The notes under the pieces: generated by a model
What the model was told of the DNA's origin: nothing
Seen by the model: only the letters and a program-made list of their open reading frames with translations
Database searches by the model: none
Program-made: the position numbers and the translations under genes
Shown here: piece by piece, positions 1-64,000 of the stretch
Position numbering within the stretch: position 1 is the stretch's first letter
Layout of the letters: each line of letters opens with the position of its first letter
NCBI GenBank assembly: GCA_001189195.1
Contig: LFCQ01000006.1
Coordinates: 56,841-120,840, forward strand
Reading direction: 5' to 3'
Source of the DNA: Parcubacteria bacterium C7867-007
Lineage (GTDB): Bacteria > Patescibacteriota > Minisyncoccia > Phycocordibacterales > Phycocordibacteraceae
DNA length: 64,000 nucleotides

Positions 1-22
1 TGCGATCTACGTCGCAGTTGCG

Positions 23-376
23 TTGCTCCTGTTCACTAACGGAGGAGCTACGTTTGCTGGGTACGCTCTCTCGAGAGAACGCACTCGAGAGAAGTATATG
101 CACATGGAGATATGGGGAAGGACCTCCTTCATCTACAATCTTCTCCTGCTCATAGTGGTGGTGAGTGCGCAGTATGTCATCGTACAAGGCAGACCCTCGA
201 CGCTGTTCTGGGTGCTTCTTGGGTTTGCGACCATCACGGTGATCTTGTCGTCAGTCCTGGTGTTCTTCAAGAAGTGGGCGGATCGAAACCGTCTCCACAG
301 AAAAGTCGCTGTTCCCTATGCGCTCATTGCGCTTGTGGCGGCCATCACGGGAGTGATGTTTGCATACCGGCTCTGA
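23..376 (+). CDS. hypothetical membrane protein (3 predicted TM segments)
   Basis: ORF with hydrophobic segments; convergent terminator hairpin downstream. Confidence 0.4.
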   Translation: MLLFTNGGATFAGYALSRERTREKYMHMEIWGRTSFIYNLLLLIVVVSAQYVIVQGRPSTLFWVLLGFATITVILSSVLVFFKKWADRNRLHRKVAVPYALIALVAAITGVMFAYRL

Positions 377-377
377 A

Positions 378-409
378 AGAAGCCGCCTGCGCGTAGCGCA
401 GGCGGCTTC
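378..409. terminator. bidirectional intrinsic terminator hairpin (GAAGCCGCCTGCGC/GCGCAGGCGGCTTC)
   Basis: perfect GC-rich inverted repeat between convergent genes. Confidence 0.6.
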
Positions 410-426
410 AAATCATTTCATACTAC

Positions 427-900
427 TTACTTCTGCTCTTCTTCGGCAGCAGGTGCAATGATCTCCTCATTAATTGTTTTGCGGAGTTCATTAAATTCAT
501 GGGTTAGCATAGCGAGCTTTTCATCTGTGCCGTCTTCAATATCAATGAATTCATCACGTGCAGGACCACTAGCACGAATGATCTCATCAAGCTTTAGATG
601 AATGGCATGAGCATCACGGTTCTGTGTGTTCTGAATAAGGAACACCATAAGGAAGGTGAGTATGGTCGTTCCGGTGTTAATCACCAGTTGCCACGTATTT
701 GAGAAGTTGAACAACGGACCACTTGCTGCCCATATCAGAACAAACAGAATGGCAACAAAGAAGCCCATGGGCGAGCCGGCAATACGACTCGTCTTCTGTG
801 CAGCTCTCCGGAAGATGTCATTCATGATGTTGTCAGTACCGTGCTTAAGATCCGCGCTCGAAACACTTGCAGCTTCCTGCAAACAGCTTTGCCACACCAA
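427..900 (-). CDS. low-affinity iron permease (Fet4-like, PF04120-type) family membrane protein; true start possibly M at 825
   Basis: motif SGPLFNFSNTWQLVINTGTTILTFLMVFLIQNTQNRD typical of this family. Confidence 0.5.
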   Translation of the reverse strand: MVWQSCLQEAASVSSADLKHGTDNIMNDIFRRAAQKTSRIAGSPMGFFVAILFVLIWAASGPLFNFSNTWQLVINTGTTILTFLMVFLIQNTQNRDAHAIHLKLDEIIRASGPARDEFIDIEDGTDEKLAMLTHEFNELRKTINEEIIAPAAEEEQK

Positions 901-1199
901 TCAAGATGATAAGGGTTGGCCAAACGATACGAATGATATCTGCACCAAGGTACCCCATGTTTCCTGCAAGGAAGGAACCTCCAAATAGGATGATAAGGAT
1001 TGGCTGTACTAAATGGTGAGGGCAGCGGCACGCAGAGGTCGTATTGAGATGGTTCATGAACTGAAATTATGTGGGTATACGCTAAGAATAGCAGGGTATG
1101 AGCTGCTGCTTCTGAATCAGGTGGATAGTCTTTAAGATTGAAAAAATGACGGAATTGGGTAGGATGAGCAGAACGGACCAAGTTGGTTCGTTTTCGTTC

Positions 1200-1271
1200 G
1201 CCGATGTAGCTCAGGGGTAGAGCAACTCCATGGTAAGGAGTAGGTCGGCAGTTCAATTCTGCCCATCGGCT
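1200..1271 (+). tRNA. tRNA-Thr (anticodon GGT), no encoded CCA
   Basis: cloverleaf: acceptor GCCGATG/CATCGGC, D arm GCTC-AGGGGTA-GAGC, anticodon loop ATGGTAA, T arm GGCAG-TTCAATT-CTGCC. Confidence 0.8.
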
Positions 1272-1276
1272 CTCGT

Positions 1277-1918
1277 ATGACAGAGCCTAAAACAAAGGAG
1301 CACCCATTCACTGGTAAGACTGGAAGGATCTTGGTGTTGGTATTCACCCTCCTCTATATAGCTGCAGCCGGTATCTATTTCTTTACGACCGGTGTGCAGG
1401 AATTTACTCTGTACCTTGCAGTGCTTCTTGCGCTGGTAGGACTTGTTGCATGGACACTTCCCAGAACTAAGTTGCCGGTATGGGCCCTCTGGTTACTCTC
1501 GATTCTAGGGCTTCTCCATGCACTTGGCGGAGGTGTGCAAGTGAACGGTGATGTACTTTATAACCTCATTCTCATTCCGATCATAGATAATGGTTTGAAT
1601 GGAATCACCATCTGGCGCTTTGATCAGCTGGTACACCCTTATGGCACTGCGGTCGGTGCACTCATTGCATACTTTTTCATAGCTCGACACGCAACCCTTC
1701 CGCGCCTCTGGATGGTACTTCTTGCCGTATTCGTTGCAATGGGTCTCGGTGCACTCAATGAGGTGATCGAATTCATCACCAAACTCAGCATCCCAAATAC
1801 CGATGTGGGAGGATATAACAACACGGCAATTGACCTCTGCACTAATGCCATCGGTGCGGTTATCGGTGCTGCGATAGCGGCACTTACGTGGGGAAAGAAA
1901 CCACCGCTTGATACTTAA
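1277..1918 (+). CDS. hypothetical polytopic membrane protein
   Basis: 213-aa ORF with multiple hydrophobic helices between two tRNA-Thr genes. Confidence 0.45.
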   Translation: MTEPKTKEHPFTGKTGRILVLVFTLLYIAAAGIYFFTTGVQEFTLYLAVLLALVGLVAWTLPRTKLPVWALWLLSILGLLHALGGGVQVNGDVLYNLILIPIIDNGLNGITIWRFDQLVHPYGTAVGALIAYFFIARHATLPRLWMVLLAVFVAMGLGALNEVIEFITKLSIPNTDVGGYNNTAIDLCTNAIGAVIGAAIAALTWGKKPPLDT

Positions 1919-1955
1919 GTATTTTCTCGGTACATTTTGAAAACACAGTAGATAT

Positions 1956-2031
1956 GCCGAGGTAGCTCAGTTGGTAGAGCAATTGCATCGTAAGCAATGG
2001 GTCGGGAGTTCAAGTCTCCCCCTCGGCTCCA
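1956..2031 (+). tRNA. tRNA-Thr (anticodon CGT) with encoded CCA
   Basis: acceptor GCCGAGG/CCTCGGC, anticodon loop ATCGTAA, T arm GGGAG-TTCAAGT-CTCCC, 3' TCCA. Confidence 0.8.
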
Positions 2032-2035
2032 GAAG

Positions 2036-2065
2036 AAAAACTGACTCTAATTAGAGTCAGTTTTT
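2036..2065 (+). terminator. intrinsic terminator (AAAAACTGACTCTAATTAGAGTCAGTTTTT)
   Basis: perfect hairpin flanked by A-run and T-run. Confidence 0.65.
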
Positions 2066-2118
2066 CTTTATCTCCACCACACCGTCCTCTGATCACTGTT
2101 CCGCTATTCTGCTTCTAC

Positions 2119-2186
2119 GCCGGTGGCAGGTTTGCAGTGGTCCCCCTCATCAAGGTACCTTTGAGGGTTCAATTCCCTCCACCGGC
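2119..2186 (+). other. 68-nt tRNA-derived palindromic element, copy 1 (GCCGGTGG...GAGGG-TTCAATT-CCCTC-CACCGGC)
   Basis: 8-nt 5' arm complementary to 3' end plus a T-arm-like hairpin; same 68-nt length and same ends as copy at 42282-42349; middle does not fold as a canonical cloverleaf. Confidence 0.5.
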
Positions 2187-2312
2187 ACAAGAATGTTGAC
2201 GAATTTATCATTGAGCAATAATATTATTAGCGATGAGGGGCACCTGCAAATAAGCAAGAGTACTGGGAAAGGCGGCCGAAAGGTCGTTTTTCTTTTTTGC
2301 TATACTCACCCC

Positions 2313-3194
2313 ATGAGTCCTGAGGAACGCCTAGCAGAAATAGAAGAGCTAATGATGTCTCCAACTTTCTGGAGCGATAAGGAGGCTGCACAGAAAGTAG
2401 TACGTGAATACCAATCCCTTAAAGAGGGAGGTTCTGGTGATGGACATGATGGTGGTTCCGCAACCCTGGCTATTCTTGCGGGAGCAGGGGGTGATGATGC
2501 TGAAGACTTCGCACGCATGTTACGTGGGATGTATGAAGGCTATGCAGATGAAAAAGGATGGAGTGTACGTGAGCTCCATGCCAACGAGAATAATCATGGA
2601 GGGTACCGTAACCTACTCCTTGATATAGACGGGAGGGGTGCATACGGACGCTTGAAGCATGAGTCTGGGGTGCACCGTCTTGTACGTATCTCCCCCTTTA
2701 ATGCCAACGATAAACGACAGACATCTTTTGCGCTTGTGGAGGTCTTGCCCGTACTAGCACCAAACGAGCAGACAGCACTCAATCCAGAAGATCTTGAGGT
2801 CACCTTTGCACGTTCTGGTGGAGCGGGAGGACAGAATGTGAACAAACGAGAGACTGCTGTACGTATTACCCACACCCCAACAGGAATTTCTGTACACGTA
2901 TCTAGTGAGCGTAGTCAGCAAGCAAATAGGGACAAGGCTGTTTCACTTATCCAGGCAAAGATATTCGCACGCGAAGAAGAGAAACGTGATGCAGAAGCAA
3001 AGGGACGTTCTATCGCAGCAACCACAGCGAATGAGTGGGGCAGTCAGATACGTTCCTATGTATTGCACCCATACAAAATGGTAAAAGATCACATAACCGG
3101 CCACGAATCACATGATCCAGAGGCTGTTTTGGCGGGAGATCTGGATGCGTTTATTGACGCATCCACAAATTCTGGGCAAGAGGGTGAAGGGTAG
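2313..3194 (+). CDS. prfB: peptide chain release factor 2 (no programmed frameshift; N-terminally short)
   Basis: SPF and GGQ motifs; aligns to RF2 from about residue 28 of B. subtilis RF2; TATACT box 12 nt upstream of ATG. Confidence 0.85.
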
Positions 3195-3211
3195 GGTATA
3201 ATGACCCGGTC

Positions 3212-3892
3212 ATGATCTATTTCGACAAGGTGACCAAGCTATACCGAGACGGGACTCCCGCTCTTGAAGACATCACCCTATCGATTGCTCCTAAGGAATT
3301 CGTTTCTATCGTTGGTCACTCAGGCGCAGGCAAGACCACTCTCCTTAAAATGCTTCTTGCAGAAGACGCACCGACAGAAGGCACGGTCTATTTTGAATCA
3401 ACAGATGTGCACTCGCTCCCAAAGAGCCTTCTGCATCACTACCGTCGCAAGATTGGTATGGTCTTCCAAGACTTCCGTCTCATTCCAAACAAGACTGCGT
3501 ACGAGAACATTGCTTTTGCTATGGAAGCAGCAGGTCGTCATGATGATGAGATCGCTTCAGATGTACCTCATATTCTTGATCTGGTAGATCTTGGTAGCAA
3601 GGGAGGACACTTCCCGCACCAGCTTTCAGGAGGAGAGCAACAGCGTGTGGCTATTGGTCGTGCAATCGTAAACCAGCCAGATGTGATTGTGGCTGATGAG
3701 CCAACGGGGAACCTAGATCCGGTAAATACCTACGAGATCGTGGAGATTCTAAAGAAGGTTAACGAACTGGGAACAACGGTGCTTATCACCACACACAATA
3801 AAGGTGTGGTGGACGCGATGGGTAAGCGCGTTATTACTATGGAGCGTGGACGCATAACCCGTGATGATGCGCACGGCCAATATATTCTTTAG
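3212..3892 (+). CDS. ftsE: cell division ATP-binding protein FtsE
   Basis: Walker [13 protein letters not shown] signature LSGGEQQR, Walker B; TATAAT 9 nt upstream of ATG. Confidence 0.85.
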
Positions 3893-3895
3893 CGT

Positions 3896-4807
3896 ATGAT
3901 GATGACTCTTAAGCGAATCTTTTCAGCAGGCGCGACCTCCTTTACGCGCAGTGGTCTCGTATCCTTCGCGACAGTGCTCATCATGACGGTGACACTCATC
4001 ATAATTGGGTCACTTGTTCTTCTCTCAGCCGTGCTTAGCGACACCCTCAGTTCTATTCAAAAGAAGGTAGATGTAAACATATATTTTCTAACTACCGCAG
4101 AAGAAAGTCAGGTGCTTGCCGTAAAGACTCGTCTTGAACAGCGCCCCGAAGTAGATGAGGTTACCTATACTTCCCGAGACCAGTCTCTTCTAGATTTCCG
4201 TAATGATAATAAAGATGATGTTCTCACCCTCCAGGCACTTGATCAGCTGGGAGACAATCCACTCGGCGCAGCCCTCGCTGTACGTGCAAAGGATCCTACC
4301 CAATACGCAGCACTCGTACAATTCCTTGCAGATGATGCAGCCGCAAACAGTATTATTGATCGTATTAATTACGGTAGGAACAAGGTAGTTATCGAAAGAC
4401 TCAGCAATGCAATAGATGCAACGCAGACGGCAGGTTTTGCAATTGTTCTCCTCTTTGTGATCTCTTCAGTAATCATCGCGCTTGCGACCGTTCGTCTCGC
4501 TATATATAGTGCCCGTGATGAAATTGCTGTCATGAGACTCGTGGGTGCTTCAAATATGTACATCCGTGGCCCATTTATTGTTGCCGGAATTATTGCTGGC
4601 CTTATCTCTGGCCTCATTGCACTTGCATTCTTCTTCCCAGTTTCCTGGTATGTGGGGCAGGCCTCTGTTGGTTGGCTTGATGGATTCAATCTCTTCACGT
4701 ACTACGTGGTTAACTTCCCGTTCCTCTTCTTCGTTATCGTAGGTTCTGGACTAGGGCTTGGTGCAGTTGCTTCATTCTTAGGAGTGCGTAGGTATTTGCA
4801 GGTGTAA
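3896..4807 (+). CDS. ftsX: cell division permease-like protein FtsX
   Basis: 303 aa, N-terminal TM, large extracellular domain and 3 C-terminal TM; follows ftsE. Confidence 0.8.
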   Translation: MMMTLKRIFSAGATSFTRSGLVSFATVLIMTVTLIIIGSLVLLSAVLSDTLSSIQKKVDVNIYFLTTAEESQVLAVKTRLEQRPEVDEVTYTSRDQSLLDFRNDNKDDVLTLQALDQLGDNPLGAALAVRAKDPTQYAALVQFLADDAAANSIIDRINYGRNKVVIERLSNAIDATQTAGFAIVLLFVISSVIIALATVRLAIYSARDEIAVMRLVGASNMYIRGPFIVAGIIAGLISGLIALAFFFPVSWYVGQASVGWLDGFNLFTYYVVNFPFLFFVIVGSGLGLGAVASFLGVRRYLQV

Positions 4808-4810
4808 GGT

Positions 4811-6454
4811 ATGGCACTCGAAGGACACAAATACATATTCGTTCTCGGTGGCGTCATGTCGGGCGTTGGTAAGGGGGTCGCCACCTCAAGCATGGGACTT
4901 ATCCTGCAGCAGCGTGGATACGGTGTGAACCTCGTAAAGATCGACCCGTATCTAAACGTAGACGCGGGTACCATGAATCCAACAGAGCACGGAGAGGTGT
5001 TTGTACTCAAGAGTGGTCTTGAGACAGATCAGGACATGGGTAACTATGAGCGCTTCCTTAACCGTGATCTAGGGCCGGAAGACTATATGACCTCAGGTAT
5101 GGTGTACCAGACGGTTATCAACCGTGAACGGGCACTGGGATATCACGGAAAGTTTGTTGAAACTATCCCCCATGTTCGAGATGAAATCATTGATCGCCTA
5201 ACCACAGCTGCGGCACATAACGGAAGCCGTATCTCTGTGATCGAGATTGGAGGAACCGTGGGTGATTTTCAGAATGCTCTTTTCATTGATGCTGCTCGTG
5301 TGATGCGTCTCAAGAATCCTAACGATGTTCGCTTTGTCCTTGTTTCGTACCTTCCGGTACCAAACACCATTGGTGAAATGAAGACCAAACCAACACAGAG
5401 TGCAGTGCGTGAACTGAACTCATATGGGGTGCAGCCAGATTTCATCGTTGCTCGATCTAATCATGCGATGGACGAGAAACGCAAAGAGAAACTAGCTATA
5501 TGGTGCAACGTGCAGCCTAACCACATAATCTCTGCGCCGGATGTGGACTCTATCTATGATGTACCACTCAACTTTGAGCAGGATAACCTAGGAGACCTCC
5601 TTCTAGATGCGCTCTCTCTTTCCAAAGAGAAGGTTGCTGATTTCACTGAATGGAATAAGTTTGTCGCAGGAACAAAGGTAAAGGACGCAGAGGTTAAGAT
5701 AGGAATTGTTGGTAAGTATTTTGATACGGGAGACTATATTCTTTCTGATGCATATCTCTCAGTTATTGAGGCACTTAAATTCTCTGGTGCAGAACTAAAA
5801 GTGAAACCAAAGATTGAGTGGATCAATGCAAAGAAGCTTGAAAGCGATGAGGATCTTGAACAGCTCAGCCAATACGATGGCATTATCGTTCCCGGTGGAT
5901 TCGGGGAGACTGGTATTGAAGGGAAGATTCGTGCAGCTCGGTTCTGCCGCGAGAAAAAGATTCCATACTTTGGCCTTTGCTATGGAATGCACATGTTAGT
6001 GATTGAATATGCACGCAATGTTCTGGGTCTTGAGGGTGCACATACGGTAGAGATCAACGCAGAGACAAATTATCCTGTGGTGGATGTGATGCCGGATCAG
6101 AAGGCGCATATCTCTGAAGGGAAGTACGGAGGTACCATGCGTCTTGGCTCATATACAGCAAAGCTTGGTGAAGGAACCATTGCACGTGAGGCATATGGAG
6201 CCGATGCTGTTGAGGAGAGACATCGTCACCGATACGAAATCAATCCTGAATACGTACCACAACTCATTGAGAAAGGTCTGGTGTTCTCTGGTACTAGTCC
6301 CGATGGGGTGCTTATGGAAATTGCTGAACTCCCAAAGAGTGAACACCCGTTCATGCTTGGGTGTCAGTTCCATCCTGAACTCCAGGCTCGTCCTCTTGCA
6401 CCGCACCCACTCTTCACTGCCTTCCTAAGGGCATCCATAGAGAAGAAAGGGTAG
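4811..6454 (+). CDS. pyrG: CTP synthase
   Basis: N-terminal GGVMSGVGKG synthetase motif and C-terminal glutamine amidotransferase domain. Confidence 0.9.
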   Translation: MALEGHKYIFVLGGVMSGVGKGVATSSMGLILQQRGYGVNLVKIDPYLNVDAGTMNPTEHGEVFVLKSGLETDQDMGNYERFLNRDLGPEDYMTSGMVYQTVINRERALGYHGKFVETIPHVRDEIIDRLTTAAAHNGSRISVIEIGGTVGDFQNALFIDAARVMRLKNPNDVRFVLVSYLPVPNTIGEMKTKPTQSAVRELNSYGVQPDFIVARSNHAMDEKRKEKLAIWCNVQPNHIISAPDVDSIYDVPLNFEQDNLGDLLLDALSLSKEKVADFTEWNKFVAGTKVKDAEVKIGIVGKYFDTGDYILSDAYLSVIEALKFSGAELKVKPKIEWINAKKLESDEDLEQLSQYDGIIVPGGFGETGIEGKIRAARFCREKKIPYFGLCYGMHMLVIEYARNVLGLEGAHTVEINAETNYPVVDVMPDQKAHISEGKYGGTMRLGSYTAKLGEGTIAREAYGADAVEERHRHRYEINPEYVPQLIEKGLVFSGTSPDGVLMEIAELPKSEHPFMLGCQFHPELQARPLAPHPLFTAFLRASIEKKG

Positions 6455-6497
6455 CCGTTGATTTTAATAAATATAGTGTTATAGTTACGTTAGAGTC

Positions 6498-6512
6498 GTA
6501 TCAGTTCGATAC
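6498..6512. promoter_or_regulatory. operator-like palindrome GTATC-AGTTC-GATAC upstream of XRE regulator 1
   Basis: inverted repeat 22 nt upstream of TTG start; paralogous site at 7023-7037 carries compensatory changes. Confidence 0.45.
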
Positions 6513-6533
6513 GAAGTATTTGGGGAGAGTGTC

Positions 6534-6914
6534 TTGGACGAAATTGATATCAACCTCGGTCGTCGTTTGCGTCGCCGTCGCCGTCTGTTGGGTCTGACCC
6601 AACAAGAACTCGCACATGCAAGTGGGGTTCGATTTCAGCAGATCCAGAAGTATGAGTGTGCCGCGAACCGCATGAGTGCCGCTCGTCTCTGGCAACTCGC
6701 TGAAGTTCTGGAGGTCCCGGTCTCCTACTTCTACGAGGGCCTCACCCGTAATCAACGGGAAGCTCTGGAACAGGAGACGGTCTCGTCAGCGAACGCAGCC
6801 ATGGCTAGCAAGGAGACGCAGGACCTGATCCATGCGTACTACAAGCTCGGAGAACGTCCTCGGCGACGCCTCCTCGATCTTGCTAAAGCCATGAACGGCG
6901 AGGTCGAAGCGTAG
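6534..6914 (+). CDS. XRE-family HTH transcriptional regulator, PraR/PhrR-like (TTG start, GGAGAG SD)
   Basis: RLRRRRRLLGLTQQELA...GVRFQQIQKYE...SAARLWQLAEVLEVPVSYF; about 60% GC. Confidence 0.75.
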   Translation: MDEIDINLGRRLRRRRRLLGLTQQELAHASGVRFQQIQKYECAANRMSAARLWQLAEVLEVPVSYFYEGLTRNQREALEQETVSSANAAMASKETQDLIHAYYKLGERPRRRLLDLAKAMNGEVEA

Positions 6915-6934
6915 AACACCCAGAAAGAAACACA

Positions 6935-6965
6935 CCGGCGGCCCCAAGGGTCGCCGGTTCTTTTG
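6935..6965 (+). terminator. intrinsic terminator CCGGCGGCCCCAAGGGTCGCCGG + TTCTTTT
   Basis: GC-rich hairpin with T tract; identical copy at 7332-7362. Confidence 0.8.
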
Positions 6966-7022
6966 TGAAAAGAAGGAATCATTGCTTTGAGCAAGAAAAG
7001 TGTTACAGTCCATTCAGGTTTT

Positions 7023-7037
7023 ACATCAGTTCGATGT
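7023..7037. promoter_or_regulatory. operator-like palindrome ACATC-AGTTC-GATGT upstream of XRE regulator 2
   Basis: same architecture and spacing as 6498-6512. Confidence 0.45.
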
Positions 7038-7059
7038 GACGAATGAGCGGGAGAGTGTT

Positions 7060-7308
7060 TTGGAAGATATCAATTTGCATGTCGGAAGGCGTATGCGCAT
7101 ACGCCGTCGTCTGGCAGGTTTCTCTCAGCAACAGGTTGGGGCTAAGTGTGGGGTGACCTTCCAGACGGTCCAAAAGATGGAATCTGGTCAGGTCGACATT
7201 TCGATAAAGCGACTCTGGAAACTCAGTGAGGTATTGGGTGTCCCCATAACCTACTTCTTCGATGGATACGGTGAAACTGATGACGGTTCTCCAGTAACCT
7301 CCTCGTAA
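7060..7308 (+). CDS. XRE-family HTH transcriptional regulator, paralog of 6534..6914 (TTG start; the ORF track extends it to 7000)
   Basis: nucleotide-level conservation with copy 1, including the GGGAGAGTGT-TTG ribosome-binding region. Confidence 0.7.
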   Translation: MEDINLHVGRRMRIRRRLAGFSQQQVGAKCGVTFQTVQKMESGQVDISIKRLWKLSEVLGVPITYFFDGYGETDDGSPVTSS

Positions 7309-7331
7309 CAGCGGTCTTCAAGAAGACTGTG

Positions 7332-7362
7332 CCGGCGGCCCCAAGGGTCGCCGGTTCTTTTT
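7332..7362 (+). terminator. intrinsic terminator, duplicate of 6935-6965
   Basis: identical hairpin CCGGCGGCCCCAAGGGTCGCCGG + T tract. Confidence 0.8.
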
Positions 7363-7485
7363 ATGGGTAACAAACCCCTCCCACATACGTCTTATACAGT
7401 GGATCCCCATAATGGGGGATAATCCAAACTTCATAGTTCACATTGCTATACTTATTAGTATTAAAAGGTTTTAACAGAATCATCC

Positions 7486-7746
7486 ATGTCTCAGAACACC
7501 AAGGTAGCGGTGGCGATAGCAGTGATAGTAGTGCTCGGGGTTGGTGCCTATTATTGGTACCAGCAAATGATGCCGCAGGAGGACAGTACGTTCACCACGG
7601 CAACCAGTACCGCTCCTTCAGGTACGAGCACCACCGATGACAGTCTTCTTGAAGACACCGCTGCTATTGATGCCGAACTTAAGGGTCTCACCGCAGACCA
7701 AGCAACGGTAGAGAGTTCAGTGGATGATTCAGAGAAAACCTATTAG
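7486..7746 (+). CDS. small membrane-anchored protein with Thr/Ser-rich acidic tail
   Basis: N-terminal TM followed by a low-complexity region. Confidence 0.4.
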   Translation: MSQNTKVAVAIAVIVVLGVGAYYWYQQMMPQEDSTFTTATSTAPSGTSTTDDSLLEDTAAIDAELKGLTADQATVESSVDDSEKTY

Positions 7747-7770
7747 CAGTCGCTAATCCACATTCTATAT

Positions 7771-8688
7771 ATGAAAAACATAACCACTCCTGCAGTAGCG
7801 CTCGCGGTACTTATTGCCGCAACTCCATTCGCTGCATTTGCAGAAAGCATGGTAGTAGAGGGTAGTGCGGGCGGAGATCTGCGCATAGACCAGCCGATTA
7901 AAGGTGAAAACATTGCCCCGCTATATATACAGGGGAAGCCAATTATAAAGGTTCGTGAGGGCGCATCTTCAACCATTCAGATACGAGGTGCAGAGAAAGT
8001 TGAACAGAAGCGTCCAGAGCCTGCGATGGTAAAAGCAAAGGTTGCTGCAGCTGCAGATACTGGAATCGATGCACGTATTCAGAAGCTCAATGATGTACTT
8101 ATCCGTTTAGATAAGACTGAACGTCTTTCAGACAGTGCACGTGCATCTATTAAAGCAGCCGTAACTGGCCAGATTCAATCATTGAAAGATGTGAAAGTTA
8201 AGATTGAGACAAACAGCACTAGCACGGTGAAGGAAAGGATGAATACCGCCAATCAACCCTTCCGTGCTGCGGGCCTCATCCTGCCAAAGGCAGCAATCAC
8301 CGCTGCAGCAGATCGCATCATGACGATCGCAGGACAGATGGAAGTATTCTCAGCAAAGATCGAAGCACGTATTGATGCTGCGTCTGCTGCAGGTACCGAT
8401 GTATCAGCGGCACGTACGGCACTTGCAAACTTTGATGCAAAGGTTGCTAGCGCAAAGGTGAATGCACAAGCAGCTGCAAAACTCGTTGCCACTGTTTCTG
8501 CGGACAAAGAAGCGGATGAAGCGACCTTCAAAGCAAATGTTGCAGCACTTAGAGAGGCAAAGTTAAAGATTGATGCGGCACAAGCAGACCTAAAGGCTGC
8601 GCGTACTGAGATCGGTAACCTCCTTAAGAGTATTAAGGGCAAGGGAGAAGTACGTGCTGATGCGTCGGTTAAAGCATCCGCTCAATAA
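7771..8688 (+). CDS. secreted Ala-rich coiled-coil protein
   Basis: signal peptide MKNITTPAVALAVLIAATPFAAFA followed by Ala/Lys-rich heptad-like sequence. Confidence 0.5.
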   Translation: MKNITTPAVALAVLIAATPFAAFAESMVVEGSAGGDLRIDQPIKGENIAPLYIQGKPIIKVREGASSTIQIRGAEKVEQKRPEPAMVKAKVAAAADTGIDARIQKLNDVLIRLDKTERLSDSARASIKAAVTGQIQSLKDVKVKIETNSTSTVKERMNTANQPFRAAGLILPKAAITAAADRIMTIAGQMEVFSAKIEARIDAASAAGTDVSAARTALANFDAKVASAKVNAQAAAKLVATVSADKEADEATFKANVAALREAKLKIDAAQADLKAARTEIGNLLKSIKGKGEVRADASVKASAQ

Positions 8689-8700
8689 CCCCACTCATCC

Positions 8701-9144
8701 ATGTTGGACCTCGCCATAAACTACTACGCGGTACTCGGTGCAGGAATTCTGGGAGTCGTGCTAGGTATGCTTTGGTATGGTCCAATCTTTGGAAAGACCT
8801 GGATGAAAGAAATGGGCGTAACTCCTGAAGAGGTGGCGGCATTCCGTTCAGACAAGAAGAAGATGAACGAGATGAATCGCAACTATGTTATTGTTGCAAT
8901 CTCATCATTCGTACTAGCGTTTGTCTTGAATCTCATCCTTATACTCACCGCTGCATATACGCAAACCTTAAGTCTAACGATTGGTTTGACCGTGTCTTTC
9001 TGGGTATGGATAGGGTTTATTGTCCCCGTTACGCTTAACGGAGTGCTCTGGGAGGGGAAGAGTATTAAATACTGGATCATTGTATCTGGGTATTACCTCG
9101 TCTCGCTCACTCTCATGAGCATGATTCTTGCGTACTGGATGTAG
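8701..9144 (+). CDS. DUF1761-family membrane protein
   Basis: WYGPIFGKTWMKEMG motif, 4 TM segments. Confidence 0.55.
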   Translation: MLDLAINYYAVLGAGILGVVLGMLWYGPIFGKTWMKEMGVTPEEVAAFRSDKKKMNEMNRNYVIVAISSFVLAFVLNLILILTAAYTQTLSLTIGLTVSFWVWIGFIVPVTLNGVLWEGKSIKYWIIVSGYYLVSLTLMSMILAYWM

Positions 9145-9217
9145 TGCGGGTGGCTTGAAAAACAGACCTTTTTCAAGTATCGTCTGTATACCTTCGCGGC
9201 TTCGGCCGCGTTGGCAT

Positions 9218-9291
9218 TGCGGGATCGTCTAATGGTAGGACTACGGTTTCTGGTACCGTCTATCTAGGTTCGAGTCCTAGTCCCGCAGCCA
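9218..9291 (+). tRNA. tRNA-Gln (anticodon CTG) with encoded CCA
   Basis: acceptor TGCGGGA/TCCCGCA, anticodon stem ACGGT/ACCGT with loop TTCTGGT, T arm CTAGG-TTCGAGT-CCTAG. Confidence 0.75.
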
Positions 9292-9314
9292 GTGTTTAGT
9301 GCTACTCTTACAGC

Positions 9315-10085
9315 ATGGAAATTGATCAGCACAAGAATAAGTTCGGGAGCCAGGCTGAGAACTATACAAAATATCGACGACCATACATGAGTGAAGTGTA
9401 TGATCTTCTTTTCTCATTAGTACCAGAAGACAGTAAAAGGATTCTCGATATCGCATGCGGTACCGGTAAATCAACTGAGCCACTATTACGCTCGGGCCTT
9501 GCAGTTGATGGGGTCGATATTGATCCGTTGATGATCGACGAAGCAAAGGGTCAGGCTAAGGTAAAGAATTTAGATATTACGTATGCGGTTTCAGAAGTTG
9601 AGCACCTTCCATATGAAGACGGAAGCTTTGACGTGGTAACGGTTGGCACCGCATTCCACTGGTTTGTAAACGAGACGGCAATGAATGAGATAAAACGAGT
9701 ATTGAAAAAGGACGGTCTGCTGTTCGTGTACTGGACTCTCACCACCAAGGATGTACCAGAAGAGGATGCGATACCTGCTGCAATCTTTAGGGAATTTAAT
9801 TGGGAGAAAGTTCCATCGGAATTACGTGATCTTGAATACATATCATCTTTTTTCAAGGAACAAGACATGCAGAATGTTTCCACTGAACGCCTCCCATTTA
9901 CGCACAATGATTCAGTAGAAGACCAGGTCGGACTTATGAAGACTGCCTCAAGCTATGAGGTATTGCCCGAGGAAGACAAAGAACGCTTCATAGCAGCAAT
10001 TCAGGCAGCTCTTACTGAACAGTTGGGAAGTCGTCCCTATTTTATCTATGAGGAAGAAATACAGGTTTGCTACGGGTACAGGTAG
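9315..10085 (+). CDS. class I SAM-dependent methyltransferase
   Basis: ILDIACGTGKST motif I, DIDPLMID motif II. Confidence 0.7.
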   Translation: MEIDQHKNKFGSQAENYTKYRRPYMSEVYDLLFSLVPEDSKRILDIACGTGKSTEPLLRSGLAVDGVDIDPLMIDEAKGQAKVKNLDITYAVSEVEHLPYEDGSFDVVTVGTAFHWFVNETAMNEIKRVLKKDGLLFVYWTLTTKDVPEEDAIPAAIFREFNWEKVPSELRDLEYISSFFKEQDMQNVSTERLPFTHNDSVEDQVGLMKTASSYEVLPEEDKERFIAAIQAALTEQLGSRPYFIYEEEIQVCYGYR

Positions 10086-10093
10086 ATAAAAAG

Positions 10094-10140
10094 ATCCCCA
10101 CGTCGTACCAAACCCCACAGCTCGCTAACTATAGTCATCA
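10094..10140. repeat. intergenic linker repeat copy R1 (CCCCACGTCGTACCAAACCCCACAGCTCGCTAACTATAGTCATCA)
   Basis: shares the core CCACGTCGTACCA.ACCCC.CAGC with copies at 10840, 11402, 11903, 12844, 13455 and 20111. Confidence 0.7.
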
Positions 10141-10201
10141 CATTTAAATAAAAAGAAGCCGCCCGGAGCGTGGCGGAGATACTCCGGACGCTTCCAAGCG
10201 G

Positions 10202-10462
10202 CTAATCAAAATCATTCTTCAGCCACCCATCTTGTTCGCTGAGGAATTCGAATTCTTCCACACCGACTCCGATGGTGACCTCAATGTGTGGGTTTTCTTC
10301 ATCAAATTCAAGGTGGTGTGCAATGGCCTCAACCAGCCACCCAATGATGCCCTTGAGAAAGATCGTATCTCCTACCCGAGGCAGAACGGGCCACGAGTAG
10401 TCTTTGGTGAGATAGCGATCCGAACCCTCAGGATCCGGAACAACGAGAACGAATTTAATCAT
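10202..10462 (-). CDS. hypothetical protein (86 aa)
   Basis: ORF only. Confidence 0.35.
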   Translation of the reverse strand: MIKFVLVVPDPEGSDRYLTKDYSWPVLPRVGDTIFLKGIIGWLVEAIAHHLEFDEENPHIEVTIGVGVEEFEFLSEQDGWLKNDFD

Positions 10463-10514
10463 GGGTCAGACCCTTTGTTTCCTAAATAATTTATACACTA
10501 TTTAAACTAATAAG

Positions 10515-10557
10515 TCAAATACAGCCTAGATACTTGATTTTGGTTCGAATATCGTCC
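10515..10557. repeat. second intergenic repeat family (TCAAATACAGCCTAGATACTTGATTTTGGTTCGAATATCGTCC)
   Basis: about 85% identical to 13417-13460. Confidence 0.6.
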
Positions 10558-10620
10558 TAGACTGCCAGCTCGTATTTTTCATACCTTTATGTTTAGATTC
10601 CTTTAGAAAGGAACCATACG

Positions 10621-10788
10621 ATGCACACACCTCCCGAGTTTGACGAAGCTATGGTTGAGGCACCAAAGCCGGAAAAGTCGCCGGAGCCCGGGTCTGACGA
10701 ATATTACGCAGTGCTCGGAAGAGAGATCGACAAGGGCCCGATCGGTGTTCCTCACCACCGAGGTCCGTTATCGGGCCCAATAGATTGA
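10621..10788 (+). CDS. small hypothetical protein (55 aa), GC-rich, with GAAAGGAAC RBS
   Basis: ATG with upstream AGGA and terminator hairpin immediately downstream; not in the ORF track because it is under 60 aa. Confidence 0.4.
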   Translation: MHTPPEFDEAMVEAPKPEKSPEPGSDEYYAVLGREIDKGPIGVPHHRGPLSGPID

Positions 10789-10792
10789 ACTA

Positions 10793-10866
10793 GGAGCCGC
10801 CAGTACCGAAAGGGAACGGCGGCTCTGCTACTTAAGCAAGGTTCCCACGTCGTACCAACCCCCAGC
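10793..10866 (+). repeat. linker module R2: terminator hairpin GGAGCCGCC..GGCGGCTC + TACTTAA + core GGTTCCCACGTCGTACCAACCCCCAGC
   Basis: about 85% identical to module at 12796-12870. Confidence 0.75.
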
Positions 10867-10891
10867 ACGTCATCTGTGTCATAATCTTTTA

Positions 10892-11398
10892 ATGCGTGTA
10901 ACCATTCTCGGACTTCCTGGAAGCGGCAAGTCCACTTTGGCTCGAAAGATTTCAGAAAAGCTAAATATTCCATATATACATATAGATCGTTTCTGGCTTG
11001 AAGCGGGAGGTGGGCACAATAGCAAAACTACACCTGATCCTGAAAAGGCACATGCAAATGTACGAGAGAAAGTCCTTGAAGCGATACAAGCTGAGTCGTG
11101 GGTATCAGATGGGGTATATCGCCTTGTACAGCCAGAGATAGCAAATAGGGCAGATGCAGTTGTATTTCTTGATATTCCGCTTTGGGAACGATTACTTAAT
11201 CACGCGGCCCGCACCATACACAGAAAGAGTCGACATGATGAGATGACTTTCTGGGGCGATATGAGTTTCTTTCTTGAAATAGTAAGTCGTGATTTACGGA
11301 AGAAAGGGAAAATACAGAGTCTGGTTGAAAGCTATAAGTCTAAGGCAATCATTCTGAAATCCCGTAAGGCGATAGCAAACTACCTTGGAACTCTTTGA
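10892..11398 (+). CDS. P-loop NTPase, adenylate-kinase / topology-modulation-protein-like
   Basis: MRVTILGLPGSGKSTLARKISEKLNIPYIHID Walker A start. Confidence 0.6.
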   Translation: MRVTILGLPGSGKSTLARKISEKLNIPYIHIDRFWLEAGGGHNSKTTPDPEKAHANVREKVLEAIQAESWVSDGVYRLVQPEIANRADAVVFLDIPLWERLLNHAARTIHRKSRHDEMTFWGDMSFFLEIVSRDLRKKGKIQSLVESYKSKAIILKSRKAIANYLGTL

Positions 11399-11401
11399 TT
11401 A

Positions 11402-11462
11402 GGGTTCCCACGTCGTGCCAAACCCCCAGCACTTGACTTTTAATGCATTTAGTGCTATTAAT
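11402..11462 (+). repeat. linker module R3: core GGTTCCCACGTCGTGCCAAACCCCCAGC followed by TTGACT-N17-TATTAAT promoter
   Basis: repeat core directly followed by sigma70-like -35/-10 for the next gene. Confidence 0.7.
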
Positions 11463-11507
11463 AATACAGATCAATCGGCTCGTTGAGCCCACTACTGGAG
11501 ACTTCAA

Positions 11508-11804
11508 ATGAATCCTCGAAATACAACGCTTCTTGCGCTCTCGGCAGTTGCAGCGGCGGTGTTTGCTCTGGTCCCGATCATCGGCATCATGTACAACGGA
11601 GCTACGGCCCAGCTTCTCGAGATGTTCGGTGAAGCTATGGGCTGGGAGTGGCTCGATCACCGCCATCCACACAGCCTTGCCGTCGCTTGGGTGATCTTCA
11701 CCCTGATCTTCTTCTTCGCCCTCAAGCTGTGGTTGAAGTTCGGGAAGCGAGAAGACCCTCTCGTTCGCCTCTTTCGGGAGGCAGGCGGGGAAAAGCGTCA
11801 GTAG
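11508..11804 (+). CDS. small membrane protein (98 aa), GC-rich
   Basis: two hydrophobic helices. Confidence 0.4.
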   Translation: MNPRNTTLLALSAVAAAVFALVPIIGIMYNGATAQLLEMFGEAMGWEWLDHRHPHSLAVAWVIFTLIFFFALKLWLKFGKREDPLVRLFREAGGEKRQ

Positions 11805-11854
11805 CGCGAATCCACCAGCTAGCATCAAACGGCTCACCCAATATGCCGAAATGG

Positions 11855-11945
11855 GAGCCCCGCACCAGTATGCGGGGTTTTACATACATCAGTGCTCGAG
11901 TATCGTACCAAACCCCCAGCAATTGACTTTTATATAATATCGTGT
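11855..11945 (+). repeat. linker module R4: terminator CCCCGCACCAGTATGCGGGGTTTT + core TCGTACCAAACCCCCAGC + TTGACT promoter
   Basis: same organisation as R2/R3. Confidence 0.7.
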
Positions 11946-11996
11946 TATTTAAATAGAACCAGTTCTTTGCGTATCAAAAAGAGAAGGAAATAGACC

Positions 11997-12791
11997 ATGT
12001 CAAAAGACATGCTCGGCCCGCTTCCGCGGGCTCTCGTTCAGGTGCCGAACAGGCATCACGGTCTCGTACTGGACATTCTCCACAAGCTCGCAGGTGGGCA
12101 GGGGGATTCCGTGCGAAGTAATCTGAGTGCGGCACTTCGGGCACCATCTGAACCTGTGCGGCAGCAAGCTCCGCCGGTCGTACCTATTACGGATGTACCT
12201 GCGGAGTATCGAGCGTTTTTCGAAGCTCTGCCGCCGCTGGATCGTCAGTGGGTGCTCGAGAATCCCCGTACTGCCGTTCCGCTATTCGCACGAGCTGTTG
12301 CTACGGCGCATATCGAGAGCTATCCCTTGGTGCTTGTCGGGACCGCCGACTTTGCTGAAATCAGTGAATTCCGTCCTGCTGAGAAATATCAGCCAGGACA
12401 GCAAATCGACGGCATTCTAATATCACCGCAAATGCATAAGAGCTTCAAGGAGCTTTGCCAGACGGTTGAGCACAACACGCCTGCTGCGACACTGAGATTC
12501 CATTCCTCAAATACCAAGGCCAAAGCATCCAGAATTCTGAGTAGCTTCGGCGACAAGGCAGACACCACGCTCGGCCAGCTCTGGGAATTGATCCAACGGG
12601 AAGAGAAGGATGATCTCCTTCAGGCCAGCCTGCACACGACCATCTACATGTGTTTCCGTAAGGCCGACGGCAACCGTTGTTACGTCTCTGCTTCGTACGC
12701 ACCAGACGGCTGGTACTTCCGGGTGAGGTTTGGTGAGACTGGCTACCATGGGAGGCCCCCGAATAAGGTCGACCGCTTTATCACTCACTGA
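11997..12791 (+). CDS. hypothetical protein (264 aa), about 60% GC
   Basis: ORF with GC-rich codon usage distinct from backbone. Confidence 0.45.
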   Translation: MSKDMLGPLPRALVQVPNRHHGLVLDILHKLAGGQGDSVRSNLSAALRAPSEPVRQQAPPVVPITDVPAEYRAFFEALPPLDRQWVLENPRTAVPLFARAVATAHIESYPLVLVGTADFAEISEFRPAEKYQPGQQIDGILISPQMHKSFKELCQTVEHNTPAATLRFHSSNTKAKASRILSSFGDKADTTLGQLWELIQREEKDDLLQASLHTTIYMCFRKADGNRCYVSASYAPDGWYFRVRFGETGYHGRPPNKVDRFITH

Positions 12792-12795
12792 ACAA

Positions 12796-12890
12796 GGAGC
12801 CGCCTGTTTCCGAAAGGGAACGGCGGCTCTTCTACTTAATATAGGTTCCCACGTCGTACCACACCCCCAGCTCGCAAACTATAGTCATCG
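12796..12890 (+). repeat. linker module R5: terminator hairpin + TACTTAA + core GGTTCCCACGTCGTACCACACCCCCAGCTCGCAAACTATAGTCATCG
   Basis: near-duplicate of R2; 3' part matches R1. Confidence 0.75.
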
Positions 12891-12948
12891 TAGGTAAAAA
12901 GAAACCGCCCGAACCGTAAGGAACGGGCAGTTCCTTTGGTTCGGGCAG

Positions 12949-13359
12949 TCATGGTGCCGGATCGGCAAGTGCCTTAGGTACCCCATACATGTTCCACTTG
13001 TCGTCGAAGCGGATGGCGAGGTTCGTCGTCTGTTCGGGATACGCTCTGTGGACGGACCACTTCAGCATCTCGAACAGTATCGGGGTCATCACGTGATTTC
13101 GGAAGTGAGCGAAATTCACGTATGGGTTGATCCCCATGGGCATGTCGTTCGCTTCGTGCATCCCCTCATGTTCAGTCTTCACCTGATCGTAGAGGATAGC
13201 GATCGCTTTCTGTTCAGTCGTCGCCACGCCGATCAGGACGGAGTTCGGCTGACGCTCCAGCAGACGCTTCGGGGGCGGACCCAGTATGTGCCTAGAGGAC
13301 ATGAGCCCCGATAGGCGCTCATGCATCTCTGCAGTGATTAGTTGCATATCTTCTGCCAA
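12949..13359 (-). CDS. hypothetical protein (136 aa), GC-rich
   Basis: ORF; terminator-like hairpin GCCCGAACC..GGTTCGGGC downstream on minus strand. Confidence 0.4.
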   Translation of the reverse strand: MAEDMQLITAEMHERLSGLMSSRHILGPPPKRLLERQPNSVLIGVATTEQKAIAILYDQVKTEHEGMHEANDMPMGINPYVNFAHFRNHVMTPILFEMLKWSVHRAYPEQTTNLAIRFDDKWNMYGVPKALADPAP

Positions 13360-13416
13360 CGTACTCTCCCTAATTCAAATTCAACCTAAGTGTATTTTAA
13401 CATCTATTGTATAAAA

Positions 13417-13492
13417 ATCAAATATGGCCTAGACACTCGATTTCGGTTCGAATATCGTACCACACCCCACCTCGTCATCGTAGCTGTATAAT
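13417..13492 (+). repeat. linker module R6: second-family repeat + degenerate core TCGTACCACACCCCACCTCGTCATCGTAGC + TGTATAAT
   Basis: matches 10515-10557 and the core family; extended -10 sits 7 nt before ATG at 13500. Confidence 0.6.
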
Positions 13493-13499
13493 TTAGGAT

Positions 13500-13865
13500 A
13501 TGAACAAAACATCTAAACTTATTCTCGTCGCAGTAATTGGAATAATCGTTGGTGCCGGAGGTACTTTGGCTCTATCACCAAAGAATAATACTCAACCTGA
13601 AATGATTTCTCATGGAAACATGAATATGCAGGGAGAAATGGGGAGAATGGCTCAGGTCCTCGAAGGGAAGACCGGTGATACGTTCGACCAAGCATTTTTA
13701 AGCGAGATGATCGTACATCACCAGGGCGCTGTTCAGATGGCTCAAGCTGCACTTCAGAACGCAAAGCATCAGGAGATTAAAGATCTCGCTACAAAGATTA
13801 TCTCGGCACAAGAGTCAGAGATTATCGAAATGCAGGGTTGGCAGAAGAGCTGGTACGGACAGTAG
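13500..13865 (+). CDS. DUF305 (ferritin-like) domain protein with N-terminal TM
   Basis: MIVHHQGAVQMAQAAL...ISAQESEIIEMQGW motifs. Confidence 0.6.
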   Translation: MNKTSKLILVAVIGIIVGAGGTLALSPKNNTQPEMISHGNMNMQGEMGRMAQVLEGKTGDTFDQAFLSEMIVHHQGAVQMAQAALQNAKHQEIKDLATKIISAQESEIIEMQGWQKSWYGQ

Positions 13866-13930
13866 GAGAGATTCCCAAGGGTAAGGCCGTCTCAAATGAG
13901 ACGGCCCACGTACGCTTTGGTTTGTACTTG

Positions 13931-14458
13931 CTACTCGATACGGATTGGTCGAACAATAGGTATTCGAATCCGTAGCATATTCTCTGCACGTGCACCGAAC
14001 TGAGTTCGAAGTCCACTCACGCCATCGGTGAAATACTTAGCATACACATTCACGGCATTGAAGTTGAGTGCATATGCCCACACCACAAAGGTGAGATGGC
14101 TTTCAATCCGATCGTTGCTTTCCTTCGTCCACGTCAGGAGTGCCTGCATGCATTCCTGTATGAGACGTGGAGCAAGTCCTTTGCCTTGGTGTGCGGGAAG
14201 GATGCCGATCTGATCCAGCTCTATAACTGGTTCAGCACGGTGGAATCCTCCATGCAGTTGCCAACCTGCGTATCCCACCACCACGTCATCTTCTTCAACC
14301 ACAAAGTACTGGTAGAGGGGGAATGCATTGAACCAGCACGTAGCCCATCGCTGGGCTCCATCAAACTGGTCACGATCTCCCAGGAAGACGCTTCCGTTGA
14401 TGAGGCCAATGGCCTCGAGGTCCCGTTCTTCGGCACGCCGAATATTGATGGTGCTCAT
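13931..14458 (-). CDS. GNAT family N-acetyltransferase
   Basis: LDQIGILPAHQGKGLAPRLIQE acetyl-CoA binding motif. Confidence 0.75.
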   Translation of the reverse strand: MSTINIRRAEERDLEAIGLINGSVFLGDRDQFDGAQRWATCWFNAFPLYQYFVVEEDDVVVGYAGWQLHGGFHRAEPVIELDQIGILPAHQGKGLAPRLIQECMQALLTWTKESNDRIESHLTFVVWAYALNFNAVNVYAKYFTDGVSGLRTQFGARAENMLRIRIPIVRPIRIE

Positions 14459-14514
14459 GATTCTTCTCCCTGCTTCTATTCTCTAGAACCGCACATACAC
14501 CTTTTGGTTACTAT

Positions 14515-14553
14515 AAATAAAAAACCGCCCCCTCGCGCCAACGAAGGGGTTAG
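14515..14553 (-). terminator. intrinsic terminator for minus-strand gene 14582..14911
   Basis: hairpin CCCCTCG..CGAAGGGG followed on minus strand by TTTTTTATTTAT. Confidence 0.55.
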
Positions 14554-14581
14554 GCTTCGTTGCAACAAAGTGACGGATACG

Positions 14582-14911
14582 CTATCTCATTGCTGAGGGC
14601 ACCAAGGACACAAGGTCCTGGGCGGTCATGCCCAGAGCGTTGGCGAGGTTGAGTGTGTTGACCAACATCTTCGTAGTCGCCATGCGCAGAGCTTCTGGAT
14701 CAAGCTCGCCGCCGTGGTCGTAGTTCTCAGCCTGCGCAGCAATTATGCCTCCGGTCTTGGCTATGTGCGCACTGCTGTGCCGTACAGCGAAGGCCAATGT
14801 CTTTTCAGGTGTGCTGAGATCCCCATTTGGGTACTTCTCTTGGGTGAAGGGGAATCCATCCCCGATCACCTGCATCAACGAAGTGAGATCGGTAGTTGGT
14901 GTCATGGTCAT
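14582..14911 (-). CDS. MazG-like nucleotide pyrophosphohydrolase family protein (tentative)
   Basis: about 109 aa all-alpha pattern STPEKTLA...LVNTLNLANALG resembling small MazG-like proteins. Confidence 0.4.
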   Translation of the reverse strand: MTMTPTTDLTSLMQVIGDGFPFTQEKYPNGDLSTPEKTLAFAVRHSSAHIAKTGGIIAAQAENYDHGGELDPEALRMATTKMLVNTLNLANALGMTAQDLVSLVPSAMR

Positions 14912-15040
14912 GGAACGCTCCTTGTCTGGATGGAAGGTACCACAAAACTATCTAAGCCTCCAACATAGATAAACAGGGATGATGGTGTCGTCTCTGTGCA
15001 TGTATTCGCACATGCATTGCGGAGGATATACACTAACACT

Positions 15041-15430
15041 ATGCCTGCAGAACTGCGTAAAGCGCTTACTCTAAATCCTAGAGCAAAAGTGAAGTGGGAT
15101 CTCCTTACCCCAATTAGCAAAAGAGACTTCATCACCTGGATAGAGTCTGCAAAACAGGATGCTACTCGTGTTCGTAGAGTGAGCAAGGCAGTGGACATAC
15201 TTATAAAAGGAAAGCGTCGTCCTTGTTGTTATGCAGTGGTGCCGATGAATCTGTACAAGACTCTTAATGAGCTCCCAAAAGCAAAGGCACAATGGAAAGA
15301 TCTCACTCCCGATGAGAAACGAGACTTTGTTGCCTGGATAGACTCTGGAAAGGACGCAGGGGTACGTGCACAGCGTATTGAGAAAACAAGCATTCTGCTC
15401 CTTAAAGGGAAACGACGAGCATCTATATAA
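15041..15430 (+). CDS. YdeI/OmpD-associated family protein (PF13376-like) with internal duplication
   Basis: two repeats of WDLLTPISKRDFITWIESAK / WKDLTPDEKRDFVAWIDSGK. Confidence 0.6.
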   Translation: MPAELRKALTLNPRAKVKWDLLTPISKRDFITWIESAKQDATRVRRVSKAVDILIKGKRRPCCYAVVPMNLYKTLNELPKAKAQWKDLTPDEKRDFVAWIDSGKDAGVRAQRIEKTSILLLKGKRRASI

Positions 15431-15435
15431 AAGAA

Positions 15436-15478
15436 ATCGCCTGGCGTGTGAGGATGCAATCCTCACACGCCAGGCGAT
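15436..15478. terminator. bidirectional terminator (ATCGCCTGGCGTGTGAGGATGCAATCCTCACACGCCAGGCGAT)
   Basis: long perfect inverted repeat between convergent genes. Confidence 0.7.
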
Positions 15479-15491
15479 CAGTCCCAACTCC

Positions 15492-16223
15492 CTATTTCGG
15501 AGTACAGATGTGGATGTAGTCTCCATAGCCGGAATCGTGATCCGGCCAGGGTTGAATGGTGATCACACTGCCGAAGTGGCGTTGAAGCGGCTCAAGCCGT
15601 TGCTTGAGTGATGTCTTGAACTCTTCCTTCAGGACATCGTTGTACAGGATATCTATCGTCCACTTGATGACTTGATCGGTGGCGCCATTCCTGATGGCTT
15701 CAAGCAGATACTCGTACCCCAGCCTGCTAGCAGCGAGCCTCCGTTCAGTTTCCGTGTTGAAGTCTTCGACGTAGCAGTCGGAGATCACCACCACGCCACC
15801 CGGCTTAACCATGCTGGCGATATTGGCGATTGCCGCTTCCTGTTGCGCATACGGTACATGATGCAGAGAGCCCGTGCAGACCACGGTGTCGAAGAGTCTC
15901 CGGGGTTGCCAGTTGAGTACGTCACCGACGAAAAACTCAACTCCCAGATACCGATCTCTTCCGAAACGGACGTATCGCTTGTCCAGATCCATGCCTGTCA
16001 ACCACAGATCCGAACGACCCTCCTGGAGCTTTCCAAGCAGATAGCCGGGTCCGCACATAATATCGAGTACGCTTCCGTTCAAGGGAGTACGTTCCAAGAC
16101 CTTCGCGGTGACAAGTTCTAGCGAGAGCCTATAGGGCCAATACCCAAGACTTTCTTCGTACAGTTCGGCTTCTGGTAGGGGATTCATTTGGGGACCCTCC
16201 TCAGGTCTTACTATGAATGACAA
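15492..16223 (-). CDS. class I SAM-dependent methyltransferase
   Basis: VLDIMCGPGYLLGKL motif I; VVCTGSLHHV. Confidence 0.7.
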   Translation of the reverse strand: MSFIVRPEEGPQMNPLPEAELYEESLGYWPYRLSLELVTAKVLERTPLNGSVLDIMCGPGYLLGKLQEGRSDLWLTGMDLDKRYVRFGRDRYLGVEFFVGDVLNWQPRRLFDTVVCTGSLHHVPYAQQEAAIANIASMVKPGGVVVISDCYVEDFNTETERRLAASRLGYEYLLEAIRNGATDQVIKWTIDILYNDVLKEEFKTSLKQRLEPLQRHFGSVITIQPWPDHDSGYGDYIHICTPK

Positions 16224-16294
16224 ATAACGTTCGAGTGCAGAATACCACTTATTTCAGATATATCCAGATTATTAAGAATTGCTATAGTTTCACT

Positions 16295-16723
16295 ATGAAG
16301 CAGCAGGATTTCACAAAGCGACTCACCATAGTAGTTCGTACGGATATTGAGTCATGGCAGGGAGCAAATACTATTGCCCACATTGCGGGATATGTAGGAA
16401 ATAAGTTAGGAGAAGCTTTTGATACAGGAACGTATTTCATCACCGCAGATGGTGTGGAGCTTCCAAGAAATTCTCAGTATCCAATGATAATTAAAGCTGC
16501 TCAATGCGCTACAGATATACGGGATGCGTATGACATTATTCGTACTCACGATCTAATACACATCGGATTCATACGGGAAATGATAGAAACTAGTGATGAT
16601 TCTGAAATAGAAACCATCCTTAAGGATAAGAAGCATAAAGATATTGAGTTGCTAGGTTTCGGGGTCTTTGGAGAGAATGAGACCGTGAAAGAACTTACCA
16701 AACAATTTACGCTTTGGAAGTAG
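16295..16723 (+). CDS. DUF2000-like protein (tentative); TATAGT box 6 nt upstream of ATG
   Basis: TIVVRTDIESWQGANTIAHIAGYVG resembles DUF2000 N-terminus. Confidence 0.4.
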   Translation: MKQQDFTKRLTIVVRTDIESWQGANTIAHIAGYVGNKLGEAFDTGTYFITADGVELPRNSQYPMIIKAAQCATDIRDAYDIIRTHDLIHIGFIREMIETSDDSEIETILKDKKHKDIELLGFGVFGENETVKELTKQFTLWK

Positions 16724-16760
16724 TTGTTCAATTTTCCTAAAATCAAGCTATAGTGCATCT

Positions 16761-17378
16761 ATGATAAAGGCAGTCATATTTGATTCAGACGGGATGCTCT
16801 CGCACGGCCCAAGGTTTAGCGATACGTATGCGAGAGAACAGAATATTCCTATTGAGGAAATGATCCCTTTCTTCACAGGCCCTTTCAAAGACTGTCTTAT
16901 CGGAAAAGCAGACCTAAAAGACGAGCTTGAAAAGGGAGACTGGCTCCAAAAGTGGGGTTGATCAGACTCCGTTGATGCGTTTCTTGCATACTGGTTTTCG
17001 GTCGGGGACCAACTAGATGAGAAGGTGTTTGCTTCCATTCAAGAACTCCGTAGTGCGGGGGTTATGGTGGTGCTTGCAACGAATCAAGAGAAATACCGCA
17101 CCGCATATCTTTCTGAGAAGTTTAATTACGAATCTGCGTTCAACAGAATATTCTCTTCGGCACATACCGGACACAAGAAACCAAGTGCGGAATTCTTTCA
17201 GAAGATTCTTGAATATCTCCAAGAGCAAGATGCTTCAATCACTAAGGACAATATTCTCTTTTGGGATGATGATATAGAAAATGTAGAGGGAGCTGCTATG
17301 TTCGGTATTGTGTCTGAGCAGTTTCTAGATGAAAAGGGGTATCGAACCAAAATGGCTGAGTACGGAATACTTAATTAG
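16761..17378 (+). pseudogene. HAD-superfamily hydrolase interrupted by an in-frame TGA at 16959-16961
   Basis: VIFDSDGML (motif I) in the first ORF and ILFWDDD (motif IV) in the second ORF, same frame, separated by a single TGA. Confidence 0.6.
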
Positions 17379-17911
17379 GTTTTAAATTTGAATAGAGGTT
17401 TCTTAAGAAGGTACATAACTAGAATCGCACTGACTATTCCAACAACACCCCCTGCAATCATATCGGAAGGGTAGTGAACGCCTGCAGCAACTCGGGCTGC
17501 ACAAACGAGGACCGTACAGATATAGAACACAATACCGAGGGTTCGGTTATAGAAAAAGACTATGGTTGAAAATCCAAACAGGAACGATGCGTGTCCTGAT
17601 GGGAAGGAGGGTGCTTCGATAATAAAGAGATGCGTTATATCCATTGCTGCTAAAGGGCGGTCCCGAGGAAAGAAGAATCGTATGGGACTCGTAACAGCAA
17701 AGCGAGCAATACTGCCAGCAAGTAGTGCAAGTAAAAAGGCGACTATCTTCGATCGATGTGAAAGTTCCTTTTTATATACAAGATAGAGTGCAAACCACCC
17801 CACCAGAATAAAGGGAAGGTATGTAGCAAAGAAGACAATAACAGCATCAGATACCGGACCTTGCCCAGCAAAGGAGTTTAATACATTGAACACATATAGA
17901 TCCAAAGACAT
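17375..17911 (-). CDS. PAP2-family phosphatase
   Basis: PSGHASFLFGFS and SR...GVHYPSD PAP2 motifs. Confidence 0.75.
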   Translation of the reverse strand: MSLDLYVFNVLNSFAGQGPVSDAVIVFFATYLPFILVGWFALYLVYKKELSHRSKIVAFLLALLAGSIARFAVTSPIRFFFPRDRPLAAMDITHLFIIEAPSFPSGHASFLFGFSTIVFFYNRTLGIVFYICTVLVCAARVAAGVHYPSDMIAGGVVGIVSAILVMYLLKKPLFKFKT

Positions 17912-17953
17912 AAATGCAGCGTACTACAGATTTGTGTATGAGTATGCCTGTAT

Positions 17954-17986
17954 AACAAAACACCCCGCTGTGCGGGGTGTTTTGTT
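17954..17986. terminator. bidirectional terminator AACACCCCGCTGTGCGGGGTGTT
   Basis: perfect hairpin flanked by A/T runs. Confidence 0.65.
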
Positions 17987-18200
17987 ATGAGTGTGCCGGT
18001 ACCGGTTTACGAACGCTTGTGGCGTACGGCCCTTTCAGGCTCTTCGTAACGAGGAAGGCGAGCTTGTCACCGATGCGTAGATCCGTGAAGGAAACATCAA
18101 TGAGATCGCTTGCGTCGAAGAATAGTTCTTCGTCTGAGCCCTCCTGCTTTATGAAGCCAGAACTCCGTTCACTGAAACTTGAAATGGTTCCTGTGCGCAT
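17985..18200 (-). CDS. cold-shock domain protein
   Basis: GTISSF..SGFIKQEG...ELFFDASDL CSD pattern. Confidence 0.7.
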   Translation of the reverse strand: MRTGTISSFSERSSGFIKQEGSDEELFFDASDLIDVSFTDLRIGDKLAFLVTKSLKGPYATSVRKPVPAHS

Positions 18201-18229
18201 GAGATGAGCATTACACTGATAAGAGAATA

Positions 18230-18254
18230 AAAAGCGTCCATGAGGACGCTTTTT
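18230..18254. terminator. bidirectional terminator AAAAGCGTCCATGAGGACGCTTTTT
   Basis: perfect hairpin with flanking A/T runs. Confidence 0.7.
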
Positions 18255-18255
18255 A

Positions 18256-18462
18256 TTAAACCTTGCTAACGTTTACTGCGTTCTTCTTTGCAGGATCGTT
18301 CTTGCTTGGAGCGATCTCGAATTCGAGAGTGTCCCCAGGGTTGAGGTCATCAATACGAACGTTTACGAGCTCGTTAGCGTGAAAGAAGAGATCTGGCTCT
18401 CCTTCGATCTTGATAAAGCCGAAGCCTTTTGGATTAATTCCTGCGATAGTTCCTGTTTGCAT
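18256..18462 (-). CDS. cold-shock domain protein (start MQTGTIAG)
   Basis: GTIAGINPKGFGFIKIEGEPDLFFHANEL. Confidence 0.75.
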   Translation of the reverse strand: MQTGTIAGINPKGFGFIKIEGEPDLFFHANELVNVRIDDLNPGDTLEFEIAPSKNDPAKKNAVNVSKV

Positions 18463-18638
18463 AATATGTATGAGCGATGCACCTGATAACAATCAAGTGC
18501 AGGAGGTTCAACTCGACGAGTTAGACTCATACCGATACTGCCCAGCGCTGCGATTGATATTCCCAATTTACCATTTCAGAGATCGATTGTCAATTTAGGG
18601 TCGTACTCCAGTCTTTGTTTTGCTATAGTGTGCACATT

Positions 18639-19526
18639 ATGACCTATCAGGTGCTGCTTTTCTATAAGTACATAACCATTGAAGATCCAGCAGCTCTGGC
18701 GGATCATGTGCGTTCCCTTGCGCAGAAACATTCACTTCTTGGTCGTGCACTTATTGCAGAAGAAGGTATCAATGCCACTTTTGAGGGAGAGGTCTCAGCT
18801 ACCGAGGCATTCGCTGCAGAGTTTCTCACAGACCCACGTTTTGCAGACATGCAGATAAAGCGGAGCGAAGGGGATGGTGCTGCTTTCCCAAAGCTTGCGG
18901 TGAAGGTACGTGAGCAAATCGTAGGAACACGTTTTTCAAAGGAGAAAGCAGATCCTCGTGTACAGACTGCACCACGTATTCAGCCTGAAGAACTTAAACG
19001 GTGGTTTGAAGAAGCAGAGGACTTCACTATCATTGATATGCGCAACGACTACGAGTATCGTTCCGGTCATTTTAAGGGATCGATAAACCCTGAGCTTGAG
19101 AATTCACGTGATCTTCCCGATGCGATGCCAAAACTCATGCCACTTAAAGAAAAGAAAGTCCTCACCGTGTGTACCGGGGGAGTACGCTGTGAATCAATGA
19201 GCGCATACCTTATGAGTGAAGGCTTCACTGATGTGTATCAGCTTGAGAATGGGATGCATGGCTATATGGAGAAGTACCCTGGAGAGGATTTCCTAGGAAC
19301 GCTCTATACTTTTGATCGTCGCAAGGTGATGGACTTCGGTGGTGAGAGAGAAGTGATTGGTACTTGTCATCGTTGCCAGGGGAAAACAGAGAAGTATACA
19401 AACTGTGCAAATGATCTGTGTCACCTACATTTCCTGGTGTGTGACGATTGTTCCCGCGAGGACGGAACGTATTGTTCTGAGAGCTGTGAGAAGATGCTTT
19501 CATCAGCTGGAAAACTCGAGTCTTAG
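18639..19526 (+). CDS. trhO: rhodanese-domain tRNA U34 hydroxylase TrhO (YceA/UPF0176)
   Basis: MTYQVLLFYKY..., rhodanese active-site C in CTGGVRCE, C-terminal Cys cluster; TATAGT 9 nt upstream of ATG. Confidence 0.75.
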   Translation: MTYQVLLFYKYITIEDPAALADHVRSLAQKHSLLGRALIAEEGINATFEGEVSATEAFAAEFLTDPRFADMQIKRSEGDGAAFPKLAVKVREQIVGTRFSKEKADPRVQTAPRIQPEELKRWFEEAEDFTIIDMRNDYEYRSGHFKGSINPELENSRDLPDAMPKLMPLKEKKVLTVCTGGVRCESMSAYLMSEGFTDVYQLENGMHGYMEKYPGEDFLGTLYTFDRRKVMDFGGEREVIGTCHRCQGKTEKYTNCANDLCHLHFLVCDDCSREDGTYCSESCEKMLSSAGKLES

Positions 19527-19555
19527 CCCTTTAGCAAGTATGTTAGTCTGAAAAT

Positions 19556-20101
19556 ATGAAAAGGGTATTTATAGTACTCATAGCCTCTCTACTACTTTTA
19601 GTACTCGGTTTCTTTGTTATTAGCTCGTATATCTACAATAAGAAGCAGGATCCGAGTGAGTCTTCAGGGAACACCTCATTATCTGAGGGGTGCCCTTATG
19701 GAGATTACTACACTCTTACAAAAGGGAATGAAGAGTATAAAAACAGCAAGCGGGGCTACAGTCTTGTGTTGCCAAAGGATTATTATTTTCCTACAAATGA
19801 AGAGAACGAGAACGAATCAGACCCGCACTTCTACGATTGCGTAGCAGGAATTGGCTTTGAGTTACAAGACGGTACACGCTCATTTGAAGAGCTTAGCGCA
19901 AGGCAGGATACAGAAACAATAATCACTACCTCTGTATTTCCGGGAGCAACAATATCAGGTGGTAAATACACAGGAGATTATACGAAAGGATGGGATTATA
20001 TCTACACAGTTGTATATTCAAACGAAAAGAGAGGCTTTGTTTTTGCATCAAATCGTCCAATTAGTGAGTATGTCTTTTTAAGTACATTCAAGATTTTCTA
20101 A
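19556..20101 (+). CDS. hypothetical secreted/anchored protein; AT-rich
   Basis: N-terminal anchor LVLGFFVISSYIYNKKQ shared with the 37605 protein. Confidence 0.45.
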   Translation: MKRVFIVLIASLLLLVLGFFVISSYIYNKKQDPSESSGNTSLSEGCPYGDYYTLTKGNEEYKNSKRGYSLVLPKDYYFPTNEENENESDPHFYDCVAGIGFELQDGTRSFEELSARQDTETIITTSVFPGATISGGKYTGDYTKGWDYIYTVVYSNEKRGFVFASNRPISEYVFLSTFKIF

Positions 20102-20110
20102 ATTAATCTA

Positions 20111-20131
20111 GTTCCCACTTCGTACAAAACC
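20111..20131. repeat. degenerate linker repeat copy R7 (GTTCCCACTTCGTACAAAACC)
   Basis: matches the core of R2-R5. Confidence 0.45.
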
Positions 20132-20148
20132 TCAAGCTTAACTAACCT

Positions 20149-20925
20149 CTAATACAAAACAAGGAAGAAAAATACTCCCGCAAGCACGATACGATACACA
20201 CCAAACGGTATAAAGGTATATCGTTTAATAAAGCTGAGGAAGAGACGGAGTACTAACAGTGCGGTGATAAAGGCGGTGACCATTCCGATTGCAAGAACAC
20301 CAATGTCTGCATCCACAAATGATTCGTAATTCTTAAGCAGATCGTAACTAGTTGCAGCACCCATCGTTGGTACCGCAAGAAGGAAAGAGAACTCAACGAT
20401 CGCGGTACGACGAATACCCAGAAGCAAGCCACCCATAATAGTTGCTGCAGAACGTGATACCCCGGGGATCACTGCAATGGACTGGAAGAGTCCAACCAGG
20501 AATGCTTTCCTATACGGAATAGTTGCAAAGGAATCTGTTTCAGTTGGTTGCACAGGTTCCTTGTGCAAGAGTTCAAATATAATGAGCAGAATACCTCCAA
20601 CAAACAATGCGATAACCACGGTGAGTTCGCTCTTGAGGAGCACATCTTTAATGAGCGGGTAGAGTGTGAACCCAATAACTGCAGTGGGGAGGAAGGCAAC
20701 GAAGAGTCGTTTCAAGACCTCAATGTTTAGGAAGGATTTCCAATACGTAATAAGCACTGCAGCAATAGCGCCAAACTGAATGGCAATAATAAAACTAGTG
20801 AGGAAGGCAGAGTCTGGAATCGCTAGGAGATCACTGGCTAGAATAAGGTGCCCTGTTGAAGAAATGGGGAGGAACTCAGCAGCTCCCTCCAAAAGACCAA
20901 GGATTATAGCGTCTAAGGCAGTCAT
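20149..20925 (-). CDS. uppP: undecaprenyl-diphosphate phosphatase
   Basis: GLLEGAAEFLPISSTGHL motif; 258 aa polytopic. Confidence 0.85.
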   Translation of the reverse strand: MTALDAIILGLLEGAAEFLPISSTGHLILASDLLAIPDSAFLTSFIIAIQFGAIAAVLITYWKSFLNIEVLKRLFVAFLPTAVIGFTLYPLIKDVLLKSELTVVIALFVGGILLIIFELLHKEPVQPTETDSFATIPYRKAFLVGLFQSIAVIPGVSRSAATIMGGLLLGIRRTAIVEFSFLLAVPTMGAATSYDLLKNYESFVDADIGVLAIGMVTAFITALLVLRLFLSFIKRYTFIPFGVYRIVLAGVFFFLVLY

Positions 20926-20972
20926 GCACCCATTCTAATCTATCCTTCAGGATCTGTTGCTATACTTTACGT

Positions 20973-21368
20973 ATGAAAGGATATGTTGGAAATATAGAGC
21001 AATTGAGCCTAGAGAACGAACTCTTCAGAAAGGTACTGTATACCTCAAAGCACCTGCAGCTCGTACTTATGAGTATTCCAGTAGGGGAGGAGATTGGGTC
21101 AGAGACCCATGAGCTAGACCAGTTTATACGTATAGAGGAAGGAGAGGGGCAAGCAGTCCTTAATGGAGTTGAACATCCACTTGAGGATGGTAGTGCGGTG
21201 GTAATTCCTGCAGGTGTGCTGCACAACATCATCAACACCTCTTCTGACGCACCCCTTAAACTCTACTCACTATATGGTCCTCCCGAACATAAGGATGGAA
21301 TCATTCATGCAACCAAAGAAGAAGCTGAAGCACACGAAGAGCATTTTGATGGAGTCACCAGCGAGTAA
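20973..21368 (+). CDS. cupin domain protein
   Basis: cupin motifs G(X)5HXH-like, HELDQFIRIEEGEG...VVIPAGVLHNI; TATACT 6 nt upstream of ATG. Confidence 0.6.
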   Translation: MKGYVGNIEQLSLENELFRKVLYTSKHLQLVLMSIPVGEEIGSETHELDQFIRIEEGEGQAVLNGVEHPLEDGSAVVIPAGVLHNIINTSSDAPLKLYSLYGPPEHKDGIIHATKEEAEAHEEHFDGVTSE

Positions 21369-21612
21369 TTCATACTTTGTATACATACTGGAGTGCGCAG
21401 ATGGAACTCTCTATACCGGGAGTACGAATGATATAGAGCGAAGAATGAAAGCACACAATGGTGATGGACCAGGTGGCGCACGGTATACCCGTGGGAGACG
21501 ACCGGTGGTGCTTAGGTATCAAGAGGTATGTGACGGACGCGGCGTTGCACTTACTCGTGAGCATGAGCTGAAGCAATTGAGCCGTATACAGAAGCTTGCC
21601 TTGTGTAAATAA
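21349..21612 (+). CDS. GIY-YIG nuclease family protein (UPF0213-like)
   Basis: YFVYILECADGTLYTGSTNDIERRMKAHN GIY-YIG motif; overlaps cupin gene end. Confidence 0.7.
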   Translation: MESPASNSYFVYILECADGTLYTGSTNDIERRMKAHNGDGPGGARYTRGRRPVVLRYQEVCDGRGVALTREHELKQLSRIQKLALCK

Positions 21613-21637
21613 CTTCAGCATTTCTTTATCTTCTCCT

Positions 21638-21670
21638 TACGCTCCTCATATCACCCTGTGCGTATAGTAC
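21638..21670 (+). promoter_or_regulatory. conserved upstream motif TTACGCtCCtCATATCAC-N8-TATAGTA
   Basis: near-identical motif at 42242-42277; weaker copy at 2088-2113. Confidence 0.45.
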
Positions 21671-21697
21671 GTGGGTTCCTACTATATACTTTCACTT

Positions 21698-22432
21698 ATG
21701 GAACAAACCTACGTAATGACCAATCATGATCTACTCCTTGATGGTAGCGGGAAGCGCTATGAGCTTCGTGTACGTGACTTGCCGCAAGAAGAGAAACCAC
21801 GTGAGCGCCTTAGTGCGGAAGGTCCTGCTGCACTTTCCGTGCAAGAACTTCTTGCGATAGTGCTCACCACAGGAACGAAGAAAGAAGAAGTTCTTTCTAT
21901 GGCAACACGCATTGTTAATGAGTATGGAGATCGTAATGCTCTTATGGCAAGCGATGCCAAAGTACTTGCTGCGGATCTCGACATACCGCTAGTGAAAGCG
22001 ATGCAGATTGTTGCGGTAGGGGAACTCGGGCGCCGCTTCTTCCGAAAGCAGAAGAATGGAGCTGCAATAATCCGTACCGCTCGTGATGTATATGACTACA
22101 CCGTGGATATGCGTACCCTGCCAAAGGAACATCTGCGCGGCCTATACTTGGATGCACACTATCAGGTGATTCATGACGAGACACTATCTATTGGAACAAT
22201 CGATGCAAACCTGATTCACCCACGTGAAGTGTTTCGCCCAGCACTCGCACATGCGGCAGCTGCAGTAGTACTCGTTCACAATCATCCCTCAGGTGTTGTT
22301 ACGCCAAGCGAAGCAGATTGTATGGTCACTCAACAAATTGCTGCAGCAGGAAGAATTCTTGGAATTGAACTTGTGGACCACGTTGTTATTACGGAGGATA
22401 CCTTTACCAGCATATCTACTGAATTCTCATGA
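21698..22432 (+). CDS. radC: RadC-like JAB-domain protein (UPF0758)
   Basis: HNHPSGVVTPSEAD JAMM motif; TATATACT 7 nt upstream of ATG. Confidence 0.8.
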   Translation: MEQTYVMTNHDLLLDGSGKRYELRVRDLPQEEKPRERLSAEGPAALSVQELLAIVLTTGTKKEEVLSMATRIVNEYGDRNALMASDAKVLAADLDIPLVKAMQIVAVGELGRRFFRKQKNGAAIIRTARDVYDYTVDMRTLPKEHLRGLYLDAHYQVIHDETLSIGTIDANLIHPREVFRPALAHAAAAVVLVHNHPSGVVTPSEADCMVTQQIAAAGRILGIELVDHVVITEDTFTSISTEFS

Positions 22433-22722
22433 AGACTCTTCAAACACAGTCTCGTACCTATCACCGGGGTTTGTATTCTCAGGCATCCGTTACAGCACTG
22501 TATCCAAGTACCCACCTCTTCATTCATGATCGCGGAGTATGGGAAACCTTTGATCGCACAGATCTCACCAACTATCTATTTGATGGCGCAAGCAAAGCCG
22601 CAGCACAGATAGAACGCATTGCGTATCTGGACCAGCCATACACCAAGCAGGATGAGGAGAATCTTGCTTTCATGGTGGAAGCTCTGTTGTACGCTCGTGG
22701 TGTTGCAGACGAAGTCAAGTGA
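22429..22722 (+). CDS. hypothetical protein (97 aa)
   Basis: ORF overlapping radC stop. Confidence 0.35.
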   Translation: MKTLQTQSRTYHRGLYSQASVTALYPSTHLFIHDRGVWETFDRTDLTNYLFDGASKAAAQIERIAYLDQPYTKQDEENLAFMVEALLYARGVADEVK

Positions 22723-22735
22723 TTAGTGATGTGAT

Positions 22736-22766
22736 AAAAGAGACCTATCACTGATAGGTCTCTTTT
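22736..22766. terminator. bidirectional terminator AAAAGAGACCTATCACTGATAGGTCTCTTTT
   Basis: perfect hairpin flanked by A/T runs. Confidence 0.7.
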
Positions 22767-23433
22767 ATTCTTCCATCCGGTATCCACGTCCAGGAACGGT
22801 ATAGATAAGCTTCTTCCATTCTGGTCTTTCAATCTTCTTTCGAAGACTCAACATGTGTGACTCAATGGTGTTAGAGAATGGATCACTCGTCATGTCCCAC
22901 ACGTGCTCCATGATCATAGATCGTGAGAGTACGCTGCCCCGGTTACGCATCAGGTACTCAAGCAGCATGTATTCCTTCTTCGTAAGGTGAATCTGTATTT
23001 CACTGCGGCGTACCACTTGCTTCTTGGTGTCGAGCGAAAGGGTATCAACGGCAAGAAGATCTCCTTCCATTACGTGCGGCCTACGCAGAAGTGCACGTAT
23101 GCGTGCCATAACTTCTTCAAAGGAGAATGGTTTAATCATGTAGTCGTCTGCACCTGCGTTTAGGAGTTCAACCTTTCTCCAAGAATCAGAGAGTACTGAA
23201 AGTACGAGTATAGGGGTAGTTCGTCCGGTGCGGCGAATATCCTCGCAGACCGCGTACCCATTCTTCTCAGGAAGCATATTGTCTAGGATGATGATGTCGT
23301 ACGCATTAGTGCGTGCGAGGTACGAACCTTGTGTGCCATCGTCTGCAGTGTCAACGACAAATGCCCGAGCACGTAGGTTCTCCGCCAGAGCTTCACGAAT
23401 ATCTGGCTCGTCTTCAATCACCAGTGCGCGCAT
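22765..23433 (-). CDS. OmpR-family response regulator (orphan)
   Basis: receiver D-box IILDNMLPEKNG and winged-helix C-terminus. Confidence 0.8.
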   Translation of the reverse strand: MRALVIEDEPDIREALAENLRARAFVVDTADDGTQGSYLARTNAYDIIILDNMLPEKNGYAVCEDIRRTGRTTPILVLSVLSDSWRKVELLNAGADDYMIKPFSFEEVMARIRALLRRPHVMEGDLLAVDTLSLDTKKQVVRRSEIQIHLTKKEYMLLEYLMRNRGSVLSRSMIMEHVWDMTSDPFSNTIESHMLSLRKKIERPEWKKLIYTVPGRGYRMEE

Positions 23434-23581
23434 ATATGTTCATCGTACCAATGCAATTCTTGGAGGTGGCCTTATCGAATAGAAATCGGGGAAAACAAGA
23501 AGCCGGTATGCCTTCAAAAGAGGCATACCGGCTTCTTACGTTGATTTCCTTCACTCAAATATGAAGAAAATCTAGAGGCTT

Positions 23582-23929
23582 CTAGAAGTCTTTTCCGTTT
23601 AATTTGGTAGGGGAGAGGGAATCTATATCAACACTTTCAACACAACGGAGATTGATACCACACATTGCGGTTCCTTCTGGACCATTTCCGTACGCATATG
23701 GCTGCACACCACAAACACTGCAGAACTGATGGTGGATACTTTTCTTATTAAAGAGATATTCCGTGAGAGGTGCTTCTGGAGTCAGGAGAGTGAAGTTATC
23801 CTTTGGTACAAATACCAGTATCAATCCCTTCATCTGGCAGTGTGAACAATTACAAGAAACCGCCGTTGATAGGTCTGCTTCGGCCTCAAACTTAACCGCC
23901 CCGCAATGACATGCTCCGTTGTACTTCAT
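23582..23929 (-). CDS. GFA (CENP-V/glutathione-dependent formaldehyde-activating)-family protein
   Basis: CHCGAV...CNCSHC...CSVCG zinc-binding Cys pattern. Confidence 0.65.
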   Translation of the reverse strand: MKYNGACHCGAVKFEAEADLSTAVSCNCSHCQMKGLILVFVPKDNFTLLTPEAPLTEYLFNKKSIHHQFCSVCGVQPYAYGNGPEGTAMCGINLRCVESVDIDSLSPTKLNGKDF

Positions 23930-24009
23930 GAAGGCAGTGTACCACCTCAAAGATAAGAAAGTAGCCCCACTCTGGGGAGCGAGGCTACTGTGCTTGGACG
24001 ACCTTCGCA

Positions 24010-24762
24010 TTACGCGAAGGGTAAGAGTCCGTTCAATTCCATGATCGACTGACGGGCTTGTTCTGTGTGTACACCGGTGTCGCGTAGATGTTCCAAGTTG
24101 CGAACTCCCCAAGTTAGGGCAGCTCGGCTTTTCTGTGCCCGCGCACGCTTGGCAATGAACGTTACTGCCTCAGGGATCTCGACGGCTGTAACTACTGCCA
24201 ACCCGTCCACACAGGCAAGCTTCACCGCAGCAGACCTTCCATCCACTACATAGATGAAAGTATCCTCGGGTATTTCATACATCTGCTGCCGTTGAGGAGA
24301 GCCATTTTTCCCTGCTTGCCTGAACGGCTGTATCTCTCCGTCACCGCCTGGCCGAAGTGTCAAACCTTCTGCAAGAGGCTCTATTCCTTCGAATAGAAGA
24401 TTTTCACTGCGTATGTGAAGAATCAGACTCCTCACTTCATCTGATGCATGTACCAGTCGTTCGCCGTTACTCAAAGTGTCTTTAAGTCTTGCGCGCATAA
24501 CTCGTCCACCCAGCATGCCAGGATAACCATGAATATCGCGTCGATTTCCGAGGAGCACTCTGCAGTCAGGTGCCAGAACTACTGCCGGAGGACCTTCATT
24601 CATGACTGCGCCTATGCCGGATTCCATAGGGACTCCATTCGTAAAGCGGTACCCGGCAGCGATTGTGAGACAGTTAGCAAGGGGCATGTCTGCCTCCCAT
24701 TCAAGAGCGCTTCCACAATTAGGAATTGCATTAGTAATACGACAGGGGAGATAGGGAGTCAA
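24010..24762 (-). CDS. hypothetical protein (250 aa) divergent from lexA
   Basis: ORF; no confident family assignment. Confidence 0.4.
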   Translation of the reverse strand: MTPYLPCRITNAIPNCGSALEWEADMPLANCLTIAAGYRFTNGVPMESGIGAVMNEGPPAVVLAPDCRVLLGNRRDIHGYPGMLGGRVMRARLKDTLSNGERLVHASDEVRSLILHIRSENLLFEGIEPLAEGLTLRPGGDGEIQPFRQAGKNGSPQRQQMYEIPEDTFIYVVDGRSAAVKLACVDGLAVVTAVEIPEAVTFIAKRARAQKSRAALTWGVRNLEHLRDTGVHTEQARQSIMELNGLLPFA

Positions 24763-24795
24763 TTTCAGTCCTGTACACAGGCTACTGTTGACGTT

Positions 24796-24809
24796 CGAAC
24801 AATTGTTCG
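24796..24809. promoter_or_regulatory. LexA box (Cheo-type) CGAACAATTGTTCG inside a TTGACG-N18-TATACT promoter
   Basis: perfect match to CGAAC-N4-GTTCG consensus between -35 and -10 of lexA. Confidence 0.65.
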
Positions 24810-24823
24810 ACTATACTGTTTCT

Positions 24824-25390
24824 ATGGAAATGAGCCGACACAGGAAGGTATTGTCCTTCTATAAGAAACATAAGCGTATGCCCTCTATAACGGAGATTAT
24901 GGCTATATTTGGCCTCTCTTCACGCAGTAGCGGGTTCTATGTAACAAACCAGTTAGTGCGCGAAGGTATTGCAGAGAAGGATAGTACCGGAAAGCTCATT
25001 CCTGGCCCGGACCTATTTACGCTTCCGGTACTCGGTCACATTCGTGCCGGATTTGCTGCACCTGCAGAAGAAGAACTTGCAGACACTATTACCATCGGTG
25101 ATTACCTCCTAGGACGACCTGAAGCGAGCTACCTACTAAAAGTGGAAGGTGACTCCATGCAAGATGCCGGTATACAGGAAGGAGACATGGTGGTGTTTGA
25201 GCGCACCAATGATTACAAACCAGGGGACATTGTTGTTGCTCTCACAGAAGATGGATACACCCTCAAGTATCTGCGCAAGAAACCGAATGGATATTATCTG
25301 GAGGCAGCTAACGATAAGTATCCAGATATACATCCGCGAGAAGGTTCTATTATTGGTGTCGTCGTATCAACATTTCGTACCTATGGCTAA
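24824..25390 (+). CDS. lexA: LexA repressor
   Basis: S24 peptidase domain with catalytic GDSM...K, N-terminal winged HTH; TATACT 6 nt upstream of ATG. Confidence 0.85.
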   Translation: MEMSRHRKVLSFYKKHKRMPSITEIMAIFGLSSRSSGFYVTNQLVREGIAEKDSTGKLIPGPDLFTLPVLGHIRAGFAAPAEEELADTITIGDYLLGRPEASYLLKVEGDSMQDAGIQEGDMVVFERTNDYKPGDIVVALTEDGYTLKYLRKKPNGYYLEAANDKYPDIHPREGSIIGVVVSTFRTYG

Positions 25391-25572
25391 ACTCTCTACC
25401 TTCGATCCGTTCTTCAGCATGTATCTACGTACACCCGCGCGTCATACCACTACACGCCACACATCACAGTTTGCATCCTTCACAGAACGGGAACGGCGAT
25501 ACCTCTCTCCTAAACGTATGATCCCACTATCTCTGCGTTCTGAACGTGTGTCCGCACGTCAATCAGTGGTTC

Positions 25573-26886
25573 ATGAGTGATCTGCTTTCAACACGATCCT
25601 TTCCACGCGCAATCGTACACTTTGATGGTGACTCCTTCTTTGCATCAGTAGAGCAAATCATGAATCATGAGTTGCGTGGCAAGCCGGTAATCACCGGTGG
25701 AGAGCGTGGCGCTGCGACATCTCTTTCGTATGAAGCAAAGCGTATGGGTGCACATCGCGGTATGACAATGCGTGAAATTAAAAAGATATGTCCAGACGCA
25801 ATCATTGTTGCTTCGGACTATCTTTCATATTCCATATATGCACGACGCATGTATACGATCGTTCGTTCCTTCACACCCGATGTGGAGGAATACAGTATTG
25901 ATGAATGTTTTGCAGACATAACCGGACTCAGACAGAAATACCGTATGTCCTATGCACGCATCACACAAATGATTCAGGAGAAGCTCCATGCAGATCTTGG
26001 TATCACCTTTAGTGCAGGACTCGGTCCCAACAAGAGTCTTGCAAAGATTGCGTCAAAACATCGTAAACCAGCAGGCTTCACCTCTATTCCTGCAAAAGAA
26101 GCACATCTGTTTCTTAAAGATCTTCCCATAAGCAATATCTGGGGCATGGGAGGAAGTACCAGCTTGTATCTAGAGAAGTTGGGGGTACGCACTGCACTCG
26201 AGTTTGCACAAAAGGATGAGTACTGGCTTGCAACAAATAAGATTAGCAAGCCGTATCGTGATATATGGCTTGAGATGCGAGGCTCTTTTGTTAAGAAGCT
26301 GAACACTGAGACCGATGATTCAATTGGCTCAATCATGAAGACACAAACCTTCACACCCCCTTCGAGTGATCGTGCGTATGTACTCTCACAGCTTGCTCGA
26401 AACATAGAGGGTGCCTGTGCAAAAGCACGCAGGCATCAAGTAAGAGCACGGTCGGCATCATTCTACTTAAAGACACAAGATTTCACCTATGGTGGTCTTT
26501 CTATAGAGCTTTCAGTGCCGCTTGCAGATCCACGAGAATTCCAGAGACTCGTAGAAATAGAGTTCGATCGTGTATTTGAACCAGGAACACTCTATCGTGC
26601 CACGGGATTCACTCTTCGATCCATCACTGCAGAGTATGCAGCCACAAACGATCTGTTCGGAGACATAGAGCGCGCACAGACTAAGGAACGTATTCTAGAA
26701 ACAGTAGATGGGCTTAATCATAAATTCGGAAATGGTACCGTGCATTTCGCCTCCAGCTTCACTGCGCGTAAAGAGGGCGAGGAGCGTGCAAAAGAAAGGG
26801 CACGTAAAGCTCGTCCAAAGATTGGACTCTCTGTTGAGAAGAAACGAAAGTCTCTCAACATCCCATACCTAGGTATTGTTCGGTAG
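25573..26886 (+). CDS. dinB: Y-family DNA polymerase (DinB/Pol IV-like)
   Basis: HFDGDSFFASVE and SIDECFADIT catalytic motifs present. Confidence 0.8.
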   Translation: MSDLLSTRSFPRAIVHFDGDSFFASVEQIMNHELRGKPVITGGERGAATSLSYEAKRMGAHRGMTMREIKKICPDAIIVASDYLSYSIYARRMYTIVRSFTPDVEEYSIDECFADITGLRQKYRMSYARITQMIQEKLHADLGITFSAGLGPNKSLAKIASKHRKPAGFTSIPAKEAHLFLKDLPISNIWGMGGSTSLYLEKLGVRTALEFAQKDEYWLATNKISKPYRDIWLEMRGSFVKKLNTETDDSIGSIMKTQTFTPPSSDRAYVLSQLARNIEGACAKARRHQVRARSASFYLKTQDFTYGGLSIELSVPLADPREFQRLVEIEFDRVFEPGTLYRATGFTLRSITAEYAATNDLFGDIERAQTKERILETVDGLNHKFGNGTVHFASSFTARKEGEERAKERARKARPKIGLSVEKKRKSLNIPYLGIVR

Positions 26887-26890
26887 TGCG

Positions 26891-29800
26891 TTAAGGAGTC
26901 TGTGTTTCAGAGAACTTTGCACGAACACTCTTTCCTGGCCAGCGGTAGTAGAGCATAGGGATGAGTACCAGAGTGAGAAGAAGAGAGAAGGCCAGACCGA
27001 ACATAATTGCAATTGCTAGCGGACCAAAGAATGCAGAGGAGAGTGCCAGTGGAAGCATACCCACTACGGTAACTACCGTTGTAAGAAGAATAGGACGAAG
27101 ACGCGTTGATGCGGCATCAATCACCACCTCTTCAAGCGTGTGATTTGGGTTCTCACGATGGATGCGTGCAATAGAGTCCATCAGAATAATGGCGTGGTTA
27201 ATGATCACCCCAGCCAAAGCAATCACTCCTAACATTGATGTGAGAGACAATGGTTGGTTCACAATGGCCAGACCAAAGAACACACCAATCAGTGACAGTG
27301 GGATGATAAGAAGGAGATAGAACGAGTGACGGAATGAGTTGAACTCAAGTACAAGAATCGCAAGCATAAGGGCTGCGCCTGCGATAAGGGCGAGGAACAT
27401 TTCTGTGAAGGACTGCGCGATATCCTCCGTGGCACCTCCTTGTTTCTTCACCACCCCCTTGCCAAGCATGTCGTCTGTAAAGCGCCTTTCGAATTCGTTT
27501 GTTACTTCAACCACGTTTGCCGTAGGTGCAACGTCTGCTGAAACAGTAGTGATGCGATCACCTGCCTCATGATTTATAGAAGACTGGGCTGATTCATACG
27601 TAATGGTTGCAATAGAGGAAAGGGGAACTGGACCCTTTGTTCCCACAACGGTGAGGTTACGAACGGCGTCGATAGTGGCATGTCGTGTTTCAGACGGATC
27701 TGCATAGGCAGGATTAAGATCAAGCTTGGTGAGTACTTCAATATCATCGGTACCTGTACGGATTGATGTTGCCTTGGTGCTAAATAGAGCAGTGCGCAGT
27801 GTATCTGCAACGGTAAGGGGTGATACTCCAAGCTCGGTTGCCTTAGCGCTATCAAGAGACACAACGAATTCAGCACTAGAATTCTTAGTACTTGAATTAA
27901 TATTCACCACACCAGGGATATCTGAAAGTATATGTGCCGCACGATCTGCGGTTGCACTAAGCTCATCTAAATCATCGCCAGAGAAAGTCACACTAACTGC
28001 TGAAGACGCAGGAGGACCGCCGGCAGGTTCACCCACCGTAACGAGTGCTGAGGTGATACCAGAGAACTCCTCACGCAGTTCTGTTACAAACCCTGCACTG
28101 GTTTGTGCATTGTTCTTAGGCATGTTCACCGTGATGTTTGCCACATTGCTTCCTGAACTTGGACCTGTGAAGCCACCCGCGAACAAACTACCTGAACCCA
28201 CCTCGCTAACGAACGATTCAACATTCTTATTTACATACAGAATCTCTTCTACCTCACGAACAGAAAGATCTGTTACAGCCAGATCAGTCCCTTGAGGCTT
28301 CTCAATCTGCACGTACACATAATCCATGTCCTCACTAGGGAAGAAGATTGACTTCACAATACCGGTTGCAGGAAGTGCCAGTGCTATGAAGAACAGTACG
28401 ATCATGCTGATAAGGAAGCGCTTCTGATCTTTCTTGTTGTGCAAGAACTTCTTAAGGAAGGCACGATACTTTTCATGCGCAACACGGTTGTAGTGCTCCT
28501 GCTTCTGTTCAAGGGGTGAGAGCTTTGCTTTCACGAAGAAGACTGAAAGGATTGGCACAAAACCAAGCGCTACGAAGATCGATGCAAGCAGTACGAAGAT
28601 AACGGTGAACGGAATAGAGAAGAGGAACTTGCCAATGATTCCAGAGAGGAAGAAGAGGGGTACGAACACCACAATTGTGGTGAATGTTCCTGCAATAAGT
28701 GGCCATGCGTATTCACGAATTGCGGCAATAGCTGCATCCATCTTTCTTCCATGCTTTAGCAGATGCGTATGATACGCCTCCACCATCACAATGCCGGAGT
28801 CCACAAGAATGCCGATTGCAAGAATAAGTGCGAAGAGCGACACGTTGTTAAGTGTGTTTCCAGAAGCTTGAAGACCGATGAACGCAATAAGGAAGGAAAG
28901 AGGGATGGATGCTGCAGCAACTAATGATTCACGCCACCCAAGAGTTATGAGAAGCACGAGCAGGACAAGAATAACGGTTTCAATACCCACACGTGAAAGC
29001 TCTACGAGACTTTTATTCACTTCCTCCGCACCGTTATACGAAACAACGATATCCGTACCCGTGAGGGTGGTCGCCTTTAGGTCCTCAAGTTTCTTCTCTA
29101 CGGCCTGCCCGGTTTGTACAATGTTGCCCCCACGAGACTTAAATATGGAAAGGGTTAGAGAAGGGTTTGCAGGTTCACCGTCTACCGATACTCGTGAATA
29201 GCTGGATGCGTCAGCAAGACCATCAACTACATCAGCGACATCACGCACGTGCAGTGCCACCCCACCAGGGCCGGCAATCGCAACACCCGCTACTTCGTCC
29301 GTAGTGGCAACACCTGATTCAAAACGTACGGCATAGTTCACACCATCAACGGTGATAGCTCCAGCAGGTGACGCAACACCTGCAGAACGTATAGCAGCCG
29401 TTACTTCTGAGAGGGAAAGATTGTACTGTTGAAGACGATCCGCTTTTACAATCACCTGTACCTCACGTGCGCGTACACCAGATACGGCTACCCGTGAGAC
29501 CCCAGGAACACGCTTCACTTCTTCAGATACTGTTTCGCTGAGCGCAGTCAGCTCGCTTGGTGCAAGGTTGCCAGAAACAGAAACGATAAGGATCGGTTGA
29601 TCAGCAAAGTTAACATCGGTAACAGTTGGTGCGAGCGCTTCGGTAGGAAGTTCGGGACGCACCTTATCAACTGCATCCTTTAAGAGTTGAATAGATTTAT
29701 CAATATCAGCATTTGCATCGAACTCAACAGATACACTTGATACTCCATCACCAGACGTGGAAGTGACTTTTGATACACGCTCAACACCCAGAACCCCACT

Positions 29801-30007
29801 TTCAATCTTGTCTGTGATAAGACGCTCTACGTCTGCAGACGATGCTCCGGGGAGGATGGTGGTGACAATACCCAAAGGGATCTTAATTTCGGGAGTCGAT
29901 TCCTTTGGAATAGCGTTCACGGCAAATAGCCCCGCCGCAAACAGCACGATCATGAGAAATACCGTGAAGTGTTGCTTGTGAAGGAAGAAGCTCCAGAATT
30001 TGGTCAT
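26891..30007 (-). CDS. RND efflux transporter permease (AcrB/HAE family)
   Basis: 1038 aa, 12 TM with two large periplasmic loops. Confidence 0.85.
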   Translation of the reverse strand: MTKFWSFFLHKQHFTVFLMIVLFAAGLFAVNAIPKESTPEIKIPLGIVTTILPGASSADVERLITDKIESGVLGVERVSKVTSTSGDGVSSVSVEFDANADIDKSIQLLKDAVDKVRPELPTEALAPTVTDVNFADQPILIVSVSGNLAPSELTALSETVSEEVKRVPGVSRVAVSGVRAREVQVIVKADRLQQYNLSLSEVTAAIRSAGVASPAGAITVDGVNYAVRFESGVATTDEVAGVAIAGPGGVALHVRDVADVVDGLADASSYSRVSVDGEPANPSLTLSIFKSRGGNIVQTGQAVEKKLEDLKATTLTGTDIVVSYNGAEEVNKSLVELSRVGIETVILVLLVLLITLGWRESLVAAASIPLSFLIAFIGLQASGNTLNNVSLFALILAIGILVDSGIVMVEAYHTHLLKHGRKMDAAIAAIREYAWPLIAGTFTTIVVFVPLFFLSGIIGKFLFSIPFTVIFVLLASIFVALGFVPILSVFFVKAKLSPLEQKQEHYNRVAHEKYRAFLKKFLHNKKDQKRFLISMIVLFFIALALPATGIVKSIFFPSEDMDYVYVQIEKPQGTDLAVTDLSVREVEEILYVNKNVESFVSEVGSGSLFAGGFTGPSSGSNVANITVNMPKNNAQTSAGFVTELREEFSGITSALVTVGEPAGGPPASSAVSVTFSGDDLDELSATADRAAHILSDIPGVVNINSSTKNSSAEFVVSLDSAKATELGVSPLTVADTLRTALFSTKATSIRTGTDDIEVLTKLDLNPAYADPSETRHATIDAVRNLTVVGTKGPVPLSSIATITYESAQSSINHEAGDRITTVSADVAPTANVVEVTNEFERRFTDDMLGKGVVKKQGGATEDIAQSFTEMFLALIAGAALMLAILVLEFNSFRHSFYLLLIIPLSLIGVFFGLAIVNQPLSLTSMLGVIALAGVIINHAIILMDSIARIHRENPNHTLEEVVIDAASTRLRPILLTTVVTVVGMLPLALSSAFFGPLAIAIMFGLAFSLLLTLVLIPMLYYRWPGKSVRAKFSETQTP

Positions 30008-30016
30008 GACGTGTGG

Positions 30017-31567
30017 CTAGAGAGTTGCTTCAGGAGCTACCTGTACTTTTTGTCCTTCTGCGAGTCCACGTGCATCGGTAACAATACGCATGTCAGTGGT
30101 GATACCACTCAGGATCTCAATACGATCACCACGCACGTCACCGATTTGCACCTGGTGCGCAACCAGACGACTTTCTTCACCAACCGTGAACACAATGCGT
30201 TGCTTTGCACTCAATTTCACACTTGCAAGCGGAAGGAGGATTGGACCAGCAACTACCGGTTCTGAAGGTGCTGCGGCAATAGCATCAGGGAAACTGATAC
30301 GTACGGACTGTCCGTTCACCACGTCTACCGCATCATCTGAAACCGCAACATGCACCTCAATCTGTTTGGTAACAGGGTCAAGAGCAGGAGCGATGGTGGT
30401 AATCACACCATCATACGTATCCTCTACACGAACCTTCATACCTGCAGAAATGTTTTCACGATCGCTTTCTGATACATAGGTAACAATCTCCAAGGTTCCG
30501 TTGTTTGCCACTGTCGCTACGTGCTGGAGCGTAGTTACGTAATCACCCACATGGATAGGGAGGAAGTTAACGGTTCCGCCAATCGGTGCACGTACATACG
30601 TCTTCTCAAGATTTGCCTGTGCAAGACGAAGTGTTCCAAGGGCAGACTTTACTCCTGCATCAACACTTGCTGTTGAGGTCGTGCGCTTTGCACGGTATGC
30701 CTCACGAGCACTTGCCACTGCAGCAATCAACGTATCAAGACTAGTGCGTGCTGAAGTGAGTGCTGCAATCTGGGCTGTCGTCTCACCCGAACCCTCACGA
30801 TTTGCCGCCTCAGAAATATCATTAAGGAGAGCGTCAATAGTATCTAGATCTGCCTGTGCTTCAGAGAGGAGGGTGTCTGGACTACGTGATTCAAGAGTTG
30901 AGAGTTGAGCACGACGAGCATCGAATGTATCTTCAATCCCATCACGTCGTCGGGACATCTGATCAAGAGGGACACGGCTTTCATTCAACAGGAAGCGAGG
31001 GCCGATTGGTGTGTTATCTCCATAGAATGCATCGAGATCAGTATGAAGGAGGCTATCTAGTGATGAATATACGGAGCGATAGGTATTGCGTACGGTTGCG
31101 GTTGCATCCGTAGGTGATACTGCGTTGCGTGAAGCAAGAGCAGATTCATATGCCCCCTGTGCTTGGAGTACCTGAGCACGCTCAGTTGCATTATCAAGTT
31201 CTGCAATCACCGTTCCTGCAGCAACAACGCTGCCAATCTTTGCACGAAGCGCACGTACCGTTCCTCCTGCCTGTGCAAGGAGATCTGCCTGAGTTACTGA
31301 GCGTACAGTACCTATGATACTTACCGAATCTCCTGTTCCACTAAGGCTCGCAACAGACTCCACTGTTACTGTCCGAAGCTGGTTCTCCTGAGTTGTTTTG
31401 TTTCCTGAGCGCGCAAGTGCAATGGCACCGAAAAGCAACGCAATGATCAGGGCTACTATTACAATCTGTTGCCAGCGCTTACGACCCTTAAACCAGGACC
31501 ATCCAGCAGCGACGCGAGTGCGCAGGCCTTTCATTGTTCGCTTTACCCACGTACTAAAAGGTTTCAT
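30017..31567 (-). CDS. RND/HlyD-type periplasmic adaptor (membrane fusion protein)
   Basis: N-terminal TM, long coiled-coil, beta-barrel/lipoyl segments; operon with RND pump. Confidence 0.75.
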   Translation of the reverse strand: MKPFSTWVKRTMKGLRTRVAAGWSWFKGRKRWQQIVIVALIIALLFGAIALARSGNKTTQENQLRTVTVESVASLSGTGDSVSIIGTVRSVTQADLLAQAGGTVRALRAKIGSVVAAGTVIAELDNATERAQVLQAQGAYESALASRNAVSPTDATATVRNTYRSVYSSLDSLLHTDLDAFYGDNTPIGPRFLLNESRVPLDQMSRRRDGIEDTFDARRAQLSTLESRSPDTLLSEAQADLDTIDALLNDISEAANREGSGETTAQIAALTSARTSLDTLIAAVASAREAYRAKRTTSTASVDAGVKSALGTLRLAQANLEKTYVRAPIGGTVNFLPIHVGDYVTTLQHVATVANNGTLEIVTYVSESDRENISAGMKVRVEDTYDGVITTIAPALDPVTKQIEVHVAVSDDAVDVVNGQSVRISFPDAIAAAPSEPVVAGPILLPLASVKLSAKQRIVFTVGEESRLVAHQVQIGDVRGDRIEILSGITTDMRIVTDARGLAEGQKVQVAPEATL

Positions 31568-31645
31568 ATTTTTACAGTAAATTCAAAGCAGTACTAAGTC
31601 AATTATGAGTATATCGGTACACGACCCCTCATACCTATTTAACTA

Positions 31646-32275
31646 ATGGAGCGTACACTAAAGAGTATGAAGAAAACCTATGTGATCTGCAGCGTTTTAC
31701 TATTTATATTGCTTGTCGCGTCTGCGCTATATGCGTTCCTGCACTTAAAATCAACACCCACGGAAGTAGTTGAAATAGATACTAATGTGAAAACATTCAC
31801 TGAACCCAGCAAAACGTTTCGGTTTATGTATCTGGATACATACATTCTTTCAAATACCGATACAGGGTATAGCACTGATTGGATGAACGGATCAGTTGAG
31901 ATGGGTCGTGTGCTTGCTCGTGTAACTATCCCAAAGAGCTTCCAGCCCAACACGAACTTCTCTGATGCCCGATTCACTGTTGGAACCAGTGCAGATCTCA
32001 CGGCACTGAAGAATTGTCTGGTTGGTGGAACCAATCAAGTGGATATAAACGGTACACCCTTTACCGTATTCATCATGGCAGATGCTGGGGCGGGGAATCG
32101 ATATGACACAACCAGCTACCGTACGGTGCGGAATGATCAGTGCTACGTTGTCGAATATACGATTCACTCCACCAATATAGGTAACTATCCACCTGAACTT
32201 GGGATAACTGAGTTCGATGAGGTCCAGATACAGTCCGCACTTGAGGCTATGGTGCATAGTTTCGCATTCCTTTAA
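31646..32275 (+). CDS. hypothetical membrane-anchored protein
   Basis: N-terminal TM; ORF. Confidence 0.4.
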   Translation: MERTLKSMKKTYVICSVLLFILLVASALYAFLHLKSTPTEVVEIDTNVKTFTEPSKTFRFMYLDTYILSNTDTGYSTDWMNGSVEMGRVLARVTIPKSFQPNTNFSDARFTVGTSADLTALKNCLVGGTNQVDINGTPFTVFIMADAGAGNRYDTTSYRTVRNDQCYVVEYTIHSTNIGNYPPELGITEFDEVQIQSALEAMVHSFAFL

Positions 32276-32284
32276 TATAGGTGT

Positions 32285-32923
32285 ATGAAACAACTATATT
32301 CATTCCTGATCGTTGGTGCGCTAATCGTTCTTGCGCAGCCTGTTTCTGCGGACACCCTTGCAGGCTGCCCGGTTCTATCACGTGATCTATCTATAGGTAT
32401 GACTGATAGCGCGACATTGATGGATGTGACGGCACTGCAGAAGTACCTCACTGATACCGGGTACCTAACTCCAGGAACGGCAAATGGTACCTTTGGTCCC
32501 AAAACACACGCCGCAGTACAAGCCTTTCAGCGTAAGAATGGACTCTCTGCACAGGGATACTTTGGTCCACGCAGTCGAGCAATACTTCAAACCCTTGGTT
32601 GTTCCTCTGTAGCAACGAACGACTCGCTCGCATTTGTTGCCCTCGATGTACCGGACAGCCTTTCGTTTGGTGAAAATGGTGTATGGATCCTACAATTCTC
32701 ACCTCGCTCTGTTGCACCAAACACTCTCGACTTTAACGCTGACTGGGGTGACGGTACTACCTCTTCGGGACCCATCGTAACGACCGCAGGTTCAGCAACC
32801 ACCACGGTTGCATACTTCAACCACAAGTATAAGAGGAGTGGTGGATATAAAACGACATTCACTATCGTGCCAGAGAAGGGTGATGTTGTTCGGGTACAGG
32901 GAAGTATTCGGGTTTCTCGTTAA
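32285..32923 (+). CDS. secreted peptidoglycan-binding domain (PG_binding_1) protein
   Basis: signal peptide; LQKYLTDTGYL...GPKTHAAVQAFQRKNGLSAQGYFGP. Confidence 0.65.
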   Translation: MKQLYSFLIVGALIVLAQPVSADTLAGCPVLSRDLSIGMTDSATLMDVTALQKYLTDTGYLTPGTANGTFGPKTHAAVQAFQRKNGLSAQGYFGPRSRAILQTLGCSSVATNDSLAFVALDVPDSLSFGENGVWILQFSPRSVAPNTLDFNADWGDGTTSSGPIVTTAGSATTTVAYFNHKYKRSGGYKTTFTIVPEKGDVVRVQGSIRVSR

Positions 32924-32978
32924 CCTGGAATTCATACCTCTCGTGTTTTCATACGGACGTTACCCATAACGATCCCGT

Positions 32979-33518
32979 ATGAAGAAATTTACCGTTGGCA
33001 TATTCGAGAACCGAGAGGATGCAGAGAAAGCAATCAACCGTACACATAATGAGTTGAATATCCCCACGAGTGATCTTTCATTCGTCTATCGCAATAGCGA
33101 AGGAGAAGTGAGAGAGGTACAGGCGGCGGACATTGCAACCTCTACACCCGCAGAAGGTGCAGGAAAAGGTGCTGCTGTAGGTGCAACCATTGGTGCTATT
33201 GCGGGGCTCGCTACCGTTGCTGGAGTGATTCCAGTAATTGGCCCACTCTTTGCAGCTGGTCCGCTTGCTGTGGCACTTGGTCTTACCGGTGCGGTTGGCG
33301 CCACTGCCGCAGCCGCCGCTACCGGTGCAATTGCCGGTGGTCTGATTGGTGCACTCACCAATCTTGGTGTGGGAGAAGAGAATGCCAAGCGCTATGCAGA
33401 TCGCGTGCAGGCAGGTGATGTGCTTGTTGCTGCATACGCAGAAGAAGAGGTTGATGTGCGCACACTCTTCCTAGATGCAGGTGCAATCGAAACAGAAGGA
33501 TACGCACTAAAAGTGTAA
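32979..33518 (+). CDS. Gly/Ala-rich glycine-zipper membrane protein (general-stress-like)
   Basis: GAAVGATIGAIAGLATVAGV...GAIAGGLIGAL repeats. Confidence 0.45.
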   Translation: MKKFTVGIFENREDAEKAINRTHNELNIPTSDLSFVYRNSEGEVREVQAADIATSTPAEGAGKGAAVGATIGAIAGLATVAGVIPVIGPLFAAGPLAVALGLTGAVGATAAAAATGAIAGGLIGALTNLGVGEENAKRYADRVQAGDVLVAAYAEEEVDVRTLFLDAGAIETEGYALKV

Positions 33519-33782
33519 CGAGGTTGAAAGAATTCGCAGTGGATCACGTCTGTATAGATACAGACGTTTTCACTTTTCTTTCATGACCCTTCCTATATTG
33601 TATCGAGGTATGATGTACCGAACCGCAAACAGACACAGTGTCCGCTTTATTGTGCGTCGCCTAGCTCGTAAACTAAAGATCACCCTTAGTGAGTTGCTTT
33701 CTGACATTACTGCATCTGCAAGAAGTACGTTCGCATAATGCATCCACAGTTTGTGTGTATGCGTAGATGCTAAAATGCATTA

Positions 33783-34751
33783 ATGCCTACATGGGTGCGG
33801 GTGCTCCTTATTTCAATTGGGACAATTATCGTATGCGGACTTCTGTACGCATGGCTCTTTGGTCCTACGCAACCTACCGCCGCACGTGAGGAATTTCTGG
33901 TACAACCAGGTGAGACAACAGAGCAAGTTGCTTCCAATCTAAAAAACAAAGGGTATATACGTAGCAGTATTGCGTTCCGTCTTGCACTTATAGGCAAGGT
34001 GACTGATCGTGGTATTCGTCCAGGTGGCTATGAAATAGCACGAAGTATGGATACGCTATCTCTTGCAGACACTCTTACGCATCCTCCGTACCTTCGGTTT
34101 GTCACCTTCCCGCAAGGGGCACGAAAGGAGCAGATTGCAGATATTCTTGCAGAAGAATTATTTTGGACGGATGCACAGAAGCAGGAATGGATACAAGTAG
34201 ATACTGCCGCAAGTGGGACCCTCGCTGAGGGTGTGTACTATCCAGATACGTATCTGATTCCTTCAGATCAAGCACCAGCGCAGATTGCTGCGCGACTCAG
34301 AGGTCGATTCACTGATGTATTTGCTCCCTATGTACAGCAAGCGGAGGAAAAAGGGCTCGAGTGGAGTGATGTGTTAACTCTCGCATCTATTGTTGAACGT
34401 GAATCAGCAAAGAATGACCGACATCTTGTCGCGGGTATTCTGTGGAATCGCTTGAATGATGGTATGAAGCTACAGGCAGATGCAACGTTGCAATATGTGA
34501 AAGGAAAATCAGGGAACTGGTGGCCCGTACCAAAGAGTGAGGACAAGTATCTGGATTCGCCATTTAACACATACAAACATGTGGGACTTCCACCGCACCC
34601 CATTGCAAACCCAAGTCCCGAATCAGTGGCTGCAGTTCTGAACCCTGACAAAACTGACTGCATCTACTATCTCCATGATGAGGATCATGTGATCCATTGC
34701 TCCATTACATACGCAGGGCAGAAGAAGAATGTGCAGAAGTATTTAAAATAG
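33783..34751 (+). CDS. mltG: endolytic murein transglycosylase MltG (YceG-like)
   Basis: N-terminal TM, ASIVERES...LQADATLQYV catalytic region. Confidence 0.8.
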   Translation: MPTWVRVLLISIGTIIVCGLLYAWLFGPTQPTAAREEFLVQPGETTEQVASNLKNKGYIRSSIAFRLALIGKVTDRGIRPGGYEIARSMDTLSLADTLTHPPYLRFVTFPQGARKEQIADILAEELFWTDAQKQEWIQVDTAASGTLAEGVYYPDTYLIPSDQAPAQIAARLRGRFTDVFAPYVQQAEEKGLEWSDVLTLASIVERESAKNDRHLVAGILWNRLNDGMKLQADATLQYVKGKSGNWWPVPKSEDKYLDSPFNTYKHVGLPPHPIANPSPESVAAVLNPDKTDCIYYLHDEDHVIHCSITYAGQKKNVQKYLK

Positions 34752-35402
34752 AGAAGCAATTGTTTTTGCCAGTGAAGGTGAAACAATAGTCGTTACCGAA
34801 TCATTCATGAATAGAGCAGTGGTGTCGTCAAAAATCACTAGAGAAGCGGCTGCATCTTTCTTTGTTTGAACATGCACGTTCACGCCCCGTTGCTTTGCAT
34901 CAGAAACACGTGAACCGTCCGCATCAAATCGCTTTAAGAATTCAGAAGAGGTTGCGAGTATGTAGCATTCCTTTGATCGTGGATAAAGAGCAAGGTCAAA
35001 CATAGTTTGCATATTCTTAGTACCCGCATAGCTTGTTACAACAATATCCTGGGTACTTGAGGGAGTGTGTGTGGCCAGTTCAGCAATCAACTTTTGAACA
35101 CCATCTTCTTTCTGTGCAAACTCCTCACGCTGACGATCGAGCCACCCTAAGAGACGGGCTGGAGGCTCCATATGGAAGTGAATCTTGCCGGTGCGGTGTT
35201 GTTCAGTTACCAATCCTTTTTCCGTTAGGGTGTGCAGCGCGTGATAGATGGTTGGACGCTTAATACCCGTTTCTTTTCCTAATTCCTGCACAGTGACGGC
35301 ATCATGCTGAATACCATACCTATATAGGTGTGCTTCGGTCTCGGTTAGTCCAACCTCCTCCAACAGGTTTTGGGTGCTTTTATCTGATCCAGCAGTACTC
35401 AT
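34743..35402 (-). CDS. TrmB-family transcriptional regulator
   Basis: N-terminal winged HTH LTETEAHLYRYGIQHDAVTVQELGKETGIKRPTIYHALHTLTEKGLV. Confidence 0.6.
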   Translation of the reverse strand: MSTAGSDKSTQNLLEEVGLTETEAHLYRYGIQHDAVTVQELGKETGIKRPTIYHALHTLTEKGLVTEQHRTGKIHFHMEPPARLLGWLDRQREEFAQKEDGVQKLIAELATHTPSSTQDIVVTSYAGTKNMQTMFDLALYPRSKECYILATSSEFLKRFDADGSRVSDAKQRGVNVHVQTKKDAAASLVIFDDTTALFMNDSVTTIVSPSLAKTIASLF

Positions 35403-35514
35403 GCGTGTACTAATTATAACTCTGTGTTGACACTTATTGACGCAAAGGCCTTTTAAAGGTATTTTAGAACTATCAGCCCGAGGGGCATTTTTATTTTCAA
35501 TCGCCACCCTTAGT

Positions 35515-37305
35515 ATGGAAATTCGTAACATCGCAATCATCGCACACGTGGACCACGGCAAGACCACGCTCACTGACGCTCTTATGCGCCAGACGGGTGC
35601 TGTTGCCGATGGTGTCTCCATGGACTCCAATAAGCTTGAGCAGGAGCGCGGTATCACAATCTACTCAAAGAACACCTCAATTGAGTACAAGGGAACCAAG
35701 ATCAACATTGTTGATACTCCCGGACACGCCGACTTCGGTTCAGAAGTGGAGCGTGTGCTTCGCTCAATCGATTCAGTGCTTCTTGTGGTGGACGCACAGG
35801 AAGGTCCGATGCCTCAGACTCGTTTCGTTCTTAAGAAGTCTCTTGAACTTGGTATCAAGCCAATCGTGGTACTCAACAAGATCGATAAGCCAGCCGCAGA
35901 TGCAGATCGCGCTGAAGAGCAGGTACTTGAACTCTTCCTTGAGCTCGGTGCTTCAGATGAACAAGCAGACTTCACCTCGGTGTATGCCATTGGTCGTGAA
36001 GGTGTTGCAATGAAGAAGCTAGAGGATCCTCGTGTGGACCTAACTCCGCTTCTCGATACCATTCTTGAACTCGTACCTCCTGCAACCACTCCAGAGGCGC
36101 TTGCAAAGCCGGCAAAGCTTCAGGCATTCAATCTTGCGTACGACAACTTCCTTGGCCGTCTTGCTATCTGTCGTGTATACGAAGGTGTTATAAAGGCGAA
36201 TGATAACGTAACAGTTAAGAAGCCCGATGGCTCTACCCGCACTGGCAAGCTCACCAAGATCTTCACCTTTAAAGGTATTGAGCGTAGCGACGTAGCAGAA
36301 GCACAGGCAGGAGACATTGTGATTGTTGCCGGTCTTCCAGACATTTTCATTGGTGAAACTATCACCATGGATCCAAATACTGAACCAATGACGGCTATCG
36401 CTATTGATGAACCAACCATCACTGTTAACTTCTTGGTTAACAACTCACCATTCGCTGGACGCGAGGGCAAGTATGTAACCAGTCGTCAGCTTCGTGAGTA
36501 TCTTGAACGCGAACTCGAAGTGAACGTTGGTCTTAAGATCGACTTCGTTTCGCCAGACTCATTCAAAGTATCTGGTCGTGGCGAACTTCACATCGCTATT
36601 CTTCTTGAGAACATGCGTCGTTCTGGCTATGAACTTCAGGTATCTCAGCCACAGGTAATTATCCGTGAGGAGGAGGGACAGAAGATGGAGCCATTCGAAG
36701 AGGTGATCATCGACACTCCAAGCGCATACCAGGGAGCTATTATCGAACGTCTCGGTACACGTGCATTCGTAATGCAGAATCTGGTGCAGCATGACGATTC
36801 AGTACGCCTCACCTTCGAAGGTCCAACACGTGGTCTTCTTGGATACCGCAACCAGTTTGTTATTGATACAAAGGGTGAAGGTATTCTTTCCTCTCGCGTT
36901 CTAGACTTCAAGCCATTTGCTGGTGAGATCAAGAAGCGTCAGGTTGGTTCAATGATCTCTATGGCAACCGGCAAAGCACTTGGTTATGCACTCTGGGCTA
37001 TGCAGGAGCGCGGCGTGCTCTACATCATCCCTGCTACAGAAGTGTATGAAGGTATGGTGGTGGGCAACACAAGCAAGGGAGAGGAAATGGTGGTTAACCC
37101 AACCAAGGGAAAGAACCTCACTAACGTTCGTTCTTCAGGTAACGATGAGGCAATCACGCTCGTACCTGCATACGAACTCTCTATCGAGCGTGGTCTAGAA
37201 GTGATGGCAGAGGATGAATACCTCGAGATCACTCCACAGAGCGTACGTCTCCGTAAGCAGCATCTCACTGAGAGTGCTCGTGCGAAGAATAAAGGGAAGG
37301 GATAA
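35515..37305 (+). CDS. typA: translational GTPase TypA/BipA
   Basis: [27 protein letters not shown] motifs; about 600 aa. Confidence 0.9.
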
Positions 37306-37316
37306 TAATTCCAATA

Positions 37317-37358
37317 AAAGAATGAGGGCGGCTCTCCGGAGCCGCCCTCATTCTTTCT
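37317..37358 (+). terminator. intrinsic terminator AGAATGAGGGCGGCTCTCCGGAGCCGCCCTCATTCT
   Basis: long perfect hairpin and T tract. Confidence 0.75.
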
Positions 37359-37407
37359 TCAGCATACAAAGTGCATCATCTATGGATTAATCCATAAACC
37401 GCTATCC

Positions 37408-37557
37408 ATGCTCTATACCATTGCTGTCATTCTGCTTGTCCTTTGGGCTCTAGGTCTCCTCACGTCATTCACCCTAAACGGATTTATCCATCTCCTCATT
37501 GTGGCAGCGGTCGTACTTGTGTTGGTGCGCATCATTCAGGGGAGAAAGATTCTTTAG
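37408..37557 (+). CDS. lmo0937-family small membrane protein (49 aa)
   Basis: MLYTIAVILLVLWALGLLTSFTLNGFIHLLIVAAVVLVLVRIIQGRKIL; under 60 aa so not in the ORF track. Confidence 0.65.
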   Translation: MLYTIAVILLVLWALGLLTSFTLNGFIHLLIVAAVVLVLVRIIQGRKIL

Positions 37558-37604
37558 TTTGGTGAGTGTAAGAATACAGAACCTGTGAACGTCTACGGTA
37601 CAAT

Positions 37605-38183
37605 ATGGATATGAAAAAGATTGCCCTTGGATTGGTTCTAGGAATCGCGGTGCTTATTCTTGGATTCTTTGCTCTCAATTCATACATTTATAATGAGAAG
37701 CAGGGAGATCAAAATACTCCAACACAGATTCTTAGTTTTGAGGATTGTGAAAGGGCAGGGTATCCCGTGATGGAAAGCTATCCACGCCAGTGCCGGGTAC
37801 CTGATGGCAGGGTGTATGCAGAAGAAATTCTTGTATCTCCAACCTATCAAAACGCTTCTGCAAACCTTATTGTTGTGGACACGCCACAACCGGGATCTGT
37901 AACAGGGAAGGAGGTTGTGGTTAAGGGTAAGGCACGTGGGTATTGGTACTTTGAAGCATCCTTCCCTGTAGAACTCCGGGATGCTAATGGAAAGGTACTT
38001 CAAGTGCTTCCGGCACAAGCAATGGGTGAATGGATGACTGAAGAGTTTGTTCCATTCAGTATTACGCTTAAAGCGCCTCAGTCTTATATTGGTCCTGCAA
38101 CGCTTGTACTCATGAAAGACAATCCTTCGGGACTTCCTGAAAACGACGCATCGATCAGCATCCCCATAACGATCGAGTATTAA
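37605..38183 (+). CDS. Gmad2 (GerM-like immunoglobulin-like) domain protein, membrane-anchored
   Basis: KGKARGYWYFEASFPVELRDANGKVL...GEWMTEEFVPFSITL matches Gmad2 domain; N-terminal anchor shared with the 19556 protein. Confidence 0.6.
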   Translation: MDMKKIALGLVLGIAVLILGFFALNSYIYNEKQGDQNTPTQILSFEDCERAGYPVMESYPRQCRVPDGRVYAEEILVSPTYQNASANLIVVDTPQPGSVTGKEVVVKGKARGYWYFEASFPVELRDANGKVLQVLPAQAMGEWMTEEFVPFSITLKAPQSYIGPATLVLMKDNPSGLPENDASISIPITIEY

Positions 38184-38218
38184 ACAGAAAGAGCGCACAT
38201 TTGCGCTCTTTCTGTTTA
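38183..38218 (+). terminator. intrinsic terminator AAACAGAAAGAGCGCACATTTGCGCTCTTTCTGTTT
   Basis: perfect hairpin and T tract. Confidence 0.75.
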
Positions 38219-38398
38219 TTTGGCATACTGACCCCACAACCGTTTTCTAGTTTATTCGTCTTGAGAGGGTAAAAGCCACTGCTTAAGACCGGGTTCAATT
38301 GGTTTCCAAGGAACGACCCCGAAACTCTCGAGACGCTTGTTTTACTTCTCCGGCTCCATGCATAGGCGTTCCAGCCGGGACCCAAAACACAACAATAA

Positions 38399-39709
38399 AT
38401 GACCACAGTATATATGCGGCGCAATGACGGCCGCCGTAACCCGTTCGACCGCGATGCGAGTCGTTCATCGGGCCGTCCTAATCGTTCAAGTTCTTCAAAC
38501 CGCTCTTCAGGCGGCCGCCCTTCACGTGGCGGTGATCGTTTCTCTTCAAACCGTTCATCAGGTAGTCGTCCTTCTCGTGGAGGTCGTAACTTCCAGGAAA
38601 TGGCGGTTGACCTTTCGAAGCTTATTAACAAGGCAGTAGAGGGATTTGTTGCAGAGGTATACGTACCAAAGCACCAGTTCATCGATTTCCCAGTGGATGA
38701 GAAGCTTAAGGCAAACATTATTTCTAAGGGCTATGTCACCCCAACTCCTATTCAGGATCAGTCGATCCCGGTAGTACTTGAAGGGAAGGATGTGGTTGGT
38801 ATAGCTAACACCGGTACAGGAAAGACCGCATCATTCCTCATCCCTCTTATCGACAAGGTACTCAAGATGCGTGCTGCTGGTATCGAAGAGCGTGTACTCA
38901 TCATGGTTCCAACCCGTGAGCTCGCTATTCAGATTGAGCAGGAATTCTATGGATTCGCTCGTCAGCTCGGTATTAACTCCGTAGTAGTAGTGGGTGGTGC
39001 AGGCATGGAGCCACAGGTTCGTGGCCTACGTCGCAAGCCAAACTTCGTGATCGGTACTCCCGGTCGTCTTAAGGATCTTATGGAGCGCCGTGAACTGGAT
39101 CTTTCGAAGTTCCAGACCGTGGTTCTCGATGAAGCAGACCGCATGCTCGACATGGGGTTCATCCAGGACATGCGTCACATCATGAGTTTCATGATGGATG
39201 ATCGTCACACCCTCTTCTTCTCTGCAACGCTTTCACGCGACATTGAGAAGCTGATCGGTGAATTCCTTCATGACCCCGTGCGTGTTTCGGTTAAGACCCG
39301 TGACACTGCCGCTACCGTTGATCAGGACGTGATTCGCGTTCCTTCAAGCGAGAAGCTCAACACCCTTATCGACATGCTCAAGCAGCCTGAATACGATAAG
39401 GTACTTGTTTTCGGGCGTACGAAGCATGGTGTTGAACGTCTTGCTCGTGACCTTAACCAGGCAGGTATCAAGGCCGACTCTATTCACGGAGACAAGACCC
39501 ATGGCAAGCGCCAGAAGGCCCTTGGACTCTTCAAGCAGAGTCACGTAACGGTACTTGTCGCTACTGACGTTGCTGCTCGCGGCCTCGACATTAGTGGTGT
39601 ATCGCACGTGATCAACTATGATCTTCCTGCGACGTATGAGGACTACACTCACCGCATTGGCCGTACAGGCCGTGCAGGAAAGACAGGAAAGGCACTTACG
39701 TTCATTTAA
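38399..39709 (+). CDS. DEAD-box ATP-dependent RNA helicase with N-terminal Arg/Ser/Gly-rich low-complexity extension
   Basis: Q motif, GTGKTA, DEAD, SAT, HRIGRTGR; N-terminal about 65 aa RSSGRPNRSSSSNRSSGGRPSRGG. Confidence 0.85.
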   Translation: MTTVYMRRNDGRRNPFDRDASRSSGRPNRSSSSNRSSGGRPSRGGDRFSSNRSSGSRPSRGGRNFQEMAVDLSKLINKAVEGFVAEVYVPKHQFIDFPVDEKLKANIISKGYVTPTPIQDQSIPVVLEGKDVVGIANTGTGKTASFLIPLIDKVLKMRAAGIEERVLIMVPTRELAIQIEQEFYGFARQLGINSVVVVGGAGMEPQVRGLRRKPNFVIGTPGRLKDLMERRELDLSKFQTVVLDEADRMLDMGFIQDMRHIMSFMMDDRHTLFFSATLSRDIEKLIGEFLHDPVRVSVKTRDTAATVDQDVIRVPSSEKLNTLIDMLKQPEYDKVLVFGRTKHGVERLARDLNQAGIKADSIHGDKTHGKRQKALGLFKQSHVTVLVATDVAARGLDISGVSHVINYDLPATYEDYTHRIGRTGRAGKTGKALTFI

Positions 39710-39714
39710 TTGAA

Positions 39715-39745
39715 CGAGTAATACAAAAGGGCCGGCTGTGAAGCC
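39715..39745. terminator. bidirectional terminator AAAAGGGCCGGCTGTGAAGCCGGCCCTTTG
   Basis: GC-rich perfect hairpin. Confidence 0.7.
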
Positions 39746-39768
39746 GGCCCTTTGCCGTATACGGTGAA

Positions 39769-40095
39769 CTACGCTGCGGCAGCCATCGGTTCTGCCAACT
39801 GTTGCTTGATGAACGCGATGATTTCTCCACGGATGAAAGACTTTGGCATGTCGTCACCCGCGACCCATCGAGCGAATAGTTCAGGGGTGAGTCCCCACCG
39901 ATCAAGAAAGCGGTTGGTGGTCATGCCGCAGAACAACGCGAATCGGAGGATCAGGCTGAACGTAGCGCGATCGATCTGCCCGGGATCAATTTCCGACCTC
40001 TCGAGCAGACCTCTGTAGAAGTGAATGGACTGCGTTGCGATCGCCTCAAGTCCCTTGGCGAACGTTGCGGTATTCAGACGTTCAGATTCAGACAT
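39769..40095 (-). CDS. hypothetical protein (108 aa), GC-rich, AAGGAG SD
   Basis: start MSESERLN preceded by AAAGGAG 7 nt upstream. Confidence 0.5.
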   Translation of the reverse strand: MSESERLNTATFAKGLEAIATQSIHFYRGLLERSEIDPGQIDRATFSLILRFALFCGMTTNRFLDRWGLTPELFARWVAGDDMPKSFIRGEIIAFIKQQLAEPMAAAA

Positions 40096-40259
40096 CACCA
40101 GACTCCTTTGCGGTAACGCGAGAAATGATGTGAGTTCCATTACTCAAAGTACGCCCATTATAAAAAATGTCGAGGGTGATAAGGATAACAACAAGTATAA
40201 AAGAAATCGGCCGCACGAGGTGTGCGACCGACCATTTCTTGTGGGACTGGCCCAAATGC

Positions 40260-40445
40260 TTACGCGGCGACGAGTTCCTTGACCTCGACAACTTCCAAGC
40301 TACAAACTGGACAGGTCGCGAAGAATCCACGACCGGTACAGGTGCAGAGGATAGGTTTCCTTCGGGGGTTTTCCGTTTCCGAGAGAACAGGCCTCTCAGG
40401 CTCACGCGCAGATCTAGATCCAACGGTGATCGGAATGCATATCAT
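40260..40445 (-). CDS. small Cys-rich (zinc-ribbon-like) protein (61 aa), GC-rich, AAGGAG SD
   Basis: CTC...CPVC pattern; strong SD AAGGAG 6 nt upstream of ATG. Confidence 0.5.
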   Translation of the reverse strand: MICIPITVGSRSAREPERPVLSETENPRRKPILCTCTGRGFFATCPVCSLEVVEVKELVAA

Positions 40446-40573
40446 TCGGAGCTCCTTCTGTTGCAGTCTGTTGGCAATAATGCGCTATACAGCGCCTTCA
40501 GTCAACGTTCATATAGTGGGGATAGAGGAGCTTGTAAGCTCAGAAAATCGTTATACTTAAAGGGCGAAGGCTC

Positions 40574-40852
40574 ATGGATCCATTCCTTCAGATGCATATC
40601 TTTTTTCTGGTCACCACGATCGTCGTGGTGGTACTTGGCGTACTTTCGTGCGTCGCGTTGGTGTATGTAATCCTGCTCATTCGTACTGTGGAGCGCATTG
40701 CGAGCCATGTGAACGAAGAAGCAGAAGAGATACGCGCAGATATAGATGATGTGCGAAGGAAAGCGAAACGTGAGGGGCTTCGTCTCAAGCATTTGATTAC
40801 GTTCTTTGGGAAAACTGCAAAGCGCACAAAGAAGCGCGCCGCAGCAGATTAA
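40574..40852 (+). CDS. small membrane-anchored protein with charged C-terminal helix
   Basis: N-terminal TM followed by EEAEEIRADIDDVRRKAKREG. Confidence 0.45.
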   Translation: MDPFLQMHIFFLVTTIVVVVLGVLSCVALVYVILLIRTVERIASHVNEEAEEIRADIDDVRRKAKREGLRLKHLITFFGKTAKRTKKRAAAD

Positions 40853-40871
40853 TTATTTTTGTAACTCATGT

Positions 40872-41366
40872 ATGGCAACTAAGAAAACTGTTAAGAAGAC
40901 TGTAAAGAAGGGGAAGAAGCAGAGCGATGTAATGCTTGCTGCAGAAATTGGTGCAGGTGTACTCGCAGCCGGAGCCGCTGCAGGTGCTGCGTACTACTTC
41001 TATGGAGACAAGAAGGCAAAGAAGCATCGTCAGGCTGCTGCTAAGTGGGCAAAGGGTATGAAGGCACAGGTGATTAAGGAAGCAAAGGTTGTTGCAAAGA
41101 TTGATCAGAAAGCAATGGCAGCAATTGTAGACAAGGCAGCTGCAGCATATGCAGGTGTACGTTCTGTTGATGCACAGGACCTTAAGAATGCTGCTGCTGA
41201 ACTCAAGCGCAACTGGAAGGAGGTAGAGCGCGAAGTTGAGAGCGCTCGTCGCAAGGCAAAGAGCACAGGGAAGAAGGTGGTAAAGAAGGCGACTAAGGTG
41301 GTAAACAAGGCGGCAAAGAAGGTTGTTAAGAAAACAACCCCAAAAAAGGCCTCAAAGAAGCGTTAA
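40872..41366 (+). CDS. Lys/Ala-rich (histone-H1-like low-complexity) protein with one hydrophobic segment
   Basis: MATKKTVKKTVKKGKKQ...KKVVKKATKVVNKAAKKVVKKTTPKKASKKR. Confidence 0.5.
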   Translation: MATKKTVKKTVKKGKKQSDVMLAAEIGAGVLAAGAAAGAAYYFYGDKKAKKHRQAAAKWAKGMKAQVIKEAKVVAKIDQKAMAAIVDKAAAAYAGVRSVDAQDLKNAAAELKRNWKEVEREVESARRKAKSTGKKVVKKATKVVNKAAKKVVKKTTPKKASKKR

Positions 41367-41392
41367 ATTAGGGTGTGATAGGATAGACCAAT

Positions 41393-42109
41393 ATGGAAAA
41401 CACAAAAAGCGCATTTATGGACCGATACCTTACTCCGTTAGCAGTATTGCTTGCGGCAGTAATTATCGCTCTTGCAATGATTTATGGTCAGGGTCTTGGT
41501 TCAGGCAACAAAGGGGCTGATGGTAAGGCTGCAGTAGCAGTAGACATCAAAGATGTTAAGACGGACAACAGTCCGTATATTGGAGACAAGAATGCACCTA
41601 CCACCGTTGCAGTCTTCTATGATTACCAGTGCCCATTCTGCAAGCAGTTTGAGGAGGCAGTAACTCCTAAACTCATCGATGCGTATGTGAAGGAAGGAAA
41701 GACAAAGATTGTCTTCAAGGACTTCCAGTTCCTCGGTGAGGACTCAACCACTGCAGCACTATTCGGTCGTGCCCTTTGGGAGGCACATCCTGATAAGTTC
41801 CATGACTGGTTCGTTGCAATGGCTGGTGCTCAAGATGATGAAGGTGATCAGGGCTTCGGAGATCTTGCATCTATCCAGAAACTATCGGCAGGTATTCCTG
41901 GGATCGATGTTGCAAAGGTAACCAAGCTCATGACTGATAAGAAGGCTGACTACATGAAGGCAATTGAAGCTGATCGTGCAGAAGGTGCCGCTCTCGGTAT
42001 CAACGGTACACCAAGCGTTATTGCAGGTACTAAGCTCTTCTCAGGCATGTCTCCTGATGCATTCTTCACTGGAATCTCGGCACAGCTTGATGCACAGCTG
42101 AAGAAGTAA
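41393..42109 (+). CDS. DsbA-like thiol:disulfide oxidoreductase, membrane-anchored
   Basis: thioredoxin CPFC active site in FYDYQCPFCKQF; N-terminal TM. Confidence 0.75.
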   Translation: MENTKSAFMDRYLTPLAVLLAAVIIALAMIYGQGLGSGNKGADGKAAVAVDIKDVKTDNSPYIGDKNAPTTVAVFYDYQCPFCKQFEEAVTPKLIDAYVKEGKTKIVFKDFQFLGEDSTTAALFGRALWEAHPDKFHDWFVAMAGAQDDEGDQGFGDLASIQKLSAGIPGIDVAKVTKLMTDKKADYMKAIEADRAEGAALGINGTPSVIAGTKLFSGMSPDAFFTGISAQLDAQLKK

Positions 42110-42183
42110 TTGACATGTCATAGCAATTTGCTACGATTGTCTATGACAGTTACCCTCTGGTGAAAACCAAACGAGAGTGGAAG

Positions 42184-42220
42184 AAAAACACCGACCCATA
42201 AAGTCGGTGTTTTTCTTTTT
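42184..42220 (+). terminator. intrinsic terminator AAAAACACCGACCCATAAAGTCGGTGTTTTTCTTTTT
   Basis: perfect hairpin and T tract. Confidence 0.75.
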
Positions 42221-42241
42221 CAGTTGTATTTGATTTTCTTC

Positions 42242-42277
42242 TTACGCCCTCCATATCACTATTTTTCTATAGTAATC
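42242..42277 (+). promoter_or_regulatory. conserved upstream motif TTACGCCCTCCATATCAC-N8-TATAGTAAT
   Basis: near-identical to 21638-21670. Confidence 0.45.
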
Positions 42278-42281
42278 CTGC

Positions 42282-42349
42282 GCCGGTGGTTTCGGTGACG
42301 AGAGGGTAATTGTCACTCCACTCTTGAGGGTTCAACTCCCTCCACCGGC
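42282..42349 (+). other. 68-nt tRNA-derived palindromic element, copy 2 (GCCGGTGG...GAGGG-TTCAACT-CCCTC-CACCGGC)
   Basis: same ends and length as 2119-2186; internal GTGAC/GTCAC hairpin; sits immediately upstream of a TATATACT box and ATG at 42370. Confidence 0.5.
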
Positions 42350-42369
42350 TAAGGATATATACTGAATAC

Positions 42370-42870
42370 ATGAAAATAGTCACGGCACATGATCCCATGC
42401 AGCCGGGATACTGCTATGAATTAACGGCACCAGAAGGGGAAGGCTTTGATTCAGAGTTCAAACCAGATCTCACACCCAAAGATATGTTTGAACGCGGCGT
42501 CTTTGGAGGAAACTATTTTGAAGGACATCTCGACGAGTTCCCCAAAGATTGGCTAAAGAACGCAAAGATCTCTACGGTACACGACAAGAGCTTGAACTAC
42601 TTTGGTATCGACGCATCACAACCTTATGAAGTCTGGAAGGCAAAAGGATGGATATACAAAGATGATCCACGGGGGTGGTTCCAGTGGTATTGCCGATACT
42701 ATAGGGGGCGACGTATCCCCGAAGAAGATGCACGCCAAATAAAGCGCTGGAAGCAAATGGTTCGCCATGTTGCTCAGGTACGGTATGGATGCCGCAAAGG
42801 TGATTTCACCTGCCGAACACGCCAGCGACAAGCTCTGTTACACTGGGCATACGATAGCGCAGCACTCTAA
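42370..42870 (+). CDS. hypothetical protein (166 aa)
   Basis: ORF; TATATACT 6 nt upstream of ATG. Confidence 0.45.
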   Translation: MKIVTAHDPMQPGYCYELTAPEGEGFDSEFKPDLTPKDMFERGVFGGNYFEGHLDEFPKDWLKNAKISTVHDKSLNYFGIDASQPYEVWKAKGWIYKDDPRGWFQWYCRYYRGRRIPEEDARQIKRWKQMVRHVAQVRYGCRKGDFTCRTRQRQALLHWAYDSAAL

Positions 42871-42880
42871 TTATCTACCC

Positions 42881-43117
42881 ATGAATATCCCCACACCTGG
42901 TATCTACTATCACTTCAAACACCCAGAACAACACTACCAAGTCCTTGGAGTTGCATTTCATACCGAAACTGAAGAAGACATGGTGGTGTATAAGGCTCTG
43001 TATGGAGAAGAAAAACTCTATGTACGTCCACTAGCTATGTTTTTGGAGTATGTTGAAAAACCAGAATTTGGCTATAGTGGCCCGCGCTTTGTACGTATTG
43101 AGGCCACTCATGGTTGA
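42881..43117 (+). CDS. DUF1653 domain protein
   Basis: GIYYHFKHPEQHYQVLGVAFHTETEEDMVVYKALYGE pattern. Confidence 0.55.
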   Translation: MNIPTPGIYYHFKHPEQHYQVLGVAFHTETEEDMVVYKALYGEEKLYVRPLAMFLEYVEKPEFGYSGPRFVRIEATHG

Positions 43118-43541
43118 AGAAGAACGATTCAAAGTACTTGTTGCTGAGGCATGGGAGCATGTTCCTGAACACTGGCGTGCTCAAGTACAAAACGTTGCAC
43201 TGTTGGTTGAAGATGAGCCAAGTGATGATGTGCGTGCAGAGGAAGGACTTGGGCCAGAGGATACTCTTCTTGGGTTATATCATGGTGTACCAAATACCGA
43301 ACGAGGTGAAGGGTATGGAGTGGGATCTGTACTTCCAGATACCATCACGTTGTACCGCATACCAATTCTTGAAGAAGCACGGCATCACCTAGGAGAATCA
43401 GATTCTCCCGAAGTATTTGAAATGATTGTACGCACTGTTATACAGGAAACTTTATGGCACGAGATAGGCCACTACTTTGGTCTTTCAGAAGGAGCGATAG
43501 ATGAACGAGAACAAGAAGGGACAAATTGGTTCGAACCTTAG
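43110..43541 (+). CDS. zincin-like metallopeptidase family protein (HExxH)
   Basis: TLWHEIGHYFGLSEG motif. Confidence 0.5.
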   Translation: MVEEERFKVLVAEAWEHVPEHWRAQVQNVALLVEDEPSDDVRAEEGLGPEDTLLGLYHGVPNTERGEGYGVGSVLPDTITLYRIPILEEARHHLGESDSPEVFEMIVRTVIQETLWHEIGHYFGLSEGAIDEREQEGTNWFEP

Positions 43542-43599
43542 TGTCTAAATATAAAGCACGTGTTACACGCTTTGAAGCATCAAGTAGTGCGCTGTAATA

Positions 43600-44079
43600 C
43601 TATTGCTCCACATTAGAAAATACTTCGTTTGATCCATAGGCTTCACTAAAATCACCAAAACGAACCCATGTTGGGACAAGCTTAAATAATAGTGGCATCG
43701 CTGAATCCATGTGTGTTATTGGAGCGGATGGTTCTCCCTTAGGGAAGAGTCGCGCAGTGAGATCGGAGAGGACGGGACCAAAGGTGGCGGTGTCGGTAAT
43801 TTCTTCAAACACACCCTCTATCTGCAGTGTCTGGTTTCCCTCCAAATCAGTTACTACAAACGCTGCATGAGGATTTGAGTGGATATCATTCACTTTGCGT
43901 GTGTTCGCCAGCGTCAAGAAATATACGGACAGTGCATCATCGCATGCGTAATATAGCGTGCGTACGCGTGGAGTTCCTTCTACAGAGACTGTTGCAAGAG
44001 AGCCATGAGAGTGTGCTTTAAGAAAGGCGACGGCGTCAGATTTTTGCATTTTGGATGTTTCCATTGCATAAGTATACAC
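43600..44079 (-). CDS. pyridoxamine 5'-phosphate oxidase-like FMN-binding protein
   Basis: split-barrel pattern LATVSVEGTPRVRTLYY...AAFVVTD. Confidence 0.6.
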   Translation of the reverse strand: MYTYAMETSKMQKSDAVAFLKAHSHGSLATVSVEGTPRVRTLYYACDDALSVYFLTLANTRKVNDIHSNPHAAFVVTDLEGNQTLQIEGVFEEITDTATFGPVLSDLTARLFPKGEPSAPITHMDSAMPLLFKLVPTWVRFGDFSEAYGSNEVFSNVEQ

Positions 44080-44114
44080 CCTGCAAGAGCGAAGGATAAT
44101 GCTACCATTTCTTC

Positions 44115-44708
44115 ATGTTCGACCTTAAGATTCTACTAGTCATAATAGCCTCTATCCTAGCGGTCATTGGTAACGCCTCTTATCTTAAAGATGCGATTAC
44201 GGGCAAGGTGAAGCCTCACCCCTACACCTGGTTCATATGGTCCATTGTGTCGATGACTACATTCTTTGGTGGACTCTCTAAGGGTTCTGGGATTGGAGCA
44301 ATACCCACAGGAATAGCTGAGGTATTCACCATCATTATTTTTCTTCTATCGCTCAAATACTTTTTTAAGGATCGTACTCTACATATACGACCAATTGATA
44401 ATTACTTCCTCGCCGCAGCGTTGCTAGGACTTATTCCTTGGGTGCTCACTAAGGACCCGACTATTTCTGTGGTTATAGTGGTCGCAATCGATATTGTGGC
44501 CTTCCTCCCGACGCTTCGAAAGACATGGATGCATCCTGAAACAGAGAAGCCACTTCTCTACGGTATGAACGTTGGACGCCATGTGCTCACGCTACTGTCT
44601 CTGGGTTCATATAATATCGCCACAACCATACACTCAATTGCGATGATTATTACAAATACGCTAATGGTACTTTTTATACAAAAGAAAGGTCATCGCTCGA
44701 AGCTATAG
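44115..44708 (+). CDS. hypothetical polytopic membrane protein
   Basis: about 6 predicted TM segments. Confidence 0.4.
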   Translation: MFDLKILLVIIASILAVIGNASYLKDAITGKVKPHPYTWFIWSIVSMTTFFGGLSKGSGIGAIPTGIAEVFTIIIFLLSLKYFFKDRTLHIRPIDNYFLAAALLGLIPWVLTKDPTISVVIVVAIDIVAFLPTLRKTWMHPETEKPLLYGMNVGRHVLTLLSLGSYNIATTIHSIAMIITNTLMVLFIQKKGHRSKL

Positions 44709-44718
44709 AGAGACTTAG

Positions 44719-45555
44719 TTAGTCCTGAACTAGAACCGGTGTGCCCAAAGGAGTCCATTCATACAGCGCCTTGGCAACATCGGGAGGAAGGTTCACACAT
44801 CCGTGAGACCGCTGCTTGCCGAACATATCATGCCAGTATGTGCCGTGTATGGCACCACCTTCTTCAGTAAAATAGAGATTCCATGGCACCCCAGGAAGAT
44901 CGTAGTACTGATCCGATATGCTTGGAAGCGGCCCTTGCATGTAACGACTGGGTGTCTTTCGGTACACTATGAAATTTCCTCGGGGAGTTGGAGTAAGATC
45001 AAGTCCTGTCGACACCTGTGTATCAAGAAAAAGTTCATCGCCGTCATAGGCATAGAGCATTTGTTCAGAACGGTCGATACGAATACGCTTTGTCGTTGCA
45101 GGAACCACATCATCGGATAGTTCTTGAGCCTGCTCACTCAGGAATGAGTTCGTACCATCGGTGGCCACATACCAGTCGCGTTGCATTCGTTCTGGGTACC
45201 GTAGCCATTCACTGAAGACGACCTTGTTCCATTCTCGCCCGGTACTATCGATTGTCGTGGTAGCAGCAACGGCGAGCACTACACCGGATCGGAGCTTTTC
45301 GAGTACAGGAGCCGTTGTTGTGGGGGCTGCCCGAACGTTCACACACCCTCCTTGGAAATACGCATCGCAACCGGCAGTCACCTCAACGTATCGAACGGTT
45401 GAGGTGGATATCTCTTCGCTCACAAAAGCATTGTTGAACTCTTCCAGTACATCTGACTCTTCTGAAGCTTCTTGTAGTGCGGAGTATCCAATAGCGATTG
45501 CAAAGGCGAGCAGAATAAAAATCACCCAGCGGACTGTTAGGGAAAAGGCACTCAT
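44719..45555 (-). CDS. L,D-transpeptidase (YkuD domain), membrane-anchored
   Basis: catalytic HGT...SHGCVNL motif at C-terminus. Confidence 0.75.
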   Translation of the reverse strand: MSAFSLTVRWVIFILLAFAIAIGYSALQEASEESDVLEEFNNAFVSEEISTSTVRYVEVTAGCDAYFQGGCVNVRAAPTTTAPVLEKLRSGVVLAVAATTTIDSTGREWNKVVFSEWLRYPERMQRDWYVATDGTNSFLSEQAQELSDDVVPATTKRIRIDRSEQMLYAYDGDELFLDTQVSTGLDLTPTPRGNFIVYRKTPSRYMQGPLPSISDQYYDLPGVPWNLYFTEEGGAIHGTYWHDMFGKQRSHGCVNLPPDVAKALYEWTPLGTPVLVQD

Positions 45556-45637
45556 ACCTAGACTATACTCTGCGGCCCCGTTTTTGCGATATACTCTATA
45601 CAACCAGATCTCTGGCAAGTAAAGAACCACAGAAACT

Positions 45638-46117
45638 ATGGACAATGATACAAAACTAACGCGCTCCTTCACGGGATACGTCGCCACGCTTTTATTCTTC
45701 GGTGTCGGGGCAATAACCACTATTGGTATGGAGTGGTATGACGGCCTGGTGCTGCCTGCGTGGACGCCACCAGAGCTACTGGTCGCATTAATTTGGTTCG
45801 TGCTCTTTGTTCTCACGGCATGTTCTGTGGCAGTGTTTTGGGAGAGATCTAAACGAAACGAGCGATCGTTCGCCTCAATTCTCGTGCTCTACATGGAGAA
45901 CGCCATGCTGGTTCTTCTCTGGAACTACGTCTTCTTTGGCCTCCACAATCTAAGTATTGCTTTCGGTGTAGCAATTCTTATTGGTGCCCTTGTAGTTATA
46001 ATTATGGCAAAGGTGTGGAATGAGGTTCGTCTTGCGGCCTTGCTACTCATTCCATACTTGCTATGGATGCTGGTGGCACTTGCACTCACGTACCAGATCA
46101 TGCTCCTAAATCCCTAG
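45638..46117 (+). CDS. tspO: TspO/MBR family tryptophan-rich sensory protein
   Basis: 5 TM segments, PAWTPPELLVALIWFVLFVL. Confidence 0.7.
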   Translation: MDNDTKLTRSFTGYVATLLFFGVGAITTIGMEWYDGLVLPAWTPPELLVALIWFVLFVLTACSVAVFWERSKRNERSFASILVLYMENAMLVLLWNYVFFGLHNLSIAFGVAILIGALVVIIMAKVWNEVRLAALLLIPYLLWMLVALALTYQIMLLNP

Positions 46118-46265
46118 TTCAGCTTATATAAAAGGATCGGGGACAAATATGTAAGGGGTTGTTGTATACCAGGAAATATCATCAGATCGCGCCCAAATAG
46201 CCTGTCTAGGTGATACTTGTATTTTTATCATTTAGTGATATAATCAACATCACTAACATATTCTC

Positions 46266-46754
46266 ATGCCTGACTACAAGAACAACAGCCGTTTTAAGAA
46301 ACCCTTTACCAGTGGTGGTCCGAGTCGTGGACCTGCCCGTTTTGGTCGCCCAAACACCGATGGACCTCGTGAAATGCACACTGCAGAATGCAGTAAGTGC
46401 CACAAGTCCTGCCAGGTACCGTTCCGTCCAAACGGAACAAAGCCGGTATTCTGTGGAGACTGCTTCACCCGTGATGGTGATTCTCGCGACTCTCGCGATA
46501 CCCGCGGCTCATACCAGAAAAAGGAATATGGTGCTCCTCGCACAGCAGCTCCCACTGAGGATCGTCGTATAGACGAGCTCAAGCGCCAGCTTATTCAGAT
46601 GGACAGCAAGCTTGATCGTCTCGTACAGATGATTGATGCAGCAAACCGTGCACCTGCAACAAAGACAAAGACTGCTGCTCCTGCTGAAGCACCTGCAAAG
46701 GCAAAGAAAGTAGCAGTGAAGAAAGTTGTTGCTAAGAAAGCAAAGAAAGCCTAA
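46266..46754 (+). CDS. CxxC...CxxC zinc-ribbon protein with RG-rich N-terminus and Lys/Ala-rich C-terminal tail
   Basis: CSKCHKSCQVPFRPNGTKPVFCGDCF; tail KAKKVAVKKVVAKKAKKA. Confidence 0.55.
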   Translation: MPDYKNNSRFKKPFTSGGPSRGPARFGRPNTDGPREMHTAECSKCHKSCQVPFRPNGTKPVFCGDCFTRDGDSRDSRDTRGSYQKKEYGAPRTAAPTEDRRIDELKRQLIQMDSKLDRLVQMIDAANRAPATKTKTAAPAEAPAKAKKVAVKKVVAKKAKKA

Positions 46755-46772
46755 CGGTACCTTTGACGTAAC

Positions 46773-46804
46773 GAAGCCCAGACGATGTCTGGGCTTTTGC
46801 GTTT
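46773..46804 (+). terminator. intrinsic terminator GAAGCCCAGACGATGTCTGGGCTTTTGCGTTT
   Basis: hairpin and T tract. Confidence 0.7.
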
Positions 46805-47105
46805 AACGGATGATGTTGGTGGCACGGGGTAGGGTAAGTGGATCAGACGAACCCGGGATAGTGCCAGAGATAGAACCTGCGGAGCCAGCTAGTTGTGAAC
46901 CGACAGTCGCAGAGATTTCAGCAGCGTTCAAGAATGCGATAATCGTACTTTGAAGCTGGAGAAATATAGTAGGAACGAGAAGCTGAAGAATAAGGATGAG
47001 AATACCGAGTCCTAATGCGCGAAAGATAGGCATAAGGGTGGTAGTTATTTGATAAACGTGGACTCTAACAGAGCACACACGTGAGACGATGCGGGTCTCA
47101 ATCAA
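46803..47105 (-). CDS. small hydrophobic protein (possible pilin-like/membrane protein)
   Basis: ORF with two hydrophobic segments; weak support. Confidence 0.25.
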   Translation of the reverse strand: MIETRIVSRVCSVRVHVYQITTTLMPIFRALGLGILILILQLLVPTIFLQLQSTIIAFLNAAEISATVGSQLAGSAGSISGTIPGSSDPLTLPRATNIIR

Positions 47106-47156
47106 ATCCTTCCTAAGCTCCTTCCATCTCCTATAACCACATCCCCTAAATCCAGG

Positions 47157-47699
47157 TTACACAACCTTCTCTTTGAGAAGTTGTGCATACTTCTCCTGCA
47201 CCTTCTGGAGCTTTGGCGCAATGATGACTTGGCAGTATCCCTGCATCTTATTCTGTGCGTAATAGTCTTTGTGGTATTCCTCAGCAGGGTAGAAGGTGGC
47301 CCCTTCTTCAATCGTGGTGACGATAGGATCACCCTCACTAGATGAATCACTCAGCTCTTTGATAAAGGCTACTGTCTCCTCCTTCTGTTCTGGAGTGGTG
47401 GGGAACACCACGGAACGATACTGCGTCCCAACATCGTTACCCTGACGATTTAATTGAGTTGCATCATGAGAACCGAAGAAGACGGTAAGGAGATCACGAT
47501 AGGCAACTTGTGAAGGATCAAACTCAATCTTAATCACTTCTGCGTGACCAGTATCTCCACCGCACACCTGCTGGTACGTAGGGTTAGCTGATTTCCCACC
47601 GGCATACCCCGGCTCAACGCCAGATACCCCTTTAAGCATTTTAAATACTGCTTCAGTGCACCAGAAGCACCCACCTCCAAATATTGCTGTTTCTGTCAT
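47157..47699 (-). CDS. msrA: peptide methionine sulfoxide reductase MsrA
   Basis: GGGCFWC active site. Confidence 0.9.
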   Translation of the reverse strand: MTETAIFGGGCFWCTEAVFKMLKGVSGVEPGYAGGKSANPTYQQVCGGDTGHAEVIKIEFDPSQVAYRDLLTVFFGSHDATQLNRQGNDVGTQYRSVVFPTTPEQKEETVAFIKELSDSSSEGDPIVTTIEEGATFYPAEEYHKDYYAQNKMQGYCQVIIAPKLQKVQEKYAQLLKEKVV

Positions 47700-47881
47700 A
47701 TGAGTAAGTATATCAAGTATCTATTTTTGACGTAATTCCAAATATAATCCCAAATATGTTATGAACAGGTATTTCTCGCTACTGTGTCCACCGCAGGCAT
47801 ATACTCCGAGCAGGTGCATCGAACTTTGATACAAAAGCACCTTGCGAATCATCGCATCATCAGTTAATCAAGGGGTCGATC

Positions 47882-48409
47882 ATGGGTTGGACAGACGAAC
47901 GTATTGAACTGCTCAAGAATCTCTGGAGAGATGGTCTCTCCGCCTCGCAGATCGCCAAGCAGTTGGGTGGTGTCACCCGCAACGCTGTGATCGGCAAGGT
48001 TCATCGCCTTGGACTATCTGGGCGTGCGACACCCTCGAAGCCGCAACGCACCTTCTTCAAGGCGCCGCGGCCTGCGAGACCGGTCACGGCAGCTCCGTCA
48101 GCACCGCGTCGGATATATGAGTCGGTTGAAGTGCCGACTCCCGCAAAGAAGTGCGGCACGGTGGTCGCACCCACACCCGTTCACTACGTGGACGAGTCGC
48201 CTGGAACGGCGACGATCACCACCCTCGGCAACCACATGTGCAAGTGGCCGATCGGTGACCCGTCACGCGAGAACTTCACGTTCTGTGGCAACAGAGCAGA
48301 GAACGGCCCGTACTGCTACAGACATGACGCTTTGGCGCATCAACCAGCCCAGGCCAAGAAGAAGTCTGCTGCGGCTGAACTTGCTCGCTCACTTCGCCGC
48401 TACATCTAG
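47882..48409 (+). CDS. gcrA: GcrA-like cell-cycle regulator family protein (about 60% GC insert)
   Basis: MGWTDERIELLKNLWRDGLSASQIAKQLGGVTRNAVIGKVHRLGL N-terminal DNA-binding domain and C-terminal CKWPIGDP...FCG...YC; AAGGGG SD. Confidence 0.75.
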   Translation: MGWTDERIELLKNLWRDGLSASQIAKQLGGVTRNAVIGKVHRLGLSGRATPSKPQRTFFKAPRPARPVTAAPSAPRRIYESVEVPTPAKKCGTVVAPTPVHYVDESPGTATITTLGNHMCKWPIGDPSRENFTFCGNRAENGPYCYRHDALAHQPAQAKKKSAAAELARSLRRYI

Positions 48410-48433
48410 AATCTATCCCTCGGGATATCAAAC

Positions 48434-48458
48434 GGGCCCCTCCAGAACAGAGGGGCCC
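48434..48458 (+). terminator. GC-rich hairpin GGGCCCCTCCAGAACAGAGGGGCCC after gcrA-like gene
   Basis: perfect stem; weak T tract. Confidence 0.5.
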
Positions 48459-48472
48459 GTGATCTATTTTCC

Positions 48473-48859
48473 TTATTGTTTCTCGAACTCTAAACAGACT
48501 GAGTTAATACAGTATCTCTTTCCACCTTTGTCCTCAGGGCCGTCATCAAATACATGACCAAGGTGACTATTGCAGTGCTTGCAGAATACTTCAGTACGGC
48601 GCATGCCATGCGCGTCATCTGAACGGGTACCTACATTTTCAGCTACAGCAGGATCTGTAAACGAAGGCCAACCACTCTTGGAATCAAACTTTGCATCCGA
48701 AGAGAAGAGCTCATTGCCGCAAACCTTGCAGCGATACATCCCGTGGTCGTGGTTATCAACGTAGGCACCTTTCCAAGGAGCTTCAGTACCGCCTTCGCGG
48801 AGAACAGCATATTCTTCAGGGGTCAATTTGGCACGAATTTCGTCTTCATTTATATCCAT
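48473..48859 (-). CDS. msrB: peptide methionine sulfoxide reductase MsrB
   Basis: CxxC...CxxC zinc site and RTEVFCKHCNSHLGHVFDDGP. Confidence 0.9.
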   Translation of the reverse strand: MDINEDEIRAKLTPEEYAVLREGGTEAPWKGAYVDNHDHGMYRCKVCGNELFSSDAKFDSKSGWPSFTDPAVAENVGTRSDDAHGMRRTEVFCKHCNSHLGHVFDDGPEDKGGKRYCINSVCLEFEKQ

Positions 48860-48917
48860 ATATGAGAATTATACCCCTATGACAAAGCGTTGCCGATAGG
48901 CTAGGATTAAGAGACGT

Positions 48918-49400
48918 ATGACCCGAACAGCCCTGCTGTCACTCCTTCTCGTGCTTACCTTCCTAGGCCTTGCAGATTCTTGGTATCTTGCCCAAACCGC
49001 ACTAGATGGCGCCTCTCTTGCCTGCAGCATTGATGGTCTTGAAAGCTTAAATGGTTGTAACCAGGTCGCACAGAGTGCGTATTCCAAGGTTATGGGAGTA
49101 CCGCTTGCACTATACGGTGTCTTCTTTTACGGGGTGCTGTTTGTTATCGCATCAGTACTCTTTGCTATGCCCTGGCGTGTACTCTACCGAGCATCAATTG
49201 TACTTGGAGTGATTGGTATGCTTCTTTCACTGTATTTCGTCTTCCTGCAGTTCTTCGTTATTAAAGCACTCTGCATATACTGCATGGCATCCATGGTCAT
49301 CTCCATTTTGATTTTCTTTGTCACACTACGACTGTGGAACCAATTCGCGGTTGTGCGTGTAGTGGAGCCCGTTACACCGGTGATACCACTTGTTTCCTAA
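48918..49400 (+). CDS. vitamin K epoxide reductase (VKOR) family protein
   Basis: 4-5 TM, CxxC redox motif CIYC and loop Cys pair. Confidence 0.7.
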   Translation: MTRTALLSLLLVLTFLGLADSWYLAQTALDGASLACSIDGLESLNGCNQVAQSAYSKVMGVPLALYGVFFYGVLFVIASVLFAMPWRVLYRASIVLGVIGMLLSLYFVFLQFFVIKALCIYCMASMVISILIFFVTLRLWNQFAVVRVVEPVTPVIPLVS

Positions 49401-49406
49401 CGTTTC

Positions 49407-50573
49407 ATGCCTATGCCACGCATCATCTCACTCGCACTTCTCACCCTGATGCTTCCGATACTCGCGCACGCAGCAACGTTTGCTGAAGATAAGACATTGG
49501 TCCTCTCAGATGCGCCTCCTGATAACACGTATCTTGCGGGCGTAACGGTAACGGTGAGTGCACCATTGCCTGCAGATCTTGCTGCAACCGGGGGTACCGT
49601 AACAACCTATTCTCCTATTACGGGTGATGCCCTTATCGCTGCAGGCACCATTCACATGCAAGAGCGAGTGGAGGGGGACGTGCGTGCAATGGGACTTCGT
49701 GTGTTGATTGATGGTGCTGTTAGAGGCGACGTAGTGGCAGCAGGCGCAACGGTTAAGGTTACTGCACCAGCACGTGATGTTCGTCTTTTTGGACTACAGG
49801 TACTTGCTACCGGAGGAGCAGAAGGACCGGTAACGATATACGGCACCGATGTAACGCTGGCTGGTGAGTATGCGGGTGATGTTGAGATAATTGCATCAGA
49901 CCGGCTCACCATTGGTCCAGATACCCGTATTCACGGCACGCTTCGCTATAACGCACCGCAACAGGTGGAGATACCTGCATCCTCGCTGGTTGATGGAGGA
50001 ATAACCTATACCGGATCGTATGCGTATGTCCCAACGAATGAAGAGGTTAAAAAGTTTGCGATTGCCGGTGCCGGCATCTTCTTTATGGTACGTGCACTTG
50101 CGGTGATGGTTGCTGCAGGTCTACTCGCAGGATTGTTCCCAATGTTTAGCACACCACTTGCTGCACGCGTATTCACACGCCGATACTCTCGTCTTAGTCT
50201 CATAGCACTGCTTGGTTTCGGTATCCTCATTGCTGCACCTGTCCTAATTCTTCTCTTAAGTGTTTCATTTGTCGGTGCAGCCATCGCTCTGCTTCTTGGA
50301 TCTGCATATATTCTTCTGCTTATCCTTTCATATCTCTACGCAGGTATTTTGGTTGGTGGGGCAGTGAGGCACTTTGCAACTAAGCGCTCGGCAACCCTCA
50401 TCTACTGGCAAGACGCGCTTGTTGGTATGCTCCTGCTCTTCATTGCAGGAAGTATCCCCTATGTCGGCTGGATTATTACACTCCTTGCGGTGTGTATCAC
50501 TCTTGGAGCGCTTGTTTCAAATCTATACCTCTTCGCGTTCCGCCGCACCACCTCTTGGCATACTGAATTCTAA
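49407..50573 (+). CDS. bactofilin-like beta-helical repeat protein with signal peptide and C-terminal TM domain
   Basis: repeats GDVRA.GLRVLIDGAVRGDVVAAGATVKV; 4 C-terminal TM. Confidence 0.4.
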   Translation: MPMPRIISLALLTLMLPILAHAATFAEDKTLVLSDAPPDNTYLAGVTVTVSAPLPADLAATGGTVTTYSPITGDALIAAGTIHMQERVEGDVRAMGLRVLIDGAVRGDVVAAGATVKVTAPARDVRLFGLQVLATGGAEGPVTIYGTDVTLAGEYAGDVEIIASDRLTIGPDTRIHGTLRYNAPQQVEIPASSLVDGGITYTGSYAYVPTNEEVKKFAIAGAGIFFMVRALAVMVAAGLLAGLFPMFSTPLAARVFTRRYSRLSLIALLGFGILIAAPVLILLLSVSFVGAAIALLLGSAYILLLILSYLYAGILVGGAVRHFATKRSATLIYWQDALVGMLLLFIAGSIPYVGWIITLLAVCITLGALVSNLYLFAFRRTTSWHTEF

Positions 50574-50577
50574 TCCT

Positions 50578-51051
50578 ATGGCTATTCCACATGTTGGTTC
50601 TGTTGCGCCCGCCTTCACTCTTCCTGATCAGGATGGAGCTCAACATACGCTCTCAGAAGCAAAAGGGAAGTATGCGCTTGTATACTTCTATCCAAAAGAT
50701 GATACCGGTGGGTGTACCAAGGAAGCCTGTTCTCTAGGAGAGTATTTCCCTGACTTCTCAAAAAGCGGTGCGGTGATATATGGAATCTCTCCGGATAGTG
50801 TGAAGAGCCACAAGAAGTTTGCAGAGAAATACAACCTGCCATTCACTCTCCTTGCAGATCCCGAGCACCAAGCCATAAAAGCATACGATGTGTGGGGAAA
50901 GAAGAAATTCATGGGACGTGAATATGATGGGGTGTACCGTACCTCATTCCTCATTGCACCAGATGGCACTATTGCGAAGGTATACGAGAGCGTAAAACCT
51001 GAATCACATGCACAGGAAGTACTGAACGACCTGAAAGAACTTGGTGCGTAA
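50578..51051 (+). CDS. bcp: thioredoxin-dependent peroxiredoxin Bcp
   Basis: FYPKDDTGGCTKEAC peroxidatic Cys motif. Confidence 0.85.
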   Translation: MAIPHVGSVAPAFTLPDQDGAQHTLSEAKGKYALVYFYPKDDTGGCTKEACSLGEYFPDFSKSGAVIYGISPDSVKSHKKFAEKYNLPFTLLADPEHQAIKAYDVWGKKKFMGREYDGVYRTSFLIAPDGTIAKVYESVKPESHAQEVLNDLKELGA

Positions 51052-51053
51052 CT

Positions 51054-51719
51054 ATGAATAGTAAACAGGAAGAACGGAAACTACGTGCAAAGAAGATACT
51101 CACTTATCTTAAGAAAACGTATCCGGAACCAAAGACAGAACTTGCCTATAAGACACCGGTACAACTTACCGCTGCTGTCATGCTTTCTGCGCAGTCTACA
51201 GACAAACGTGTGAATCAGGTTACAGAAACTCTCTGGAAGAAGTACAAGACCGTGAACGATTTCGCTGATGCTGATCTTGCAACTTTCACAAAGGAAATCT
51301 CAAGCATCACGTTCTATCGTAATAAGGCTAAAGCAATCATTGGTATGGCACAGCGTGTACGTAGTGAATATGGAGGAACGATTCCCAAGACTGAAACAGA
51401 ACTTGTTACTCTTCCCGGTATCGCGTACAAGTCCGCTCACGTGATTATGGGTGAGCTATACAACATATACGAAGGTATCCCCACAGACACACATGTACGT
51501 CGCTTTGCCCTTCGATTTGATCTCACTGATAGCAAGGATCTCACAAAGATTTCAAAAGATCTTGAAGCGCTGATTCCAAAAGGGGACTGGAAGTATGTAA
51601 ACAACGGACTGGTGTTGTATGGTCGCTATCTCTGCAAAGCGCTTCCACACGACTGTGATGGCCATCCTCTCACCAAGATCTGGCCACCTGCAGCAGAGCG
51701 TTGGCCGAAGAGCAAATAG
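51054..51719 (+). CDS. nth: endonuclease III (HhH-GPD)
   Basis: HhH-GPD LPGIAYKSAHVIM and catalytic region; C-terminal Cys cluster. Confidence 0.8.
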   Translation: MNSKQEERKLRAKKILTYLKKTYPEPKTELAYKTPVQLTAAVMLSAQSTDKRVNQVTETLWKKYKTVNDFADADLATFTKEISSITFYRNKAKAIIGMAQRVRSEYGGTIPKTETELVTLPGIAYKSAHVIMGELYNIYEGIPTDTHVRRFALRFDLTDSKDLTKISKDLEALIPKGDWKYVNNGLVLYGRYLCKALPHDCDGHPLTKIWPPAAERWPKSK

Positions 51720-51729
51720 TTGCGTATTT

Positions 51730-52017
51730 GATATGTGGGTATATAGTGCCCCCTAGGTTCGGTTCCTTGAAGCCTGTAAGGTCAGATGAGTCCTGAGGGG
51801 ACGATTCGTAGACACACCTGTGTGTTCCTCGTTGCAGTTAACCAAATGTCAGTTTGGTCCAACGCTCTGCGGCCTAATGGTGTGCGAGTCGTCAGGATAT
51901 AGCGCAGCTTGCTGCGCACTAACGTCACCCTAGTAGTCTAGAGGGATCGAACCAACCCTTTCTGTATTTCGTAGCCGCCACTTCGCGCGTCGCCCTCCCA
52001 GCGACGCGCTCTTTTTA
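51730..52017 (+). ncRNA. candidate structured non-coding RNA of unknown class ending in a strong terminator
   Basis: about 290 nt with no ORF, multiple hairpins, GGGGACGATTCG segment, terminator CGCGCGTCGCCCTCCCAGCGACGCGC + TCTTTTT at 51984-52016. Confidence 0.35.
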
Positions 52018-52061
52018 TACCTTCCCCTTTCATATCCACAGGATAGACTGTTGATATTGCT

Positions 52062-52871
52062 ATGGATTCTAGGAAGTTCAGGAAAATCATATGGGACTTT
52101 TATAAAAAACAAGGAAGGCATGATCTTCCTTGGAGAAACACCACTGACCCCTACCGCATCCTTGTCTCAGAGGTAATGCTGCAACAAACTCAGGTTGAGC
52201 GTGTTCGCGGATATTACGCTGCATGGCTCAAAAGGTTTCCAACAGTACGTGCGCTTGCCAAAGCACCCCTCGCTGAGGTCCTCACCCTGTGGCAGGGTCT
52301 TGGATATAATCGTCGTGCAAAGATGTTGCATGATGCAGCGAAGAAGGTGGTTATTGAATACAAAGGAAAAATGCCCACTGATCCAGATACTCTTGTATCT
52401 CTGCCCGGTGTTGGGCCATACACTGCACGTGCCGTAGCGGCATTCTCAATGAATGCAGACGTAGTGTTTATTGAGACAAACCTACGAACAGTAGTACTGC
52501 ACCATTTCTTCTCAGACAAGAAGCAGGTCTCAGATGCAGAAATATTGGAAGTACTAAGCAAATCACTTCCAAAAGGAAGATCACGAGAGTGGTATGCCGC
52601 ACTTATGGACTACGGTTCCTATCTAAAGCGCAGCGGTATACGTGTGAACACAAAGAGCATGAGTTATACAAAACAGACTGCTTTCAGTGGTTCTGGAAGA
52701 CAAGCACGGGGTGCCATTCTTAAAGAACTTGCACGAAACTCAGTAACGAAGAAACGCCTCCTCGTATTACTTGGTGACGATCGTATTGAACAGATGGAAA
52801 CACAGCTCAAGAAGCTTATATTGGAAGGAATGGTTGAGAAAACAGGAACATACTATACGTTGCCGAGTTAA
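52062..52871 (+). CDS. mutY: MutY-like adenine DNA glycosylase catalytic domain (no NUDIX domain)
   Basis: LPWRNTTDPYRILVSEVMLQQTQV...LPGVGPYTARAVAAF HhH-GPD. Confidence 0.7.
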   Translation: MDSRKFRKIIWDFYKKQGRHDLPWRNTTDPYRILVSEVMLQQTQVERVRGYYAAWLKRFPTVRALAKAPLAEVLTLWQGLGYNRRAKMLHDAAKKVVIEYKGKMPTDPDTLVSLPGVGPYTARAVAAFSMNADVVFIETNLRTVVLHHFFSDKKQVSDAEILEVLSKSLPKGRSREWYAALMDYGSYLKRSGIRVNTKSMSYTKQTAFSGSGRQARGAILKELARNSVTKKRLLVLLGDDRIEQMETQLKKLILEGMVEKTGTYYTLPS

Positions 52872-54148
52872 GCAGGATCTACACCGGAGCTGATAGCGAC
52901 CTGCTTAAGACGCATGCCTTGAATCGAGTTAGCTGCAATGACCCCGCCAACCGCAATAAGGATTCCCGTAACGATAAAGAATATAGTGAAGTTGCTGATC
53001 ATTAGAATGATGGTGCCCACGAGAGGTGCGATGAGTGCGCCTAATGGACGCATCATACGAAATATACTGACCGTGTTGATGTCTTGTTCAGATACCCTAC
53101 GAAAGAAGTGACCCTCTACCATTGCTTCAACAAGTGCAGCACCGATACGGGTTAGCAGAAGGATGCTCAGGATAATTAAGATAGAAGTTTCTGCAGTGAT
53201 GAATCCGATAAACGCAAAGGAAATACCGGTGCAGATGAATCCAGCAATGAGTAGTATGCGATCTCCAAATTTAGTGTCTGCGAGTACTCCTGCGGGGTAC
53301 TCAAGTACCACAAATGGAATCAACATCACCGCAAAGACCCACCCAAGTTGAGACCACGGAATACCTAATACGGTGTGAAGGTATAGAGGAATATACAGTG
53401 GTGCGAGATGGAAGAAGAATTGGAGAATACCCATCGCGATTGCTACGGCTCGTAGATCCTTATCCTTTGCAATGCATGCGCAGGCTTCCGTGACATTGTG
53501 TATGCCAAGAATATGCTTAGAGGGTAGTTTGCGAAGGAACATCAAGAGTATGACTGGTATGAGGGAGAGTGACGCAACCAAGAAGACTCTATCGTAATGG
53601 ACATCTCCATCAAGAAGTAGGCCAATGATAAGGGGCGCAATCACCAACATAATATTGCCCGCAGTGAGGAATGCTGTGCGTACACGGCCCGTTTCATCTT
53701 CGCTCTCAACAGTAGCTTCAAGAAGAATATCCAGCTGATACACCAGTAGGGGAGAAACGGCACAAGCAAGTGCTGCAAGTAGTACCGCACCGACTGCCGT
53801 TGGAATAAGTGCGAGCCATAGCAGGATGCACATCTCTACCAATGCAAAAAAGATCACAAGACGCTGAGCACCATGCTGCGCCACAAGCTTTGGCATGAAA
53901 GGGAAGACACCGAGTGTTACCAATGCACCCAAAGCGACCACCAAACCAGTGCTCTCTTTGGGCATGAATATCGCCAGATATGGCGTGAGTATATATATAA
54001 TGAGGAAAAAGTGCGCTGCAGCAAAGAAATTGCTTAGTGAAAGAATACGGCGCGCTTGCATAGTGATACGAATTGTACCATTTGCATAAAAGAAACGGCC
54101 GCACATAATGCGGCCGTTTCTTTGTAAAACTACGTTGCTACACTCCAA
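52868..54148 (-). CDS. MFS transporter
   Basis: 12 TM; 426 aa. Confidence 0.7.
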   Translation of the reverse strand: MECSNVVLQRNGRIMCGRFFYANGTIRITMQARRILSLSNFFAAAHFFLIIYILTPYLAIFMPKESTGLVVALGALVTLGVFPFMPKLVAQHGAQRLVIFFALVEMCILLWLALIPTAVGAVLLAALACAVSPLLVYQLDILLEATVESEDETGRVRTAFLTAGNIMLVIAPLIIGLLLDGDVHYDRVFLVASLSLIPVILLMFLRKLPSKHILGIHNVTEACACIAKDKDLRAVAIAMGILQFFFHLAPLYIPLYLHTVLGIPWSQLGWVFAVMLIPFVVLEYPAGVLADTKFGDRILLIAGFICTGISFAFIGFITAETSILIILSILLLTRIGAALVEAMVEGHFFRRVSEQDINTVSIFRMMRPLGALIAPLVGTIILMISNFTIFFIVTGILIAVGGVIAANSIQGMRLKQVAISSGVDPA

Positions 54149-56111
54149 TCAGTACCGGAATAACCATCGGTGCTTTATTGGTGCGGTTGAAGAGGTACCC
54201 ACTCATAACGTCTGTAAGATTGTTCTTCACATAGTCGAGATCTACCGGATTCATACCATGGGTAGAATCTTCCACTGTCTTCTTAATGAGCAGGCGGGCC
54301 TGGTTAAGAAGATCTTGGCTTTCACGTAGATATACGAAGCCACGAGAGATGATATCGGGAGACTTGCGCAGCTTTCCTGTCTTCAAGTTCACGGTAGCGA
54401 TGATGACGAACATACCATCCTTTGCGAGGGCCTGACGATCACGGATCACCACCTCCTGCATATCACCGATTGCAAAGCCATCTACGATAAGTGGGGAAGA
54501 GGGAACCTTCTCTTTGTGAATATCAAGGCGCTCTCCATCAATGATGTCGATCACCATACCGTTATCAGCAACGATGATGGAATCACGAGCACGTCCCGCC
54601 TGTTCCATTGCCTTTGCGTGTGATGCGGTCATCGAGTAGTACCCGTATGCAGGCATGAAGAAGGTTGAGTTAACTTTCTTATTGATCCAGATTAGCTCAC
54701 CCGTGTTGCCGTGACCGGTTGAGTGCACGTCACTTGAACGATAGTGGATGAGGGTAACCCCATTACGGTATAGATTGTCCTTCAGCTTCTGTACGGCAAT
54801 CTCATTTCCAGGAATAACTGAAGAGGAAAGAACGATGGTGTCGCGTGGGTTAAGCTGGACATTCTTATGCTGCTTCGTTGCGATACGCATGAGTGCTGCA
54901 AACTCCTCACCTTGTGCACCAGTAGAAAGAATAACAATCTTGTCTGGTGAGTAGTCACCAATTTCCTGTGCAGGGATAATTGTATCTTTCTTGATGTTGA
55001 TAAGATTGGTCTTCTGAGCAATCTCAAGGTTCGTCTTGATAGAACGACCCTCTGTTACCACCTTCTTTCCAAGCTTCTCGCAAGTCTCGATGATGTGAAT
55101 CATACGTTCGAACTGAGAAGCGAAGGTACCAATGATAAGACGTCCATGTACATTCTTGATGATTTCCTCAAGCGTTTCATGCACTTTACGTTCTGGCATA
55201 GAGAAGCCATCACGCTCAGCGTTAGTTGAGTCTGCGATAAAGAAGAGATTCTTCTGTGCAGCGAGTACACCCCAGGTCTTCTCTTCTTTTGCGGTTGGAA
55301 CACCGTTGTCATGATCCAGCTTAAGATCTCCCGTTACCACTACATTGCCGTATGGAGTCTCAATAGCGATACCCATGGAATCAGGAATCGAGTGAGTAAC
55401 ACCGAAGAACTGAACCTTGGTGGATCCAATGGTCATAGTCTGACCCGCTTCAACCACCACAATGTTTGGCTTAGGCACATCAGGATACTCTTCCTGACGC
55501 TTCTGAATCATCACCGCAGTGAGGTTCTGGGTGTAGATCGGTGGATTGCCGAAACGATTCATCAAGAATGGAATACCGCCGATGTGGTCGAGGTGACCGT
55601 GGGTGATGAACACACCACGTACACGATCGGTGTTCTTCTCAAGGTATGCCGTGTTTGGAAGCATGTAGTCCACTCCAGGATTGGAATCCTCAGATACGAA
55701 CTGGAAGCCTACGTCGAAGACGAAGATATCTCCGTTCGTTTCAACGCAGAACATGTTGCGTCCCACTTCCTCCACACCACCGAGCGGAATCACACGAACT
55801 ACGTTTGATGCCGGAGCAGCAGGGAAGTAGTCCGCACCACGCTTTGGGGTGCTGTTTGGGGCAGGGCGGCGCATACGCATGCGGTCGCGAGATGACCCAC
55901 GACTTGCTCCACGCGGCCCAGCAGGGCGGTTGTTGCGGGGTCCTTCAGCGCGTGGCGCGCTTCCTTCAGGACGCGGTCCACGATTTTGACCACCGCGTCG
56001 TACGGGACGACGTGATGCACCCTCAGGACGTGGGGTGCGTGCTGGGGAATCCTGACGAGGACCATCGTGCGGAGTACGAGGTGCCGGAGCAGGTGCTGGT
56101 GCTGATGCCAT
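54138..56111 (-). CDS. rnj: ribonuclease J with about 100-aa N-terminal Arg/Pro/Gly-rich disordered extension
   Basis: metallo-beta-lactamase HGHLDH, beta-CASP; N-terminus PAPAPAPRTP...RRGGQNRGPRPEG. Confidence 0.85.
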   Translation of the reverse strand: MASAPAPAPAPRTPHDGPRQDSPARTPRPEGASRRPVRRGGQNRGPRPEGSAPRAEGPRNNRPAGPRGASRGSSRDRMRMRRPAPNSTPKRGADYFPAAPASNVVRVIPLGGVEEVGRNMFCVETNGDIFVFDVGFQFVSEDSNPGVDYMLPNTAYLEKNTDRVRGVFITHGHLDHIGGIPFLMNRFGNPPIYTQNLTAVMIQKRQEEYPDVPKPNIVVVEAGQTMTIGSTKVQFFGVTHSIPDSMGIAIETPYGNVVVTGDLKLDHDNGVPTAKEEKTWGVLAAQKNLFFIADSTNAERDGFSMPERKVHETLEEIIKNVHGRLIIGTFASQFERMIHIIETCEKLGKKVVTEGRSIKTNLEIAQKTNLINIKKDTIIPAQEIGDYSPDKIVILSTGAQGEEFAALMRIATKQHKNVQLNPRDTIVLSSSVIPGNEIAVQKLKDNLYRNGVTLIHYRSSDVHSTGHGNTGELIWINKKVNSTFFMPAYGYYSMTASHAKAMEQAGRARDSIIVADNGMVIDIIDGERLDIHKEKVPSSPLIVDGFAIGDMQEVVIRDRQALAKDGMFVIIATVNLKTGKLRKSPDIISRGFVYLRESQDLLNQARLLIKKTVEDSTHGMNPVDLDYVKNNLTDVMSGYLFNRTNKAPMVIPVLIGV

Positions 56112-56194
56112 AATATATTTTGAATTTAGAATAATGTGTTTAGTAAAAACAAACAGTGAGAAGTAGGTGACGCGTGCGTCCTGCCTACTACTTT

Positions 56195-57853
56195 CTACTT
56201 ATTTTTAGCGAAGATGGGCCATACCAGTTCCGTATTGCGATACCAGTGTGCTACATCATCGAAACGATCAGATGGTGCTGCAATCTCCGTGATATGAACA
56301 CCACGAAGTCCTGCAGGAATCGTGTACACGAAGTCGGGGGTGTGGGTGAATGCTGCAGGATAGTCCGCAGCAATCAACACATTCAAGCTCGCAAGGTCTG
56401 CAGGATCAGGGGTCTTCTCTTGGCGAAGTTTCTCCAATAATGCATCCACCTCTTTATTAGAATAGTCTGCAATATTAAGACCTGGATTTGTGCGCTCTGT
56501 TGAACTCCAGAATGCGAACAAGTCTGGAGTACGTCCAATCACTTCTCCGAAGAGGAGTGCGCCATACGCACGAGGTCGTATCACTTCCTGGGTAAGAACA
56601 CTTGCATCATGTAGCTCAATTGATACAGGCACACCGAGTGTCTGCCAATCCTCCTGAATCTGTGTGGCGACGGCTTTTAGTTCGGGCACGTTTGATGTCG
56701 TGAGAGTTACCTCAAGCGTCACACCACCTTTAGACCAACGCTGACTCGCTTCATCATACAGCCATTTACCTTCTGAAAGAACCTGTCTGGCATCTGCAAT
56801 GCGTGTTTCTGCTGGGGGCAGGGGAACTGCTGCAATTTCATTGTTTGGAGGTAATGGTCCTGCAATGGGTGTTGCATACCCTCCCAAGGCCTCATTAACA
56901 ATTGCCTGACGATTAATCGCAACAGAAAGTGCTTTACGCACACTTATATCTGCAAACAGAGGATCCTCACTTGGATTGAAGAATATACCGAACACACGAC
57001 TATACGGAATGTTGATTGCACGAGCCGATGCAACACCGTATGCGCTCTGGACCTCACCTTTCCGCACCGCTTCTGTTAGTTCACTCTGATCTGAATAGAA
57101 TACAAACCGAATACTGTTCAGATACGGGCGACCCCCAGCATACCCTTTGAATGCACTTAGTTCGTATGAAGATATTGAACCATCACTCTTGCGGGTCATA
57201 TTTGAAACTTGGAAGGGTCCTGCTCCGACCGGATTAATCTGGCGAGAAGAGAAAGGGAACTCCGCATTCGAAACGTTCTTCCAGATATGCGATGGAAGAA
57301 TACCGAGGGTGGCGTCTTCAATAAAGGGTGTGTATGCCTTTGGAAGGGTAAAACGAACTGTACGAGCATCTACCACTTCCGCACGGATATTCGCCCAGTT
57401 TGCCAGTGCAGGACTACGTAGTGCAGGATCCTGTGCCTTTGAAACGGTAAACACCACATCACTTGCCGTTACCGATGTATTGTCTGAGAACTTCGCATTC
57501 GAACGAAGAATAAAGGTATACGTCTTTCCATCCGGAGAAATCTCATAGGACTCAGCAAGAATCGGTACCAATGCACCGTTTGCGTCATGACCCATAAGGC
57601 CTGCGAAGGTGAGTGCGGCAAGGTCTCGGTCTGTATCAGAAATGGCAAGGAGCGGATTTATGAATCGTGGTGTCCCCACAACTCCTTCTGTGAACGATCC
57701 GCCGTATGCAGGCTGCTCTATTAGAAAGCGTAGCTGAAAACCATACAGTGCAATGATGCACGCAAGTACAAGGAATCCACCCAGGATACTCGCAATGAGC
57801 CGGTCACCAGGGGAAAGGGTACGTAAATAGCGTAGGGGAGACGGAAAAGTCAT
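56195..57853 (-). CDS. ABC transporter substrate-binding protein (family 5, peptide/nickel type), membrane-anchored
   Basis: 552 aa SBP_bac_5-like with N-terminal TM. Confidence 0.7.
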   Translation of the reverse strand: MTFPSPLRYLRTLSPGDRLIASILGGFLVLACIIALYGFQLRFLIEQPAYGGSFTEGVVGTPRFINPLLAISDTDRDLAALTFAGLMGHDANGALVPILAESYEISPDGKTYTFILRSNAKFSDNTSVTASDVVFTVSKAQDPALRSPALANWANIRAEVVDARTVRFTLPKAYTPFIEDATLGILPSHIWKNVSNAEFPFSSRQINPVGAGPFQVSNMTRKSDGSISSYELSAFKGYAGGRPYLNSIRFVFYSDQSELTEAVRKGEVQSAYGVASARAINIPYSRVFGIFFNPSEDPLFADISVRKALSVAINRQAIVNEALGGYATPIAGPLPPNNEIAAVPLPPAETRIADARQVLSEGKWLYDEASQRWSKGGVTLEVTLTTSNVPELKAVATQIQEDWQTLGVPVSIELHDASVLTQEVIRPRAYGALLFGEVIGRTPDLFAFWSSTERTNPGLNIADYSNKEVDALLEKLRQEKTPDPADLASLNVLIAADYPAAFTHTPDFVYTIPAGLRGVHITEIAAPSDRFDDVAHWYRNTELVWPIFAKNK

Positions 57854-57891
57854 GGAAGCACAGATGTCGGTACGCGTACGTACCGCACTCC

Positions 57892-58452
57892 TTATCCGAC
57901 GAGGAATCCAGCTATAGCACTGATCACGAAGAGAATTGCGATAACAACGGTTGCGTTGAATAGGAACTTCTCCGCGCCACGGCGCTTATAGAATGTCGAT
58001 GCGAAGTTGTCGCCTCCGAATGCACCTCCTAGACCAGCACCGCGCTGTTGAAGCACGATTCCGATGATAAGGAGGAGGGAGAGAACCAGCTCCGCGTATG
58101 GCAATATCGCCTTGAGTGTCTCCATCTCACGAACGCCGGCGCAAATGGCCAGGGCTGCGCCGCTGAGTCCGATGATCAGCAGCGCTTCGTCGCTGAACCC
58201 TGGGACCGTCACCAACGTGATGATGCAGCCGACCATGAGTGTCGACATCAGGCCGGTCAGGATCCCGCTGGTGAGCGACCTTTCCTTCAGGAACATGAAG
58301 GTCGCAAAAGCATAGCTGATCGCACTGACGCACAGTAGCGGTACTGCGATCGTCATGAGGCCTGGAAAGTCCTGACGGTAGAAAATGATGCCGGGTATGA
58401 ACCCGCACAGAGCGAGCACGATACCGATGAAGAAAAAGATTGTGCGGAACAT
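57892..58452 (-). CDS. secG: SecG preprotein translocase subunit (C-terminal about 77 aa from M at 58125) with about 110-aa N-terminal membrane extension, or two adjacent ORFs
   Basis: LLLIIGIVLQQRGAGLGGAFGG...RRGAEKFLFNATVVIAILFV typical SecG. Confidence 0.6.
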   Translation of the reverse strand: MFRTIFFFIGIVLALCGFIPGIIFYRQDFPGLMTIAVPLLCVSAISYAFATFMFLKERSLTSGILTGLMSTLMVGCIITLVTVPGFSDEALLIIGLSGAALAICAGVREMETLKAILPYAELVLSLLLIIGIVLQQRGAGLGGAFGGDNFASTFYKRRGAEKFLFNATVVIAILFVISAIAGFLVG

Positions 58453-58503
58453 GGCTTAATCTCCCCAAAGCCGTTTAATACTAAATACATTATAACCCAC
58501 AAA

Positions 58504-58518
58504 TAGCATATTAGTCAA
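58504..58518. promoter_or_regulatory. palindrome GTCAAA-TAG-TTTGAC overlapping the putative -35 (TTGACG) of the groES promoter
   Basis: perfect 6-bp inverted repeat; not a CIRCE element. Confidence 0.35.
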
Positions 58519-58668
58519 ATAGTTTGACGCTATTTTTCTATTTCTGGTAAACTAAATGTAATTCCACTACCTGTGGATAACTTTTCGGCAGTGGGGAAGA
58601 CTCACGTCGGAAAAGGCAAGAAACAAATCGTTATAAGCGTTCTTCATTTATCTAAAGAGCGTATTTCT

Positions 58669-58971
58669 ATGGCTACATCAAAGGTCTCTATTTCACCATT
58701 GGCAGATCGTGTCGTGGTTCAACCCTTCCCTAAGGAGGAAATCTCGGCTTCGGGCATTATTATCCCGGACACGGCAAAACAAGATAAGCCAGAACGTGGC
58801 ACGGTAGTAGCCGTTGGTCCCGGCAAGTATGACGGTGATGAATTATCCTCTATGACCGTAAAGGTTGGTGACGTCGTACTGTTCTCTAAGTATGGATACA
58901 CAGACATTAAGATTGATGGAAAGGATTACCTTATCCTTTCTGAATCAGATATCCTCGCAAAAATAGCGTAA
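58669..58971 (+). CDS. groES: co-chaperonin GroES
   Basis: ISPLADRVVVQP...GIIIPDTAKQDKPERGTVVAVG. Confidence 0.9.
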   Translation: MATSKVSISPLADRVVVQPFPKEEISASGIIIPDTAKQDKPERGTVVAVGPGKYDGDELSSMTVKVGDVVLFSKYGYTDIKIDGKDYLILSESDILAKIA

Positions 58972-60654
<1,683 letters not shown>

Positions 60655-60693
60655 ACAGTTTCACTTCCCTACTACGCAAGATATAAAATGAGG

Positions 60694-60729
60694 CCCCGTC
60701 GATCTTCCAGATCGGCGGGGTTTCTCGTT
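60694..60729 (+). terminator. intrinsic terminator CCCCGTCGATCTTCCAGATCGGCGGGG + TTTCT
   Basis: hairpin with one G-U pair. Confidence 0.6.
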
Positions 60730-60931
60730 AATGGTCACAGGGCTGATGTTCGTTCGGGTCAATCACGGTGCACCCAAAGCCTGACGCGCGCGCTACTGAG
60801 CCAAGCTTTACCTGGGGTTGTGCATCCCGTGTTTCTCGACGCACATGCAGCACGTATGCCACGCTGCAGGCACCAAAGGGTAGGGATACGAGAAATGCGT
60901 CCAGAAGCGTTCTCGCTACGATTTCAAGCAT
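60728..60931 (-). CDS. small hypothetical protein (67 aa), about 60% GC, AAGGAG SD
   Basis: AAGGAG 7 nt upstream of ATG on minus strand. Confidence 0.45.
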   Translation of the reverse strand: MLEIVARTLLDAFLVSLPFGACSVAYVLHVRRETRDAQPQVKLGSVARASGFGCTVIDPNEHQPCDH

Positions 60932-61037
60932 GGGAATGCTCCTTTATTCCTCTTGCACAGTACGCATGAATACATGCTTTTGCAACTATTGAGTGCTTTT
61001 GGCAATGCAGTATACTTAGTACATAACCGCAACCTTT

Positions 61038-61598
61038 ATGATGACTCTCTACATTGTGCTCGGCATTCTTGCACTCGTTGTTCTTTGGGTGGTATTTGCA
61101 TTCAACGGCTTTGTATCTCGTGTTAACCGTACCAAGGAAGCCTGGGCAGATATTGATGTTCAGCTCAAGCGTCGCTATGACCTTATCCCTAACCTCGTTG
61201 AAACGGTTAAGGGATATGCAACCCATGAAGCAGCAGCATTTGAAAACGTAACCAAGGCACGTGCAGCAGCTATGGGTGCAACAGATCCTTCTGCAAAGGC
61301 AGAGGCTGAAAACATGCTCTCAAGCACTCTTAAGAGTCTCTTTGCAGTGTCTGAAGCGTATCCAGACCTTAAAGCGAATGAGAACTTCGTTCAGCTTCAG
61401 AAGGAGCTTGCTGATACTGAAGACAAGATTCAGGCAGCACGCCGTTTCTACAACAGCAACGTGCAGGAACTCAACACCGCTGTTGAATCCTTCCCAGGAA
61501 ACGTTATTGCGTCTTCATTTAACTTTAAGAAGATGGATCTCTTCCAGCTCACTGACGCAGATGCTGCAGCACGTGAACCCGTAAAGGTGGGATTCTAG
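61038..61598 (+). CDS. lemA: LemA family protein
   Basis: N-terminal TM and LemA motif WADIDVQLKRRYDLIPNLVETVKGYA. Confidence 0.8.
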   Translation: MMTLYIVLGILALVVLWVVFAFNGFVSRVNRTKEAWADIDVQLKRRYDLIPNLVETVKGYATHEAAAFENVTKARAAAMGATDPSAKAEAENMLSSTLKSLFAVSEAYPDLKANENFVQLQKELADTEDKIQAARRFYNSNVQELNTAVESFPGNVIASSFNFKKMDLFQLTDADAAAREPVKVGF

Positions 61599-61633
61599 TG
61601 TATTTATAGGGTTTTCTAAGGCCCAATCTCTGT

Positions 61634-62533
61634 ATGGCAACGCTCTATCAAGAACGATCGAATAATGTGTGGCGAACGGTATTACTCATGTCGTTCTTCT
61701 TGGTGCTTGTTATCGCTATTGGATACGCTTTTAGCTGGTATTACGGCGCACCAGAGATTCTGTATGTGGCTGTTGGATTTGCTCTCATCATGAATTTCTG
61801 GAGCTACTGGTTCTCTGATAAGACCGTACTTGCCCTTACCGGTGCTCGCCCTGCAACCCGTGAAGAGTTCTTTGACCTCTACACCGTTACGGAAAACCTC
61901 ACCATCACTGCTGGGCTTCCTATGCCAAAGCTCTATGTACTTGATGATCCTGCACCGAATGCCTTTGCCACAGGACGTGATGAAAAGCATGCGGTAGTGT
62001 GTGCAACCACAGGACTTCTCTCAATGATGACTCGTTCTGAGCTAGAGGGAGTGATTGGACATGAACTGTCGCATATTAAGAATCGAGACATACTTATTAT
62101 GACGGTGGCAGTGGTGCTTGCTGGATTCCTTGCGATTGTCTCAGACATGTTTGTTCGCATGTCTCTTTTTGGAGGTGGTAATAGCGACAACGGTCGTGCA
62201 AACATCCTCTTTATGGTGCTTGGATTGGTTGCAATTATACTTGCACCAATTGCGGCACAACTCATTCAGATGGCTATCTCACGTCGTCGTGAATACCTTG
62301 CAGATGCCTCTGGTGCGCTCCTCACCCGATACCCTGAAGGATTAGCTTCAGCGCTTCAGAAGATTGGTAGCTATGGCCAGCCTATGCAGCATGCGTCACA
62401 CGCAACTGCCCATCTATTTATTGGAGATCCGTTTGGTGAGAAGGAGGGTAAGACAGGACAGTGGATCAACGGTCTCTTTGCAACACATCCACCGGTTGAG
62501 GAGCGTATCAAAAGACTGCTCGGTCAGAGCTAG
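61634..62533 (+). CDS. htpX: zinc metalloprotease HtpX (M48)
   Basis: HELSHIKNRD HExxH, 4 TM. Confidence 0.85.
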   Translation: MATLYQERSNNVWRTVLLMSFFLVLVIAIGYAFSWYYGAPEILYVAVGFALIMNFWSYWFSDKTVLALTGARPATREEFFDLYTVTENLTITAGLPMPKLYVLDDPAPNAFATGRDEKHAVVCATTGLLSMMTRSELEGVIGHELSHIKNRDILIMTVAVVLAGFLAIVSDMFVRMSLFGGGNSDNGRANILFMVLGLVAIILAPIAAQLIQMAISRRREYLADASGALLTRYPEGLASALQKIGSYGQPMQHASHATAHLFIGDPFGEKEGKTGQWINGLFATHPPVEERIKRLLGQS

Positions 62534-62557
62534 GAACCGTGCTATAACAGTGCAATT

Positions 62558-62644
62558 GGAGGCGTCGCATAGCGGTCTAGTGCACCACCTTGGAAAGGTG
62601 GCAGGCTCGAAAGGGTCTCGAGAGTTCGAATCTCTCCGCCTCCG
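62558..62644 (+). tRNA. tRNA-Ser (anticodon GGA), long variable arm, no encoded CCA
   Basis: acceptor GGAGGCG/CGCCTCC, anticodon stem CCACC/GGTGG loop TTGGAAA, long variable arm, T arm GAGAG-TTCGAAT-CTCTC. Confidence 0.75.
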
Positions 62645-62653
62645 CTACGTTGT

Positions 62654-63037
62654 TTAAGAAATAACAGTGCTTGCGCCCTTAACCACACGTTGCTTGCTGT
62701 TTACCTCAAGGATACACGCAACCTCACCGTCTGAGAGAGTTACGTTTGTAGATCCAGGACCATCGATTGTTACCGTACCTCCGCTATCATTTACCACTTC
62801 GCATTCAAACCCGTTTGCGAGCGTTCCTAGAGCAGGAACGGTAATAGTGATTGCAGCAGTTGCAACAATACGCTGGCTGTTGTTTGCAGCAGTTAGGGTG
62901 TATCCAGTACCTTTGGTTGATTCAACAAGTTTGCCACCAACATTATTTCCGTCAGCATCGTGTCCAACAAGCAAATAAGTATTAAGGGTGTCTCCCCAGG
63001 TTCCTGAGTCTGCGCCCGGTGTTGGTAGGTTTGCCAT
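62654..63037 (-). CDS. hypothetical protein (127 aa)
   Basis: ORF abutting tRNA-Ser. Confidence 0.35.
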   Translation of the reverse strand: MANLPTPGADSGTWGDTLNTYLLVGHDADGNNVGGKLVESTKGTGYTLTAANNSQRIVATAAITITVPALGTLANGFECEVVNDSGGTVTIDGPGSTNVTLSDGEVACILEVNSKQRVVKGASTVIS

Positions 63038-63116
63038 ACATCAGCAGTATAGCAAAGATATTTCACACGCACTCCTGATTATTGTAGATGTAGTAGATAT
63101 GGTCTAAAATTACCCA

Positions 63117-63296
63117 ATGAACTTCTTCGGCCTAGGTATCCCCGAGATACTGCTCATCCTCTTTATTCTCCTATTATTCTTCGGTAAGGATAAGCTACCT
63201 GAACTCGCAAAGAGTATCGGGCACTCATTCAAGGAGCTTCGTGAAGGATTTGAGGGTGGCACAAAGGGCGAACAGAATGGAACCAAGAAAAAGTGA
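63117..63296 (+). CDS. tatA: twin-arginine translocase TatA/E (59 aa)
   Basis: MNFFGLGIPEILLILFILLLFFGKDKLPELAKSIGHSFKEL; under 60 aa so not in the ORF track. Confidence 0.8.
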   Translation: MNFFGLGIPEILLILFILLLFFGKDKLPELAKSIGHSFKELREGFEGGTKGEQNGTKKK

Positions 63297-64000
63297 TGAA
63301 GAGCTGAGTCTCTGGCAACATCTTGCAGAGCTCAGGAATTACTTCTTCATATCCCTTACCGCACTGATTATTGGTGCAGTAGTCACTCATAACTTCAATA
63401 AAGAGATAATTGAGCTTTTGTTTGCGCCCCTGGGCACACAATCTCTGGTATTCCTCTCCCCACTGGACCCACTTCTCTTTATATTTAAAGTCGACTTCTT
63501 CGGCGGCTTTCTGCTATCCCTCCCCGTTATAGCGTTCTGCGCATTCAGGTTCATTGCTCCTGCGCTTGGAAAGCGTAGTAATTGGCACGTAATAGCATTT
63601 TTGATGATCTGTACCGTGCTGGTACTAGTGGCGAGTATATACACCTACCTACTCCTTTTGCCCCTTAGTATTGGATTTCTGCTCTCAATTCAAGTACCTG
63701 GTGTAGAGAATTTCTTTACCGCAGACCGTTATATGGACTTTGCTCTCATGCAATTGACCATAATGATCGGTATATTCCAGATCCCCTGCATTATTGCTGC
63801 TCTAGCGTATACTCGCGTACTTGATCCTGGTGTCATTGCCCGACGGCGTGGTCTGGCCTATCTCGTGGCCATCATTGCACTCTCCATACTTACTCCAACC
63901 AGTGATCTCTATACGCTAGGACTCTTTCTAGTACCAACACTTCTCCTCTTCGAGATTAGTCTCATCATTGGAAGGGCGGTATACTCAATACGAACTAGTG
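63277..64000 (+). CDS. tatC: twin-arginine translocase TatC (partial, runs off window)
   Basis: LWQHLAELRNYFF... multi-TM TatC pattern; no stop within window. Confidence 0.75.
   Translation, partial: MEPRKSDEELSLWQHLAELRNYFFISLTALIIGAVVTHNFNKEIIELLFAPLGTQSLVFLSPLDPLLFIFKVDFFGGFLLSLPVIAFCAFRFIAPALGKRSNWHVIAFLMICTVLVLVASIYTYLLLLPLSIGFLLSIQVPGVENFFTADRYMDFALMQLTIMIGIFQIPCIIAALAYTRVLDPGVIARRRGLAYLVAIIALSILTPTSDLYTLGLFLVPTLLLFEISLIIGRAVYSIRTS

Follow-up and report, generated by a model that had tools for sequence, protein, structure and literature searches.

GcrA and CcrM constitute an epigenetic module known from Alphaproteobacteria (Fioravanti 2013, PMC3667746; Haakonsen 2015, PMC4647560). GcrA has been regarded as an alphaproteobacterial invention, found otherwise in some phages, and as coupled to the CcrM methylation clock. 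For the Caulobacter crescentus protein, structures exist of the full-length form in complex with RNAP (PDB 7YE1/7YE2), of the SID together with sigma70 domain 2 (5YIX), and of the DNA-binding domain (DBD) with or without m6A DNA (5YIU/5YIV/5YIW). Within the DBD, R33, N34, I37, G38, H41 and R42 contact the bases and m6A, whilst W3, W15, S20-S22, T32 and K39 contact the backbone; the contacts to sigma70 that are needed in a two-hybrid assay involve W120, G129, F130, F132, Y142 and Y151, and the substitution Y151A abolishes sigma interaction in such assays (PMC5887438). The extended recognition motif is YGAKTCG, and the crystallised sequence was TGATTCG (PMC5887438).

In the literature searched, we found no report of GcrA in bacteria of the Candidate Phyla Radiation (CPR). 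The window analysed here, the whole of a 64-kb stretch of DNA, belongs to C7867-007, which, like C7867-008, is a CPR/Parcubacteria genome from Hanford groundwater (PMC4508563); the two are referred to below as 007 and 008. It contains a gcrA gene between msrA and msrB, with the following features:

47157..47699, minus strand: msrA, peptide methionine-S-sulfoxide reductase (PF01625, E 6e-62), the former second gene of an msrB-msrA operon.
47707..47715, minus strand: -10-like box of extended type, TGATATACT, with 7 nt between its end and the ATG of msrA; putative new leaderless promoter.
47798..47866, plus strand: conserved promoter-proximal region and leader of gcrA, with a -10-like TATACT at 47800-47805, then CCGAGCAGGTG; the transcription start is predicted near 47812.
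47845..47851, minus strand: TGATTCG, a perfect match to YGAKTCG (contains GANTC), inside the leader and ~31-37 nt upstream of the ATG.
47870..47875, plus strand: Shine-Dalgarno-like AAGGGG, 6 nt 5' of the gcrA ATG, as read from the sequence.
47882..48409, plus strand: gcrA coding sequence, 175 aa (PF07750, E 9.2e-53; aligned to PDB 7YE1_G; dN/dS 0.12 against 008).
48432..48460, plus strand: GC-rich hairpin terminator ACGGGCCCCTC...GAGGGGCCCGT between the convergent gcrA and msrB, with an 11-bp stem and a 7-nt loop, then the T-rich tail GATCTATTTT.
48473..48859, minus strand: msrB, methionine-R-sulfoxide reductase (SelR; PF01641, E 1e-50), the 3' end of which is the conserved insertion slot.

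A preliminary description of this DNA had proposed a horizontally acquired GcrA-family gene in a non-cognate host, and each part of that proposal was borne out. The ORF scored 179.2 bits against Pfam PF07750 (cut-off 26.9; profile positions 1-154 of 155), and C. crescentus GcrA (7YE1_G) aligned with it end to end over residues 1-175 (E 6.8e-73), with further structure matches to C. crescentus GcrA 5YIX and 5YIU. The N- and C-terminal sequences quoted at the time are exactly present, and the protein starts with a DBD (residues 1-45); a linker rich in Pro and Ala leads to a sigma70-interacting zinc domain of CCCH type, and the C-terminal tail is basic and ends in ...AELARSLRRYI. The host genome (702 kb) is that of a CPR/Parcubacteria bacterium rather than an alphaproteobacterium, and the protein that it carries is Caulobacteraceae-like. 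Judged from sequence comparison, it is a true orthologue-type GcrA, kept as an intact gene under purifying selection.

The base composition of the gene sets it apart from its surroundings. The gcrA ORF has 60.0% GC (0.59/0.55/0.665 by codon position), in agreement with the ~60% first reported, compared with 48.0% for the window, 47.7% for msrA and 46.5% for msrB, and it is the GC-richest 528-nt stretch in the 64 kb, with z = 3.9 and a GC content matched by 0.09% of the sliding windows. Its GC3 of 0.663 lies ~6 SD above that of 18 backbone genes (0.434 ± 0.039), and a GC3 of 0.434 would be expected for the same amino acids with backbone codon usage. The span originally given for the GC-rich insert, 47700-48472, covers the gene and both spacers, but the left spacer (47700-47881) is AT-rich (39.6% GC) and lies outside the GC-rich block. 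This GC contrast is peculiar to the 007/008 lineage, where the GC3 of gcrA is 0.66-0.70 against 0.43 for the host; in most other CPR gcrA lineages it is equal to that of the host or slightly above. One of these, L028, has 65% GC, as in donors.

That gcrA splits an msrB-msrA operon, as had been proposed, is confirmed by five relatives (L087, L093, L110, L111 and L113) in which the two genes are uninterrupted and 5-35 nt apart, with no gcrA between them; in L087, the closest host relative of 007/008 (100% bootstrap), the msrB stop is followed after 5 nt by the msrA start. The insertion is not a one-off event, however, as the sister genome 008 has an orthologous msrA-gcrA-msrB locus (its msrA is 91% identical to that of 007), and the slot is likewise filled by gcrA in six further contig types from Parcubacteria (L088, L028, L106/107, L120/121, L101 and L092; these copies are full-length or cut off by a contig end). 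In all eight CPR gcrA loci the gene is convergent with msrB, and its reading frame is intact everywhere, including on contigs from unrelated metagenomes. The dN/dS of 0.12 between 007 and 008 was obtained with dS saturated, as it is in the adjacent genes. L090 and L096, the nearest relatives of the gcrA-positive L088, are cleanly without gcrA, and thus several gains or losses are required in any scenario. The flanks of gcrA hold neither phage, integrase or transposase genes nor transposon-like repeats. A 25-nt direct repeat (D1, 72% identity) has no conserved counterpart in 008 and was treated as chance.

The leader of gcrA is more strongly conserved than its surroundings, with 66 of 69 nt identical between 007 and 008 (96%), whereas the spacer on its left is 66% identical and the coding sequence 71%. 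The 12-mer TCCGAGCAGRTG was present in just 4 of 119 compared loci, each time 5' of gcrA (007 in two assemblies, 008 and L028), and a 17-nt leader element, TATAsTCCGAGCAGrTG, is common to 007/008 and the deeply diverged Parcubacteria gcrA locus L028. This element was found neither in 80 alphaproteobacterial gcrA loci nor elsewhere in ~324 kb of compared CPR DNA, and it has a single exact match within the window. The leader has a predicted fold of -22.8 kcal/mol (z = -2.05), and an Rfam scan of the conserved region gave no relevant match, the sole hit being Phe_leader on the other strand (E 0.72). We considered a donor-derived leader, but alignment of the CPR and Phenylobacterium upstream regions revealed no convincing homology; as the promoter and leader are unrelated to those of Phenylobacterium, and as the 17-nt element is common to 007/008 and L028, we conclude that the expression signals of gcrA are CPR-made. 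A small antisense protein was likewise considered as the cause of the leader conservation and rejected: 007 and 008 both have an open 43-aa frame on the minus strand (47721-47852), but the leader does not vary at positions that would be synonymous, whilst the central part of the ORF is unconserved, and the constraint was judged to act at the nucleotide level.

Downstream of the gene, the terminator was picked up by a terminator scan; its inverted repeat (I5) is 100% complementary, and one compensatory CG->UA pair is kept in its stem relative to 008. At other CPR gcrA loci, GC-rich hairpins that are non-homologous occupy the equivalent place, and the gcrA copies are also preceded by SD-like cores (AAGGGG/AAGGAG/GGAGGAG). 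A Shine-Dalgarno site and a terminator are indeed present, as first described, but the suggestion that the insert brought them along is not supported, the leader being of CPR type and unlike that of Phenylobacterium. The accompanying portrayal of the backbone as AT-richer and leaderless has statistical backing, with a TANNNT box 11-17 nt before the start codon in 24/48 window genes (8% at random positions) and an SD-like core in just 9/48 (16% at random positions). For msrA, a stretch at the -10-like box, AAGTATATCAAG, is conserved in 008, and the box is a putative promoter that would allow msrA expression without read-through from msrB.

GcrA of 007 is 72-80% identical to Phenylobacterium GcrA, and the 008 copy reaches 87% with Phenylobacterium CCH9-H3; identity falls to 64-70% for Caulobacter and 53-63% for Brevundimonas/Asticcacaulis. 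The C-terminal tail ARSLRRYI of CPR GcrA is otherwise found in Caulobacteraceae only, and the closest non-CPR gcrA copies lie in the Caulobacteraceae-type neighbourhood ABC2-gcrA-xseA. In a tblastn search of 50,697 phage records, identity to GcrA-like proteins was 30-34% among the matches listed; one further record, beyond the matches listed, fell in the 60-80% identity band. The distance between 72-80% and 30-34% (matches listed) argues for a Caulobacteraceae cell, and not a phage of the searched collection, as donor. A plasmid or mobile-element origin was also rejected, as blastn against PLSDB gave just short matches to gcrA coding regions on alphaproteobacterial chromids/plasmids, and these began within the coding sequence. 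NJ trees nested the CPR copies inside the Caulobacteraceae.

Taken together, we consider it probable that a Parcubacteria lineage acquired gcrA from one of the Caulobacteraceae resembling Phenylobacterium and has retained it as a working gene. The most likely history would be a single capture by an ancestral Parcubacteria bacterium; the gene would then have been inherited vertically, lost in places and passed on among related Parcubacteria at the msrB locus. In the 007/008 lineage, gcrA, together with a promoter and leader of CPR type and a hairpin terminator, would have been inserted as a cassette between msrB and msrA, which would have broken the ancestral two-gene operon and left msrA with its own -10 box. 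The elevated GC3, seen in this lineage alone, suggests that gcrA arrived there comparatively late, probably from a GC-richer relative.

Several independent captures from Caulobacteraceae that landed, or were retained, beside msrB, with the 007/008 copy being separate and later, offer a possible though rather less convincing account. All-CPR monophyly was recovered in 0/300 NJ bootstraps, and the trees placed 007/008/L088 and L028 apart inside the Phenylobacterium group, with 007+008(+L088) adjoining Phenylobacterium CCH9-H3/L008; these trees are, however, built from ~165 sites with large rate differences and GC-driven amino-acid bias, L028 being as GC-rich as the donors. The pN of 0.088 between the 008 gene and CCH9-H3 falls within the range seen among Phenylobacterium species (0.06-0.09), and the GC3 anomaly is confined to 007/008. 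On the other hand, pS was 0.56-0.79 in each comparison with a CPR copy, with four-fold sites near random, and our search for a recent transfer at synonymous sites thus gave no signal; with synonymous sites saturated in all comparisons, no gcrA transfer is demonstrably recent. The empty site of the sister lineage L087 and the patchiness of gcrA even inside the L088/L096/L090/L028 clade also fit repeated capture. It would nevertheless be a remarkable coincidence for independent arrivals to share the same position, at the msrB 3' end and convergent, in eight sequences, and the non-coding leader element common to 007/008 and L028 is absent from every donor-type locus. Shared-derived residues, which were considered as proof of a single origin, amounted to V110I alone and proved too weak. 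Against the overall reading that we favour, its mode of action included, we also counted the 007 substitutions Y151H/V149L, the missing GANTC/YGAKTCG signature, the 0/300 result and the gcrA-free L090/L096.

We mapped the known contacts onto the CPR proteins. All base/m6A and backbone contacts of the DBD are identical in 007, 008 and L028; L088 keeps the six base/m6A-contacting residues with changed backbone contacts (A21G, S22D), and in the L106 and L120 lineages, which share 57% identity, all six are replaced. The CCCH ligands C118/C133/C143/H146 (C-X14-C-X9-C-X2-H), of the zinc finger on which the sigma-interacting domain is scaffolded, are found at the same spacing in 8/8 CPR copies, as are W120, F130, F132 and Y142 in all of them. 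Position 129 is N in 007 and S in Phenylobacterium, and thus varies naturally. V149L and Y151H occur in the 007 copy only; 008 and the remaining CPR copies keep V149 and Y151. From these residues, GcrA is most likely a sigma70 cofactor acting on the RNA polymerase of the CPR bacterium itself. Its CCCH zinc domain, at the C-terminus, would bind region 1.2/2 of the Parcubacteria primary sigma factor, and by this proposed contact GcrA would travel with RNA polymerase, whilst the N-terminal DBD would additionally recognise sites of the GANTC type (YGAKTCG) close to promoters, possibly including one in its own leader. The TGATTCG site in the leader, invariant in 008, may be a GcrA site and is offered as a lead only.

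Neither a CcrM-type methyltransferase (PF01555/PF02086) nor a sigma70 gene was detected in the 64-kb window of the 702-kb genome, matching the earlier remark that CcrM is not evident there. The search combined a motif scan with Pfam annotation of independent assemblies covering window positions ~10-63 kb, together with ten further ORFs from the remaining stretches, mostly the first 10 kb, and gene 1277-1918. No window ORF of ≥100 aa contains a (D/N/S)PP(Y/F/W) motif, and just two methyltransferases were annotated by Pfam in the window, both of class-I small-molecule type. Motif scans of ~324 kb of compared CPR loci, and look-ups of four additional contigs that yielded short JGI contigs, likewise gave no rpoD and no DNA amino-methyltransferase. 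In the window, GANTC occurs about as often as expected (259 observed, 249 expected), and the 21 copies of YGAKTCG fall slightly below the expected 32 ± 5.8; as such, the window bears no genomic signature of a GANTC-based regulon. These counts, and the want of a DNA methyltransferase near any CPR gcrA locus covered, would suit a methylation-independent sigma cofactor, for which the sigma70-binding half alone matters, m6A-GANTC is not read and CcrM was not co-transferred. The sigma-interacting domain is indeed the part conserved in every CPR copy, and L106/L120 keep gcrA despite replacement of the reader residues. We nevertheless regard this as unlikely, since the DNA- and methyl-reading residues are strictly kept in 007, 008, L088 and L028 despite saturated synonymous divergence, which argues for selection on DNA recognition there, and since a perfect TGATTCG lies in the invariant 007/008 leader.

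The preliminary description had also called the gene possibly phage-derived, and GcrA-like genes are known in phiCbK-like Caulobacter phages and some Synechococcus phages. A prophage remnant or phage delivery is very improbable, however: against the identities given above for cellular Phenylobacterium, the phage matches listed are distant, with the one further record noted, the ARSLRRYI tail is present, the insert is one 528-nt gene with short spacers, and the surroundings hold none of the mobility genes or repeats sought. Finally, we give next to no credence to a chimeric assembly, a mis-binned alphaproteobacterial fragment or a decaying passenger, even if a GC-rich island looks foreign in a 48% GC MAG and the 007 copy is substituted at two sigma-contact positions, as gcrA lies in the interior of a 170-kb contig, the nearest CPR genes being 63-182 nt away on either side, the msrA-gcrA-msrB junctions recur in two other assemblies (JGI and Logan), in genome 008 and in contigs of unrelated metagenomes, and the intact ORF, its dN/dS and the leader conservation speak against decay.

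Capture from a Phenylobacterium-like donor, the reading we prefer, would mean that a sigma70 cofactor is transplantable across phyla and can persist in a genome of ~0.7 Mb from which most regulators have been lost. Orthologue-grade GcrA is now seen in several related Parcubacteria, under purifying selection, with home-made expression signals and at one conserved locus. These lineages form a natural experiment, as the methyl-DNA reader has been kept in some and discarded in others whilst the sigma-binding domain is present in all, and the comparison bears on which half of GcrA is portable. Moreover, Phenylobacterium-like Caulobacteraceae, as probable DNA donors, become candidate hosts or neighbours of an uncultivated groundwater CPR lineage. 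As horizontal transfer of a well-understood protein, the finding is a moderate rather than a fundamental surprise. A bolder and distinctly doubtful idea is that Parcubacteria attached to, or in intimate contact with, Phenylobacterium/Caulobacter-type hosts took a host S-phase regulator, possibly repeatedly, for timing or interference. In the former case, their own expression would be tuned to shared cues, such as imported GANTC-methylated host DNA or nucleotides, or a matching methylation cycle; in the latter, GcrA would act on the sigma70 holoenzyme of the host. If true, gcrA would serve as a molecular clue to which organism hosts an uncultivated CPR lineage, and would be the first component of the alphaproteobacterial cell-cycle module domesticated by an ultra-small symbiont.

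Among known systems, phage GcrA-like proteins (phiCbK-like; Synechococcus phages Ssp-JY42 and Yong-M4-211) share the Pfam family of the 007 protein and also occur outside an alphaproteobacterial chromosome, but at 30-34% identity among the matches listed they lack orthologue-level similarity and the ARSLRRYI tail. C. crescentus GcrA has the same three-part architecture and length and is ~70% identical to the 007 protein. With Caulobacter and Phenylobacterium GcrA the latter shares a near-identical DBD (MGWTDER...VTRNAVIGKVHRLGL), the CCCH ligands, W120/F130/F132/Y142, the basic tail and ARSLRRYI. It differs at the sigma interface, where V149L, Y151H and adjacent changes give YCYRHDALAHQP in place of YCxEHARVAYQP, and in its host, a ~0.7-Mb CPR bacterium. 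The context is msrA/msrB rather than the ABC2-gcrA-xseA of the donor type, the promoter and leader are unrelated, and codon usage lies in between, with a GC3 of 0.66 where donors have ~0.9 and the host 0.43. Unlike in Caulobacter, no CcrM, CtrA or other cell-cycle circuit partner was seen in the 007 window. Compared with the GcrA/CcrM module, no writer (a GANTC N6-adenine methyltransferase) was detected in either the 64 kb or the compared CPR loci, and the L106 and L120 lineages have dropped the reader residues altogether; 007, in contrast, has the reader half with every methyl- and base-reading residue, and carries TGATTCG in its own conserved leader.

The ORF between msrA and msrB encodes a protein that matches the Pfam GcrA family (PF07750) from end to end (E-value 9.2 × 10−53), as anticipated in the preliminary description, whose coordinates and sequence quotations proved correct when the ORFs and sequence were read.

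47157–47699, − strand: msrA, flanking gcrA and divergent from it
47882–48409, + strand: gcrA, 175 aa
48473–48859, − strand: msrB, flanking gcrA and convergent with it

The AT-rich msrA–gcrA spacer is 182 nt long, and the gcrA–msrB spacer (63 nt) contains an 11-bp GC hairpin. At 60.0 % GC, gcrA is the GC-richest gene-sized stretch in the window (z = 3.9), and the foreign-like composition proposed for it was borne out by a GC3 of 0.663, ∼6 SD over the mean of 18 backbone genes (0.434 ± 0.039). This excess is not an amino acid effect, because the same protein in host codon usage would give 0.434. Raised GC was also seen in two 1-kb bins, 12001–13000 (0.555) and 39001–40000 (0.534), compared with 0.48 for the window.

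The protein additionally aligns full length with Caulobacter crescentus GcrA (7YE1, E-value 7 × 10−73), and with the separately solved structures of the DNA-binding domain (DBD) and sigma-interacting domain. Using the functional residue list for C. crescentus GcrA (PMC5887438), we found all residues that read the DNA backbone, bases and methyl group to be kept (M1, W3, W15, S20–22, T32, R33, N34, I37, G38, K39, H41 and R42), as were all four zinc ligands, the basic tail and most sigma contacts (W120, P125, F130, F132, Y142, A150, K119, G123, D124 and S126). Two sigma-interface positions are changed (V149L and Y151H); in Caulobacter, Y151A abolishes binding (PMC5887438). Given the full-length alignment and these retained residues, the protein is a GcrA family member by sequence, and the conserved sigma-binding and DNA-reading residues mark it, at this level, as intact. 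Outside the Candidate Phyla Radiation (CPR), an alphaproteobacterial GcrA (L122:5001–5468, protein P0123), in the normal ABC2–gcrA context beside argF/argD, carries an internal deletion that removes the end of the recognition helix (...GVTRNAVTSQPAR without IGKVHRLGLSGR), and appears to be a natural DBD-defective GcrA.

Several candidate expression signals and other features lie around gcrA.

47798–47866: 69-nt block, 96 % identical between C7867-007 and its sister genome C7867-008 (spacer to the left, 66 %; CDS, 71 %)
47845–47851, − strand: TGATTCG, an extended GcrA site inside the leader
47707–47712 and 48868–48873: TANNNT −10-like boxes of msrA and msrB, respectively
47721–47852, − strand: antisense ORF of 43 aa (MIRKVLLYQSSMHLLGVY...LELRQK) overlapping the leader
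47733–47756: tandem 12-nt repeat (TAATTCCAAATA / TAATCCCAAATA) in the msrA–gcrA spacer, partly conserved in C7867-008

The conserved block starts exactly at a −10-like TATACT, implying a predicted transcription start at ∼47812 and a ∼70-nt leader ending in AAGGGG. This leader folds modestly better than shuffled sequences (z = −2.05) and matched no Rfam family. Within it, TGATTCG, the sequence crystallized with the GcrA DBD (PMC5887438), hints at autoregulation. Window-wide, however, no enrichment of the extended motif was seen (21 sites observed, 32 expected). The terminator hairpin also keeps one compensatory pair between the two genomes. As judged from these features, gcrA possesses a dedicated conserved promoter/leader and terminator. 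The msrA gene, now severed from msrB, is preceded by a conserved extended −10-like box (TGATATACT), 7 nt upstream of its start codon ATG. The description of backbone genes as leaderless holds: a TANNNT box starts 11–17 nt upstream of the start codon in 24 of 48 window genes (8 % at random positions), whilst Shine–Dalgarno-like cores are at background (9 of 48; 16 % at random positions), so that the genome appears largely Shine–Dalgarno-less with many leaderless genes. In both genomes the antisense ORF is uninterrupted and ends at the same stop, and one assembly called it as a gene (also L003 9842–10048, − strand); it is probably non-coding, because its middle is unconserved and, where it is conserved, not even synonymous positions vary.

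An identical protein is deposited under 'Parcubacteria bacterium C7867-007', and the msrA–gcrA–msrB order recurs in one JGI and one Logan assembly. C7867-007 and -008, OD1/Parcubacteria from an oxic aquifer well at Hanford, have genomes of ∼0.7–0.8 Mb with 48 % GC. They are the aerobic Parcubacteria with cytochrome bo3 described in their source paper, in which GcrA goes unmentioned (PMC4508563). The window carries ordinary chromosomal genes (RF-1 family, FtsE/X, PyrG, GroES/EL, BipA, RNase J and SecG); motif scans and Pfam annotation of its 64 kb revealed no sigma70 or DNA amino-methyltransferase gene. The gcrA gene resides in a redox/repair neighbourhood (41393–52871) conserved in related loci (L003, L028 and L088–L119), with genes for DsbA-like thioredoxin, pyridoxamine-oxidase-like, YkuD, TspO, MsrA, MsrB, VKOR, a 388-aa polytopic membrane protein, Bcp/AhpC and two HhH-GPD (Nth-like) glycosylases; GcrA could conceivably have a regulatory tie to genes for oxidative stress. 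At ∼22765–31567, the L124/L125 annotation places a LexA-like S24 peptidase, Y-family polymerase (IMS), RadC, RND efflux pump (ACR_tran plus periplasmic adaptor) and OmpR-type response regulator, a stress/efflux set unusually rich for a ∼0.7-Mb CPR genome.

Using the neighbouring VKOR gene as a probe, we recovered 33 related Parcubacteria loci sharing the order msrB← | VKOR→ hyp388→ (Bcp)→ Nth. With a GcrA profile, we located gcrA in eight distinct sequences, each time directly 3′ of msrB and in convergent orientation.

C7867-007 and C7867-008
L088: 76 % identical to 007 (multiple alignment; 71 % by tblastn)
L028 (Ca. Paceibacterota SMAG_U6922): 67 % (multiple alignment; 60 % by tblastn)
L106/L107: 38 % identity
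L120/L121: related to L106
L101 and L092: both contig-truncated

The msrB–msrA pair is uninterrupted in five loci (L093, L110, L111, L113 and L087). One of these, L087, is the nearest relative of the 007/008 hosts (100 % bootstrap), and only 5 nt separate its msrB TAA from its msrA ATG (MTEIAMFGGGCFWC); this empty site brackets the insertion in the 007/008 lineage. Furthermore, L088 carries gcrA but its two nearest relatives, L090 and L096, cleanly lack it, so that gcrA has often been gained and/or lost. In other loci, a PGA_cap-like gene fills the slot, either alone or alongside gcrA. The msrA–msrB space is a variable slot in this group, housing a PGA_cap/CapA-like gene (∼325 aa) in many relatives, to which L028 adds a 154-aa acidic protein and L088 a 414-aa ORF, and other unrelated ORFs in L115, L118 and L119. 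Slot genes lie at:

L088:2879–3868
L090:1337–2326
L096:864–1841
L116:3568–4542
L106:1342–2292
L028:1331–2368
L120:3982–4965

In the reading that we favour, gcrA was captured once and was then inherited, lost and passed laterally between related Parcubacteria, with msrB as the anchor. Independent captures by different Parcubacteria, which we consider less likely, would fit neighbour-joining trees (∼165 sites) that never join all CPR copies, placing 007/008/L088 beside Phenylobacterium CCH9-H3 and L028 more basally, as well as a composition that is foreign only in 007/008 (gcrA GC3 equals host GC3 in L028, L101 and L092, and is slightly above it in L088 and L106); synonymous sites are saturated in all comparisons. 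Against this, the slot is identical in all eight sequences, and a non-coding element at the leader start, TATAsTCCGAGCAGrTG, is common to 007/008 and the deeply diverged L028, but occurs in none of the 80 alphaproteobacterial gcrA loci and nowhere else in the CPR DNA compared. Under a single capture, a relative with higher GC would have passed the cassette to the 007/008 ancestor at a late stage; GC reaches 61–65 % in several members of the clade. A simple amelioration estimate, our own inference (GC3 falling from ∼0.9 towards 0.43 while each lineage accumulates ∼0.6 synonymous substitutions per site), predicts a GC3 of roughly 0.6, near the observed 0.66–0.70.

Searches of 5.8 billion proteins and 185 579 species genomes gave Phenylobacterium as the source of the nearest relatives (72–80 % identity; up to 87 % for the 008 copy), followed by Caulobacter (64–70 %), then Brevundimonas and Asticcacaulis (53–63 %). 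Only Caulobacteraceae sequences share the protein's C-terminal ending, ...ARSLRRYI. The nearest non-CPR copies occupy another neighbourhood (ABC-2 permease–gcrA–xseA). The evidence indicates that the donor was a Phenylobacterium-like cell. The suggestion of a phage origin was not upheld: phage GcrA-like proteins (phiCbK group and Synechococcus phages) are 30–34 % identical among the matches listed (one further phage record in the 60–80 % band was counted beyond these), and annotation and repeat searches of the flanks found no phage- or transposon-like features.

The orthologous msrA–gcrA–msrB locus in C7867-008, an independent genome, shows that gcrA is under purifying selection: its dN/dS is 0.12, within a few-fold of housekeeping neighbours (0.02–0.09), with dS saturated (1.0–2.2) across ten syntenic genes. 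As to function, the zinc domain would bind the Parcubacteria primary sigma factor, such that GcrA would ride with RNA polymerase and may bias initiation at promoters near GANTC-type sites. A divergent GcrA subtype occurs within the CPR.

L106:2334–2783
L107:2152–2601
L120:5001–5447
L121:1103–1549

In this subtype the zinc sigma-interacting domain and tail (...LTRSLRRYI/RSLRYYL) are retained, whereas L106 has lost each of the six DBD residues that contact bases or m6A (TRNAVIGKVHRLGL to TVAQIYSQRKVLDL) and the L120 helix has similarly diverged (TPDQIYHKKRKLDL), the six base contacts being replaced in both lineages. Since the two are 57 % identical, this variant is itself maintained, and retention of the sigma-binding half alone suggests that sigma binding is the common denominator of CPR GcrAs. 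We found no mention of GcrA together with Patescibacteria or Parcubacteria in the library searched, 7.7 million PMC papers and bioRxiv. The protein itself is a conventional member of its family; what is new is that it occurs in this phylum, that it has persisted there and that it recurs in one slot.

Follow-up and report, generated by a model that had tools for sequence, protein, structure and literature searches.

A probable gene for a structured non-coding RNA, with many unalignable versions, directly 3' of nth in a Parcubacteria clade

In the window, as we refer to the whole 64,000-nt stretch of DNA that was analysed, the endonuclease III gene (nth, 51054-51719, + strand; TIGR01083 nth, 194 bits) is followed on the same strand by a mutY-like gene (52062-52871), the 3' neighbour in the window's clade, whose HhH-GPD glycosylase product contains HhH-GPD and HHH domains and matches the mutY profile below its cutoff (184.8 bits as compared to 286.5). 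The nth reading frame ends at 51719 and the mutY-like ATG is located at 52062, leaving an intergenic gap of 342 nt (51720-52061). The Nth protein encoded here is 100% identical to that of Parcubacteria bacterium C7867-007, from which the window derives. A preliminary description of this DNA had called the gap free of ORFs and proposed that it holds an ncRNA ending in a strong intrinsic terminator. No conserved ORF is indeed present in 51720-52061, where all reading frames are 48 aa or shorter, and the terminator lies where it had been placed, with a T run that ends at 52016, 45 nt before the mutY-like ATG. It consists of a stem-loop (51985-52009, GCGCGTCGC-CCTCCCA-GCGACGCGC; 9 pairs, 8 of them G-C) and the sequence TCTTTTT (52010-52016), all on the + strand.

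The remaining features of the gap are also on the + strand. A predicted sigma70-like promoter (51720-51747) begins 1 nt past the nth stop and is composed of a -35 box (TTGCGT, 51720-51725), a 16-nt spacer and a -10 box (TATAGT, 51742-51747), from which the RNA start is predicted near A51755/G51756. Immediately downstream is the 5' strand of a closing stem, P1 (GGUUCGGUUCCUU, 51756-51768), which pairs in the minimum free energy (MFE) structure with AGGGAUCGAACC (51942-51953). Within it lie the 5' strands of helices X1 (UCCUG, 51791-51795) and X2 (GACGAUUCG, 51800-51808), together 51791-51808, and the 5' strand of P3 (CACACC, 51813-51818). P3a (51827-51872) is formed by CCUCG (51827-51831) and UGCGG (51868-51872), and it encloses the apical hairpin P3b (ACCAAAU-GUCA-GUUUGGU, 51841-51858). 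The chain then returns through the 3' strands (51879-51897) of P3 (GGUGUG, 51879-51884), X2 (CGAGUCGUC, 51885-51893) and X1 (CAGGA, 51893-51897) to a side hairpin, P5 (GCGCAG-CUUG-CUGCGC, 51902-51917). Between P1 and the terminator is a single-stranded linker (51954-51984) that carries the C/U-rich motif CCCUUUCU (51956-51963). The short spacer that separates the terminator from the mutY-like gene (52017-52061) is conserved, being nearly identical in the related locus L001, and probably holds the promoter of the mutY-like gene, which may itself be leaderless; in relatives that lack the RNA, just the last ~15-17 nt of this spacer are left between nth and the ATG.

Considered on its own, the window provides modest statistical evidence for a structured RNA. 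The + strand folds with an MFE of -102.6 kcal/mol (z = -2.42), a value that 2 of 100 shuffled sequences equalled, as compared to z = -0.96 for the - strand of the same region, and the GC content is 0.52-0.545 over the stretch versus 0.43-0.45 in the neighbouring genes. Scanning for terminators returned 4 terminator-like sites where 2.9 were expected, and the window's P1 is weak in a duplex shuffle test (z = -0.9). Because these window-only statistics are modest, the case for an RNA gene rests on the related loci described below.

Known RNA families were searched for in the window region and in 13 homologous loci using Rfam 15, at the gathering score as well as at a permissive E <= 10, and neither threshold returned a family for any of them; at the gathering score, the only matches in the whole 64 kb were four tRNAs. 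The preliminary description had been unable to assign the region to tmRNA, 6S, SRP or RNase P RNA, and the searches it had proposed leave it unassigned, as ARAGORN also detects no tmRNA in the window. A tmRNA contains a tRNA-like domain (acceptor stem, T arm and 3' CCA context) and a tag reading frame. The segment that had been likened to a tmRNA 5' end, GGGGACGATTCG, is present at 51797-51808, but it is a strand of the internal helix 51800-51808/51885-51893 rather than a tmRNA 5' end, and with no Rfam match even at E <= 10 tmRNA was rejected. SRP RNA and RNase P RNA possess universally conserved cores (SRP domain IV; RNase P CR-I to CR-V); both were discarded, as there is no Rfam match to either and the RNA is missing at this locus in 6 of 20 relatives. 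Likewise, the 6S covariance models found no match at E <= 10 in the window region or the 13 loci. Hammerhead ribozymes have a CUGAUGA ... GAAA core around three helices. The window sequence CAGAUGA-GUCC...GGAC-GAUU (CAGAUGAGUCC...GGACGAU) recalls this arrangement and was rejected, as it is lost in the related loci L022, L037 and L040 and no Rfam hammerhead model matches. Riboswitches place a conserved aptamer before a consistent class of gene and choose between a terminator and an antiterminator. A riboswitch or other cis-acting leader was dismissed for this locus, where the core sequence differs among versions, the downstream gene varies (mutY-like or a HAD-IB hydrolase) and keeps its own conserved spacer, and the ~30-nt linker from P1 to the terminator contains no evident antiterminator.

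Relatives of the locus were drawn from a genome scan, a metagenome scan and contig look-ups, which yielded 20 distinct loci with Nth proteins at least 69% identical. In 14 of the 20, counting the window, an RNA-sized gap lies directly 3' of nth on the same strand (the window, L001, L002, L010, L022, L029, L030, L032, L033, L034, L037, L040, L041 and L042). The other six are without the insert (L003/L011, L008, L009, L013, L026/L027 and L039), and in L026/L027 and L039 the mutY-like gene comes directly after nth, at a distance of 2-17 nt. Where present, the insert is always at the same site and in the same orientation; distant nth homologues from other phyla have no consistent gap. The relatives are roughly equidistant from one another, with identities of 79-93% for Nth and 74-88% for MutY-like.

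All 14 inserts have the same layout: a sigma70-like promoter, a closing stem, a core of 104-269 nt, a linker that is usually C/U-rich, and an intrinsic terminator. The promoter-like site overlaps the nth stop or lies no more than 13 nt from it in 14/14 loci, takes the form TTGnnn, a 15-18 nt spacer and mostly TATAGT, and scores 8-10 of 12; scores of at least 9 occur in 10/14 loci versus 3.9% of random 66-nt windows of the genome. P1 starts 2-9 nt past the -10 box and is 10-24 bp long in 12 loci, while in L030 and L032 the script traced only 5 and 3 bp; in 10/14 loci the stem outperforms 96% or more of dinucleotide shuffles. A CUUUC/CUUCU-type motif is present in the linker of 11 loci, and a terminator hairpin with a T run closes every one of the 14 RNAs. 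With the terminator excluded, the + strand folds better than the - strand in 13/14 loci, by a mean of ~9 kcal/mol, and the stems contain 5-15 G-U pairs. This strand asymmetry, together with the G-U pairs, argues for selection acting on an RNA rather than on a DNA palindrome.

These comparisons bear on two readings in which the stretch is not an RNA gene. The first is that no functional RNA is made and that the stretch is simply a spacer, or an extended 3' UTR of nth, providing a terminator for nth and a promoter for the mutY-like gene. In its favour, no second terminator serves nth, the relatives that lack the insert do well with only 2-17 nt between nth and the mutY-like gene, and the window-only statistics are modest. 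However, the promoter-like site abuts the nth stop in 14/14 loci, which makes the 3' UTR reading unlikely; the conserved promoter points into the stretch rather than at the mutY-like gene and is then followed by a terminator, the + strand folds better in 13/14 loci, and GC content is raised over the structured body. As shown below, the window's version of the insert is also at least as conserved as its coding flanks and undergoes compensatory changes far from both promoter and terminator, and we consider this reading improbable. A second reading is that the insert is a MITE-like mobile DNA element whose terminal inverted repeats resemble a closing stem, as 10-24 bp inverted repeats do bound a 150-300 bp segment that occurs in several versions and is polymorphic for presence and absence. 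Against it are the fixed site and orientation, the absence of a consistent target-site duplication, a variable unit that extends past the repeats to take in the promoter spacer and terminator, the G-U pairs in the stems and the better folding of one strand. The element is also single-copy in the 64 kb, as neither BLAST (four versions searched against the window and the loci) nor a covariance model of the window's version found a second copy, and a mobile element is very improbable here.

The version carried by the window, type A, is shared with L022, L037 and L040 (n = 4) and can be aligned over the whole RNA. Its column identity is 75%, as compared to nucleotide identities of only 64-70% in the coding flanks, so that the RNA is no less conserved than the genes on either side. 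The alignment also excludes the 38-aa ORF at 51786 as a gene, because it contains 2-nt indels and the ATG is lost in L022. The leaderless-looking MVWSGSLKA frame of L022 and L040 was similarly rejected as a small protein, being missing in the window and L037. In the RNAalifold consensus, 92.5% of cells are paired, and P3 is paired in every cell. Covariation had been suggested as a check in the preliminary description, and compensatory base changes are found in the window's subtype: nine pairs are changed on both sides, as compared to 3.8 +/- 1.4 in shuffled alignments (0 of 500 reaching this count) and no more than 3 in slid controls. The pairing and covariation figures are both inflated by the derivation of the consensus from the same four sequences. 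Covariation occurs at three pairs of P1, where the compensatory changes are C-G to U-A and G-C to A-U. P3 is CACACC/GGUGUG in the window and CACUyC/GGAGUG in the other type-A sequences, with one compensatory U-A to A-U change found in the window only, and one pair of P3a changes from C-G to U-A in two type-A sequences. The P3b hairpin is retained although its sequence differs, and L022 and L040 have a hairpin at the position equivalent to P5.

X1 and X2 are re-formed by different sequences in the four RNAs, X1 as UCCUG/CAGGA, GCCUU/GAGGC, CCUUA/UAAGG and CCUUA/UGAGG, and X2 as GACGAUUCG/CGAGUCGUC, GCGGC/GCCGC, ACAGC/GCUGU and ACGGCU/AGCCGU. The structure of type A is thus best represented by an extended irregular rod that runs P1-X1-X2-P3-P3a-P3b and bears a single side hairpin (51902-51917). 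The rod with X1 and X2 is the MFE structure in the window, and it lies 3-4 kcal/mol above the MFE in L022, L037 and L040. A covariance model of type A scores its own four members at 192-210 bits. The proposal of an ncRNA at this site is thus borne out by a promoter, closing stem and terminator in 14 loci, by strand-biased folding in 13 of them and by the compensatory changes of type A, and we regard 51748-52016 (+) as very likely a real gene for a structured ncRNA. The RNA gene family that lies 3' of nth in this Parcubacteria/Paceibacterota clade is previously undescribed.

The family counts nine or more versions that are unrelated in sequence, and some genomes do without it. In pairwise local alignments assessed by shuffling, the versions fall into type A (four members), types B and C, two weak links and two singletons. 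Type B (L029 and L034) has just the first ~35 nt in common, whereas type C (L033 and L042) folds as a 44-pair rod in which 4 changes are compensatory and a 9/9-nt internal loop is invariant. The weak links join L030 to L002 (z ~4.8) and L041 to L001 (z ~3.8), and L032 and L010 are each a version alone. Most versions other than these rods are predicted to be multi-branched. When the type-A covariance model was run with filters off against the other versions, it gave noise-level scores at the right place (L041, 7.1 bits, E 0.28; L033, 4.4 bits; L029, 4.3 bits), and the only k-mers common to all versions are terminator-related or C/U-rich. Because the type-A model is blind to the other versions, the family is defined by its locus, its ends and its architecture, and not by a common core.

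In these sequence comparisons, the version that a locus carries is not tied to how closely its flanks are related. The flanks of L034 and L032 are 80.3% identical and those of L030 and L041 80-83% identical, yet the RNAs of each pair cannot be aligned; the alignments break just past the nth stop and pick up again after the terminator. In contrast, the alignments of the window with L022 and with L040 run through the RNA even though the flanks are only 64-70% identical, as does that of L033 with L042 (flanks 78% identical). The window and L001, whose Nth proteins are 93% identical, agree in both promoter boxes (-35 and -10) and in the downstream spacer, but in nothing between these. Either whole transcription units swap between lineages, or some lineages have diverged very fast with the ends kept.

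This pattern raises the possibility of a variable RNA cassette under diversifying selection, a determinant of defence, competition or compatibility that would owe its specificity to an exchangeable core, swapped between lineages by recombination in the conserved flanks. Version does not track flanks (L034/L032 and L030/L041 versus window/L022 and window/L040), the first ~35 nt shared by L029 and L034 give these loci a mosaic look, L030 and the distant L002 have a 3' block in common, and presence itself is polymorphic. The star-like radiation of the relatives, however, makes lineage-specific fast divergence a possible source of the same pattern. No reverse transcriptase, nuclease or toxin gene adjoins the RNA, whose neighbours are housekeeping repair and redox genes, and no small ORF is toxin-like. 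Retrons and other RT-associated ncRNAs have a reverse transcriptase gene alongside, and they were rejected on the same grounds, the neighbours in all fetched loci being SelR, VKOR, DUF8173, AhpC/TSA, Nth, MutY-like, MFS and RNase J. Phage, plasmid and viral collections contain no match: blastn found nothing when ten versions (one per type, both of type B) were compared with phages or when the window copy was compared with plasmids, and two pattern scans of IMG/VR returned only unrelated coding matches. We consider such a cassette a poor candidate, if a better one than a mere spacer. A further proposal, to which we give a low probability, is that the site 3' of nth might be a dedicated expression slot for anciently diverged, non-alignable structured RNAs that have only their ends in common and can be exchanged or lost. 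An episymbiotic CPR bacterium would then possess a polymorphic locus made up of RNA alone and subject to diversifying selection. If true, the occupants could be, for example, an RNA-based compatibility or defence determinant, or interchangeable decoys for RNA polymerase or for a dsRNA-binding protein.

The gene-like anatomy, conservation, strand specificity and covariation are observed, and the function of the RNA is inferred. In the mechanism we favour, the housekeeping-type promoter at the nth stop would start transcription near 51755; since nth has no terminator of its own, nth transcripts must also read into the RNA. The first 13 paired bases (51756-51768) would close on 51942-51953, enclosing a core of ~170 nt that would fold as the long irregular rod (X1, X2, P3, P3a and P3b) with its one side hairpin, and the C/U-rich single-stranded linker and intrinsic terminator would finish the transcript. 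The product may then be a trans-acting RNA that binds a protein and works by virtue of its shape. Trans action by shape fits the near-consensus promoter, the purifying selection that preserves structure, the interchangeable bodies, the dispensability of the RNA, the lack of an adjacent partner gene and the lack of co-variation between RNA version and the Nth or MutY-like proteins. Of single mechanisms, sequestration of RNA polymerase, as by 6S and Ms1, would be the likeliest, a part of the proposal that by itself we put forward only tentatively; the one figure that we give for the statement as a whole, 0.45, lies between our confidence in the RNA gene and that in the 6S/Ms1-like mechanism.

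6S RNA is bound by the sigma70 holoenzyme and templates a product RNA, its large central bubble mimicking an open promoter, and Ms1, from Actinobacteria, uses a central bubble to bind the core of RNA polymerase. The closing stem and mostly helical rod of the 6S type are present here: P1 is found in 12/14 loci, the type-A rod lies within 0-4 kcal/mol of the MFE, and type C forms 44 pairs. The RNA also resembles 6S (ssrS; RF00013 and relatives) as a structured RNA of 150-200 nt in which shape is kept rather than sequence, with a closing stem made of both ends, an extended irregular helix, an apical stem-loop and a strong housekeeping promoter. Unlike 6S, it has a dedicated terminator along with a 3' tail of 10-45 nt, and it is polymorphic and dispensable among close relatives; unrelated versions in close relatives and absence from 6/20 loci would be unusual for 6S and count against a 6S/Ms1-like mechanism. 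The predicted folds do so as well, as they appear to contain a three-way junction or small internal loops and no clear large central bubble; the bulged structure of type A includes a three-way junction, and the 9/9-nt loop of type C is smaller than the bubble of 6S.

The Ms1 gene forms a transcription unit by itself, with a primary-sigma promoter and, ~300 nt downstream, a rho-independent terminator; Ms1 folds into a long hairpin, has no BLAST similarity between genera and is linked to an "IB HAD hydrolase", and where a taxon is without Ms1 the syntenic gap measures just 6-100 nt (PMC4191392, PMC9130861). The gene described here likewise stands alone with a primary-sigma-type promoter and a rho-independent terminator, encodes a predicted long hairpin of ~220-300 nt closed by its 5' and 3' ends, and, being unalignable between genera, has to be traced by synteny; in some taxa the gap is too small to accommodate it. 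In L010, nth is followed by the RNA, a HAD-IB hydrolase gene (TIGR01490, 106.5 bits; cutoff 98.3) and the mutY-like gene, in that order, and in L002 a HAD-IB hydrolase gene is also directly 3' of the RNA. This likeness to Ms1 was recognized post hoc and extends to 2 of 14 loci; the 64-kb window itself contains no HAD-IB gene. In contrast to Ms1, the RNA belongs to another phylum, is anchored by nth with the HAD-IB gene next to only two of its 14 copies, lacks an Rfam family at E <= 10, is predicted to fold without a clear central bubble, and occurs as unrelated versions in close relatives.

Among the alternatives we give most weight, though still a low probability, to a trans-acting base-pairing sRNA, in which mRNAs would pair with an unpaired part of the molecule, for instance the C/U-rich linker that precedes the terminator, and the structured body would serve as a stabilizer. 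A stand-alone promoter and terminator suit such an RNA, fast turnover and patchy presence are typical of the class, and the C/U-rich linker is the sole single-stranded feature common to most versions (11/14). In addition, the linker weakly matches the 3' module of the mmgR sRNA: the top sub-threshold Rfam match is that of the region's last 77 nt to mmgR/suhB (RF00519; 19.8 bits, gathering score 41), and L001 has a similarly weak match (18.9 bits). This likeness is confined to the 3' module (a hairpin, a C/U-rich single strand and a G+C-rich terminator); the match covers the last ~75 nt and leaves out the structured body of ~200 nt, and anti-Shine-Dalgarno action is unlikely where Shine-Dalgarno sequences are rare. 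Here they precede 5 of 33 genes, many genes being leaderless-looking, so an anti-Shine-Dalgarno seed would find few targets. Pairing with the start of the downstream mRNA is not in excess (z -2.3 to +0.8), and only in L033 does the RNA resemble the 16S 3' tail above background. A mere stabilizer would also not need a body of 150-270 nt that is kept by purifying selection and has covarying helices.

Organisms of the Candidate Phyla Radiation have tiny genomes, few regulators and genes that are mostly leaderless or without Shine-Dalgarno sequences. To our knowledge, almost nothing is known of their regulatory RNAs, and literature searches for a comparable ncRNA in CPR or Parcubacteria found nothing. 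A strongly promoted RNA with a constrained structure, retained at a single locus throughout a clade, would rank among the first CPR-specific ncRNA families, and the RNA 3' of nth would also be a candidate for the missing global regulator of the 6S/Ms1 type. Unrelated versions between closely similar flanks are unusual for a bacterial RNA gene; if confirmed, their pattern would point to cassette-like exchange of RNA genes or to selection on shape only.

Two further observations concern short segments of the RNA. A 14/15 complementarity between 51859-51873 and the 3' end of nth (51690-51704) was judged to be due to chance because its E value is 6.1 and it is not seen in L022. A CsrA-type sponge was also considered and rejected, as neither GGA nor another motif recurs in the loops. 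Many of the hairpins are capped by GNRA or UUCG tetraloops.

The candidate RNA gene is enclosed by a conserved oxidative-damage cluster, which lies at positions 47000-56000 of the window and is present at all related loci, and which encodes SelR/MsrB, VKOR, DUF8173, an AhpC/TSA peroxiredoxin, Nth and the MutY-like protein. Past the MutY-like gene, the opposite strand carries genes for an MFS transporter and for RNase J. A more distant Paceibacterota clade has the order nth, the RNA, a HAD-IB hydrolase (TIGR01490) and mutY-like (related loci L010, 1061-2876, and L002, 4667-5751); at L009 the HAD gene directly follows nth, with no RNA between them. The Ms1 RNA of Actinobacteria likewise shows linkage to a HAD-IB hydrolase gene (PMC9130861).

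Within the RNA, the segment 51859-51873 (CCAACGCUCUGCGGC) is complementary at 14 of 15 positions to 51690-51704, the last codons of nth. This pairing is probably fortuitous, as its BLAST E-value is 6.1 and it was not seen in L022, a locus that carries the same version of the RNA. The downstream mutY-like gene and its homologues have a -10-like box of the GGTAGCATGGGGATATG type before the ATG. Because such boxes lie 6-9 nt upstream of the ATG in many long ORFs of the window, the sequence suggests that leaderless mRNAs are widespread there, those of the mutY-like gene and its homologues included; only 5 of the 33 long ORFs have a Shine-Dalgarno-like motif.

A tRNA-like element (2119-2187, + strand) lies directly 3' of tRNA-Thr(CGU) (1956-2031) and its terminator. 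Its acceptor stem is 7 bp long (GCCGGUG/CACCGGC) and its T arm is canonical (GAGGG-UUCAAUU-CCCUC), but the D and anticodon arms are aberrant; the fold has a z-score of -3.1. Its Rfam scores fall below gathering for both tRNA (20.7 bits, threshold 29) and mascRNA-menRNA (23.6 bits, threshold 42.5), and ARAGORN made no call for it in the window. The element may represent either a tRNA gene that has decayed or a tRNA-like processing signal.

Two small paralogous genes, HTH-like by eye, are arranged in tandem at 6458-7355 (+ strand; 6534-6914 and 7000-7308). Each has its own sigma70-like promoter, a similar leader of ~45 nt (aUCAGUUCGAU..GGGAGAGUGUyUUGGA) and a near-identical terminator (6934-6958 and 7331-7355). 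Strong terminator-like hairpins at 2266-2293 (+), 40205-40233 (-) and 37323-37350 (-), each preceded by 270-350 nt containing no ORF of at least 70 aa, may mark further small genes or RNAs.
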